From a virus (taxonomy: Duplodnaviria; Heunggongvirae; Uroviricota; Caudoviricetes): a stretch of DNA of 64,000 nt. Below the pieces are notes generated by a model. That model saw nothing but the letters and a program-made list of their open reading frames with translations, searched no databases and was not told the origin of the DNA. Position numbers and translations under genes: made by a program. Positions within the stretch are counted from its first letter, which is position 1, and each line of letters opens with the position of its first letter. Below, piece by piece: positions 1 to 64,000 of this stretch. The stretch lies in the IMG/VR virus record IMGVR_UViG_3300029305_004468. The stretch is one strand, 5' to 3'.

Positions 1-27
1 GAAACTCATCACATAGAACCATATCAA

Positions 28-225
28 ATGAAAAAAGGCAAGTCTGGTAAATATGACACTAAAGAAATACAGGAACTAGATAAAGATAAAAAATACATAG
101 TAGCTTTCGTAGACAAGACAAGAAACGACGAAGACAAGCAACAAATATTATACGAATTCAATGGAAGATTCAACACGTGGAAGGAGATTGGCTTCTGCCA
201 TGTAATCAACGACCACAACTGGTAA
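28..225 (+). CDS. small hypothetical phage protein (65 aa)
   Basis: Intact ORF with an ATG start at the head of the + strand early cluster. No recognisable motif. Confidence 0.35.
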   Translation: MKKGKSGKYDTKEIQELDKDKKYIVAFVDKTRNDEDKQQILYEFNGRFNTWKEIGFCHVINDHNW

Positions 226-245
226 ACGGGAGGTGAAGATATTGG

Positions 246-1274
246 GTGATTAGCGTTGAAAAATTAAATGAGCAATTGTTAGGTGATTTCGACGCTATTG
301 TGACAATCCTTGAAGCTTTAGGGATTACAAATATTAATCCCAACTTCACCAGAAGAGAGATACGCTGCAGTAGAGAAGACGGAAGAAATCCGTCCTCGAT
401 AAGGATAAATGTCGACACATTATACTACAGGTGTTTCTCAACCGGAGAAAAAGGCTCTATTTACACGCTAGTGATGAATAGAAAAGGAATTAACTTTCCC
501 GACGCTCTCCGGTGGGTAGCAAGAACTTTGGGGCTGAGTACGACAGAGCTTCGAAATGCCCCAAAGAGATTACCTTTCAATGGATTTTTTAAGAAAATCG
601 AAAGACAAGCTATAGAACCAGAGCTTGATATGAAATCTTATGACAAAGAGATATTAAGGCCATTTAATCAGACTTATAGTCTGATGTTTAATCGAGACGG
701 TATAGGATACGACACACAAAATTATTTTGGAGTTGGATACGACTACAGTAGCGACAGAATAACAATTCCGCAATGGGATTTGAATGGCAATCTGGTGGGA
801 ATTATGGGCAGACTGAATGAGTCTGATGCGCCTAAAGAAAAGAGGTGGTTGCCTATAATACCTTGCCAGAGAAGTTATACTCTGTACGGTTATCATTTCA
901 ATTATCCATACATCCAGAAAAGGGGCTTTTGCTTTATAGGGGAAAGCGAGAAGTTCGTGATGCAGTTGGCATCAATGGGCTACAGAAACTCCTTGGCGGT
1001 GTGTGGATGTGATATTTCGAATATTCAAGCTCGACACATTAAAGCACTCATGTGTAAGACGCTTATAGTGTGCTTTGATGAGGGATTAGAAGAAGAAAGA
1101 ATAATAGAACAAGCAAAGAAGCTCAAAATCAACAATCCACTTTTTCAGAATAAGGTCGGATACATATATGACGCTAATGGCGATTATTTGCCGCTAGGAA
1201 GTAAGAATTCGCCGTCTGATTTAGGGATAGAAGTTTTTGAGAATCTTGTAAAGAAGAAGATTAAATGGGTATAA
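246..1274 (+). CDS. DNA primase, DnaG-like (zinc-binding N-terminus plus TOPRIM core)
   Basis: GTG start after the SD GGGAGGTG. Cys-rich N-terminal region (RCSREDG...YYRCFSTGEKGSIY). TOPRIM-like acidic motifs (FIGESEKFVMQLASMGY, LIVCFDEGLEEE). Sits in the replication module next to the polymerase. Confidence 0.55.
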   Translation: MISVEKLNEQLLGDFDAIVTILEALGITNINPNFTRREIRCSREDGRNPSSIRINVDTLYYRCFSTGEKGSIYTLVMNRKGINFPDALRWVARTLGLSTTELRNAPKRLPFNGFFKKIERQAIEPELDMKSYDKEILRPFNQTYSLMFNRDGIGYDTQNYFGVGYDYSSDRITIPQWDLNGNLVGIMGRLNESDAPKEKRWLPIIPCQRSYTLYGYHFNYPYIQKRGFCFIGESEKFVMQLASMGYRNSLAVCGCDISNIQARHIKALMCKTLIVCFDEGLEEERIIEQAKKLKINNPLFQNKVGYIYDANGDYLPLGSKNSPSDLGIEVFENLVKKKIKWV

Positions 1275-1286
1275 AGGGGGGTTAAT

Positions 1287-2402
1287 ATAGCAGAACGAGA
1301 AAGAGATCCAAGACTTCAAGCTCTGTTCGATGCGAAGAAAAAGGTTTACTCCTTTTCAAAATTAAGCTCGATAGGAAACTGCCCATATTCTGCATATCTG
1401 TCCTATGTCGTCAGACAGAAGAATAGGAAGCAGAGTATCTGGGGAATTCTTGGTGGCAAATTTCACGACAAATTAGAAGAAATAACTAACAAGGAAGCAA
1501 CGAGAGATGAGTTAATTCCCCTCGTAGATGAAGAATTATCATATCTTGACATGTTAGGCCTTGACTTTCCAAAAGACTTTAAAGGCGGAGACTCTATAAG
1601 AAACAATTGGGTCACTAATATGCAACATTTTAGCAATACATTTGAACCGCTAGAAGGCAAGTTCGATACAGAAGAATTGCTCATTCTCAAAATCGATGAT
1701 GATCACTACCTGCAAGGATACGCAGACTTAATCAGACATAATGAAGACGGTACATTGTCTATCTTAGACTGGAAAACGTCCAGTTTATATAGCGAAGAAG
1801 ACTTCGAACACGCCGCTCACCAGCTGTTCATATATGGATTAGCTAAAGAACAGGAAGGATTTAAAGTCAGAGATATGGCATGGATATTCCTGAAATATGT
1901 CGAAGTCGAATTTATGGGTAAGAAAAGAGCTAACTCAAAAAACGATACTTTAATCACTAAAGTAATCGAAAGAAGAAAGCTCACTTCTGAGCTCCGCAAA
2001 TACGTCGAAGCTGATTTGAGAAAACTGGGATACTCAGATGTGGAAGTGTACTTACTTTTAGGCGAAATGACGAAGAACAATTCTTTAGATGTTTTACCTG
2101 ACGAAGTAAAAAGCAACTATACAGTTAAGCCGTACATAAAAACAATTCCGTTCGACGAAGAAGGTAAGAACTTAACTATGAAATTTATTGTTGATACTAT
2201 TGCCGACTTTGAAAGAAGAGAGGATTGTGAAGCCGACTGGAAACCGCGCCCGTTCACGAAAACTAACAAAGCAGGCAAGGTAGTCGAGGATACTTTTTAC
2301 TGTAATGCCTTATGCGACTTTGGCGGTACATGCAAGTTTATTAAAGAGTATAACCTATCAAAGGTGCCGGAAAACATAAAAGACTACGAGGAGTGGTTCT
2401 AA
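1287..2402 (+). CDS. Cas4-like / RecB-family PD-(D/E)XK exonuclease with a C-terminal Cys cluster; probable non-canonical AUA start
   Basis: The frame is open from 1275 directly after the primase TAA. The translation YSFSKLSSIGNCPYSAYLSYV...GILGGKFHDKLEEI matches the Cas4 N-terminal S.S...C...H pattern. The nuclease core is GYADLI...ILDWKTS and the C-terminus has CNALCDFGGTCKF. There is no ATG, GTG or TTG before 1551. ATA at 1287 lies 5 nt after the G-run AAAGGGGGG. The body 1551-2402 is certain; the start is inferred. Confidence 0.55.
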   Translation: MAERERDPRLQALFDAKKKVYSFSKLSSIGNCPYSAYLSYVVRQKNRKQSIWGILGGKFHDKLEEITNKEATRDELIPLVDEELSYLDMLGLDFPKDFKGGDSIRNNWVTNMQHFSNTFEPLEGKFDTEELLILKIDDDHYLQGYADLIRHNEDGTLSILDWKTSSLYSEEDFEHAAHQLFIYGLAKEQEGFKVRDMAWIFLKYVEVEFMGKKRANSKNDTLITKVIERRKLTSELRKYVEADLRKLGYSDVEVYLLLGEMTKNNSLDVLPDEVKSNYTVKPYIKTIPFDEEGKNLTMKFIVDTIADFERREDCEADWKPRPFTKTNKAGKVVEDTFYCNALCDFGGTCKFIKEYNLSKVPENIKDYEEWF

Positions 2403-5400
2403 TGCAGAATTATCATAAACACTGCAGCGAATCAAACATCTTCACGCCAGACTCTGCCGCTACATATGAAGATTACGCAAAGAGAGCGATGGAATTAGGA
2501 CATCGAGTTATATCGACAGTAGAGCATGGCTGGCAAGGCAGATATCATCACGCTTATGATATTGTAAAACAGTTTGCTAAACCAAAAACAGAAAAGGGCG
2601 GACAGGATTATCAGCTTAAACTGATTTTTGGAGCAGAAGCTTACTGGGTTAAAGATAATCAAAGCAAAGACCGTACAAATGGACATATAATCATGCTTGC
2701 TAAAAATGAGAACGGCAGAAGAAAGATAAATGGAATCTTATCCGATGCCAATGAATTTGGATACTATTACAAGCCAAGGGTAGACGAACAATCTATCTTG
2801 AGCTTGCCGCCAGATGATGTGTTCATAACGACAGCTTGCGTTGCGTTTTGGCAATACGAAGACGACTATATGGAAGACTTCGTAAAGCGGCTCGCAAATC
2901 ATTTCGGAGACAATTTCAAACTGGAAGTTCAATATCACAATACAGATAAGCAGAAAGAGCTTAATCAAAGAATTTTACAACTGTCTGAAAAATATGGTAT
3001 TGGACTTATAGCGGGAATGGACAGCCATTATATACATCCAGAACAAGCGCAGGAGCGTGAATTCATTCTTGAATCGAAGAAGATAAGCTACGACGATGAA
3101 GATGGGTGGTATATGGACTATCCAGATGATGAAACGGTCTACAGAAGATTTGTTGAACAGGGGATTTTAAACGATTCTCAAATAAGAGAAGCTATGGATA
3201 CTACTGACCTATTGCTCGATTTTGAGGACTTCACAGTAGACAATCCAGTCTTTTCTACAAATCCAAAGCTTCCAACTCTTTACGATGGTGAACATGTAAT
3301 AAACGGTAGAAGACTTCCTAAATTAAATCAAGAGCAGAGAAATAAAGTCTATAGTCAGTTGATAACAAAGCTCTTCAAGGAATACTTAAAGGGAGTTCCC
3401 GAGGAAAGACACGCTGAATATTTTGAAGGGGTAAATCAAGAAGTTCAGGTTATCAAAGAGACTAACATGTCGGACTATTTCTTAATCGACTATGAGATTG
3501 TTAAGAGGGCCATTGAAAAGGGCGGCGTTCTTACTAATTCGGGCAGAGGGTCTGCCGTAGGATATATGACAAATACTCTGCTTGGATTTTCTAAAGTAGA
3601 CAGATTTAGAAGTCCAATTAAACTTTACCCGGAAAGATTTATAAGTAAAAGTCGAATACTAGAGTCGAACTCGTTACCAGATATCGATTTAAACTGGGGT
3701 ACACCGGAGATAGCCGAAGAAGCTCAGGAAGAGATTCTCGGTAAAAATCACGCATATCCGATGATAGCGTTTGGCACTTATAAAAAGAAATCGGCATTCA
3801 AATTGTATGCGAGAGCCAGAGATTTGGATTTCGATATAGCAAACAATATTTCAAAGCAGATTGAGAAATATGAAGAAGCCGAAAAACACGCAGAAGATGA
3901 AGAAGAACGTAAGGCTATAAATATTTATGAATTTGTAGACGAAGAATATCACGACTACATAACTCAGAGTCAGTCATACTGGGGTATTATATCCGACAAG
4001 AAGAAAGCTCCATGTAGTTATCTGCTCTACGCAGGAGATATTCGTGAAGAAATCGGACTTATCAAATGTAAGAGTGAATCAACAAAGAAAGAATACATAA
4101 CGACAGTAATAGACGGAGCCGTAGCTGAAAACTACAAGTTCCTTAAGAATGATATTCTCAAGGTGGACACCGTCTTACTTACTGACTTGGTTTATAAGCG
4201 TATAGGTATGAAGCCTCACACGGTCAACGAACTCACAGAGGCTGTCGCATCCGACCAGAAAGTGTGGGATGTTTACGCAAGAGGATTAACTATTGGAGTT
4301 AATCAGTGCGAGAAAGATTCCACAATACAAAAGGTTAAGCATTATCAGCCACAGAACGTATCAGAGCTGTCTGCATTTATAGCCGGTATTAGACCGGGCT
4401 TTAAATCAATGTATTCTACATTTGCATCGAGACAAACATATGAATATGGCATAAAGAGTTTTGACGATTTGATTCAGACTGAGCAGTTTCCGTACTCATT
4501 CATCATGTATCAAGAACAGCTTATGACGACATTAAATTATGCCGGTTTTCCGATAGATAAGTGTTATCAGATAATCAAAGACATATCAAAGAAACACCCT
4601 GAAAAAGTTCTTCCTTTAAGAGAGGACTTTTTAAAAGGGTTCTCGTCAAAGATACTTGTTGACTGTAGCTCAGAAACTGAAGCTATGGAAATGTCTGAAA
4701 AAGTATGGAAAATTATCTATGACAGTACATCGTATTCATTCAATTCGTCTCACGCCTACTGTATGGCTCTCGACAGTCTTTATAATGCATGGCAAAAAGC
4801 AAATCATCCGTATGAATTTTACGAAGTGCTGCTGCAGGTCTTTTCTGATAAGGGGAAGAAAGACAAAGTGGCAGACCTAAAAAGAGAAATGAAAGACGGA
4901 TTTGGGATTAATGAAGGAGATTATCGCTGGGGTTTAGATAATCGTAAATTTGTCGCAGATAAAGAAAACAGCGCAATTAACCCATCATTAGTATCTATAA
5001 AAGGTTTAAGTCAAGGTTTTGCGAATGACTTATATTCGCTATCTCAGAAAAAATCTTATGACAACTTCTACGACCTGTGGAAAGATGTCAACTCTTTAAA
5101 ATCATCCAATAGTGCAAAAATAGGTGTCTTGGTATGTCTGAATTACTTTAAAGAATTTGGTTCTATTACGAAGATCACAAGATTTCTGAATATTGTAAGT
5201 GAACTGTATGAACGTACTCAGTTTAAAAAAGGCGATGAAGTTACGCTTAAATACGAGAGGTTCATTAAGCAATTCTCTGAAAGCGAGACAGAAAAGCTCT
5301 ACAGGGGCTTTGATTATGATGCCGCTTTAAAGGAAATCTGGACAAAACTGAAGGATGTAGAAACCCCATGTAAAGATATCCTCGGATATGAGCTTGAACT

Positions 5401-5695
5401 GTTGGGTTATGTTAAAACAGTAGTTCCTGAAGTTGAAGAAGACTATGTAATGATTACAAGAATAGAGGGCAAGTATGCCAATAAGAATGTGACTTTATAT
5501 AGGATATGCGACGGCACAAGTGAAAAAGTCAAAGTCAAGGGCAAGAAACTTGAGCTTCAACCTCTTCGCGAAGGAGACATTATCAAGACGATTGAGTTCA
5601 AAGAGGATAAAAAATGGAGAAAAGGAGAAGACGGTAAGTTTTTCCAAATCGACGAAAAAGAAACTATTCTAACAAGATGGAGGGTGACTATATGA
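2402..5695 (+). CDS. DNA polymerase III alpha subunit-like replicative polymerase (DnaE family, N-terminal PHP domain)
   Basis: 1098-aa ORF. Its ATG overlaps the upstream stop as TAATG, after the SD GAGGAG. PHP-like N-terminus (YHKHCSESNIFTPDSAATYEDYAKRAMELGHRVISTVEHGW). Size and layout fit a PolIII alpha-like enzyme. Its stop overlaps the next ATG as ATGA. Confidence 0.6.
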   Translation: MQNYHKHCSESNIFTPDSAATYEDYAKRAMELGHRVISTVEHGWQGRYHHAYDIVKQFAKPKTEKGGQDYQLKLIFGAEAYWVKDNQSKDRTNGHIIMLAKNENGRRKINGILSDANEFGYYYKPRVDEQSILSLPPDDVFITTACVAFWQYEDDYMEDFVKRLANHFGDNFKLEVQYHNTDKQKELNQRILQLSEKYGIGLIAGMDSHYIHPEQAQEREFILESKKISYDDEDGWYMDYPDDETVYRRFVEQGILNDSQIREAMDTTDLLLDFEDFTVDNPVFSTNPKLPTLYDGEHVINGRRLPKLNQEQRNKVYSQLITKLFKEYLKGVPEERHAEYFEGVNQEVQVIKETNMSDYFLIDYEIVKRAIEKGGVLTNSGRGSAVGYMTNTLLGFSKVDRFRSPIKLYPERFISKSRILESNSLPDIDLNWGTPEIAEEAQEEILGKNHAYPMIAFGTYKKKSAFKLYARARDLDFDIANNISKQIEKYEEAEKHAEDEEERKAINIYEFVDEEYHDYITQSQSYWGIISDKKKAPCSYLLYAGDIREEIGLIKCKSESTKKEYITTVIDGAVAENYKFLKNDILKVDTVLLTDLVYKRIGMKPHTVNELTEAVASDQKVWDVYARGLTIGVNQCEKDSTIQKVKHYQPQNVSELSAFIAGIRPGFKSMYSTFASRQTYEYGIKSFDDLIQTEQFPYSFIMYQEQLMTTLNYAGFPIDKCYQIIKDISKKHPEKVLPLREDFLKGFSSKILVDCSSETEAMEMSEKVWKIIYDSTSYSFNSSHAYCMALDSLYNAWQKANHPYEFYEVLLQVFSDKGKKDKVADLKREMKDGFGINEGDYRWGLDNRKFVADKENSAINPSLVSIKGLSQGFANDLYSLSQKKSYDNFYDLWKDVNSLKSSNSAKIGVLVCLNYFKEFGSITKITRFLNIVSELYERTQFKKGDEVTLKYERFIKQFSESETEKLYRGFDYDAALKEIWTKLKDVETPCKDILGYELELLGYVKTVVPEVEEDYVMITRIEGKYANKNVTLYRICDGTSEKVKVKGKKLELQPLREGDIIKTIEFKEDKKWRKGEDGKFFQIDEKETILTRWRVTI

Positions 5696-5943
5696 AAGAA
5701 AAAGAATGCCTTGAAACGTATTACGGCATAATCAATATCACTTCATGGATCTTGTCTGCAGGTTGGGTGTTTTTCGCTATAATTCTTCCGCTTAGGAAGT
5801 TAATAGGATTGACGACAGTTTCTTGGTTTGTGGCTTTGTTGCCGGCGATTTTAATAATTTCTATATGTATATTTCTCGTCAGTGCAATGCTGTACATAAA
5901 TCAAAAATATAAAAAATCAGAGAAGGGAGAGTCGAATGCTTAA
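5692..5943 (+). CDS. small membrane protein (two predicted TM helices)
   Basis: ATG at 5692 forms an ATGA overlap with the polymerase stop. Hydrophobic stretches ILSAGWVFFAIILPL and VSWFVALLPAILIISICIFLV. Confidence 0.4.
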   Translation: MKEKECLETYYGIINITSWILSAGWVFFAIILPLRKLIGLTTVSWFVALLPAILIISICIFLVSAMLYINQKYKKSEKGESNA

Positions 5944-6466
5944 ACATTATAAGTATACAGACAAAGAAAAAAATGAACTTCTCAAATCGATTGTAATAAT
6001 TGTCGACAAACGCGAACAGAAATGTGGCCACATAACAGACTGGTTCGATAAGAAAGGAATCAAGTGGGTAGAAAAAACTTTAAAAAACGGAGACTATAGT
6101 TGTTATCTTCCCGCAAATCCAGAACTTAATATCGAGCGCGATATGTATTTCGACGGTGAAATTATAGTAGAGCGCAAAAACTCAGTTGATGAACTGGCCG
6201 GCAATTTCACGAAACACAGAACAAGATTCGAAGAAGAAATGGCTACATTTCCCGGGAAAAAATACTTACTTATCGAGGGCAATACATATGGGGATGTCGT
6301 GGCAGGCAATTACAGGTCTGAGTACGCGGCAAAATCATATTTGGCGACATTGCACGCTTTCAACCACCGGTATGATTTACAGGTATTCTTCATGCCGGAC
6401 AAGTCTCTTTCTGGGTTATGGATATACAGTACGTTCATGTACTGGCTGAGAGAAAGGTTAAGATGA
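5936..6466 (+). CDS. ERCC4/XPF-Mus81-type nuclease domain protein
   Basis: Motifs IIVDKREQ, NGDYSCY and IIVERKNSVDELAGNF match the ERCC4 signature (D.RE ... GDY ... ERK..DL). 176 aa. Confidence 0.5.
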   Translation: MLKHYKYTDKEKNELLKSIVIIVDKREQKCGHITDWFDKKGIKWVEKTLKNGDYSCYLPANPELNIERDMYFDGEIIVERKNSVDELAGNFTKHRTRFEEEMATFPGKKYLLIEGNTYGDVVAGNYRSEYAAKSYLATLHAFNHRYDLQVFFMPDKSLSGLWIYSTFMYWLRERLR

Positions 6467-7065
6467 CAGACTGGACAGGAAACGCGAAAGCAATTTTCGC
6501 AACTCATGGAGCGAGTAATCATTCAGACGGAGAACGAGCCGAACTTGATTACTATGCAACTGATCCTGTAGCGGTAGAAAAGCTTCTTGAAAAAGAATCG
6601 TTTAGAAAAACAATTTGGGAGCCGGCATGTGGCGGCGGGCATATAGCAGATGTTTTGATATCTCAAGGATACGATGTTATATGTTCGGATTTGGTAAATC
6701 GCGGCTATAGACACCAAAATAGCACTAAAGATTTCTTAAGTGAAGTAAATGAAGGTGTAGAGAATGGTCGCGATATTATAACAAACCCGCCCTATGTAAA
6801 AGCAAAAGAGTTTGTAGAGCAGGCTTTGAATATTTCAAGAAGCGGAGTCAAGGTAGCGATGTTCTTGAAGTTGACCTTTTTAGAAGGAGCTAAAAGGAAA
6901 GAATTGTTTGATAGATATCCACCTAAGAAAGTTTACGTTTTTAGAAATCGAATCGACTGTTGGAAAAATGGTGAAAGACCTGCAAAGGCATCGAAGGCCG
7001 TTTGTTATGCATGGTTTATTTGGGAAAAGGGATTTCAAGGAAATCCAACTATAGATTGGATTTAA
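6463..7065 (+). CDS. DNA methyltransferase, amino-methyltransferase class (N6-adenine or N4-cytosine), small phage Dam-like
   Basis: SAM-binding motif EPACGGGH and catalytic NPPY. The internal ATG at 6463 follows the SD GAGAAAGG. About 200 aa. Confidence 0.55.
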   Translation: MTDWTGNAKAIFATHGASNHSDGERAELDYYATDPVAVEKLLEKESFRKTIWEPACGGGHIADVLISQGYDVICSDLVNRGYRHQNSTKDFLSEVNEGVENGRDIITNPPYVKAKEFVEQALNISRSGVKVAMFLKLTFLEGAKRKELFDRYPPKKVYVFRNRIDCWKNGERPAKASKAVCYAWFIWEKGFQGNPTIDWI

Positions 7066-7095
7066 AGGAGTCGACGAGAAAGGGGGGAAGTTGAT

Positions 7096-7254
7096 TTGTT
7101 TGTATTCTGGATTTTAGTCATATTCGCTGTAGTCGTAATAGGATTTATCATCGCAGGAACAATCGGAGATAAGATTTTCCACACAGGGAAGCGTATTGTA
7201 AATGTCTTCACTGAAGAAGAAACAGGAGAAAAGGAGAAAGAGGTTAATGAATAA
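7096..7254 (+). CDS. small hydrophobic peptide (about 52 aa, putative membrane partner of the SPFH protein)
   Basis: TTG start 8 nt after GGGGGG. One long hydrophobic helix FVFWILVIFAVVVIGFIIAGTIG and an acidic tail. Overlaps the SPFH start. Speculative. Confidence 0.2.
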   Translation: MFVFWILVIFAVVVIGFIIAGTIGDKIFHTGKRIVNVFTEEETGEKEKEVNE

Positions 7255-8101
7255 TAAAGGAAAAATAGTAACAATAATGATTCCAATATTGCTGGTTGCT
7301 TTATTTTTAGGAGTTTTATGTATCGAAAAAATTCCTCGCGGTCATGTTGGTTCAATCTACTCAATAAGAGGCGGCACTTCGGACGAAGTATTGAGTGAAG
7401 GGTGGCATTTAGTCGCTCCTCATAAAAAGGTTACTGAATATTCTGTTGCTACAGAGCAGCTCCTTATGACTGCAGATGAAAGAGATGGCTCAGAGGAAGA
7501 CGAGTCTTTCAATGCAACTTGTAAGGACGGAGTGCTTAACGTCGATTTAGAAATGTCTTACCACTTTAACGCTGAGGACATTCCTACAATCGCAACGAAA
7601 TATAGGGGCCTTTCAGGCGAAGATATCGTAAATACAAGAATTAAGAGTAAGGTTCGTACATATGTAAATGAAGTTACTTCTGAATATACAGTTCTTGAAG
7701 CTTATATGGACAACAAGTCTGAATTAAACACAGACTTGACAAAGCATCTGAAAGAAAAACTTAAGCCATATGGAATCATGGTAGACGATGCAACACTGCC
7801 AAGAACTGAGCCTGATGAAGCGATTAAGAAGGCAATCACTGAACGAAGCAAGAAAGCTCAGGAAGTAGAAGCCGCAAAGCAGGAACAGGAAAAGCAGAAG
7901 ATATTAGCTGAAACTAAAATCATCGAAGCCAAAGGTAATGCTGATGCTGCAATAGAGAAAGCTAAAGGACAAGCTGAAGCTAACAGAATAGAAGCGGCTT
8001 CAATTACAAGTAACTTGCTTAAGAAATGGGAAATCCAAGCAAGACAGAAGCACGGTTGGATTGAAATCCAGGGTGCGAATACAGTGGTAGATAATAGATA
8101 A
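7247..8101 (+). CDS. SPFH / band-7 (prohibitin, HflK/C-like) domain membrane protein
   Basis: N-terminal TM segment (IVTIMIPILLVALFLGVLCI), then a PHB-like region and a C-terminal coiled coil rich in A, E, K and Q. Strong SD AAGGAGAAAGAGG before ATG 7247. An alternative ATG is at 7202. Confidence 0.5.
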   Translation: MNNKGKIVTIMIPILLVALFLGVLCIEKIPRGHVGSIYSIRGGTSDEVLSEGWHLVAPHKKVTEYSVATEQLLMTADERDGSEEDESFNATCKDGVLNVDLEMSYHFNAEDIPTIATKYRGLSGEDIVNTRIKSKVRTYVNEVTSEYTVLEAYMDNKSELNTDLTKHLKEKLKPYGIMVDDATLPRTEPDEAIKKAITERSKKAQEVEAAKQEQEKQKILAETKIIEAKGNADAAIEKAKGQAEANRIEAASITSNLLKKWEIQARQKHGWIEIQGANTVVDNR

Positions 8102-8103
8102 GA

Positions 8104-8400
8104 ATGCATTTTGAATTCAATGGTGGCGGTTTTGCCGGGCTTGAAGTAACGACACTTCACATCGAAATGAAACTTGGCGAAGCCGTCATTCATTCACAAA
8201 CAGCTTCATATCCGTTCGTAATAATGAAAAGACATTGTGCGGAAATGGTTAATCAGGTCGCTCACGATAGTAGGCCGATGAAAATTACCTTTACAGGCGA
8301 GAAAGATATCGAATTACCTAATGGAGATTGGATAACGAAGCCTTTGAAGCTGATTTTTGCCAATAATGCCTACTTAGCAAATTTTGACTTAGAAAAATAG
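8104..8400 (+). CDS. hypothetical protein (98 aa)
   Basis: Intact ORF with an ATG start, tightly packed after the upstream gene. Confidence 0.35.
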   Translation: MHFEFNGGGFAGLEVTTLHIEMKLGEAVIHSQTASYPFVIMKRHCAEMVNQVAHDSRPMKITFTGEKDIELPNGDWITKPLKLIFANNAYLANFDLEK

Positions 8401-8421
8401 ACGGATAGTAGGTGATATTTT

Positions 8422-8766
8422 TTGAGAAAATTTCCACAAAACATGTCTTTTATGGAACGCATCGATTTTTTACAGCGATGGATACTGGTAAATAGCTATA
8501 TTTACTATGAAGTAGGTGATTCAGTAGTTACAGATAAGCAGTATGACAGAACTGCGTATGGTCTCGTAGACATGCAGAAAGCTTATGAGGGCGACATAAA
8601 GACCGACACGCAATACGGCTATGCGTTTTATGATTTCGACGGAACGACAGGGTTCGATCTGTATTATCGATTAAACGAATCTGATAAAGAAAAGATAATT
8701 CGCATAGCTCATAACGTACTGCACGAATATAAAAAAGAGAGGAGAGAATTGAATGCCAAGAAATAA
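8422..8766 (+). CDS. hypothetical protein (about 105-114 aa)
   Basis: ORF with a TTG start at 8422 or ATG at 8446. Its stop overlaps the next gene. Confidence 0.35.
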   Translation: MRKFPQNMSFMERIDFLQRWILVNSYIYYEVGDSVVTDKQYDRTAYGLVDMQKAYEGDIKTDTQYGYAFYDFDGTTGFDLYYRLNESDKEKIIRIAHNVLHEYKKERRELNAKK

Positions 8767-9007
8767 ATGGGCTGCAAAAGTACTTTGTATTGTCTGTGGT
8801 CTCGTGATCTTTATGGTGGGTTATGTGCTTGGAAACATAGACGCAAAAGACAATAGACAAATATTATCTAATCCGCCTGAAGGAGCATATAAAATTGCTG
8901 TAAATGAAACAGCACAAGAAGATGACTACGGTGTCATTATTAAAACAAATAAGGAAAACATCACTCAAGATGAAGAAACAATGGAGTTACATATAAATGT
9001 TGAATAA
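8753..9007 (+). CDS. small membrane protein (84 aa)
   Basis: N-terminal TM helix AAKVLCIVCGLVIFMVGYVLG. Confidence 0.35.
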   Translation: MPRNKWAAKVLCIVCGLVIFMVGYVLGNIDAKDNRQILSNPPEGAYKIAVNETAQEDDYGVIIKTNKENITQDEETMELHINVE

Positions 9008-9578
9008 ATTTAAAAAATCTAAAAATGCAGATCCTGAAGTTAAGATTCAAGAAGACTTTGCAAACGAAAAAGATTATCTGCTGTATTTGATACAAGCTAC
9101 TGAAATACCAGGCAAAACTAAGATGGTAGCGCAGCATTTGTTGCTCGAGAAATACCCGGATGAATACAGAAAGATATTCAAAATGAATACAAGACCTGAA
9201 TATAGAATTGCATTTAGATATAAAGACATGACGGAATATAGCCCGGCTAAAAAGGACATTGAACCAGACACTGAGTATTTTAAAGCGACGGCATCTTACA
9301 GAGTGTACGGACAGAAGGGCAATCAGCTTATGTCAGAAGACAGCAAGGTGGTTAAGTGTAAATTCTACAATGGGCCTGCTCAAAACGAGGGTGAAATTAA
9401 TCCTCTTTATAAACTTACATATAAAGAATTAAACGAAGATCTGAAAAAACAAATTCTGCTCCAACATATCGAAGACATTGTCGCTGAAAGACTTAAGCAG
9501 GCAAGTAAAAATTGGACAGACTGGGAAGAAGTTATTGTTGCATTAGATACTGCTAAGGGAAAGGAGAACGACAATTAA
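8997..9578 (+). CDS. hypothetical protein (193 aa)
   Basis: Intact ORF. Its TAA stop overlaps the proposed ATT start of the next gene. Confidence 0.35.
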   Translation: MLNKFKKSKNADPEVKIQEDFANEKDYLLYLIQATEIPGKTKMVAQHLLLEKYPDEYRKIFKMNTRPEYRIAFRYKDMTEYSPAKKDIEPDTEYFKATASYRVYGQKGNQLMSEDSKVVKCKFYNGPAQNEGEINPLYKLTYKELNEDLKKQILLQHIEDIVAERLKQASKNWTDWEEVIVALDTAKGKENDN

Positions 9579-10200
9579 TAGAAAGACTGAAATTCTCAAG
9601 ATTAAAGGGGACTGGACAGAAGTTCTTAACGACTGTAGGCATACAGTAAGTAAAGAACCACTTAATAAAATGCCTTCAGAGAGCTTCATTAAGAGAGTTC
9701 TCATTTCAGAACATAGTCCTATAAGAAGTTTGAAGTTTAAGTGGGTTTGGCACAACATTAAAAGCTGGATAAGCGTTCACTGGACAAGACATTCCTGGGA
9801 ATGTTTCGTCGGAACTCAAAGAACAGACAGAACGGGAGTGAATAGAGATGAACTTCCTCAGAATCAGCCGGTAAATTTCATAGGAGAAATGAATGTTCAG
9901 AATGCAATTGATACACAAAGAAAAAGATTGTGTTATCAGGCTTCTGATGAGACAAGAGAATACGCCGAAGACTTGAAACTTACTTTACATGAAGACGAAC
10001 AGCTGAAATATGTAGCTGACGTAATGGTTCCAAACTGCATTTATCGTTGCGGTTGCTGTGAACACATGGGAGAGCCTTGCAATTTCTTTGAAAAACTTAA
10101 TGAAAAATTAGGTGGTGCACTTCTTACTACTGACATTCAGGCAAGATATGACACGTACAACGAATGGTTCTATAATACAAAAAACAACAAAGGAGAGTAG
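9574..10200 (+). CDS. possible ThyX-like (FAD-dependent thymidylate synthase-like) protein; probable AUU start
   Basis: The stretch RVLISEHSPIRSLKFKWVWHNIKSWISVHWTRHSW loosely resembles the ThyX GH.SPFEH...F.F....W.RHR region. The gene sits in a nucleotide-metabolism cluster. The frame is open from 9547 and the first ATG (9670) would cut off this region. ATT 9574 lies 7 nt after AAGGAG. Cys-rich C-terminus. Weak call. Confidence 0.3.
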   Translation: MNRKTEILKIKGDWTEVLNDCRHTVSKEPLNKMPSESFIKRVLISEHSPIRSLKFKWVWHNIKSWISVHWTRHSWECFVGTQRTDRTGVNRDELPQNQPVNFIGEMNVQNAIDTQRKRLCYQASDETREYAEDLKLTLHEDEQLKYVADVMVPNCIYRCGCCEHMGEPCNFFEKLNEKLGGALLTTDIQARYDTYNEWFYNTKNNKGE

Positions 10201-10202
10201 CT

Positions 10203-10751
10203 ATTAGCAAACATATAATTTTACTCATTGGAAAATCTGGCACGGGAAAAACAACCGTGTCAGAAATTATGCAAGTTAAATACGGATTTAAACCAGTACA
10301 GTCTTATACAACAAGACCTCCTAGATATCAAGGTGAGACTGGACATATTTTCGCCACAGATGTTGACTATTTTTATATGAAAGATGATGCATGTGCTTTT
10401 ACGATGTTCGATGGAAAGAAGTATTGGGTGACCAACGAACAGGTAGATAAGTGTGATACATACGTTATAGACCCTGCCGGAGTTGATTACTTTATAAAAA
10501 ACTATAAAGGAAAGAAGACTCCGATCATAGTTGAATTGACAGCCCGTGGCTGGAAAAGATTTGCACGCATGACAGAACGCGGAGATTCAATTTGGGATGC
10601 AGTGCGTAGAATTATCCACGATAGAAAAAAATTTAAGGGCTTTACCGGACAAATGGTTGTCAATACAGACGATAAAAGTCCTGAAGAGGTCGCGACTACA
10701 ATATATAACATAGTCTCAATGAAGGAAATGGTTGAGGGTGGACTGAAATGA
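10203..10751 (+). CDS. guanylate kinase-like nucleoside/deoxynucleoside monophosphate kinase; probable AUU start
   Basis: P-loop LLIGKSGTGKTT and the guanylate-kinase signature SYTTRPPRYQGE lie upstream of the first GTG (10257). No ATG, GTG or TTG precedes the P-loop. ATT 10203 lies 7 nt after GGAG. Confidence 0.5.
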   Translation: MSKHIILLIGKSGTGKTTVSEIMQVKYGFKPVQSYTTRPPRYQGETGHIFATDVDYFYMKDDACAFTMFDGKKYWVTNEQVDKCDTYVIDPAGVDYFIKNYKGKKTPIIVELTARGWKRFARMTERGDSIWDAVRRIIHDRKKFKGFTGQMVVNTDDKSPEEVATTIYNIVSMKEMVEGGLK

Positions 10752-11320
10752 GACGAAAAAGAACTCCAATTATAGGAATAGATTTAGATGAAGTAATTTG
10801 GGGGCTGACTGAAGCATGGTTGCAAAGACATAACGAAATAACAGGAGACGATGTGAAAGTAGAAGATGTTAAGTCTTGGGATATAACTCAATACATCAAA
10901 AAGGGCGGTAGAACTGAACTGTTTTATATTCTCGAACAGAAAGATTTCTGGCAGACAGTAAAGCCTGCCGCAAAGAGTGCAGAATATCTGCAACGTCTTA
11001 TGGATGATGGATATTTGATTTATATAGTAACAGCCTCTTCGTACAGGACTGTTAGTCCTAAATTAAGACATTTTTTTAATCTATTTCCTTTCATAAAACA
11101 GGGGCAGGTAATCATTGCTGAGGAAAAACAAATGATAGACCTTGATTTGCTAGTGGACGATAATCCTGCAAATCTTTGTGGCGGGCGATTTAACAGGGTT
11201 TTGTTTGACGCTCATCACAATAGATGGTGTGACGAAGAAAAAATTAATGCAGTACGAATTAAAAATTGGGACGAGTTATACGAATACATAACAAGCAACT
11301 TCCCGATAGGAAGGAGTTAG
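10748..11320 (+). CDS. HAD-family 5'(3')-deoxyribonucleotidase
   Basis: DxDxV motif IGIDLDEVIW at the N-terminus. About 190 aa. ATGA overlap with the upstream gene. Confidence 0.5.
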   Translation: MRRKRTPIIGIDLDEVIWGLTEAWLQRHNEITGDDVKVEDVKSWDITQYIKKGGRTELFYILEQKDFWQTVKPAAKSAEYLQRLMDDGYLIYIVTASSYRTVSPKLRHFFNLFPFIKQGQVIIAEEKQMIDLDLLVDDNPANLCGGRFNRVLFDAHHNRWCDEEKINAVRIKNWDELYEYITSNFPIGRS

Positions 11321-11323
11321 AGA

Positions 11324-14300
11324 TTGAGAATAGAAGAGTGGTTAGGATTAGACAATCAATTAGGAATGGACATATGGCGCAGTAAGTATCAGTACAACAA
11401 TGAATCATTTGAAGATTGGCTGCAGAGAGTTAGTGGTGGAAATCCTGAACTCAAGGAATTGATAAGAGATAAAAAATTCCTTTTCGGCGGAAGAGCTCTC
11501 GCCAATAGAGGTACTGATAAGAAAGGGAGCATGTTTAATTGTTATTCATCAGGATATGTTCCTGACGATATAGACGGCATAATGCAGATCAACACAAACC
11601 TTGCTTTAACATATAAAGCGCAGGGCGGACAAGGTGTGTCTCTATCGAAAATTAGACCTAAAGATACTCCAATCGGGAATGAATTTAAATCAGACGGAAT
11701 TGTACCTTTTATGGAGATTTTCAATACGACAACCTCTAGTATCTCTCAAGGCGGAGCTAGAAAGGGTGCACTGATGATGTCTCTTGATATCATGCATAAA
11801 GAGGCTGAAACTTTTATCACTATCAAATCCAATGAGGATAAGATTACGAAAGCTAATCTTTCACTTGAAATTGATGATAAATTCATGCGCGCTGTAAACA
11901 CATACTATGAAACAGGCGAAATAGTAAAAATACACGAACGTAGAGAATATAACGGTCATGTCGTTGAATATGACGTAACTCCTATCAATCTGTATAAGTT
12001 AATGATGGAAACTGTTTATGATTGGGGAGAGCCTGGCTGTATTTATAGTGACAGGTTCAGAAACTATAACTTAATGCAGTATGATGAGAATTACGAAATT
12101 CAAACTTGTAATCCTTGTGGTGAACAACCATTGCCAAAAGACTTCAGCTGTGTAAGTGGAGATACTTTAATATCATTGCCTGATAGAGTCGCTAAGATTA
12201 AAGAGCTCTGCAAAGAAGGTTATAATTCTTACGTTATGAGTAATGATAATGTCTTTAGAAAATGTAGTGGAGTTGTAGAACGCGGAGTAAAACCGATATA
12301 TAGACTAACATTAAAGAATGGGCTATCTATTGACGCAACGTTAGATCATAAATTTGAAACGCTTGACGGTGTTAAAGAGCTTGGAAATATCCAGCCCAAC
12401 AAAGATAAAATAAAAGTAAACACAGGATATTATCTTTCTCGATATGACGATAACGACGAACTATATGAAATGTTTGGATGGATGCATGGTGATGGATGGA
12501 TAACTGAAAAGGCAATTGGAATTAGTTTCAACAAGAAGGATGGAGACTTTGACGTTAAAGATAGACTCTTGCCTAAATTTAAAGAATATTTTCAATGCGA
12601 AAGTGTTAAGCCCTTAAAAGATGATGATGTAAGCTATCAGTTACAGACTACTGGCAACACTAAAGTGGTGGGAAAATGTAAAAATCTAGGGTTTGTCTTT
12701 GGATTGGCAAATGAAAGAAGGCTCCCTGAAAGTTTCTACAGTTGGAGTTTAAACCAACAATATTCATTCTTAAGAGGACTTTTTGCGGCCGATGGAAATA
12801 TACAAGGAAAATGTAATGGGCAGGTATGGTTATACTCTGCAAGCGAAATGTTAATTGCAGATGTTCAGAAGTTCTTAGCGTCTGTGGGAATTCATTCATC
12901 TAGATATTGCAGCAATTTTAAATCAAACCCTGCAAGAAATCCACAATATAAACTCAGCATATCTAAGAACTCAGCAAAAATATTTTCCGAAGTGATTGGA
13001 TTTAACGGGCATAAAAAAGAAGATAGACTCAATCTTACTAATTATAAAGACGAAAATGATTATATCGTTGAATCTATTGAATACATAGGCGAAGAGATGA
13101 CATATGACATTTTAGAGGTTGACAAGACAAACATGTTCTTTGCTAATGGAATTTCTGTCCACAACTGTAATTTGGGATCTTTGAACCTTTATGAGTTTAT
13201 TGTTAATCCTTTTACAGAAGATGCAAGATTCGACTGGCACGAATTCGCTCATGCTGTACATATCGCAGTAGAAGGATTGGATGATATTATAGACGAAAAT
13301 CTACATAGACATGCACTAAAAGCGCAGGCAGAAAACTCAAAAAACTATAGAAATATAGGATTAGGAATTATGGGTTACGCGAACGCATTGTTTGCTTTAG
13401 GCATTACATACGGAGACAAAGAAGCAAAGCTCTTTACTAAAAACCTATTCAAATTTTTCTTTAGCAATGCAGTTGCCGCAAGTGCAAACATAGCTTCTCA
13501 AAAGGGAGCTTTTCCTATGTGTAATAAAGAAGCAATCCTTAAAAGCGACATATTAAAGCAAATTGATGATATTGAAATTATTAAAATGGTAGAGCAGTAC
13601 GGGCTTAGAAATTGTTCATTGTTATCAATAGCTCCAACTGGGTCAATTGCAACAATGCTGGGAATTTCTGGCGGATGTGAGCCTGAATTTGCATTGAGTT
13701 ATACAAGAAGAACTGACAATCTAAATGAAAGTTACAAAGTTTATTGTAAATCAGTTCGAGACTATGCAAGAGCAAAAGGTATAAACGTAGAAGAAATAAA
13801 AGTACTCCCAGAATATTTTATTACATCGGCAGAAATTCCTTGGAAAAATAGAATTGAAGTACAAGGCATCATGCAGGACTATGTAGATACTGCTATCAGT
13901 TCCACAGTAAATCTTCCTAAAGACATCCCAGCCGAAGATATAGAAGAGCTTTATTTATGTGCTTGGAAGCACGGGCTTAAAGGCGTAACAATCTTTAGAG
14001 ACGGATGTAAGAAGCTCGGAATTCTTATTAGCGATTCTGTACAGGAAGAAATGCAACAGTCAGATTCAATGAAAGAAGAAGTTTTACCGAGAGGTGTCGT
14101 GATAGAAGCTCACGATGATGCGGTAGGGAAGAAAAGAAAACTGATAACCGGATGTGGAAGCTTACATTGTACTGCTTTCTTTGACCCGGTAACCGGCGAT
14201 TTGAGAGAAACATATCTCAGCAAAGGCTCTGCAGGTGGCTGCAATAACTTTATGATAGGACTGTCTCGTATGATTTCACTTTCAGCAAGAGGCGGAGTTC

Positions 14301-14620
14301 ACATAGACGACATTATAGATCAGCTCAATTCTTGCGGCTCATGTCCAAGTTATGCTATTAGATCCGCAACACAGAAAGATACAAGTAAAGGTTCATGCTG
14401 TCCTACAGCTGTTGGCAATGCACTCAGAGAAATGTGGAATGAAATGCAGTATGAAATTAACGACTGCGAAGAGTTTGAAGATTTGTCTGATGTAATACTG
14501 CAAGCTGAAGATGAAGTAGATGAAACGATTGATTATGAATGCCCAAAATGCGGAGATAAACTATATTTCGAAGGCGGCTGCAATATCTGCAAATCATGCG
14601 GTTGGAGTAAGTGCGATTAG
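11324..14620 (+). CDS. ribonucleotide reductase large subunit (class II/NrdJ-like, NPCGE active site) interrupted by an intein; C-terminal zinc ribbon
   Basis: TTG start 7 nt after AAGGAG. Active-site loop TCNPCGEQPLP. C-terminal CPKCG...CNICKSCG. 1098 aa including the intein. Confidence 0.6.
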   Translation: MRIEEWLGLDNQLGMDIWRSKYQYNNESFEDWLQRVSGGNPELKELIRDKKFLFGGRALANRGTDKKGSMFNCYSSGYVPDDIDGIMQINTNLALTYKAQGGQGVSLSKIRPKDTPIGNEFKSDGIVPFMEIFNTTTSSISQGGARKGALMMSLDIMHKEAETFITIKSNEDKITKANLSLEIDDKFMRAVNTYYETGEIVKIHERREYNGHVVEYDVTPINLYKLMMETVYDWGEPGCIYSDRFRNYNLMQYDENYEIQTCNPCGEQPLPKDFSCVSGDTLISLPDRVAKIKELCKEGYNSYVMSNDNVFRKCSGVVERGVKPIYRLTLKNGLSIDATLDHKFETLDGVKELGNIQPNKDKIKVNTGYYLSRYDDNDELYEMFGWMHGDGWITEKAIGISFNKKDGDFDVKDRLLPKFKEYFQCESVKPLKDDDVSYQLQTTGNTKVVGKCKNLGFVFGLANERRLPESFYSWSLNQQYSFLRGLFAADGNIQGKCNGQVWLYSASEMLIADVQKFLASVGIHSSRYCSNFKSNPARNPQYKLSISKNSAKIFSEVIGFNGHKKEDRLNLTNYKDENDYIVESIEYIGEEMTYDILEVDKTNMFFANGISVHNCNLGSLNLYEFIVNPFTEDARFDWHEFAHAVHIAVEGLDDIIDENLHRHALKAQAENSKNYRNIGLGIMGYANALFALGITYGDKEAKLFTKNLFKFFFSNAVAASANIASQKGAFPMCNKEAILKSDILKQIDDIEIIKMVEQYGLRNCSLLSIAPTGSIATMLGISGGCEPEFALSYTRRTDNLNESYKVYCKSVRDYARAKGINVEEIKVLPEYFITSAEIPWKNRIEVQGIMQDYVDTAISSTVNLPKDIPAEDIEELYLCAWKHGLKGVTIFRDGCKKLGILISDSVQEEMQQSDSMKEEVLPRGVVIEAHDDAVGKKRKLITGCGSLHCTAFFDPVTGDLRETYLSKGSAGGCNNFMIGLSRMISLSARGGVHIDDIIDQLNSCGSCPSYAIRSATQKDTSKGSCCPTAVGNALREMWNEMQYEINDCEEFEDLSDVILQAEDEVDETIDYECPKCGDKLYFEGGCNICKSCGWSKCD
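12149..13165 (+). mobile_element. intein (339 aa) with a LAGLIDADG homing endonuclease domain inside the RNR gene
   Basis: Begins CVSGDTLI immediately after the NPCGEQPLPKDFS exon sequence. Ends VHN followed by the exteinic C(NLGS). Two LAGLIDADG-type motifs (MFGWMHGDGWI, LRGLFAADGNI). Confidence 0.6.
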
Positions 14621-14642
14621 AGTAAAAGGAGATTAGAGATAT

Positions 14643-15146
14643 ATGAGTAAGGATAAGTTGAAGTTTTGCGCTCTTAAACAGGGCGCAATCATTCCAAGCA
14701 AAAGAGACGAAGATGCGGGCTGGGATATCTATGCTTGTTTTGATGAGGATTATATAGAAATAAAGCCGCACGAAACAGTTATGTTGCCTACTGGTATTGC
14801 TTCTGCTTTTGACAGCAAGTATGTTGCGGTGTTGCACGAAAGAGGCTCCACTGGAACTAAAGGAATCGGTCAGAGAAGCGGTGTTATAGACTCCGGGTTC
14901 CGAGCCGAGTGGATGGTTCCTGTTACAAACCACAACGACAAAAAGACGCTTGTAATTGTCAAGGACGGCATTGCTCCGAAGGCAAGATGGAAAAAAGACT
15001 ACATTATATATAGGGCAAATAAAGCAATATGTCAGATGCTTCTGTTGCCAGTTCCTCAAGTAGAAGTCGAAACAGTTACAGAAGAAGAATTAATGTCCAT
15101 AGAATCAGAACGCGGCACAGGCAAGCTTGGTTCATCAGGAAAGTAG
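14643..15146 (+). CDS. dUTP diphosphatase (dUTPase) family protein
   Basis: dUTPase-like motifs AGWDI and RSGVIDSGFRAEW. 167 aa. Confidence 0.5.
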   Translation: MSKDKLKFCALKQGAIIPSKRDEDAGWDIYACFDEDYIEIKPHETVMLPTGIASAFDSKYVAVLHERGSTGTKGIGQRSGVIDSGFRAEWMVPVTNHNDKKTLVIVKDGIAPKARWKKDYIIYRANKAICQMLLLPVPQVEVETVTEEELMSIESERGTGKLGSSGK

Positions 15147-15812
15147 GTGCGAAATATGTCAGAATATATTCTCAAAACTCCAGAACTTAAATATTGGATA
15201 GATCTCTTCTTTGGAGATAAAGACGCCGAGGAACCTACGAGGGAAGCGGTTGGGATTAAGAAAGTAATTTATAATCCACCTGCAACAATCGTCCTGTGGA
15301 CAGATGGTACTAAGACTGTCGCAAAATGCGAGGATGTTGACTTTTATGACAAAGAAAAAGGATTTCTTATCTGCGTTATTAAAAAGGTGTGCAAGTTTAA
15401 AAACAGCCAGCACTTTAGAAAGTTCCTTGAAAAGTGGGTATGGTCACACAAAGATGAAAAACAGCATGAGACAGACAGCGTCTTTAGTGAAAAATATATA
15501 ACAGAAAGAGCTAGTAAATTATTTGCCCTGTATGATTTAACAAAGCTTGCCAATACTTATGAAGAGCTGAACAAGTGGCACATATCAGACGATATAATCG
15601 GTGCCCTTGAGTTACCAGAGTATATTGGCAGAAATATAAACTCTAACAAAGTCTCGCATGAAGCTAGCGCTCGAATTATAACACCGCTGATGCAAGTCCT
15701 TAAAGGAGAAATTGTGAGAAAGTCGGTGGCAAAATTCAAGTCTACCATAGTGGCGATAAATGGAGATAGTTGGGAGGCGTATATGAATGAACATAAGAAT
15801 CTGGGACGATAA
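15147..15812 (+). CDS. hypothetical protein (221 aa)
   Basis: Intact ORF with an ATG start overlapping the upstream stop. Confidence 0.35.
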   Translation: MRNMSEYILKTPELKYWIDLFFGDKDAEEPTREAVGIKKVIYNPPATIVLWTDGTKTVAKCEDVDFYDKEKGFLICVIKKVCKFKNSQHFRKFLEKWVWSHKDEKQHETDSVFSEKYITERASKLFALYDLTKLANTYEELNKWHISDDIIGALELPEYIGRNINSNKVSHEASARIITPLMQVLKGEIVRKSVAKFKSTIVAINGDSWEAYMNEHKNLGR

Positions 15813-16197
15813 ATACATAATTAAGAGTGACGCCAGACAGTATATCTTACTTAAAGTAGTCGAATCAGAAGAGGGTGGCGAAGAAACAGAGTCCGCTATC
15901 GCATACTGCAACTCTATGGCACACGTGTTTAAATGCTTAACAGAACGTGAGGGAAGACTTAATAAGTGCACAACTTTAGAAGGCTATGTCAAACACATAG
16001 AGAAAATAAATAAAAAACTTGAGGCTATTTTGCAAGCTATAGCAGAAGCGTCTGGAGCAAAAGAGAATTTATTCCGCATTGTAGCCGCGGCTGCAGATGA
16101 AGTTCCAGAGAAAATAGACTCTCTAACAGGAGAACTTCCTGCGAAAAAGAAAACTACTGCAAAGAAGACTACTAAAAAAGCGGAGGCAAAAAAATAG
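15787..16197 (+). CDS. hypothetical protein with a Lys-rich C-terminal tail (AKKKTTAKKTTKKAEAKK)
   Basis: Intact ORF. Ends in an A7 run just before TAG. Confidence 0.35.
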   Translation: MNIRIWDDKYIIKSDARQYILLKVVESEEGGEETESAIAYCNSMAHVFKCLTEREGRLNKCTTLEGYVKHIEKINKKLEAILQAIAEASGAKENLFRIVAAAADEVPEKIDSLTGELPAKKKTTAKKTTKKAEAKK

Positions 16198-16382
16198 AAA
16201 GCGCACTGTTAACACTCAAAGAGTTTTGTGCTTATCTAAAAATAGGGCAAACAAAGGCGAGGGAGTTACTTCTCTCGCCTTCCTGTACATATTGCGTTAG
16301 AATAGGCAACAGACTCTATGCTCATAAAAAAGAATTGGATAAATGGCTGCTAGTTCAAGCCAGGGGTAGAAAAATTAAATGA
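16194..16382 (+). CDS. excisionase-like helix-turn-helix DNA-binding protein (Xis); probable AUA start
   Basis: The translation LTLKEFCAYLKIGQTKARELLL...RLYAHKKELDKWL resembles a Xis/MerR-type HTH. It lies immediately upstream of int. No canonical start exists in the open frame (16176-16382). ATA 16194 lies 7 nt after GGAGG. Confidence 0.4.
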   Translation: MESALLTLKEFCAYLKIGQTKARELLLSPSCTYCVRIGNRLYAHKKELDKWLLVQARGRKIK

Positions 16383-16397
16383 AAATATGCTATAATA

Positions 16398-16411
16398 ATG
16401 ATACCTATCAT
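16398..16411. promoter_or_regulatory. near-palindromic operator-like site ATGATACCTATCAT abutting a TATAAT -10 box upstream of int
   Basis: TATAAT at 16391-16396 is followed directly by the ATGATA-CC-TATCAT palindrome. Its exact reverse complement occurs at 18027-18040. Confidence 0.4.
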
Positions 16412-16437
16412 AGCCTTTTTATTAAGGAGGTTATTTC

Positions 16438-17721
16438 ATGGGAAAAGATTTAAAAGGAAGGGAATTAGGTAAAGGTATAGTCCAACGTAAAGACGGTATG
16501 TATCATGCTAGATTTGTTAACCGGTTTGGAGTCAGACAAAGTATATACGATAAAGATTTGCCGGCATTGAAGAAGGAATTCATTAAGGCTCAATACGAAG
16601 ATCAAATGCAGGCAAATAGCTTTGATAAAAATTTGATTCTAGATGATTGGTATGCAAAATGGATGGAGATTTACAAAGAGGGAGATATCAGACCAAGCAC
16701 TAAATTAATATACAACCAGATATATCGTGACCACATATCTCCAACTCTCGGACAGACTACTCTCGTTACAATTACAAATCTACATATCAAAAACCTCATG
16801 AATCGTTTAAAAAACGAAAAAGGATTAGGCTATGAAGTGAGAAACAAAGCAAGAATCATACTGCAGGACGTTTTTAACAAAGCAATCATGAATGAACTAA
16901 TGTTAAGAAATCCTGCATTAGGTATTCGAGTATTGAGAGATAAGAAAGAATCTGTACGAGTTTTAAGCGTCGAAGATCAATATGATTTTTTCGATTGTTG
17001 TTCGGGGACTTTTTACGATAATGCTTTCATAGTGCAAGCAAATTTAGGTTTGAGGCCAGGGGAACTATATGGATTAAAAATAGAAGATATTGATCTTGAA
17101 AACAATACAGTCCATATACAACGTACTTTATCTTACCAAAAATTTGAAGGAGACGAAGGTAAAACTTTTCATTTTGGACCACCAAAAACAGAGAGCAGCG
17201 ACAGAGTAATACCTATGACGCAAGCGTGCAAGCTCGCTCTACAAAAGCAGATTCTGCAAAAGAGAATAGTCGCACAAAAGAGTCCAAAGCAAGTAGATGA
17301 ACAATTCAAGGACTTGTTATTTACTACAAAATTCAATACACCATTAAATACTGCTATCTATAGCGCAGCTATAGAAAAAGTCGTAAAAGAGATCAATCTC
17401 ACAAGAATACCAATTGAATATTTGGAAGTTTTTTCGCCGCACTGTTTTAGACATACATTCGCAACAAGATGCTTTGAAGCCGGAATTGACTTTAAAGTAA
17501 TACAAAAATATCTAGGACACGCTTCTATCAATATGACAATGGATCTATACGTACACGTCACTGATACTTTGGCTGGGGATGAACTCCCGAAGCTTGACAA
17601 GTTGCTACAAGATATAGATAATTTAGAAGAGCCTATAATTGCGGCAAGAACAGAAAGAATAGATAAAGAGGAATCAAAAGTGATAGACTTTGACGAATCT
17701 CGTGCGATGTTAGTGGTGTAA
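16438..17721 (+). CDS. int: tyrosine integrase (phage integrase family)
   Basis: 427 aa. N-terminal arm-binding-type region. C-terminal catalytic region HCFRHTFATRCFEAGIDFKVIQKYLGHASINMTMDLYVHV (R...H.R ... H...Y). Followed by a repeat-rich attP-like region. Confidence 0.75.
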   Translation: MGKDLKGRELGKGIVQRKDGMYHARFVNRFGVRQSIYDKDLPALKKEFIKAQYEDQMQANSFDKNLILDDWYAKWMEIYKEGDIRPSTKLIYNQIYRDHISPTLGQTTLVTITNLHIKNLMNRLKNEKGLGYEVRNKARIILQDVFNKAIMNELMLRNPALGIRVLRDKKESVRVLSVEDQYDFFDCCSGTFYDNAFIVQANLGLRPGELYGLKIEDIDLENNTVHIQRTLSYQKFEGDEGKTFHFGPPKTESSDRVIPMTQACKLALQKQILQKRIVAQKSPKQVDEQFKDLLFTTKFNTPLNTAIYSAAIEKVVKEINLTRIPIEYLEVFSPHCFRHTFATRCFEAGIDFKVIQKYLGHASINMTMDLYVHVTDTLAGDELPKLDKLLQDIDNLEEPIIAARTERIDKEESKVIDFDESRAMLVV

Positions 17722-17722
17722 A

Positions 17723-17992
17723 AATGGCGTACTGAATATAAAATGGCGTAAAAAATCTTTACAAAGCTTGAAATTTCAAGGTTTAAAAAACACAGAGGTT
17801 CTAACTGGCTTAATTATTATGTATATCAGAATACGCCGTATAACCTGGAAGAAATGGCTGAAAATAGCGGTTTTGCAACGGTTTGAGCGAAAGTAAAAAA
17901 CACTAGAATATCGTAACTTATCGCAAATTATCGCAAAAATGGCGTACAAATGGCGTAGAAAAAAGCCAAATGGCGTACAAAATGGTGTAGAC
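17723..17992 (+). repeat. attP-like region with six direct copies of AATGG(C/T)GTA (arm-type integrase sites) and TATCGCAAA repeats
   Basis: Copies near 17724, 17744, 17938, 17949, 17970 and 17981. TTATCGCAAATTATCGCAAAA at 17917-17937. Confidence 0.5.
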
Positions 17993-18026
17993 ATTGTTTA
18001 CAATCAATCTTAAACCCAAGAAGGTT

Positions 18027-18040
18027 ATGATAGGTATCAT
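18027..18040. promoter_or_regulatory. second copy (inverted) of the ATGATA-NN-TATCAT operator-like palindrome
   Basis: ATGATAGGTATCAT is the exact reverse complement of the site at 16398-16411. Confidence 0.35.
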
Positions 18041-18068
18041 TTAATTTAAAATCCAATTCGAAAAAAAT

Positions 18069-18100
18069 AGGGAATACCGCAGAAGGTATTCCCATTTTTA
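18069..18100. terminator. bidirectional rho-independent terminator between the int/attP region and the late operon
   Basis: GGGAATACC-gcagaa-GGTATTCCC hairpin flanked by A-runs and T-runs on both sides. Confidence 0.55.
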
Positions 18101-18103
18101 TTT

Positions 18104-19984
18104 TTATTTATTTTCCAATTCCATAACGCGCTTAGTCAGAGCAACCATCTGGTCTTGCATACGTTTCATCTTGAGTAGAGTAAGTTGATCTACAAACTCA
18201 TAATTGATAGCATATAATCCAGTGTTAACATCCTGATATACCAATCCATAAGAACTCCAATTCATATCGCGCTTCTTAAACAGCTCCATGACATCCTGAG
18301 CGATCAACCCAGTCTGTACTTTACCATCTCCATGTTTATACTTATAGAGCACTACAGAAAGTTCATCCCAAATATCTAAAAGCACATCTATATCTTCATC
18401 TTCTATAATTTCTTTCTTTCTGAGATCTGATGTATATGTAGTGACAGTACCATGTATAGTTTTTTCAAAATATGCTTCCCAACCAACTTCAAAAGACTCT
18501 TTACGTTCAGCAATCTTGCCTACCGCAACAGCAGATGGAGCAATATCCATTAAAATTTCGCGAGTTCCTATATCTACAGTTTTAGAAACGCTTTTTCCTA
18601 ATCTGTCAGTAACTGTTATCTTGAAGTCGTAAGAGGTGTCAAGATCATATGGTCCACTTATATAAGTAAGATTTTGCGCACTTGCTGAGACTTCTGTCCA
18701 TGTTTTAATAGTAGTGTAATTAGAACTGGAAGCTTCTGCTTTTTTTGCTATTTTTACAGTAGCGGTATTATAATCACTACTGTTAAATTCTCCGCAGGAA
18801 GAAATTGTTGGTACTATCGTAACTTTTACATATGTACCTTCGTCATTCGCTGTACCATTAGACAAACATCTAACAGCGGTACATTTCTTTATTTTTGGAG
18901 ATTTATAGCTAGACATATAAAAAGTTCGCACAGCTTCGTTAGACGTCATTCCACGCTTGTCTGTAGCCGTTATTCGGAGTATATTTTCTCCAGTTCTTAA
19001 TTTATCATTATCAGCCGAAATATTAAAACTATAAGGCTCTCCGTTTTTCCCTTTACTGATTTTCAATTTTTTTCCATTAAGGTATCCAGTATAGGTTTGA
19101 ATATATCCACTTTTACCCGCTACTAAAGTAGGATCTGCTGTTACTTTAACTCTTGTAAATCCTTTTATATATCTGTCAGTAGCCGTATTTGAAGATATCG
19201 GAATAGGTTCTACTACGACAGCGGAGCTTTTACTGAGTGAAGGCTTGTCCGTATTTCGTAAGCCAATCTTAAATTTTTTACTACTGCTGCCGATTTTCTT
19301 GGAACCTACGTATGTATTGACAACTATTGTGGCCGAAGTTGTTTTTCCGGTTAATTCAGGCAAGATTTTGCTAGGCGTTAATGTTATGGTATGTTTTGTC
19401 GTGCCGCTTTTCCCTACATCTTTACTTCTAGATAGGATAGTTTGCGAAAAATCGTCACCAATTTTTAACGCTATGCCATGAGTAACCTTAGAAGAACTTC
19501 TCTTCAAGTTAACTACAATATCATCCCCGACAGGTATTCCACTATTAGTCGATACTGAAGAATATGACAAGGTAAATGAAGACTCTCTGTCTATGTTATC
19601 GAGTTTGCAGGTATGTTCTCCAGTATCGACCCAACCAACCCAACTTCTAAGCCATGCTTTAACTTGAGTTCTCAGTCTGATTTTAATACTTTTTCTGCCG
19701 TCTGAGTTGTGGTTTACCCATTTAGATTCATCTATATAGGCCTTAGTCCAACCTTGGCCTCTCCAACCATTTCTACTTCCTGTATATTTTTTATCATCAA
19801 TCCAAAGTTCTATTTTTTGATCATAATCTACAGCTAAATACCAGGGTCTGTACATTTTTGCATATACACGAACTTTAGACCTGTTATTTTCAATATCTGG
19901 TTCGCTTTCCCACCAGACTTTTATATATTCATTTGATGTATTTTTTCGATTTCCTACCGTTTTTGTAAAACTACCACTAGCCAT
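18104..19984 (-). CDS. tail fibre / receptor-binding protein with a C-terminal intramolecular chaperone (peptidase S74-like) domain
   Basis: The C-terminus HGDGKVQTGLIAQDVMEL...LVYQDVNTGLYAINYEFV resembles the auto-cleaving chaperone of tail fibres and endosialidases. Last gene of the late operon. Confidence 0.5.
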   Translation of the reverse strand: MASGSFTKTVGNRKNTSNEYIKVWWESEPDIENNRSKVRVYAKMYRPWYLAVDYDQKIELWIDDKKYTGSRNGWRGQGWTKAYIDESKWVNHNSDGRKSIKIRLRTQVKAWLRSWVGWVDTGEHTCKLDNIDRESSFTLSYSSVSTNSGIPVGDDIVVNLKRSSSKVTHGIALKIGDDFSQTILSRSKDVGKSGTTKHTITLTPSKILPELTGKTTSATIVVNTYVGSKKIGSSSKKFKIGLRNTDKPSLSKSSAVVVEPIPISSNTATDRYIKGFTRVKVTADPTLVAGKSGYIQTYTGYLNGKKLKISKGKNGEPYSFNISADNDKLRTGENILRITATDKRGMTSNEAVRTFYMSSYKSPKIKKCTAVRCLSNGTANDEGTYVKVTIVPTISSCGEFNSSDYNTATVKIAKKAEASSSNYTTIKTWTEVSASAQNLTYISGPYDLDTSYDFKITVTDRLGKSVSKTVDIGTREILMDIAPSAVAVGKIAERKESFEVGWEAYFEKTIHGTVTTYTSDLRKKEIIEDEDIDVLLDIWDELSVVLYKYKHGDGKVQTGLIAQDVMELFKKRDMNWSSYGLVYQDVNTGLYAINYEFVDQLTLLKMKRMQDQMVALTKRVMELENK

Positions 19985-20002
19985 TAAGTATCACTCCCTT
20001 CA

Positions 20003-20467
20003 TTATTTTTTAGGACTGTAAGATAATTGCAAATGGTCATCGTCATCACAGCTCAACAAATAATTTGAAATCCTAACTCCTAAATCAGAAAGATCTACTC
20101 CTAATGTTGTGAGAATTCCTTTATTTATAGTAGAAGTGAAAGTTTCATCTCTAATTTCAAGTGGCTTACCGTCCTCACCGCCCAATATTAAGGCACCACT
20201 ATCTTCATCTTCTTTAATAAGCGTTTCATTTTCAGATTTATATTGTGCAATTTGTTCTTCGGTATAATTCTTAGAAGCGCCAAGGACAGCAACAATATCT
20301 TCAGCGCATTGCTTTAAAATACTGTCAATTATTTGCATGTTCGAAAAATCTTCTGCACTTTCACCAATGCCGGCAATTGCTTGACGAAATTCTTTAAAAG
20401 TCATAGAAGATTGTTCGTCTCCAAAAATGTTTAATCCATAATTGACCGTCTTATTTGTTTCTGCCAT
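20003..20467 (-). CDS. hypothetical acidic protein (154 aa)
   Basis: Intact ORF between the two fibre genes. Confidence 0.3.
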   Translation of the reverse strand: MAETNKTVNYGLNIFGDEQSSMTFKEFRQAIAGIGESAEDFSNMQIIDSILKQCAEDIVAVLGASKNYTEEQIAQYKSENETLIKEDEDSGALILGGEDGKPLEIRDETFTSTINKGILTTLGVDLSDLGVRISNYLLSCDDDDHLQLSYSPKK

Positions 20468-20515
20468 CTAAACTCCTTTCATAGAATAAATATAGGAGCA
20501 AAATATTATCTGCCC

Positions 20516-20827
20516 CTATATGCTGTAATATGTTTTATTTTGACCAATGTCTAATTCGCCTAATGCAAAAGAATCCATATCATCTAAAGACATTTCATCA
20601 GCCTCTACCACAAGTCTCTGTGATACCATATTGAGAGCTATAGACCCCCGTATGAAGGCCTGAGAGCTCGGCAGAGCGATTTTCATGAGGGTAGGGAAGT
20701 TGTTTACAGCTAAAGTCTCTTCACGCCCCTGAAAGCTTAAAATGACCGTAATTTCTTTCTTTGTAGAATAGGGCAAATTAATACTAGAATGATTTTCTTT
20801 ATATGAAATATTAATTTTCTTACCCAT
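20516..20827 (-). CDS. hypothetical protein (103 aa)
   Basis: Intact ORF tightly coupled to the gene at 20827-21246. Confidence 0.3.
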   Translation of the reverse strand: MGKKINISYKENHSSINLPYSTKKEITVILSFQGREETLAVNNFPTLMKIALPSSQAFIRGSIALNMVSQRLVVEADEMSLDDMDSFALGELDIGQNKTYYSI

Positions 20828-21246
20828 TACAAACCTCCGTTGCCGGCAGAAATTTGCAATGTGCCTGCAGGAATAGACAATACAGTTCTTATAGGAACAT
20901 TAATAACATCATTTAATTCGCCGTACATTAACAAATTGCCGCCATTTGCTGCGTCATATACGATATAATGAGTAATTCCGTCCCATGGAAGAACCGATTC
21001 AGGGAAGTATATATGAGTGTGGTTTGAAACTACACCAGAATCATCAGCTTCATCGAAGATAAGATTAGAATTGTCTATTTCTACGCGGGCATAACCCGTT
21101 GTAGAAAGAGGTTCTGTAACTCCTGTCCCGTCAACAGAGGGAGTGGTAGACGATAATCCTATAAATAAATCATATGGTATAGTGCTGGTTTCGTTATGTT
21201 TAAAAATATCTTCCGCTATACATTTTAAAAAATATGTCGTTAACAA
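20827..21246 (-). CDS. hypothetical protein (139 aa)
   Basis: Intact ORF in the tail fibre region. Confidence 0.3.
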   Translation of the reverse strand: MLTTYFLKCIAEDIFKHNETSTIPYDLFIGLSSTTPSVDGTGVTEPLSTTGYARVEIDNSNLIFDEADDSGVVSNHTHIYFPESVLPWDGITHYIVYDAANGGNLLMYGELNDVINVPIRTVLSIPAGTLQISAGNGGL

Positions 21247-21257
21247 ATTATCACCGC

Positions 21258-21629
21258 CTAAGATTGCCCAAATGCATCAGGATCTATATTCCTATCTATT
21301 GTCATAATTCCTTGAAAACTCTTTTGTTTATTGTTAGGTGCTTTAACAGTCACCTGATAAATAAATTTATCTGCAAAATTTTTAGTATCTTCTGACTGCA
21401 GTACTGCTATAAATGCAGTGTTGTCAGTAGGGGAAACTTCACAGGCACGAGAAATAAGGGGAGTTCCATACCTGTTTTGATAGTCGAGCAGTGAAAAGTG
21501 AACCTCAATATGCTCACTATCCATATAAGACGAAGAGTCTTCATCGAAAATGTGAAATAAAAGTTCCTGATAATCGCCACCAACTATATTTATGCTTTCA
21601 AGTTTAAATGGAGGATTGCATGAAATCAT
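21258..21629 (-). CDS. hypothetical protein (123 aa)
   Basis: Intact ORF in the tail fibre region. Confidence 0.3.
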   Translation of the reverse strand: MISCNPPFKLESINIVGGDYQELLFHIFDEDSSSYMDSEHIEVHFSLLDYQNRYGTPLISRACEVSPTDNTAFIAVLQSEDTKNFADKFIYQVTVKAPNNKQKSFQGIMTIDRNIDPDAFGQS

Positions 21630-21677
21630 ATAAAACTCCTTTCAAAAATAAAAGAACTCTTTTAAGAGTTCTGAGAT

Positions 21678-21863
21678 TTACTTTTCTACTTCTTCTTCGT
21701 CTATAATAATCATATCTATAATCTGACTAAGGGCTCTGCGACTATCTGCTAAATGCATAACACTATCGCCGCAAACTTCAATTGTGCTCAAAAGAGCATT
21801 TACATTCTTTAAACTTGCCTTAACTTGAGCATTTGTCAATTTCGTCAGTGTATTTTCATTCAT
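21678..21863 (-). CDS. small hypothetical protein (61 aa)
   Basis: Short ORF. Low confidence. Confidence 0.2.
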   Translation of the reverse strand: MNENTLTKLTNAQVKASLKNVNALLSTIEVCGDSVMHLADSRRALSQIIDMIIIDEEEVEK

Positions 21864-21910
21864 AATAATTCATTCTCCTTTTTTCGTAAAAAAGAGGCGA
21901 TTTCTCGCCT

Positions 21911-24601
21911 CTATGCTGTTTCTTCAAGTTTCGCAACTCTTTCAATTAACTGATTGATGGTTTCAGCCTGTTTTTCGATTGACTTGCTTTGATCTTCAAT
22001 AACTGTATCCTGTTCGTTTATTCTCGCTTCGAGTTTATTAAGTTTGGCATGTAGAATTGGGATGAACTCCTCATACACTAATCCATAAGTGTATACAGTT
22101 CCATCTTCTTGCATTTCCATGCTAAACCCTGCAAAATCTTCTTTTCCTAAGCCGACTTCTTGCATAGCCTTATAGACAGACTGTGCGATATATCCTGTAT
22201 GCCGTTTTCGACTATCTCCTGTTTCGTCGATACGATGATATGACGTTGGTGTAATCAAATCAATCATTTCTATATATTTGTCAAAATCAGTATCAAAATT
22301 TTCTTTTAATCGTAAGTCTGAAGATACATTTAAAGCATTCTTTGTGTAAATATTTCTAATACGGTATGACGAATGACCGAAGTTGACTTCATAAGAGGTA
22401 CTGTCTGGACGGAAAGCATATATATTATCATCAGCGACGGCAAGAATAAACTCTAAAATACCTCCATTTGTATTATTAAGGCGAGCATGAGTATGACTTG
22501 ATGCTGATACGCCCAGCTTACTTCTTGCTCCTTCTACTGTTGTTGAATCCGTACCACCTCTTTCTATTGGAACCGCATTCCAATAGCTAAAATTATTCGC
22601 AGATGTACTTCTAGCAATTATTGCACCGGCAGGAAAACCGCTTGTATCTCTACCAGTGCCGCCGTTAGCGATAGATAGAGCTCCTGCATCATCTCCTAAT
22701 CCCATTATTTTTCTTAATCCTTGTAAATTTGCATCAGTATGTGTGCTGGTTATAGTTCCAAGCTCAGAAGTGATCGATACTTCCCATCCTTTGCTCCATT
22801 TTTCATATTCGCAATTTGAATAGCCTACAAACAAATCATGCACCTGAATTTGAGGGTATCCCCATGTAGTATTGCTATTACCAATATATATAGCACATCT
22901 AGAACCGTCGTGACCAAAATAAACAGGGAGTAAACTTTTTACTAGACTTCGTGCTGTAGTTCTTGTCCACGCTGATGACGTAGAATAATTATACCCTGCG
23001 AGTTCATATTCGCGAGAGCTATTAGTGGCGTAATCAAATATAGAAACTTTAAAATGCATCATAGTATTCGTCCAGGACTGGGGGAGAGTTATTTTTATGT
23101 AGCCTGGAGAAGAAGACGACCGACTGACAAGTTGCCCGCCCTCTGGATAGAGAATAAAGTTGCCATTCCCTAAACCGCCACCAACAGCCTCAGAAAATTT
23201 AGCTGGCATATTGACGTTAAATCCAGGTTCAGTAGCAGTACTGCCTATAGTTATGCCACTGTCTCCGTAAAATGACATTAAGGTTTTCGCTGCAAGTACT
23301 GATGAAAGAATTCCATCGCCAACCGCTGGCTCGTTTGTTGTTATTTCGTCAGTTATAGTAGCTTCAAAATTATAAGATTCCTCAAGCGAAAAACTGCCAT
23401 CCTCAGATAGTGGATTTTTAATGTTTTTTACAATAGTTTTCGCAGAAGAAGCGTCCACGTCTATTGTCTCTATAAGTCTACGGGTATTGTTGCCAGAATC
23501 ATCAGTTACAAGAAGGTAAATATTGATAATTCCTTTGTTTGAAGGAAAATTTGACGAAAGACTTATACGATTGACATCATGAGTGATTTTACATTCTATT
23601 AGATTGTCATTAGTTCGTTTTGTGGAAAACACTCTAATCGAAGGAACGGTATATGAAACAACGGGATATGAGTTTATCGCAACAGCCGTCATGGAAGTAA
23701 ACCCTCTACTATCTTTAACATAATAGTTAAGCCCTTGCCTGCTTGACGATGCACTTAAATATCCAGTTATAACTTCATTATTGGAGGTTTTAGACGCAGA
23801 TGTTCCCGTCATTGAAAAATAATGACTTGCAATAGTTGCTCCATATTTTCCTTGAAACGTGCATGTTGTTCTTAATCTTGATTTACCAGCTATCAATACG
23901 CCAAATCTAGAAGCATAGTTTGTTCCGTATTCAGATAGTTTAGCTGAAAATCGACATGTTGGCTTAGTTCTATCATTCTGAGGCAATACTACATTGAAAC
24001 TCTTTTTAACGACGCTACCTATTTTTTCTCCGCCGTACACTGTCTGAACTGCAATACTTCCACTTCTTTTAGTGGAGGTAGGGTAGTTGTTAAATAATTC
24101 ATACTCAGGATAAAAATCATATTCAGTACCGACAACCTTTGTCGAACCTAAGGTATTTGTTACAGTATGGAGAAAAGAGCTATGTTTTCTCGTTATTTTT
24201 ACAGTACCCATCGTGCCAGCAGTAAAAGTAGCAGGACAGGAAACAGTTGAAGCTCTAGGAATTGTAGTAAGCGTCTTGCTGGCTGTAGCTGTAACAGTAC
24301 CACTACTTCCTCCGAAAGCGTATGATGCACTACACGATACAGTTTTTTTGCCTGTCGAAGAATTGTGAGAAACTGTCCTGGTCTTACTATATAAAACCGC
24401 ACTTCCGCTAGTCGTCTTGCCTGTATTTATTTTAGAAGAAAATTCATACTCTGTCCCATCTATTTTCAACCAGCCGGATTTTTTTATAGTAGAATAACTT
24501 TTATTTGTCCATTTGCCCACAACTTTGCAGGTAATACTAGAAGTATTATCAACTATATCCTGACTGTTTTGTGTGATTGATATGCTGATTTTTACAGCCA
24601 A
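21911..24601 (-). CDS. tail fibre / host-specificity protein with a C-terminal S74-type intramolecular chaperone domain
   Basis: 896 aa. The C-terminus HTGYIAQSVYKAMQEVGL...GLVYEEFIPIL has the same IMC signature as the gene at 18104-19984. Confidence 0.5.
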   Translation of the reverse strand: MAVKISISITQNSQDIVDNTSSITCKVVGKWTNKSYSTIKKSGWLKIDGTEYEFSSKINTGKTTSGSAVLYSKTRTVSHNSSTGKKTVSCSASYAFGGSSGTVTATASKTLTTIPRASTVSCPATFTAGTMGTVKITRKHSSFLHTVTNTLGSTKVVGTEYDFYPEYELFNNYPTSTKRSGSIAVQTVYGGEKIGSVVKKSFNVVLPQNDRTKPTCRFSAKLSEYGTNYASRFGVLIAGKSRLRTTCTFQGKYGATIASHYFSMTGTSASKTSNNEVITGYLSASSSRQGLNYYVKDSRGFTSMTAVAINSYPVVSYTVPSIRVFSTKRTNDNLIECKITHDVNRISLSSNFPSNKGIINIYLLVTDDSGNNTRRLIETIDVDASSAKTIVKNIKNPLSEDGSFSLEESYNFEATITDEITTNEPAVGDGILSSVLAAKTLMSFYGDSGITIGSTATEPGFNVNMPAKFSEAVGGGLGNGNFILYPEGGQLVSRSSSSPGYIKITLPQSWTNTMMHFKVSIFDYATNSSREYELAGYNYSTSSAWTRTTARSLVKSLLPVYFGHDGSRCAIYIGNSNTTWGYPQIQVHDLFVGYSNCEYEKWSKGWEVSITSELGTITSTHTDANLQGLRKIMGLGDDAGALSIANGGTGRDTSGFPAGAIIARSTSANNFSYWNAVPIERGGTDSTTVEGARSKLGVSASSHTHARLNNTNGGILEFILAVADDNIYAFRPDSTSYEVNFGHSSYRIRNIYTKNALNVSSDLRLKENFDTDFDKYIEMIDLITPTSYHRIDETGDSRKRHTGYIAQSVYKAMQEVGLGKEDFAGFSMEMQEDGTVYTYGLVYEEFIPILHAKLNKLEARINEQDTVIEDQSKSIEKQAETINQLIERVAKLEETA

Positions 24602-24620
24602 TTATTTATTCGCCTCCTTC

Positions 24621-27600
24621 TTATAGTGGTTCGTAATTGAAATTCATCACCTTAGAGCCACTGGATGATACCCTAAATGTATAATCTCCAATGCGCATGC
24701 TTGATGTCGTATTGATGTTATCTATTTTCATTTCAGAATTATATATTTCTGCCATAGTCTCACCTGCATGTTTTATCGCAAATGATGTATTGGTGATATT
24801 GACAGTATAGTCGCTTACTGTGCATTTTGGATTTGTCAAATCTTCATCCAAAATAGGATTTCCATCTTCGTCTAAAACTTGTTGATATTCATATTTATAT
24901 GTTCCATCGGTGCGTTCTTCATATTCGTATTCATAAACAGGATTTCCATCTTCGTCTAAAACAGGATTACCGTCTTCATCGAACATCTGTGTCTTCTTAT
25001 ACACAATGTCACCGTTCTCATCTAGGACAGGATTGCCATCCTCATCTGTTTCAGGAACTTTTTTGTAAACTACATTTCCGTTCTCATCTAAGACAGGATT
25101 ACCGTCCTCATCTGTTTCAGGAACTTTCTCATAGACAAGTTTAGGAATATACTGATATCTTTCTTTTGTGTTATAAAGAATGTTTCCTTCTTCGTCTCGT
25201 TCAAAGTCAATCCCATGAATAACTAATCCATCTAAAGAATTTATGTCTACGTGCTTAAAGAAACTACCATATTTGTCGGCAACTCCCGCAACTGTTGCAT
25301 CTGTCGCTGCGGATAAAGAAGCAGCTATTTCTTCTCTAGTAGGGAGTGCTGACAATTCTTCAAAAACTGCTTCGATATCAGTTTTAACACTCTCAGAAAG
25401 TTCAGAGAATGATTGAGTGTATTGTTCTACCGTTGAATTAATTCCAGCAACCATTGGGAAAATACCGCCCTTATAAACAGCTATTTCTTCATATTCATAA
25501 TCATACATAGGGTTGCCATCATCATCTAAAACAGGATTTCCGTTTTCATCTGTCTTAAGCACCTTCTTATAGACGATGTTGCCATCGGCATCTAATACAG
25601 GGTTACCGTCATCATCAAGTTCGGGAATTTTCTTATAAATGACATTACCCTCGTCGTCCAGTAGGGGATTACCATCATCGTCAGTTTCAGCTACTTTTTC
25701 AAAAGAAACTTCACCATTAACCATAGTGTCTATAGACTCTATTGAATCTTGTGCTTCTTTTCTAACTTTTTCTATTATTCCAACAGGAGCTGTTCCTATT
25801 TTTTCTCCAGTAATTTCGTCAAACTCGTCGCTAATTTCAGTACTTAACAAATAACCTAAAAGGGTTTCTGGACTACCGACAGTAAATCCTTCATTAACTT
25901 GAAGTTTGTCTACTTGGATATCTTCAGCTTTTAATGTCTTCGCATCTATTAAAGCTCCATGTATTATGTTTGCAGACAGTTCGTCTTTGTCTACGTTCTT
26001 CTCAACTTCTCCATTAATTACATCGAACAGAGAATCTACGGCAATCTTTTCTGCCGATAAATCAGCTGCAACCATTTCTGTGGTGATAGACCCATCTGGA
26101 ATCGCTGAACTCTTAATGCCGTCCTGATCCATAAGAGTAACGGTAGATTTGCCGTCTTTGTCTAATCCAAAAATAGCAAAATTAAAGTTGCCTTGAGCAT
26201 CTTGTCCGGCCTGCATACGAAGCTGTCTATCATCTCCAGATCCTTCAAACCATTGAACAGTATTTCCGACGATAACCAGACCACCGTCTTCATCTCTTAT
26301 TCCAATATTGGAGGTGTTAATTACACCACTGGTGATCATTTCTGCAGTTAAATCTTTAATTATTGCAGCTTCTATTCTGGCGCTGTCAATTGATGCAATG
26401 TCAAAATTTCCTTCATCTATTTCTGCCTTGTGAAGTTTTGTGTTTATAGCGGTTACTATATTCGCTGTCATTACATCAGCCGTAATGTCTCCACCGTAAA
26501 TTGTTTCGGCCGAAAGTGTTTTGGTCTGTATCGCATTTCCGTGAACACTACCTTTGATAATGTTGGCCCCATTGATAGTGCCGCCAAAATAAGCATTGCC
26601 GGTATTGGAATCAAAATAAAATGTTGTATTCTTTGGGATTCCGTTAGAGCCTACGATCAATTGACCGTCATTATCTACAAAAGAAGGAATAATCTTACCT
26701 GTTTCATCGTCTAATGAGAAAAGTTCAGAATTGCCTGCAATGATTCCATATTCAGGAGTGATTGCAAGCTTACCTTTTTCTCCTTGAACGACTATGCCTT
26801 CAGCCGTAAGTGAAGATACATTTATTTTATTTGCGTCTATTTGACCAGCTGATAGATTGATTGCCTCAACCAATTTAGCACTGAGCTTTTCTGTCTCTGT
26901 AAGTTCTTTATTGGCTTCATTTTCTTTTTCAATATAAGCCAGAACAGAGGCGAGGACATTTTTCTCCATTTGCGCAACGTTTATATTTCCAGTTAATTTG
27001 CTGCTTGCATCAAGAGTCTCGTCCGCAATAGCACTTCCATTGATAGTTTGTGCAATAATATTTTTTCCACTAATAGTTCCGCTGAAGTATGCATTGCCTG
27101 TATTTATGTCAAAGAAGAATTGTGTGTTAAGAGGGACATAATAACGACGAGAGCCATCATCTGTTACAAGAACTTCATTTTCATCCCATTTAATTTTATC
27201 TTCTTCAATATCCCAGAAAGATGGAACGACATCAGTATCTTTTATGGTAAACAAATCTGCATTACCTGCAGCAATACCGTAACGAGGGTCTATAAGTATT
27301 TTGCCGCCGCCTTTACCGGTATTTACATCACTTTCCTGAGTGAAGGCGAGGGAAGAGTTATGTAGCCAAGCACCTGTGCTGTCAACTCTAAATTGTTTAA
27401 CTGTTGCACCTACATCATTTTCAACAGTGTTTTCAATTACAAGATTTTCCCCTGCAATCAAAGTACCGAAAATAGACGGAGCGATAATACCATAGCCTTC
27501 GCCAGTATTAGGATCGGTATAGGCACCGATAGCTATATCGAGAGTTTTAAATCCATCTTTTGTGAAAACAATATTTTCATTTACAATTCCTATTTGTCTA

Positions 27601-35511: not shown

Positions 35512-38500
35512 CTAGTCCACTACATTTGCAATGGCTAAGGATTTTTTCTTCTTTTCTATGATTTCAGAATAGGCATCCTTCTGCTTTTCCAAACCATCGA
35601 GTACATCTTGAGCTTCCTGACGGACCATATCCTCAGTCAAGTCCAAGATTGTCTGCAGATTATCTCGTTGATCTTCGTAGAATTCTTTTCTAGCTTGAGC
35701 TATTTCACGTTGCTTTTCTTTAAGGTATTCAAGACGCTCTTTTTCGGTTTTAAAATATTTAAAACTGAGCTCTTCAATCTTATCGTAGGCATCTTGTAGG
35801 ATGTCTAAAGAAGTTTTTCCGCCTTTAACCCATTTCCCGAATAAGTCGTTATCGTCAATTTTTTGTTGAGCTTTATCCCAAAGTTCATCAAGGCCATCGC
35901 GTAAATTGTCAAACATGTCAGATTTAGCATCGGCTCTATCTTCGGCCATTGTTTTGCCTGACAAATACTTCTTTTGCAGTTCGGTAATTTTTTTATAATA
36001 ACTCTCGACGCTTAACGTTCCGCGTTCGAGAGAATCTTCTAAATCTTCCGCTTCTGCATTATAAGCATCATTAGCTGCATCTTTACGTTCTTCAAGATGT
36101 TCTTTCCACTCGTCTGCATATTTTTTACGACCTTTGTAATATTCGTCTCCAAGATCTTTTAATTTTTTATAATACTGGGCTTCCGAGATAGTTCCCATCT
36201 CAAGTTTATGATCGAGAGAGTCTTTTGCTGCATCATAAGAGTCAATCCATGCCTCTCGTTGATCTTCAAGATGCTGTTTCCACTCGTCTGTATAACCTTT
36301 GCGGTCTTTATAATATTTCTTACCAAGTGCTTTTAACTTTTCATAATATTGAGCCTCGGTGATAGTACCCATCTCGAGCTTGTGGTCGAGAGAATCTTTT
36401 TTAGATTCATAGGCATCTATCCATGCTGAACGAAGTTCTTCTAGTGCAGCACGTTGCTCTTCAACGTTCTTCTTAAGAGCTTTCTTGTGCTTATCGTACA
36501 AATCTTTCAGTTTAGTGTAGTACCGAGATTCTGTAATATAGCCCATTTCAAGCTGATGTTGAAGTTTATCTAAACCGGATTCGTACTTCTTGACACTACC
36601 TTTAGTTTTTTCTTTAGTTTTTGTCGAACTACTACTACTAGTACTTATAGGTTTCCCAGTACCTGCAGAACCAAAAGTTGTATTTCCATATGCCATAGTT
36701 CCAAAATTGAATCTGTGGCGTGGAATTGTGTCGCCTATAATTCTACGAGTTTCGTCAGCAGGGTAGACTACCGCCTCGGCTGGCAAGTTAACCATTTCTG
36801 GTCCGAATTGACCGACCAAGAAAGATCTACTTTCTGATGGAATCCAAACAAGCTCAGTACCTAATTCTCCGGTAAGTGTAAGGCCACCATTTCCATTTGG
36901 ACCAAGTTTTCCGCCTTTAGCCATAGAAGGGAAATGGGTGTGAGGTCTATAATTAGTACCTTTAGCGATACTTCCACCAATGCCAAGTGTTCCGCCTTGA
37001 GCTAATTGTTTCTTTTTCTGATACAAAGCTTCGAGTTGCGCCATGGCGTTAAAATAACCTGTAACACCTACTCCGATGCGGTAATCCCCATTAAGTAACA
37101 AAGCTTGCGAGTGAAGCGAATTTAACGAAGCCGAAGTTTGAGTTTCTCCAGTATTATCTACTTGCGGCGTTATTTGCGGCGCTATCTGAAAACTCAAAGG
37201 AGAATATCCTGCAAGCACAGACGCTCCATATTGCCCAGCATAGTGCATTAAATATCCGATTTCAGATGCGAGATATTCTTGTTCTTCGCCGACTCCTGCA
37301 ATAATTCCTTGCACGTATGTTGTGCCTACTTGCTCTCCTTTGGAATTTAACTTTGGAACTTTTAAGCCTTTCGCATCAATTTCAAGAATTTCAGATAAAT
37401 CCCATTTTCCATCGGCCATAGCGGCATCAGCAACTTCTTGAAGGTAATTACCTACAGTTTCTTTACCTAAAAGTTCCGCTTTACCATCTGTTTCTATTAT
37501 AGGAGTGTATGCAATTTCGACTTCTTCTTCGCCAAACATAGCGCCAATAGAACCTCCTATAACAGTAGAGACACTTCCTAACTCTGGATCTTCTCCCCAA
37601 GAAATTAATTCGTCCTTAAATTTTTCTTTAGTCTTTTCAGACCACTCTATAATAGGACGATCGTCCATGTCTATGTTACCAAAAACAGTCTCAAGTGTTC
37701 CATCTTGGATTTTCTTATAAGCACTTTCTGAAATGTTTCCATTTTTAAAATCAGATTCAGCTTCAGCGAGTATAGCTTCTTCTTTGCTAGATGCTTCTGT
37801 AAGCATTTCGTCTAAAGTTTTACTATACTCTTCAAGAAGTTTGATATTTTCTGTACATTTTTTAGCTAATTCTTCATTGCCGGATGAACGAGCGTTTTTC
37901 CTCAGCTGTTCATAAGTGCTTAATGTGTTTTCAACATTTAGCTTAACTGCTGACACGTCTTCTTTAGTATAGGTATCTGCTGCCTGTAAAGAAACGATAT
38001 CTCCTTGAATTTCTGCAGCGTTTGTTTCGAAATTTATATCTGTAGGAATTCCGCCCATAGCTATAGTGAGCTGATCTATAGCTGAAACTACTTGCATTAT
38101 GCCATCCACTACGCGATTCGTAGGATTTGAAACATCAACATCTGTTTCTTTAGTTGAAGTATAAGAACTCCAATCGTCGCTTTCATTTGTATGAGAACCT
38201 TCTTTTATCCAGCCTTTTTCGTCAAGTTCTTCTAAAATTTCAGCCGTTTCTTCTGCAGTTCTTCCCATATAAAGCAAACGCTCTATCACAGCATCGGCAT
38301 TAACAGAAAAGCCGCCCACGCCATCTTCAGAACCTAACGCTGAATCCATACTTATGAGAGACTTGGTGACTTCGCCTATAGTTTCCTCATCAAAGAATAA
38401 AGTCAAATCTATAACTTTTACATTATCTAAATTTGCTATTTTCTTGTGAACTTCATCAACATTTAAGCCCGCTGCAGCAGCTTCCGAAGAGATAGTATCA

Positions 38501-40863
38501 TAGAATTGATACGCAGTGCCTTCGCTATCAGTCCAAACACCTTCCATTTCGCGTATAGCTGTTTCAACTTCTCCGGTGTTTGAAAGATCTATTTCTGTCC
38601 AATGTCGGGCATTATCGATCATAGAAGCGAGTAACGGTTCGCTTATATTGAGAGCATCCGCAACTTCTTTAAATTCAGAACTATCGATATCATAACTGCC
38701 GTCAGATTTAATAAGCTCTTTAAAACCACCTTTTCCATCCTCTATAAGGTTGTTTAATTCCTCTCTATTTTCAAGCAGCATAGAAAAGAACTCTGCGGTT
38801 CCTGACTTTGCATCAGTCATTACTCCAGATAAGCTTTTCATCTTGGCGTTAACTTCATCAAAGTCATAGTTCATTTCTTTGAGAGTGTCTGCACCGAGCA
38901 TTTGCTGCGCAGCCTGCCAAAATGCTTTAGTTCCGTTGCCCGCATTGTCGAAGCCGTCCATGACTTCATCATAAACTTCTCCAAATGCATTAATGCCAGT
39001 ATTGTAATCTCCGCCTTCCATTGCGGCATCAAATTCTTCTTTAGCATTGCGCGCCTCTGCCATGAGATCTTTGAGAGGATTAAAAGCCTTTTCTAAGCTT
39101 AATGCGTTTTCTTGAGCATAGTCTTTAATATTGTTAGCCTGACTACGAAGAGCTTCTGCTATTATAGGATCTACTTCTTGCCATTTGTCGGCTAAAGTAT
39201 TTAATGCGTGGACTTCAGATGTGACAGCGTCATTATATTCTTCAACTGCAGTCTTATCGCCATTCGTTTCATCAAATGCCTCTTTTGCCTGTTCTGCCTC
39301 TTCAATAACTTCTCGATAGCTAACAAGTTCTTCACTTCCTTCAAGCTTTATTTCGGAAGATACTCCCATAACTGTTTCGCCCTGATAAACCTTCTTTAAG
39401 GTGTCAGCAACAACAACTGCTTCTGCAGCCATTTCAGAAGAAGTTAAGCTTGCGTCCATTGCGATTTCTTTCAGACTTGCCTGATATCCTGAACGCAACG
39501 CTTCAGGAACACTATTTAATATAGAATCCGCGCTATCTTCTGCGACTTCGCCTAATACGGTCATTTGAGATACATATGTCGTAATATAATCAACCATAGG
39601 CTGAGCCGCTGCTTCATATTGAGCAGACGCAGTGGTTAAAGAAATTAGAGATGTTGTTAGTTCGTTAATTTTTTCAGCGTCTTCAGCGTCTGTACGATTC
39701 CAACCATTTTGCTCAATTGCTTTGGCAACAATTTCCTCTTTTTGAGCAGCAATCTCACGAAGCTGTTCTAAAGATGCTGTTTCGAAATCGACTTCTTCGC
39801 CTATAGCTTGAGTGACTATATCACTAACTTCGCCACCAGTTCTGTGTCCACTTCTGCCGTAATAGTGCCCAGTTTCTTGAGCGTCTCCAACTGCATCTCG
39901 AACTTTGCCGCCTTCTTCTTTCATGCTTTCTCTAACATCTTTAAGATTTTCCTGAATACCTTTCTGAATGTCAGAACCCATAGCCAGATAGGAAAGGGTA
40001 GCATTTTTAGCATACTCCTCCTGAAGTTTTATACCTTGTTCGATAGCGCTATTTCTGTCAACAATAGCGTTGCCTTCGATGGTGTAACCCTTAACTAAGT
40101 CAGGATTTATGGCAACTAATTCAGATACTATTTCATTATAACGAGCGTATTGATCTGCACTGAGACCAATATTTTCACCGCTAGCATTTACGCCTTTTGA
40201 GAGCGTTTCAAATTCGTCTGCTACTGAATTTATGTTTTTAATATTTCCTTCAGAAGTCTCGAGCGCGTCATTATAGTTGTTGACTGCTTCTTCCATTTTG
40301 GAAATTTTAGTCTCCGCTGTTAAAGCGTGTTTGTCGTCTAGATAGTTCCAAAGCTTTGAAATACCATTTATTACTAAGCCAACAAGGGCAGCCATACCTA
40401 AATTCATGCCCATTGCCTTCATAGAATTAGACAGACCTTTAAATGACTCTGCAGCTTTCTGATTTGAAATTATCTGTTTCCGTTGCTCTTTAGCATAGTC
40501 AGAGATTTGTTTGCGGTTCTCTCCAAGATTTTTAACCGATTTTTTTTGTGCTTCCTCTAAATTAGATTCTGCAACAATGTTTGCACTCATAGTTTCTGCT
40601 AACCGTTTAGCGTTATCTGTACATCCATTCATTGCAGCCGCGCGGCCTGCTTCGGCTTCTGCATGTGTAATCGTTCCAAGAGTTAACTCTTTATTTATAT
40701 TTGCAACTTCCTTAAGTCCCGCTACGTCACTTTTAAGGGCAGTTCTATCTTGATATGCATTTGTACGTGCTTGAGTTTTTCTTGCATTCCATGCAGATTG
40801 AACTACAGTACTTATATCTCCAGTTTTTGCATCTGTTATTTTTTCTGCTGTTTTAAATATCAA
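35512..40863 (-). CDS. very large tape-measure-like protein (TMP2, 1783 aa) with C-terminal tandem repeats of about 39 aa
   Basis: TTG start. Long coiled-coil composition with a hydrophobic segment MGMNLGMAALVGLVINGISKLW near residue 150. Repeats SLDHKLEMGTI(T/S)EAQYY.KLK.LG..YYK.RK.Y.DEWK.HLE occur three to four times (nt about 36000-36560). Confidence 0.5.
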   Translation of the reverse strand: MIFKTAEKITDAKTGDISTVVQSAWNARKTQARTNAYQDRTALKSDVAGLKEVANINKELTLGTITHAEAEAGRAAAMNGCTDNAKRLAETMSANIVAESNLEEAQKKSVKNLGENRKQISDYAKEQRKQIISNQKAAESFKGLSNSMKAMGMNLGMAALVGLVINGISKLWNYLDDKHALTAETKISKMEEAVNNYNDALETSEGNIKNINSVADEFETLSKGVNASGENIGLSADQYARYNEIVSELVAINPDLVKGYTIEGNAIVDRNSAIEQGIKLQEEYAKNATLSYLAMGSDIQKGIQENLKDVRESMKEEGGKVRDAVGDAQETGHYYGRSGHRTGGEVSDIVTQAIGEEVDFETASLEQLREIAAQKEEIVAKAIEQNGWNRTDAEDAEKINELTTSLISLTTASAQYEAAAQPMVDYITTYVSQMTVLGEVAEDSADSILNSVPEALRSGYQASLKEIAMDASLTSSEMAAEAVVVADTLKKVYQGETVMGVSSEIKLEGSEELVSYREVIEEAEQAKEAFDETNGDKTAVEEYNDAVTSEVHALNTLADKWQEVDPIIAEALRSQANNIKDYAQENALSLEKAFNPLKDLMAEARNAKEEFDAAMEGGDYNTGINAFGEVYDEVMDGFDNAGNGTKAFWQAAQQMLGADTLKEMNYDFDEVNAKMKSLSGVMTDAKSGTAEFFSMLLENREELNNLIEDGKGGFKELIKSDGSYDIDSSEFKEVADALNISEPLLASMIDNARHWTEIDLSNTGEVETAIREMEGVWTDSEGTAYQFYDTISSEAAAAGLNVDEVHKKIANLDNVKVIDLTLFFDEETIGEVTKSLISMDSALGSEDGVGGFSVNADAVIERLLYMGRTAEETAEILEELDEKGWIKEGSHTNESDDWSSYTSTKETDVDVSNPTNRVVDGIMQVVSAIDQLTIAMGGIPTDINFETNAAEIQGDIVSLQAADTYTKEDVSAVKLNVENTLSTYEQLRKNARSSGNEELAKKCTENIKLLEEYSKTLDEMLTEASSKEEAILAEAESDFKNGNISESAYKKIQDGTLETVFGNIDMDDRPIIEWSEKTKEKFKDELISWGEDPELGSVSTVIGGSIGAMFGEEEVEIAYTPIIETDGKAELLGKETVGNYLQEVADAAMADGKWDLSEILEIDAKGLKVPKLNSKGEQVGTTYVQGIIAGVGEEQEYLASEIGYLMHYAGQYGASVLAGYSPLSFQIAPQITPQVDNTGETQTSASLNSLHSQALLLNGDYRIGVGVTGYFNAMAQLEALYQKKKQLAQGGTLGIGGSIAKGTNYRPHTHFPSMAKGGKLGPNGNGGLTLTGELGTELVWIPSESRSFLVGQFGPEMVNLPAEAVVYPADETRRIIGDTIPRHRFNFGTMAYGNTTFGSAGTGKPISTSSSSSTKTKEKTKGSVKKYESGLDKLQHQLEMGYITESRYYTKLKDLYDKHKKALKKNVEEQRAALEELRSAWIDAYESKKDSLDHKLEMGTITEAQYYEKLKALGKKYYKDRKGYTDEWKQHLEDQREAWIDSYDAAKDSLDHKLEMGTISEAQYYKKLKDLGDEYYKGRKKYADEWKEHLEERKDAANDAYNAEAEDLEDSLERGTLSVESYYKKITELQKKYLSGKTMAEDRADAKSDMFDNLRDGLDELWDKAQQKIDDNDLFGKWVKGGKTSLDILQDAYDKIEELSFKYFKTEKERLEYLKEKQREIAQARKEFYEDQRDNLQTILDLTEDMVRQEAQDVLDGLEKQKDAYSEIIEKKKKSLAIANVVD

Positions 40864-41011
40864 TCTGTTACTTCATAAACGATAATCAGTCGTTTATTTA
40901 ATGACCATAATTTAGTATTTTGAACTATAAGCGGTGTCTAAACCCTTTACAGTTGTATTGTTTTTGAAGCATGCGTTTGCTACAATAATAAACAAAAAGA
41001 GAGGTGTAGAC

Positions 41012-41542
41012 ATGCCGATTAAAGATACAAGAATTTTTTTATGTCCAGTATGCGGCTGGATAGTTACAGAAGATGCAAATCAACCTGGTGGGCTGAGTCC
41101 TGAACATATCTGTCCATATTGTAAGTTTGAAATGACTCAAACTGAAAAAAGATGGATAGATTTCGCTATAGCAGAATATCCCGATGGAAGGTGTAAGTGG
41201 TTAGGAGTCTATGACGCCGAAGCTTTAATCCGTGAAGAGTATTTCTTTATCCCTGAAAATGAACTTTTCAACGAGGAAAAATATAACAACAGAATAAGAG
41301 GAAATCGTGACGAAAAACGTACAGAATGTAAGACTCCTCTTGAAATGTATGAATGGCGTAAAGAGAAAGATCAATATAAACCAAAGCCTAATCTTGGCGT
41401 TCGCAACCCTTCTCACAACGATCCGCAAAAGAAAGTTTCTACGGTCGGTCGTGGAATTCTTGGTGGTATCCTTGCCGGTCCAGTGGGCGCGGTTGTCGGT
41501 GCGGCGAGTGCTATTGACAAGAACATGAAGGATAAGAAGTAA
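41012..41542 (+). CDS. zinc-ribbon protein with a C-terminal glycine-zipper membrane segment (176 aa)
   Basis: CPVCG...CPYC zinc ribbon at the N-terminus. GRGILGGILAGPVGAVVGAASAI at the C-terminus. ATG 41012 follows the SD GAGAGGTG. Transcribed opposite to the surrounding late genes. Confidence 0.4.
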   Translation: MPIKDTRIFLCPVCGWIVTEDANQPGGLSPEHICPYCKFEMTQTEKRWIDFAIAEYPDGRCKWLGVYDAEALIREEYFFIPENELFNEEKYNNRIRGNRDEKRTECKTPLEMYEWRKEKDQYKPKPNLGVRNPSHNDPQKKVSTVGRGILGGILAGPVGAVVGAASAIDKNMKDKK

Positions 41543-41545
41543 TTT

Positions 41546-41956
41546 ATGCTAAATCAAATCCAACTTAAAATGCTCGAAGAAGTTCAGCGATGGAATGAAG
41601 ATGTTCAAAAACCTATCACATTCCCAGAACTAACCAGCTGGTGCTCGAGCTATAAAATCGCAGATTTTTATGAGGCGCGTCCGCTTTTGATAAAACTTAT
41701 CAAAGAGGATTATTTAAAATGCGGCTCGACAAATCAAGTTGACTTTATAAGCCCTCTTACAATTACTAGAAAAGGGAAGAGGGCACTATCTAAAGCGAAT
41801 CCTTCCAAGTTGAGAAAAGCGTGGAAACTTTTATCTAATAAGACTAAAGTTCTAGTTTCTATAGTAAGTTTGGCTATTGTAGAAGAAGTCATTTCCCAAT
41901 TACTTACTCAACACTGGGGCGTAATAATCGGGACCATTATAAAATTAGTGAATTAA
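41546..41956 (+). CDS. hypothetical protein with a C-terminal TM helix (136 aa), possibly winged-helix-like
   Basis: ATG 4 nt after the upstream stop. C-terminal VLVSIVSLAIVEEVISQLL...GVIIGTIIKLV hydrophobic region. Basic central region. Confidence 0.3.
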   Translation: MLNQIQLKMLEEVQRWNEDVQKPITFPELTSWCSSYKIADFYEARPLLIKLIKEDYLKCGSTNQVDFISPLTITRKGKRALSKANPSKLRKAWKLLSNKTKVLVSIVSLAIVEEVISQLLTQHWGVIIGTIIKLVN

Positions 41957-42326
41957 ACACATAGTATATAGCTGCACTTAACAAGCCACCTAAAGCAAAG
42001 CACAGAAGATTTTCTATATTGCGCTTTCTTTTTTCGCTCAGTATATTCACTTTAACCAAGCTTTGTAAATTTTTTGCGGTTTCTTGCATAGAAGCAGTCT
42101 GTTTTTGTGCTTCTTTTAGCATCTTTTTATAAAAAGCGCTAGTTGCATCTTCAGGAGTGATAGTCCAACTATCGTATCTGCCTGCTTGAGCAGAAGTTAT
42201 CATATTATTATCGAGCATATATTTGCGGATTTTCGCCGCTTTGATGGCATCCGAATTCATATGAGATGTATCGAAATCTAACTGGATTTGTTCGATTTCG
42301 GCCATCTTACCTGTAAGGTCGTACAT
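41937..42326 (-). CDS. hypothetical protein with a C-terminal TM helix (129 aa), lysis-region accessory
   Basis: Follows the amidase gene on the - strand. C-terminal LLCFALGGLLSAAIYYVF. Confidence 0.3.
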   Translation of the reverse strand: MYDLTGKMAEIEQIQLDFDTSHMNSDAIKAAKIRKYMLDNNMITSAQAGRYDSWTITPEDATSAFYKKMLKEAQKQTASMQETAKNLQSLVKVNILSEKRKRNIENLLCFALGGLLSAAIYYVFNSLIL

Positions 42327-42350
42327 GTTTAAACTCCTTTCAGTAGTGCG

Positions 42351-42587
42351 CTAAAGATCGACAACATTTATATATGTAGTCTTATTAGTGTCTAATGATA
42401 AGAGTTGCCTATAAGATGTTTCGATGATTTCATCCTTCAACGCCAGACAGGTGAGTTCTACAGTTCCATTGTCAAGCAGATTGGCTTGTGTGATTTTAAC
42501 ACTGTCAAAACAATCTCTTTGTTCTGGTAATATTTTGTTATAAATCTCGTCTGGTTTTATACAGAGTTTGAATTGATAATTTTTCAT
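42351..42587 (-). CDS. small hypothetical protein (78 aa)
   Basis: Short ORF downstream of the amidase. Low confidence. Confidence 0.25.
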   Translation of the reverse strand: MKNYQFKLCIKPDEIYNKILPEQRDCFDSVKITQANLLDNGTVELTCLALKDEIIETSYRQLLSLDTNKTTYINVVDL

Positions 42588-42799
42588 TTAAGCTCCTTTT
42601 CTCTTTATAGACACATAAAAAAGCAGGGCATAAAACCCTGCTTTTATTGTGTTCAAAAAATAAGAAAACCCCGACACAGTATAATTTATGGGAAAAGCGG
42701 TACTAACAAAGTCGAAGTTTTCTAAGATGTTATTAAGTGTTTTCGTTGGTTGCGAATTAAATTAATTATACACCAAACACTATAGACAATCAAGCAAGT

Positions 42800-43765
42800 C
42801 TACAGTTTGCTATTGACATATTTCTGCCAACCCATAACTGTCGCTTTACCCATAATTCCATCAATCTTTCCAGCGTAAAAACCTTTGTTTTTCAGGAATT
42901 TCTGCATTGCAGTAACGGTCTGTTTTCCAGCTTTGCCGTCCTGTTTAACTTTGACAAGCTTCTGAATAGCTTTAATTACAGGAGAGCCCTTTGTGCTCAC
43001 TTTAGCAAAAGTCCAACTTGAAGTCTGTGCATTAGGCAAATATTTTCTACATGAAGTAAGCTGACCTGTTACTTTGACAACTTGAGCTATGCCGAGAGCT
43101 TTACAAGTTGCTTTAGTTGTTCCTTGTCCCCAAAGTCCATCGACAGAAATCTTATTGCTCTTTGGTTTCGAAACAGTACCTGTGACAACCTGCTTAATTT
43201 CTTCAGTATCATCTTCAGGAACATATTTCAATCCGGAATATGAACAAATTGCTCTAGCCACAGCTTCGCCGTACAATTTTGGCTTATCTCTCAATATAGC
43301 AAGGTCACCCTTAATTGAACCAGTTTCCAATACGCAAGCAACCATATCTGTCTTGTTAAGTTCGTGGAGATTAGTACGTTTAACCACCTGACGAGTCTTC
43401 ATGCCCAAAGTAGCCATTACTTCTTTATTGATAGCAACGCCAAGCTCTCTTCCCTTAGCGGAAAGGTAAAGTGGCATAACTCCAGCAGGAGCTTTATACC
43501 AGTCGCAATGGAATGACAAGAACAACTGAACATTATTCTTATTTGCAAGCTTAACCTGCTCGATCATGTTGATGTTATTTGAATCAAATGCATCAGTAAT
43601 TACTGTAGCTCCACAGCGTCTTAATGCCAAAACAGTACTCTGAGTTATTGGCAACATAAGGGCAGCTTCTGTGTATCCTTTATATGTACAACCCGGATCC
43701 CATGAACCATTTTGAGATTTGCCGTGACCGCAAAATATTGCAAATTTAAAATCTTTCTTAGCCAT
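42800..43765 (-). CDS. N-acetylmuramoyl-L-alanine amidase endolysin (Amidase_3-type catalytic domain plus two C-terminal cell-wall-binding repeats)
   Basis: N-terminus FAIFCGHGKSQNGSWDPGC...E resembles MurNAc-LAA. Two repeats of about 45 aa at the C-terminus (KLVKVKQDGKAGKQTVTAMQKFLKNKGFYAGKIDGIMGKATVMGWQKY). Sits in the lysis cassette. Confidence 0.55.
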   Translation of the reverse strand: MAKKDFKFAIFCGHGKSQNGSWDPGCTYKGYTEAALMLPITQSTVLALRRCGATVITDAFDSNNINMIEQVKLANKNNVQLFLSFHCDWYKAPAGVMPLYLSAKGRELGVAINKEVMATLGMKTRQVVKRTNLHELNKTDMVACVLETGSIKGDLAILRDKPKLYGEAVARAICSYSGLKYVPEDDTEEIKQVVTGTVSKPKSNKISVDGLWGQGTTKATCKALGIAQVVKVTGQLTSCRKYLPNAQTSSWTFAKVSTKGSPVIKAIQKLVKVKQDGKAGKQTVTAMQKFLKNKGFYAGKIDGIMGKATVMGWQKYVNSKL

Positions 43766-43776
43766 AATATCACTCC

Positions 43777-44511
43777 TTAGACATTGATGTGAACTGATGT
43801 GCCCATGCCTGAGGTATTACAGTAAGAATATTTAGCGCCTAAAGCATAAGCTTTTGCTTTAACTTTATTTCTTCCAGCAGCCGTACCGCAAATGCCTGGA
43901 ATGTAAATGTCCACAGCTTTGCCGCTCTTGTGTGTAGAATTAGGAACGCCGCCAACATTCGCATTGTGTTTAGTGCATCTAATTCCGCTACGGATTGTTA
44001 TAGGCTTTTTGTAATAAGCTCTTAACGCTTCGAGAATGTCGATAAGCTTCTGGCTCATTTCTACTGGATATCCGTTGCAATATCTGCCACACTTGCATCT
44101 GAATTCTGAGCGCTTAAAATTCTTGGAATATTTTCCATCGACAGCTTTAGCGACTGTGCTTGCTTTTGCGACTGTCTGCATTTTAAGTCCTAACGCGGCA
44201 TATGTTTTTGGCCCAGCAATTCCATCGGCACTTAAGCCTTTTTTCTTCTGGAACTCTTTAATTGCGGCGATAGTCTTATCTCCGATAATTCCGTCAGCTT
44301 CAACTCCGAGCTTTTTCTGCAGCGCCTTAATCACCGAAATAAGCTTAGCATTACTTTTCGATCCGTAGATGCCATCGTCTGAAAGACCATGGTCTGCTTG
44401 GAACTCTTTAACTGCTGTTGTGAGTTTCACACTCTTTTTTCCGTTTACAGAGCCCGTAAAGTATCCGTTATAATGTTTGAGATTTCGTTGATATTGCTTA
44501 ACAGTTAGCAT
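43777..44511 (-). CDS. peptidase M15 (VanY / L-Ala-D-Glu endopeptidase-like) endolysin with two N-terminal PG_binding_1-like repeats
   Basis: SGIRCTKHNANVGGVPNSTHKSGKAVDIY matches the M15 signature SG.R....N...GG...S.H..G.A.D. Two repeats of the form AVKEFQ...GLSADGI.G..T. Confidence 0.55.
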   Translation of the reverse strand: MLTVKQYQRNLKHYNGYFTGSVNGKKSVKLTTAVKEFQADHGLSDDGIYGSKSNAKLISVIKALQKKLGVEADGIIGDKTIAAIKEFQKKKGLSADGIAGPKTYAALGLKMQTVAKASTVAKAVDGKYSKNFKRSEFRCKCGRYCNGYPVEMSQKLIDILEALRAYYKKPITIRSGIRCTKHNANVGGVPNSTHKSGKAVDIYIPGICGTAAGRNKVKAKAYALGAKYSYCNTSGMGTSVHINV

Positions 44512-44804
44512 TACGCCACCTCGTCTTCGTCAACTTCTTCTCCGTCTTCTATAAAGTCGGTCTTAAGAGCTATCAATGTTTCCTGTGCATATTTCGCTTT
44601 TTCAGTTACATTGTTATTCTTCCACCAAACCCATAATCCTGAGATGGCCGATGCAGCATAAGTAGCAAGCTCTGTGAATACGCTTTCGTCAAACGGAATT
44701 GGATTCATTCCTTTAGCTGTGAGTACTGCATTGATTGCGAAAACGATCGTAACTATGAGTCTTATAAAAGCCATCAAAGTTTCGTTACTTTTCATGTTCG
44801 TCAT
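44511..44804 (-). CDS. holin-like small membrane protein (97 aa, two TM segments, acidic C-terminus)
   Basis: Immediately upstream of the endolysins with an ATGA overlap. TM segments LMAFIRLIVTIVFAINAVL and AASAISGLWVWW. SD AGGAGG. Confidence 0.4.
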   Translation of the reverse strand: MTNMKSNETLMAFIRLIVTIVFAINAVLTAKGMNPIPFDESVFTELATYAASAISGLWVWWKNNNVTEKAKYAQETLIALKTDFIEDGEEVDEDEVA

Positions 44805-44823
44805 CTTTATAACCTCCTAACTA

Positions 44824-44895
44824 AAATAAAAAAGCCTCGCATAAGCGAAGCTCTAGCTTTAACAAATTAAAAAATCCCGCCAAATGGCAGGAATG
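44824..44895 (-). terminator. two tandem rho-independent terminator-like hairpins upstream of the holin gene
   Basis: On the - strand: CCUGCC-auuu-GGCGGG followed by AUUUUUU (+44868-44895), then GCUUCGC-uuau-GCGAGGC followed by UUUUUU (+44824-44858). Confidence 0.45.
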
Positions 44896-45240
44896 TGATT
44901 AACCTCAAAAGAGGGTTTACTAAATTATGGCGGGAAGGTACTTCAACCTTCCTCTGCGGATTTCGCCGCAGTTCAGACTGTCTATTACTGGCTGACAAGA
45001 CCAGAACCCCTTTACAGTCGTTGAACCTGCCCCATGCTACAAAAAGTAGGGTAGGGGATTGGCTGCTGATTGAACATTTACATGAGGGTTAGCACCGCTA
45101 AAGCGGCTTTTATCTCAGCATACCTCATCTCACATGTTTTTTCTGAGTTTCCTCACTCTCACGTATGTCGTTTCCAACTCCGCTTTAGTTTGTGAGCTTT
45201 AGTTTTTTCCAGCAATTTAAGGGTTTGCCATAGCGGGTGA
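44896..45240 (-). ncRNA. group I intron-like ribozyme core (element A) directly 3' of the TMP1 stop
   Basis: On the - strand, in 5'-3' order, with + coordinates in brackets. Hairpin AUAGCGG-ccuaaucac-CCGCUAU overlapping the TMP1 stop. P-like AAAUUGCUGGAAAAAA (45224-45204), consensus AAUUGCGGGAAA. Extended P5 region. Q-like AAUCAGCAGCC (45072-45056), consensus AAUCCGCAGC. R-like GGUUCAACGACUGUAAAG (45026-45013). P8 hairpin CUGG-ucuugucag-CCAG. S-like AAUAGACAGUCUGAAC (44981-44971). P9 hairpins CUGCGG-cgaaau-CCGCAG and GGAAGGU-ugaagu-ACCUUCC. Confidence 0.45.

Positions 45241-64000: not shown

Follow-up and report, generated by a model that had tools for sequence, protein, structure and literature searches.

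The window, the whole stretch of 64,000 nucleotides of tailed phage DNA analysed here (IMG/VR record IMGVR_UViG_3300029305_004468), carries near its 5' end a primase-like gene followed by the reading frame of a Cas4/RecB-like nuclease, which is open from position 1275 to the TAA at 2400-2402 (Table 1). The two genes share a frame in this phage only, and in relatives they lie in other frames or overlap. When the window sequence was scanned between the primase TAA at 1272 and the ATG at 1551, no ATG, GTG or TTG was found in frame; the first such codon is located 88 codons 3' of the proposed start and inside the conserved domain. From the in-frame stop to that domain the sole near-cognate codon is the ATA at 1287-1289, four codons downstream of the stop. 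ATG 1551 lacks a Shine-Dalgarno (SD) sequence (+0.4 kcal/mol). CTG 1323 was considered as an alternative start and rejected, having no SD and lying inside the first conserved helix. The first-pass annotation had described a nuclease gene without a canonical start, placed in frame behind the primase stop, and all of its coordinates hold.

Table 1. Features of the window discussed in the text
Feature	Position	Strand	Basis or remark
Primase-like gene, GTG start, TAA at 1272-1274	246..1274	+	ORF list; Pfam Zn_ribbon_DnaG, 29 bits
Out-of-frame mini-ORF, ATG GGT ATA AAG GGG GGT TAA (MGIKGG, then stop)	1265..1285	+	Overlaps primase end and SD
Nuclease SD element TAAAGGGGGG, including the G6 run at 1276-1281	1272..1281	+	Duplex energy, spacing, relatives
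Proposed initiation codon ATA of the nuclease	1287..1289	+	Only near-cognate codon; aligned with homologue starts
Full Cas4/RecB-like PD-(D/E)XK nuclease CDS, 371 codons plus TAA	1287..2402	+	Pfam PDDEXK_1, homologues, model, Foldseek
TGC codon of N-terminal Cys (IGNCPY)	1380..1382	+	171 nt 5' of ATG 1551; conserved in all full-length homologues
First canonical ATG, chosen by gene callers (283-aa product P0001)	1551..1553	+	No SD; inside model helix 83-94
SD GGAAAGGAGA for ThyX-like gene	9558..9567	+	-9.0 kcal/mol, 6 nt before ATT 9574
ThyX-like gene, putative ATT 9574 start	9574..10200	+	Overlaps upstream TAA 9576-9578; first canonical ATG at 9670, 32 codons in
SD ACAAAGGAGA for P-loop kinase-like gene	10187..10196	+	-8.9 kcal/mol, 6 nt before ATT 10203
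P-loop (dNMP-kinase-like) gene, putative ATT 10203 start	10203..10751	+	2 nt after TAG 10198-10200
SD AAGCGGAGGC for excisionase-like gene	16178..16187	+	-9.5 kcal/mol, 6 nt before ATA 16194
Excisionase-like HTH gene, 62 codons, putative ATA 16194 start	16194..16382	+	Overlaps upstream TAG 16195-16197
Tn916-type integrase	16438-17721		Downstream of excisionase-like gene

That a conserved N-terminal region of the nuclease is encoded 5' of ATG 1551, as had been proposed, is borne out for about 88 residues by profile, homologue and dN/dS evidence. In the translation from 1275, the Pfam profile PDDEXK_1 matches residues 26-249 (E 3.7e-15, 57 bits), and the product from ATG 1551 retains only profile positions 120-223. 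Homologues are 370-383 aa long and align from residue 3-5 onward with a coverage of 96-100%. Across codons 2-88, dN/dS relative to locus L009 is 0.03, at a saturated dS, and the region 1290-1550 is under strong purifying selection. In an AlphaFold model (pLDDT 85) the protein is ordered from about residue 9, and the stretch 5' of ATG 1551 contributes seven secondary-structure elements with a pLDDT of 72-92.

The PD-(D/E)XK core residues D151, D165 and K167 (in a DWK motif) are conserved. The protein resembles the Fe-S nucleases of the Cas4, AddB-AdnB and Exo5 type in its PDDEXK_1 domain. It has one N-terminal and three C-terminal conserved cysteines as candidate cluster ligands: C36 (IGNCPY) is present in all full-length homologues and Cys343, Cys347 and Cys353 are invariant in the alignment. 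From what is known of the Cas4/AddB family, the N-terminal cysteine is presumed to be the fourth Fe-S ligand. The top Foldseek matches are the Cas4-family protein ACE1 (9iac), AdnAB (6ppr/6ppu), Exo5 (7lw7) and the Cas4 protein SSO0001 (4ic1), with E values of 3e-6 to 1e-3 and a probability of 1.0 at modest TM-scores of 0.35-0.41, and HMM searches matched 6ppu_B and 4ic1_A. The phage nuclease differs from these families in its length of about 370 aa with extra inserts, in a C-terminal cysteine spacing of CX3CX5C and not CX2CX5C, and in its position. Because its neighbours are a primase and a Pol III alpha gene in a phage replication operon, with no association with a CRISPR-Cas adaptation module, the nuclease is Cas4-like and not Cas4 proper. 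Megablast of positions 1-3000 against INPHARED returned no match, and only tblastn gave distant phage matches.

A strong SD match, AAAGGGGGG, ends 5 nt before ATA 1287; the G6 run occupies 1276-1281 and is followed by the spacer TTAAT, in agreement with the distance of 5 nt first noted. The duplex of the nuclease SD with ACCUCCUUU has a score of -11.3 kcal/mol, the anti-SD used for these scores being a generic one. The host is probably a member of the Clostridia, judging only from prophage relatives. The ATA 1287 region is identical in five independent metagenome assemblies from five samples; since these are 100% identical over 1.8-5.4 kb, they confirm the sequence and add no evolutionary information. 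The strong SD at ideal spacing, combined with the alignment of the codon with homologue starts, supports the earlier proposal that the nuclease would be initiated at this ATA.

The codon aligned with ATA 1287 was then compared among 52 distinct junctions. It is ATG in 32 of them, ATA in 10 (12 after realigning L010 and L145), ATC in three and TTG in three. Homologues with an ATG at this position, named beforehand as a sign of sequencing error, thus exist, and they are found in a different clade. Among cultured hosts, Flintibacter muris DSM 110149 harbours a relative with ATG at the nuclease, and the form with ATC is present in Acutalibacteraceae isolates. In a neighbour-joining tree, a deep clade of 11 divergent relatives carries ATA in all its members, and parsimony needs only 3 changes. 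As the clade of the window is uniformly ATA and the five assemblies agree, the codon is not a sequencing error. Its retention despite saturated synonymous divergence argues for selection, and indicates with unusual clarity that a weak start codon has been selected.

In the relatives with ATA, an SD match is present 5-9 nt before that codon, which overlaps or closely follows the primase stop. An in-frame stop occurs 0-12 codons upstream, with no canonical codon between, in the lineage of the window and in L036, L182, L039, L170, L173, L145, L152, L045 and L148-150; this rules out a canonical start in the lineage of the window and in seven others. For most of the start-less lineages the next canonical codon is reached 12-88 codons into the domain; in L173 it is a GTG only 2 codons downstream. 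In the three closest relatives (L006, L009 and L010), no SD precedes the canonical codons at which gene callers start the gene, and one is found 5-6 nt ahead of the conserved ATA; a TTG or GTG is present in frame 3-7 codons upstream of this ATA, which is therefore not the sole formal option there.

Three other genes of the window have the same layout, and the first-pass description of ATT 9574, ATT 10203 and ATA 16194, each with an SD at ideal spacing, was found to be accurate, the distance being 6 nt in all three (Table 1). In the ThyX-like gene, the N-terminal 32 residues are conserved and the Pfam profile Thy1 scores 24.6 bits, just under the cutoff; its start codon is ATA in L036 and ATG in L115/118/125. 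In the kinase-like gene, the Walker A motif GKSGTGKT is encoded 5' of the first canonical codon, GTG 10257. The corresponding start is ATT in L035/36, L006-8 and L082 and ATA in L009 (ATT or ATA in 5 lineages), and other relatives have ATG, TTG or GTG at the corresponding N-terminal position, the TTG of L047 being one codon further upstream. In the excisionase-like ORF, Pfam HTH_17 and Tn916-Xis cover residues 5-52 and the first canonical codon is residue 48; the start is ATA in L142/143 and ATG in L144. The first-pass annotation had concluded that this phage uses AUA and AUU starts systematically. Systematic use is upheld by relatives with ATA or ATT, alongside canonical ones, at all four sites; its attribution to this phage in particular is not, as the alignments indicate that AUH (AUA, AUU or AUC) starts are shared by a whole group of Clostridia phages. 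Judged from sequence, the nuclease and the three other early genes almost certainly begin at ATA or ATT behind strong SDs, and it is very likely that the nuclease is translated from ATA 1287 and that the same device operates at ATT 9574, ATT 10203 and ATA 16194.

The specificity of this association was analysed in an unbiased scan of both strands of the window. This identified 74 strong SD-like sites. Canonical starts follow 29 of them, and exactly 4 are followed only by ATA, ATT or ATC (ATH) with an ORF of at least 50 codons; these are the four sites already noted. Each of these start-less ORFs has an ATH codon within its first 4-9 codons. With one strong SD site per roughly 1.7 kb of strand in the window, an SD located 5-6 nt before such a codon in all four ORFs is not expected by chance. 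A control over all 64 codons, covering the window and 190 fetched loci, considered strong SDs that have no canonical start close by and lead an ORF of 80 codons or more. ATA was found 14 times, ATC 11 times, ATT 7 times and every other codon at most 4 times. The three codons account for 32 of the 63 orphan SD sites compared to an Ile codon frequency of 7.4% (binomial p 5e-20), counts that include homologous genes of related phages and are not phylogenetically independent; restricting the control to a conservative 12 independent cases gives p 5e-5. Across loci, the median SD strength is -11.5 kcal/mol at ATH sites compared to -10.0 kcal/mol at canonical ones.

Within the window, putative ATH starts are found in 4 of 22 early genes and in none of the 38 others (Fisher p about 0.015). 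A reassignment of AUA to Met was considered and rejected, as Ile is the residue aligned with AUA codons in homologues, and ATT and ATC serve equally as starts. Searches of the window for a phage tRNA gene, such as an altered initiator, and for an Rfam element found none. In relatives, the genes with putative ATH starts also include the primase and helicase.

Several other routes to the nuclease were weighed against free initiation at ATA 1287. One is termination-reinitiation, in which AUA 1287 would be used mainly by ribosomes terminating at the primase TAA (1272-1274) or at the TAA of the mini-ORF (1283-1285) rather than by 30S subunits that bind freely; through the weak start, the amount of nuclease would then depend on translation of the primase. 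Such coupling is suggested by the position of all four window sites, which are 0-12 nt from an upstream stop codon or overlap it (ATTAA, ATAG). However, over all loci ATH starts are found between -8 and +20 nt from the end of an upstream gene no more often than canonical ones (44% and 43%), several ATH starts lie 28-45 nt from the upstream gene end or have no upstream gene within 60 nt, and the strong SDs at ATH starts suggest that SD-driven selection is sufficient. We regard coupling as the main route as possible, though on balance unlikely; it refines the explanation by initiation at ATA and is compatible with it. Gene callers chose ATG 1551, which would accord with a gene that is decaying or has lost its 5' end and of which the 283-aa product is the only one, if any, to be expressed. 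This product loses seven ordered elements, the conserved N-terminal cysteine and half of the Pfam domain; moreover, the 88 codons that it omits are under the constraint described above, its ATG has no SD, and the same start-less but intact layout is retained in many lineages, which makes decay very improbable.

Translation could also begin at ATG 1265, with the change to the nuclease frame due to +1 frameshifting of the ribosome or to slippage of transcription on the G6 run, giving a protein that starts MGIKGVNIAER. A G5 run in place of G6 would indeed put ATG 1265 in frame. Compared to L006 this stretch of the window is longer by one base, and the N-termini called for L006 and L010 align colinearly with MGIKGVNIAER. 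This colinearity nevertheless follows from the homology of the DNA at the primase end and around the SD, and the G6 run is agreed by the five assemblies, is short for slippage and presents in the 0 frame an A-site codon, GGT, that is not a known pause. ATG 1265 itself has no SD. Relatives with ATA (L036, L038/L170, L045, L047/L173, L148-150 and L182) have neither a +1-compatible upstream ATG nor a homopolymer run and still keep the SD-N5-9-ATA arrangement. The mini-ORF was rejected as a frameshift donor, as it is not conserved in relatives, where the called TTG or GTG starts have no SD, and we consider a frameshift highly improbable. Readthrough of the primase stop into a primase-nuclease fusion polypeptide, named in the first-pass annotation as a refuting alternative, draws on the shared frame of the two ORFs in the window, between which there is one TAA followed by four sense codons. 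Of the stop codons TAA is the least leaky, and no recoding signal was found. L006, L009, L035, L038, L039 and L047 show a change of frame between the two genes, a 10-20 nt overlap of their ends or a pair of in-frame stops between them, and no conserved frame relation, shared slippery site or structure was found at the junction among relatives. An apparent fusion in L049/L051 proved to be a tblastn alignment artefact, with a TGA stop followed directly by a TTG start. Since frames differ or genes overlap among relatives, we regard fusion by readthrough or by frameshifting as excluded, the probability of readthrough being extremely low. Finally, a sequencing or assembly error, a DNA modification or RNA editing (A-to-I, with AUI read as AUG) could turn a true ATG into an apparent ATA, which is one base away; nothing else speaks specifically for this. 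It is contradicted by the identity of the five independent assemblies and by at least 11 divergent relatives with ATA and others with ATC; other sites are ATT, which editing could not convert to AUG, and a TACG-type TadA motif is absent at ATA 1287. The probability of this last reading is close to nil.

Under initiation at ATA, pairing of AAAGGGGGG with the 3' end of 16S rRNA would set the AUA 5 nt downstream in the ribosomal P site, where it would be decoded by initiator fMet-tRNA with a third-position mismatch. The N-terminus of the nuclease would consequently read Met-Ala-Glu-Arg, without Ile. IF3 discriminates against AUA, AUU and AUC starts, and a lower, tunable output would be expected, on the scale of Bacillota reporters roughly a tenth to a third of that of AUG. 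Initiation at ATA 1287 in vivo, fMet as first residue and reduced efficiency are all three points that we infer from the sequence. By analogy with known cases, an output below that of AUG at the same site and a sensitivity to IF3 may be anticipated for the phage genes. Weak starts could keep the nuclease, the two nucleotide-metabolism enzymes and the excisionase low relative to their neighbours in the same early operon, and AUH starts would be an inherited, selected feature of this Clostridia phage group, not an accident of one genome.

One consequence concerns annotation. Callers of the Prodigal type accept only ATG, GTG and TTG, and the expectation that standard callers truncate such genes was confirmed by P0001, called at 283 aa, and by the way the kinase was called in L006 and L009. 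Public databases list the nuclease as a 283-aa fragment with a quarter of the fold missing, and kinase homologues without their P-loop; the excisionase, having no ORF of at least 60 codons from a canonical start, is expected to be missed or severely truncated by such callers. ATH codons account for about 4% of strong SD sites in the phage group (32 compared to 719 canonical), and annotation error is therefore systematic in it. A low or tunable dosage is plausible for the genes concerned, namely the nuclease, the excisionase, the enzymes of the dNMP pool and, among the genes of relatives, the primase and helicase. For studies of how stringently Clostridia select start codons, the phage would be a convenient natural system. 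In a wider and more speculative reading, which we think rather improbable at present, AUH starts may form an early-module regulon set by host start-codon stringency (IF3-to-ribosome ratio, growth state), or Clostridia hosts may discriminate weakly, with AUH starts widespread and unannotated in gut Clostridia phages and perhaps in their hosts; replication, nucleotide-metabolism and excision genes would, if there is such a regulon, be set collectively.

Initiation of this kind has precedents. In S. aureus, infC, ccpN and citZ start at AUA and cvfC1 at AUU behind extended SDs, as mapped by ribosome profiling; AUA and AUU starts there give 10-30% of AUG reporter output, and the AUA start of ccpN is conserved in B. 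subtilis (PMC13009471). Like the phage genes, those of S. aureus have an AUH codon 5-8 nt behind an unusually strong or extended SD, keep that codon among relatives, have been missed or mis-started in annotation and have translation attenuation as their presumed role. They differ in being four chromosomal genes per whole genome with experimentally mapped initiation, whereas the phage has four putative cases in about 60 genes, clustered in the early module, kept across a deep phage clade and supported by sequence comparison. The mechanism is thus already known in Bacillota, and the phage cases are unusual mainly in their density and in the depth of their conservation. In E. coli, the AUU starts of infC and pcnB serve IF3-dependent autoregulation or limitation (cited in PMC13009471, refs 73-75). 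These are near-cognate starts as in the phage, and AUU limits expression in an IF3-sensitive manner; nothing resembling IF3 feedback is apparent in the phage genes. We know of no natural AUA start established in E. coli. Work by Hecht et al. in 2017 reportedly placed AUA and AUU at around 0.1-1% of AUG in that species. Literature searches for phage-specific ATA or ATT starts gave nothing directly relevant.

A phage precedent is provided by the annotation of SPbeta (NC_001884), in which youA has an ATT start, with a strong SD (TTAAGGAGGC) 7 nt before it, and yomF a CTG start. SPbeta is a large temperate Bacillota phage, and its yorH-yorI-yorJ-yorK-yorL genes are syntenic with the YorH, DnaB helicase, primase, nuclease and Pol III alpha genes of the group. 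However, a scan of SPbeta gave only 2 AUH candidates (the ATT of youA and an unannotated ATA near yoqL) among about 185 genes, its non-canonical starts, including the CTG of yomF, belong to different, structural-region genes, and its nuclease YorK is RecJ-like rather than PD-(D/E)XK.

In the window, the primase TAA is followed in the same frame by AGG GGG GTT AAT ATA GCA GAA CGA, and the frame runs uninterrupted up to TAA 2400-2402, with ATG 1551 as its earliest ATG, GTG or TTG (the canonical starts). ATA 1287-1289, proposed in the first-pass annotation as the start of the Cas4/RecB-like PD-(D/E)XK nuclease, is separated from a G6 run (1276-1281) by the 5-nt spacer TTAAT; all coordinates of the first-pass annotation proved correct on the sequence.

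The stretch before ATG 1551 is coding. In the translation from 1275, Pfam PDDEXK_1 spans residues 26-249 (E 3.7e-15), and the ATG-1551 product retains just profile positions 120-223. A protein search retrieved the window gene itself as a 283-aa call (P0001), along with ~120 homologues of 360-383 aa spanning 96-100% of the long form. In the alignment, the block DPRLQALFDAGKNVYSFSKLSSIGNCPY is conserved, with a Cys found in all full-length sequences, and the C-terminal Cys343, Cys347 and Cys353 are invariant; together they form the arrangement of one N-terminal and three C-terminal Cys characteristic of Fe-S nucleases of the Cas4/AddB type, with a putative Fe-S role. In the AlphaFold model (pLDDT 85, pTM 0.81) disorder is confined to residues 1-8 and seven secondary-structure elements precede residue 93, the Met of ATG 1551; Foldseek matches were ACE1 (Cas4-family), the AdnA/AdnB nuclease domains, Exo5 and the Cas4 SSO0001. 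Over codons 2-88, comparison with the relative L009 gave dN 0.15, dS 4.7 (saturated) and dN/dS 0.03.

Relatives were gathered through exact-protein look-ups, IMG/VR, GTDB genomes and metagenomes. Homologues reading ATG at this position had been named as a sign of sequencing error, and among 52 distinct junctions the position of ATA 1287 is occupied by ATG in 32, ATA in 10 (12 once loci L010 and L145 are realigned by one or two codons), ATC in 3 and TTG in 3. Yet the window falls inside a deep clade of 11 members, all ATA, in a neighbour-joining tree, and ATA 1287 is not a sequencing error, since five contigs from five separate samples (four JGI, one ENA) encoding the 283-aa product are 100% identical to the window across 1.8-5.4 kb, G6 and ATA included. 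The ATA of L045 and the ATC of the Acutalibacteraceae prophages L148-150 are separate events in the tree, on which parsimony needs three changes. Because synonymous sites are saturated within the 11-member clade and ATG is just one transition away, retention of ATA there is best explained by selection. Prophage relatives of this clade reside in Clostridia (Flintibacter, Acutalibacteraceae and Clostridiaceae in GTDB genomes).

In the ATA and ATC relatives, a Shine-Dalgarno (SD) match sits 5-9 nt before the codon, as in AAGGGAGGTG-agaag-ATA (L036), GGAGGTGA-tgaaca-ATA (L047/L173), TAAAGGGGTG-atttt-ATA (L182) and TAGGAGGA-agtaaat-ATC (L148). The frame is closed by a stop 0-12 codons before the ATA or ATC, no canonical codon intervening, and in most the next canonical codon comes 12-88 codons into the domain, the exception being L173 with a GTG just 2 codons downstream. 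In the closest relatives (L006, L009 and L010; 60-70% identity) gene calls for the nuclease begin at a TTG or GTG located 3-7 codons before the ATA; these called starts have no SD, and the SD-spacer-ATA arrangement is retained (GGGGGG-atacag-ATA, GGCGGTGA-tatac-ATA and GGGGGT-attaac-ATA). The Ile at this codon is invariant in the aligned homologues P0002-P0010, and the residues before it differ in length and sequence.

Readthrough of the primase stop would produce a single primase-nuclease polypeptide, as the shared frame in the window allows. It is contradicted by the relatives, where the primase terminates in a different frame from the nuclease, runs 10-20 nt into it or has two in-frame stops after it. 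The common frame in the window is incidental; a seeming fusion in L049 and L051 is an alignment artefact. A start at ATG 1265 followed by frameshifting or slippage in the G run was initially attractive and is rejected: this ATG has no SD and the arrangement has no counterpart in other ATA lineages. A truncated product from ATG 1551 would start without an SD and lose conserved, ordered structure, and editing or modification would be unable to yield ATT or ATC starts. The first-pass observation holds and its interpretation is supported; ATA 1287 is very probably the nuclease start. Initiation at these AUA and AUU codons is most likely directed by the SD and carried out by fMet-tRNA, which would attenuate expression; among possible phage-encoded factors, no tRNA genes or Rfam families were found within the window. 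Part of the initiation at ATA 1287 may be reinitiation after termination at the adjoining stops; starts at ATA, ATT or ATC (ATH) are coupled to an upstream stop in 44% of cases and canonical ones in 43%, that is, without preference. A six-codon mini-ORF (ATG GGT ATA AAG GGG GGT TAA, 1265-1285, plus strand) shares sequence with both the primase stop and the nuclease SD and stops 1 nt short of the ATA. It could affect ribosome delivery to ATA 1287; no conservation was seen in relatives.

Features of the window, of relatives (L-numbered loci) and of Bacillus phage SPbeta (L191/L192)
Feature	Position	Strand	Details
Primase-like ORF	246-1274	+	GTG 246 start; TAA stop 1272-1274; Zn_ribbon_DnaG (Pfam)
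ThyX-like gene	9574-10200	+	Proposed start ATT 9574; SD GGAAAGGAGA, 6 nt spacing; ATT overlaps upstream TAA as ATTAA
P-loop kinase-like gene	10203	+	Proposed start ATT; SD ACAAAGGAGA, 6 nt spacing
Excisionase-like gene	16194	+	Proposed start ATA; SD GCGGAGGC, 6 nt spacing; ATA overlaps upstream TAG as ATAG
Primases, relatives	L016 8941, L035 8971, L037 8601, L160 700, L178 8962		Candidate ATA starts
Primases, relatives	L025 6562, L042 6443, L045 8975, L146 8937		Candidate ATC starts
DnaB-type helicases, relatives	L025 5054, L027 6505, L149 7077, L156 5488; L040 957		Candidate ATA starts; ATT in L040
SPbeta scan sites	L191 45295, 26974 (-); L192 39353 (+)		youA, yomF, yoqL-adjacent ATA

Three other genes share this anatomy. 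The 32 residues preceding ATG 9670 of the ThyX-like gene are highly conserved; the codon at exactly the place of ATT 9574 is ATA in the phage of L036/L081/L105 and ATG in L115/118/125, and most other relatives have an ATG three codons later. In the homologue of L113 (~2501) and L114 (IMG/VR 3300045988_173471, _168691), ACG replaces the relatives' ATG, with TAAGGAGA 7 nt upstream and no in-frame canonical start, and ACG initiation is possible. The ThyX-like protein scores 24.6 bits, slightly below the Pfam Thy1 gathering cutoff of 24.8, and carries a conserved Cys-rich block, PNCxYRCGCxExMGxPC, which is not known from canonical ThyX; it may belong to a separate family of enzymes widespread among these phages. 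In the kinase-like gene, the Walker A motif GKSGTGKT is encoded upstream of GTG 10257. At the position of ATT 10203, L035/36, L006-8 and L082 have ATT and L009 has ATA; in L047 a TTG lies one codon before this position, and other relatives begin with ATG, TTG or GTG at the corresponding N-terminal position. The gene calls for L006 and L009 are truncated and begin only after the P-loop. The excisionase-like protein matches HTH_17 and Tn916-Xis over residues 5-52 of 62; the same codon is ATA in L142/143, after AAAAGGAG-taaatt, and ATG in L144. All four non-canonical starts also occur in the 110-kb IMG/VR phage 3300031555_005503, at 52-86% protein identity. In this phage, about 120 kb in size, the Tn916-type excisionase and a tyrosine integrase (16194-17721, plus strand) form a pair at the end of an SPbeta-like replication/nucleotide-metabolism module, which implies a temperate lifestyle.

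Sites were counted as strong and SD-like when their duplex with ACCUCCUUU reached -8.5 kcal/mol or stronger. The window has 74, of which 29 precede canonical starts; exactly four lead only to an ATH codon opening an ORF of 50 codons or more, and these are the four of the first-pass annotation. In a codon control treating the 61 sense codons equally across the window and 190 fetched loci (strong SD, 5-8 nt spacing, in-frame stop at most 12 codons upstream, ORF of at least 80 codons, canonical codon absent between and within 12 codons downstream), ATA was found 14 times, ATC 11, ATT 7 and every other codon at most 4 times. ATH thus made up 32 of 63 sites, Ile codons being 7.4% of codons (binomial p 5e-20; 5e-5 counting just 12 cases as independent). 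The proposed systematic use of AUA/AUU is supported. The matches include primases in nine loci (340-343 codons) and DnaB helicases in five (485-489 codons), with very strong SDs of -11 to -12.8 kcal/mol. The median SD energy is stronger for ATH (-11.5 kcal/mol) than for canonical starts (-10.0). The ERCC4-domain nuclease gene opens with ATG 5936 in the window and with ATC at the aligned position in L009 (14885), with an SD 5-6 nt upstream in both; L009 carries at least six ATH-start candidates within 21 kb. ATH genes account for 4 of 22 plus-strand early genes in the window and 0 of 38 others, mostly structural (Fisher p about 0.015, calculated by hand from the gene list).

NCBI translation table 11 includes ATA, ATT and ATC among possible starts. 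Retapamulin ribosome profiling in S. aureus places the starts of infC, ccpN and citZ at AUA and that of cvfC1 at AUU; each gene has an extended SD, and reporters reached ~10-30% of the AUG level; the ccpN AUA start is conserved in B. subtilis (PMC13009471). The S. aureus starts have the same anatomy as the phage ATH starts, the former being mapped by profiling and the latter by sequence. The SPbeta yorH-yorL block is syntenic with the replication module of this phage group, and the same scan of SPbeta (NC_001884) recovered the RefSeq-annotated youA ATT and yomF CTG starts and also picked out an ATA, absent from the annotation, 5 codons before the annotated yoqL start. Given the S. aureus precedents and the SPbeta annotation, the ATH start is a known kind of feature, and one that the annotation of a related phage type already records. 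The novelty lies in the genes concerned (a Cas4-like nuclease, a ThyX-like enzyme, a kinase and an excisionase), in their density of 4 in ~60, in the occurrence of each of the three ATH codons and in how deeply the feature is conserved within the phage clade. The chief practical consequence is that ATH-start genes are systematically mis-annotated.

No SD was found at the first canonical start of the window genes at 40863 (-), 62389 (-) and 6418 (+), of 1783, 480 and 215 aa; GAGGAGC lies 11 nt upstream of an ATA at 62347. The RNR large-subunit gene (11324-14620, plus strand) harbours an intein whose homing-endonuclease domain is of the LAGLIDADG type (Pfam Intein_splicing and LAGLIDADG_3, residues ~284-614), and encodes a TSCPD domain at the C terminus.

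Follow-up and report, generated by a model that had tools for sequence, protein, structure and literature searches.

In Staphylococcus aureus, conserved AUU and AUA start codons combined with extended Shine-Dalgarno (SD) sequences give about 10-30% of the output of AUG, and infC (AUA), cvfC1 (AUU), ccpN (AUA) and citZ (AUA) begin in this way (PMC13009471). AUU and AUA reach 5-20% or 40-100% of AUG in Clostridium versus 0.04-3% in Escherichia coli (PMC9680021), figures to be read here in the light of a phage host that is a probable assignment only. In E. coli, infC and pcnB have AUU starts, initiation factor IF3 discriminates against such starts, and the outcome is IF3 autoregulation or translational limitation (PMC5499595). 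Thus, both conserved AUU/AUA starts (Staphylococcus) and efficient AUU/AUA initiation (Clostridium) are already published.

In this study, we consider two adjacent genes of nucleotide metabolism in a phage from gut or rumen, one for an enzyme with the ThyX fold and the other for a kinase that resembles guanylate kinase. They lie in a stretch of 64,000 nucleotides, the whole of which was analysed and is called the window. We believe that the two genes are separate cistrons translated from AUU 9574 and AUU 10203 by SD-directed near-cognate initiation, and our estimate of the probability of this reading is roughly 0.83. Like the S. aureus starts, those of the phage are AUH codons that stand behind a properly spaced SD, replace AUG and are overlooked by standard annotation. 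However, the S. aureus starts, which ribosome profiling and reporters have mapped, belong to cellular regulators with extended SDs, whereas the phage starts, placed by sequence comparison, belong to nucleotide-metabolism enzymes with SDs of ordinary strength. As in E. coli infC and pcnB, a functional protein would depend on AUU as its only start, with discrimination by IF3 as the expected control point. Because the phage products are not initiation factors, the autoregulatory logic of infC does not apply to them. A further difference from E. coli is that the phage host is probably a Clostridium-like Firmicute, in which AUU and AUA are far more efficient (PMC9680021). The nearest phage relatives have Clostridium, Thomasclavelia and Bacillus as hosts; no DNA-level relatives of the window were found among GenBank phages, and a bacterial genome scan for the host matched a single MAG contig, which was uninformative. 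The BspRI paper (PMC2978348) deals with a TTG start and is not relevant.

The features of the first gene are as follows.

9559 to 9566, plus strand: SD sequence GAAAGGAG of the ThyX-like gene, with the core AAGGAG at 9561-9566; duplex energy -13.5 kcal/mol, rank 13 of 56
9574 to 9576, plus strand: putative ATT start of the ThyX-like gene, from the sequence; homologues begin with ATG or GTG 0-3 codons away
9574 to 9669, plus strand: unannotated N-terminal 32 codons, with strand 1 (residues 5-11) and helix 1 (residues 14-23) according to conservation and the AF2 model
9574 to 10200, plus strand: gene for a ThyX-fold protein of 208 aa, supported by Pfam Thy1 (24.6 bits), 5824 homologues, AF2 and Foldseek

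The frame of this gene is open from 9547, after the TAG at 9544-9546, and its first ATG, GTG or TTG is ATG 9670, from which gene callers derive a protein of 176 aa. The initial annotation held that in both genes ATT lies exactly 7 nt beyond an SD motif. This is correct: AAGGAG 9561-9566 is separated from ATT 9574 by AACGACA, and AAGGAG 10190-10195 from ATT 10203 by AGTAGCT, a 7-nt spacer that includes the TAG (10198-10200) of the ThyX-like gene. The overlap with the upstream stop was likewise read correctly, since the gene at 8997-9578 (193-aa protein) ends with TAA 9576-9578 and the junction therefore reads ATTAA. This geometry is all that favors a +1 frameshift at AAT_T (9573), by which the ThyX-like protein would be joined to the 193-aa protein. 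However, the homologue of the upstream protein stands alone in three relatives (L030, L032 and L033), with no ThyX-like gene next to it, and ThyX-like homologues in other contexts have their own starts. Nor are the ATTs likely to be errors of sequencing or assembly. Nine contigs from other samples match the window at 99.8-100% identity; ATT 9574 is covered by L023-L027 (five contigs) and ATT 10203 by these together with L028 and L029 (seven), all are identical at the site, and each ATT has the same sequence in at least three other assemblies. We regard the probability of either kind of artefact or slip as negligible.

Comparison with related phages, proposed with the initial annotation, places ATG, GTG or TTG at the same codon as each ATT or at most 3 codons away, and the start positions are thereby established. 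It had also been proposed that ATG in place of ATT in homologues would speak against the ATT starts. Such homologues exist, and in MT835551 the window's ATT AAT is matched by ATG AAC, yet they fix the position of the start and do not refute it. The claim that the ThyX-like region begins before ATG 9670 is borne out, because strand 1 and helix 1 are encoded there and homologues found by tblastn and HMM align from residue 4-5 and cover residues 4-208. In 40 sequences, K11, G12, T24 and K27 are invariant, and W14, D20, C21 and R22 are nearly invariant. Compared with divergent relatives, the extension has 9-16 synonymous and 5-9 non-synonymous differences (11 and 5 relative to L057), which establishes constraint on it. 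In five close relatives (L057, L058, L059, L151 and L037), an in-frame GTG lies 2-3 codons upstream and, despite its position inside or against the SD, may serve as the start; a non-canonical start of the ThyX-like gene is thus unambiguous in the window only. In the window, 3 nt fewer than in the relatives separate the SD from ATT 9574, so that this codon stands at 7 nt.

The assignment to ThyX was originally offered as tentative; the fold has been borne out, and the curated thresholds have been missed. The AF2 model has a pLDDT of 88.7, with strand 5-11 and helix 14-23, both ahead of Met33, predicted at 88-97. In a Foldseek search of the PDB, all 50 matches listed were ThyX/FDTS (E from 4e-6), with a TM of about 0.5 over approximately 200 aligned columns. 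The modeled protein thus has the ThyX fold, which it shares over its whole length with ThyX/FDTS (PF02511, TIGR02170; PDB 1o26, 6j61); its homologues number 5824 and are about 200 aa long. The likeness extends to the nucleotide-metabolism neighborhood and to a weak Thy1 match in the C-terminal helix region, at profile positions 141-182 only. The HMM check proposed for the two genes returned Thy1 (PF02511) at 24.6 bits against a cut-off of 24.8 and, for the kinase, PF00625 at 13.7 against 25.2, both below threshold. TIGR02170 scored 17.5 against 87.9 bits, and a profile search of PDB sequences with the ThyX-like protein gave no match. Unlike ThyX/FDTS, to which it has 14% identity, the window protein thus falls below the Pfam and NCBIfam cut-offs, and it carries an extra conserved Cys cluster (C155, C161, C169). 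The putative counterpart of the ThyX motif RHRxxxxxxxSxR(Y) is RHSWECFVGTQRT, its residues mapped by eye and not by structural superposition. The family shows no variation at R72, H73, Q82 and R83 and has S, K or M as the third motif residue, so that RH[S/K/M] stands in place of RHR.

The second gene follows immediately.

10190 to 10195, plus strand: SD sequence AAGGAG of the kinase gene; duplex energy -9.7 kcal/mol
10203 to 10205, plus strand: putative ATT start of the guanylate-kinase-like gene, 2 nt past the ThyX-like TAG at 10198-10200
10203 to 10751, plus strand: gene for a guanylate-kinase-like P-loop NMP kinase of 182 aa, from the phrog_1815 match and alignment
10230 to 10256, plus strand: Walker A / P-loop GKSGTGKTT, wholly upstream of GTG 10257
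10236 to 10264, plus strand: 10-bp hairpin UCUGGCACGG/CCGUGUCAGA, z = -4.3, 33 nt after ATT 10203, in which GTG 10257 is buried

The kinase frame is open from 10176, and its first canonical start is GTG 10257. The initial annotation placed the guanylate-kinase motifs ahead of that codon; this is true of the P-loop and strand 1 only, and TTRPPR (10308-10325) lies downstream of it, beyond the interval given in that annotation. The P-loop is present in 18 of 18 homologues, and kinase homologues start 0-1 codon from ATT 10203. The homologous codon is TTG in L030, GTG in L032/L033 and TTG in L036/L037, followed by AGC or AAA. The extension of the kinase has 3-11 synonymous and 2-8 non-synonymous differences from divergent relatives. 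The hairpin at 10236-10264 is missing from relatives and was rejected as a conserved element.

With regard to identity, the kinase matches phrog_1815 ('guanylate kinase') with an E of 2.4e-30, residues 3-171 falling on profile positions 3-182. It resembles this group in size, P-loop and SYTTRPPR..GE motif; the NMP-binding signature SYTTRPPRYQGE, of the form (S/T)TRxxR..E, and the P-loop are conserved across its homologues. It differs from guanylate kinase in lying far below the Gmk equivalog cut-off (TIGR03263, 24.3 vs 160.45 bits). The fusion to a ThyX-like domain in certain relatives and the synteny suggest a possible dNMP (dTMP-type) kinase role. A search of IMG/VR with the single kinase protein found no close relatives.

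Automated gene calls on all contigs choose downstream codons: ATG 9670 for the ThyX-like gene, and GTG 10257 (164 aa) or ATG 10269 (160 aa) for the kinase. An exact look-up of the 164-aa call found it absent from records. We nevertheless consider translation from these codons into shorter proteins very improbable. Neither ATG 9670 nor GTG 10257 has an SD, and the latter is inside the 10-bp hairpin. Strand 1 and all of Walker A would be missing from a kinase begun at GTG 10257. A ThyX-like protein begun at ATG 9670 would lack both strand 1 and helix 1, and with them 4 residues that are invariant and about 10 that are nearly so. Moreover, the best 120 ThyX-like homologues listed, the window's own truncated entry aside, cover 93-99% of the extended query. 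The lack of a usable canonical codon is therefore established for both genes, and ATT 9574 and ATT 10203 appear from the sequence to be their only credible initiation sites.

At first glance, the kinase could instead be made as a fusion to the ThyX-like protein, by a -1 slip that bypasses TAG 10198. The textbook heptamer for -1 frameshifting is X_XXY_YYZ, and one candidate is present:

10179 to 10185, plus strand: A_AAA_AAC in the ThyX-like frame, the kinase frame being open from 10176

This heptamer is in the right frame and within the sole 25 nt that permit a -1 fusion. The chance of its occurrence is approximately 1-4% (about 7 in-frame positions, at 0.16% per codon for A_AAA_AAN to 0.63% for any heptamer). 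Furthermore, two relatives (L113 and L116) encode both domains as a natural single-ORF fusion, whose linker is about as long as that of the slip product. However, 123 such heptamers occur in frame in the window, A_AAA_AAN accounting for 31, and they show no sign of function. The interval 5-9 nt past A_AAA_AAC contains no structure (local fold z = -0.36), the start of the strong hairpin being at a distance of 51 nt. An SD is likewise absent 10-14 nt upstream of the heptamer, and a dedicated SD stands 7 nt ahead of ATT 10203. The gene pair is also split in relatives, by all-frame stops (L057) or by other genes (L058, L059, L036 and L151), and in L058, L059 and L151 a kinase apart from the ThyX-like gene still has no canonical start. 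We give the fusion a small probability and prefer separate initiation at the two ATTs. Around these codons, no Rfam family matched significantly, and no SD-sequestering or frameshift-stimulating structure at either exceeded shuffled background.

Across the kinase family, 5 of the 51 sequence clusters and part of a sixth have no canonical start ahead of the P-loop, and in each of these relatives an ATA or ATT stands behind an SD motif.

L058: GAGGTG, 5 nt, ATA
L059/L061: AAAGGAG, 10 nt, ATA, preceded by an intergenic hairpin
L064: GGGGGAG, 6 nt, ATT; TTT at the position of the TTG of L036
L151: AAAGGGGAG, 7 nt, ATA
L102-L106: AGG or AAG at the position of the ATG of L107; ATT is the next codon

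Several independent kinase relatives thus have ATA or ATT at the start with no canonical alternative, and the recurrence of these codons in the family is established. Most distant homologues use ATG, so the family as a whole does not require a weak start. The wider AUA/AUU initiation pattern suspected in the initial annotation is real in this genome, because a third non-canonical start, in the same operon as the two genes, aligns with the ATG of relatives:

1273 to 1289, plus strand: SD AAAGGGGGG (1273-1281), 5-nt spacer and putative ATA start (1287-1289) of a PD-(D/E)XK nuclease gene, 1287-2402

The codon that matches ATA 1287 is ATG in L142-L147. These three are the only AUH starts among the 56 gene starts of the window, and no other SD-backed start lacks a canonical codon. 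Duplex energies were computed against the 16S 3' end, and random positions average -4.0 kcal/mol (5th percentile, -9.1). The three starts rank 13 (ThyX-like), 24 and 41 (kinase) of 56, the last being of average strength only, and the ranks do not support exceptionally strong SDs at non-canonical starts. The coding strand of the window contains 40 copies of AAGGAG (approximately one per 1.6 kb), and the RNR gene, with a TTG start at 11324, has the same SD geometry as both ATT genes (AAGGAG, 7 nt). Readthrough of TAG by stop-codon recoding was rejected because long ORFs in the window end at all three stops. No tRNA genes were found within the window. The contig outside it carries tRNA-Asn, tRNA-Leu and an aberrant CAU cloverleaf; the cloverleaf was rejected as a special initiator tRNA, because it shows none of the hallmarks of an initiator, it is not accepted by the Rfam tRNA model, and its CAU anticodon would leave the reading of AUU unexplained.

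Canonical codons at or beside these positions in relatives, and the confinement of the exact ATTs to one near-clonal strain (every contig that carries them, at 99.8-100% identity), could also be taken to mean that ATG, GTG or TTG was recently changed to ATT or ATA by inactivation, the ORFs having not yet decayed. There is only a slight chance of this. Three start codons would have been lost in one operon, all to AUH, the best near-cognate class, with the SD kept at 5-7 nt, and in the window the spacer shortened by 3 nt sets ATT 9574 at 7 nt. The ORFs are intact, synonymous differences equal or exceed non-synonymous ones in every comparison with divergent relatives, and non-canonical starts occur in at least five other kinase lineages.

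Under initiation at the two AUU codons, good SD pairing (AAGGAG, 7-nt spacer) would place the 30S subunit, and the initiator fMet-tRNA would read the near-cognate AUU despite a mismatch at the third position; both proteins would therefore begin with Met, at 208 and 182 aa. Because IF3 discriminates against AUU and AUA, output is expected to be a fraction of that of AUG. The likely result is a low, possibly condition-dependent dosage of the ThyX-fold enzyme, the NMP kinase and the nuclease (ATA 1287), whose three genes would belong to a single early operon for replication and nucleotide metabolism. Cistrons whose stop and start codons overlap, in the manner of ATGA or TAATG, can be translationally coupled. 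ATTAA (9574-9578) and TAG-CT-ATT (10198-10205) share the geometry of such coupled cistrons, although the restart codon is ATT and not ATG, and the overlap or abutment probably adds termination-coupled re-initiation in this phage. Relatives need no coupling: the L059 kinase does without it, because an intergenic hairpin precedes its AAAGGAG and ATA. Attenuation, IF3 dependence and coupling are what we infer from these arrangements.

Since gene callers miss the ATT starts, public databases carry truncated forms of both proteins. All public gene calls are affected (176 aa for the ThyX-like protein, 160 or 164 aa for the kinase), the database kinase entry is without its P-loop, and the entries of L058, L059 and L151 carry the same error. 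Therefore, function prediction, clustering and structure prediction inherit wrong N-termini for both families. No new mechanism is implied, and weak near-cognate starts of this kind are already known. The recurrence of ATA and ATT in the phage kinase family, in about one cluster out of eight, suggests that weak starts are a repeated route of Firmicute phages to enzyme dosage, and it fits reports that Clostridium ribosomes accept AUU and AUA far better than those of E. coli. A bolder proposal, which we find speculative and on balance unlikely, is that AUH starts in this group of SPbeta-like Firmicute phages form a selected layer of start-codon control and are not incidental. If this is true, the dNMP-kinase-like gene has swapped ATG, GTG or TTG for ATA or ATT repeatedly and independently, in at least six lineages; a low-frequency -1 slip might add a ThyX::kinase product resembling the fusions that occur naturally elsewhere; and, in this phage, the output of nuclease, ThyX-like protein and kinase would track IF3 availability or the physiological state of the host during infection.

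The reading frame of the ThyX-like gene is open from 9547, and its earliest canonical start (ATG, GTG or TTG) is ATG 9670; the frame of the kinase gene is open from 10176, and its earliest canonical start is GTG 10257. The initial annotation placed both starts further upstream, at ATT codons 7 nt behind a Shine-Dalgarno (SD) motif, and the sequence bears out this arrangement, including the overlap of ATT 9574 with the upstream TAA as ATTAA.

9561-9566, plus strand: AAGGAG, 7 nt before ATT 9574
9574-10200, plus strand: ThyX-like gene, 208 aa from ATT
10190-10195, plus strand: AAGGAG, 7 nt before ATT 10203
10203-10751, plus strand: guanylate-kinase-like gene, 182 aa
10230-10256, plus strand: kinase P-loop, GKSGTGKTT
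10308-10325, plus strand: kinase signature, TTRPPR

Both kinase motifs had been described as preceding GTG 10257, which is true of the P-loop but not of TTRPPR. A 10-bp hairpin (10236-10264, UCUGGCACGG...CCGUGUCAGA) lies within the P-loop coding sequence, 33 nt downstream of ATT 10203; it sequesters GTG 10257, the 90-nt segment that holds it has z = -4.3, and it was absent from the relatives in which it was sought.

Among the 56 genes of the window, 53 have canonical starts (ATG 41, TTG 10, GTG 2), all except a handful with a recognizable SD upstream, and the other three are the ThyX-like gene, the kinase gene and the PD-(D/E)XK nuclease gene at 1287. TTG accounts for 18% of starts (10/56), several large structural genes among them, and the starts at 40863, 40934 and 62389 are essentially without an SD. 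Nine contigs from other samples are 99.8-100% identical to the window, both ATTs included wherever these are reached, and represent one strain; therefore, the ATTs are not an assembly error. The nuclease frame (gene region 1273-2402) is open from 1275 with its first ATG 92 codons in, whereas the first residue of its Pfam domain is number 22 when counting starts at ATA 1287. This ATA lies 5 nt past the SD AAAGGGGGG, and the related loci L142-L147 have ATG at the exact corresponding codon. The AUA/AUU-initiation pattern suspected for this genome thereby gains a third AUH (AUU, AUA or AUC) start.

According to homologue comparisons and a structural prediction, the N-terminal extensions of both products are genuine protein. 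Residues 3-171 of the kinase match positions 3-182 of the profile phrog_1815, and strand 1 and the P-loop are present in 18 of 18 kinase homologues, whose N-termini lie 2-8 residues ahead of IILLIGKSG. The ThyX-like family comprises 5824 matches at E <= 1e-10, of about 200 aa each, and the best 120 listed, the window's own truncated entry aside, cover 93-99% of the ATT-started query. The conserved ThyX-like N-terminus claimed ahead of ATG 9670 is evident in 40 sequences, in which no variation occurs at K11, G12, T24 or K27 and almost none at W14, D20, C21 or R22, and in the AlphaFold model (pLDDT 88.7, pTM 0.86), which has a strand at 5-11 and a helix at 14-23 before Met33. Moreover, synonymous differences from relatives at least equal non-synonymous ones in the extensions, with a clear excess in most comparisons that resembles the excess in the remainder of each gene. 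Translation from the downstream canonical starts, which have no SD, would cost the kinase its Walker A motif or the ThyX-like protein its strand 1 and helix 1. Pseudogenization of the AUH-start genes is unlikely because all three are intact, constrained ORFs that each keep an SD and an AUH codon, and because the AUH state recurs in other lineages.

The comparison with related phages that the initial annotation called for found ATG, GTG or TTG at homologous starts, with ATA or ATT recurring among the kinases. The following kinase starts are homologous to the window's ATT AGC.

L030: TTG AGC
L032/L033: GTG AGC
L036/L037: TTG AAA

At L058, L059/L061, L064, L151 and L102-L106, no canonical codon occurs between the upstream stop and the kinase P-loop, and each has an ATA or ATT 5-10 nt past an SD; the L064 kinase has TTT where L036 has TTG, and L102-L106 have AGG or AAG where L107 has ATG. 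Five of the 51 kinase clusters (80% identity) have no canonical start, one further cluster is mixed, and in two others (L057, L101) the sole canonical codon is a GTG embedded in the SD. Distant members mostly have ATG with an SD.

An alternative for the kinase is a -1 frameshift on A_AAA_AAC (10179-10185) that fuses it to the ThyX-like protein. This sequence is a textbook slippery heptamer that reads in the frame of the ThyX-like gene and lies 3 nt beyond the opening of the kinase frame, and single-ORF fusions of the two domains occur naturally (L113 1-1149 and L116 1-1149; IMG/VR 3300045988_173471 and _168691). However, such heptamers are common in the A-rich window (123 in frame), no stimulator was found at the proper distance, the arrangement is not conserved, and there are relatives whose kinase gene has no canonical start even though no ThyX-like gene precedes it. 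A +1 fusion of the ThyX-like protein with the upstream 193-aa protein is at odds with the relatives whose 193-aa homologue stands alone.

The ATT start of the ThyX-like gene has the following counterparts in relatives.

MT835551: ATG AAC at the position of the window's ATT AAT
FA67: ATG, two codons further in
L013: GTG, three codons further in

The nearest relatives (L057, L058, L059/L061, L037 and L151; 63-82% identity) have an in-frame GTG, within or abutting the SD (AGGAGAGTGA, AAGGAGTGA or GGGGTGA), 2-3 codons ahead of a conserved ATT, ATC or ATA that lies 5-10 nt behind the SD, and their sequences leave the choice between GTG and ATH ambiguous. In the window, ACG replaces this GTG and the spacer is 3 nt shorter; therefore, ATT 9574 is the sole option. 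Gene callers pick the SD-internal GTG (GGAGAGTGA, GGGGTGA, AAGGAGTGA), with the ATH codon 5-10 nt beyond, at these positions.

L057: 5001 and 5654
L058: 1142
L059: 5001
L151: 2501
L037: 273

A GTG in the SD consensus may thus mask non-canonical starts systematically. A more distant ThyX-like homologue (L053 420-470, Ga0116170_10116190) has AGGAGG followed by AAT ACG ACG ACT, with no ATG, GTG or TTG ahead of its conserved DADW..KCRTTV.

The initial annotation considered the Thy1 assignment tentative and proposed an HMM search. The protein is predicted to have the ThyX fold: 50 of 50 listed Foldseek matches in the PDB are ThyX/FDTS (TM about 0.5, 14% identity). The profile cut-offs were missed, that of Pfam by 0.2 bit with a 42-residue match alone and the NCBIfam equivalog by far. 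Unlike ThyX, which has RHR, this family has RH(S/K/M) and an extra conserved Cys cluster (C155, C161 and C169 in window numbering, which are invariant, as is C120, in A6, the alignment of the ThyX-fold family), and it could form a separate subfamily that has a metal site. The neighbouring product is a predicted guanylate-kinase-like P-loop NMP kinase (signature SYTTRPPR..GE), far below the Gmk equivalog cut-off. The L113/L116 fusion (ThyX-like domain at residues 1-198, guanylate-kinase-like domain at 201-374) provides a Rosetta-stone link between the adjacent genes. Together with synteny with NT5C, RNR and dUTPase, it suggests one deoxynucleotide pathway, in which, for example, dTMP or a related dNMP would be made and then phosphorylated.

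The 64-kb window comes from a metagenomic phage contig of 77 kb (JGI 3300031555, Ga0318466_10007805); it has a G+C content of 37.7% and the standard code, all three stops being used. Both genes are inside the early operon.

Plus strand, first part: primase-like gene, PD-(D/E)XK nuclease, PolIII-alpha, several small genes, Band_7 protein, 193-aa protein
Plus strand, second part: ThyX-like gene, kinase, NT5C 5'-nucleotidase, intein-containing class II-type RNR, dUTPase, integrase
L149 (same phage, beyond the window end) 2447-4438: YonO-like protein, weak RdRP-family match
L149 6734-7957: YonJ-like protein
L149 8872-10008: YonG-like protein

Because of these Yon-like proteins, we consider the phage to be SPbeta-like and temperate, and they indicate a putative single-subunit RNA polymerase of its own. 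The RNR large subunit gene (11324-14620) has a TTG start 7 nt past AAGGAG and contains an intein that carries a LAGLIDADG homing endonuclease; intein-free versions of 765-777 aa occur in L036 and L061. The closest cultured relatives at the protein level infect Clostridium, Clostridioides, Thomasclavelia, Bacillus and Fusobacterium, and a host of the Clostridia type is probable. A search of the window and the rest of the contig for a special initiator tRNA found none. ARAGORN calls L149 8683-8758 a tRNA-Met(CAT); its cloverleaf is stable (-25.4 kcal/mol, z = -3.6) and its ACCA end is encoded, the D and T loops are aberrant, Rfam tRNA gives no match even at E <= 10, and it adjoins bona fide tRNA-Asn(GTT) and tRNA-Leu(TAA) genes.

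The initial observation is confirmed, and the comparative evidence supports the interpretation of the ATTs as starts. In the most economical reading, the SD would position the 30S subunit and the initiator tRNA would initiate on a near-cognate AUH codon. IF3 selects against AUU, AUA and AUC, whose output in E. coli is ~1-2% of AUG activity, and only infC and pcnB have AUU starts there (PMC5499595). Conserved AUU/AUA starts with extended SDs reach about 10-30% of AUG in S. aureus (PMC13009471), and in two Clostridium species AUU/AUA reach 5-20% or even 40-100%, depending on the 5' UTR (PMC9680021). Because the host is probably of the Clostridia type, the products would be made, though below ATG-level output. 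The overlap of stop and start codons points to termination-coupled restart as a further contribution in this phage; the L059 kinase gene follows an intergenic hairpin, and coupling is therefore unnecessary there. Attenuation, IF3 sensitivity and coupling are what we infer. Non-canonical AUU/AUA initiation behind an SD is a known phenomenon of Firmicute-type systems, and its mechanism is established biology. What is new here is the occurrence of AUH starts in three genes within one phage operon, the recurrence of ATA/ATT starts across a phage kinase family, and the systematic truncation of the ThyX-like and kinase proteins in public gene calls.
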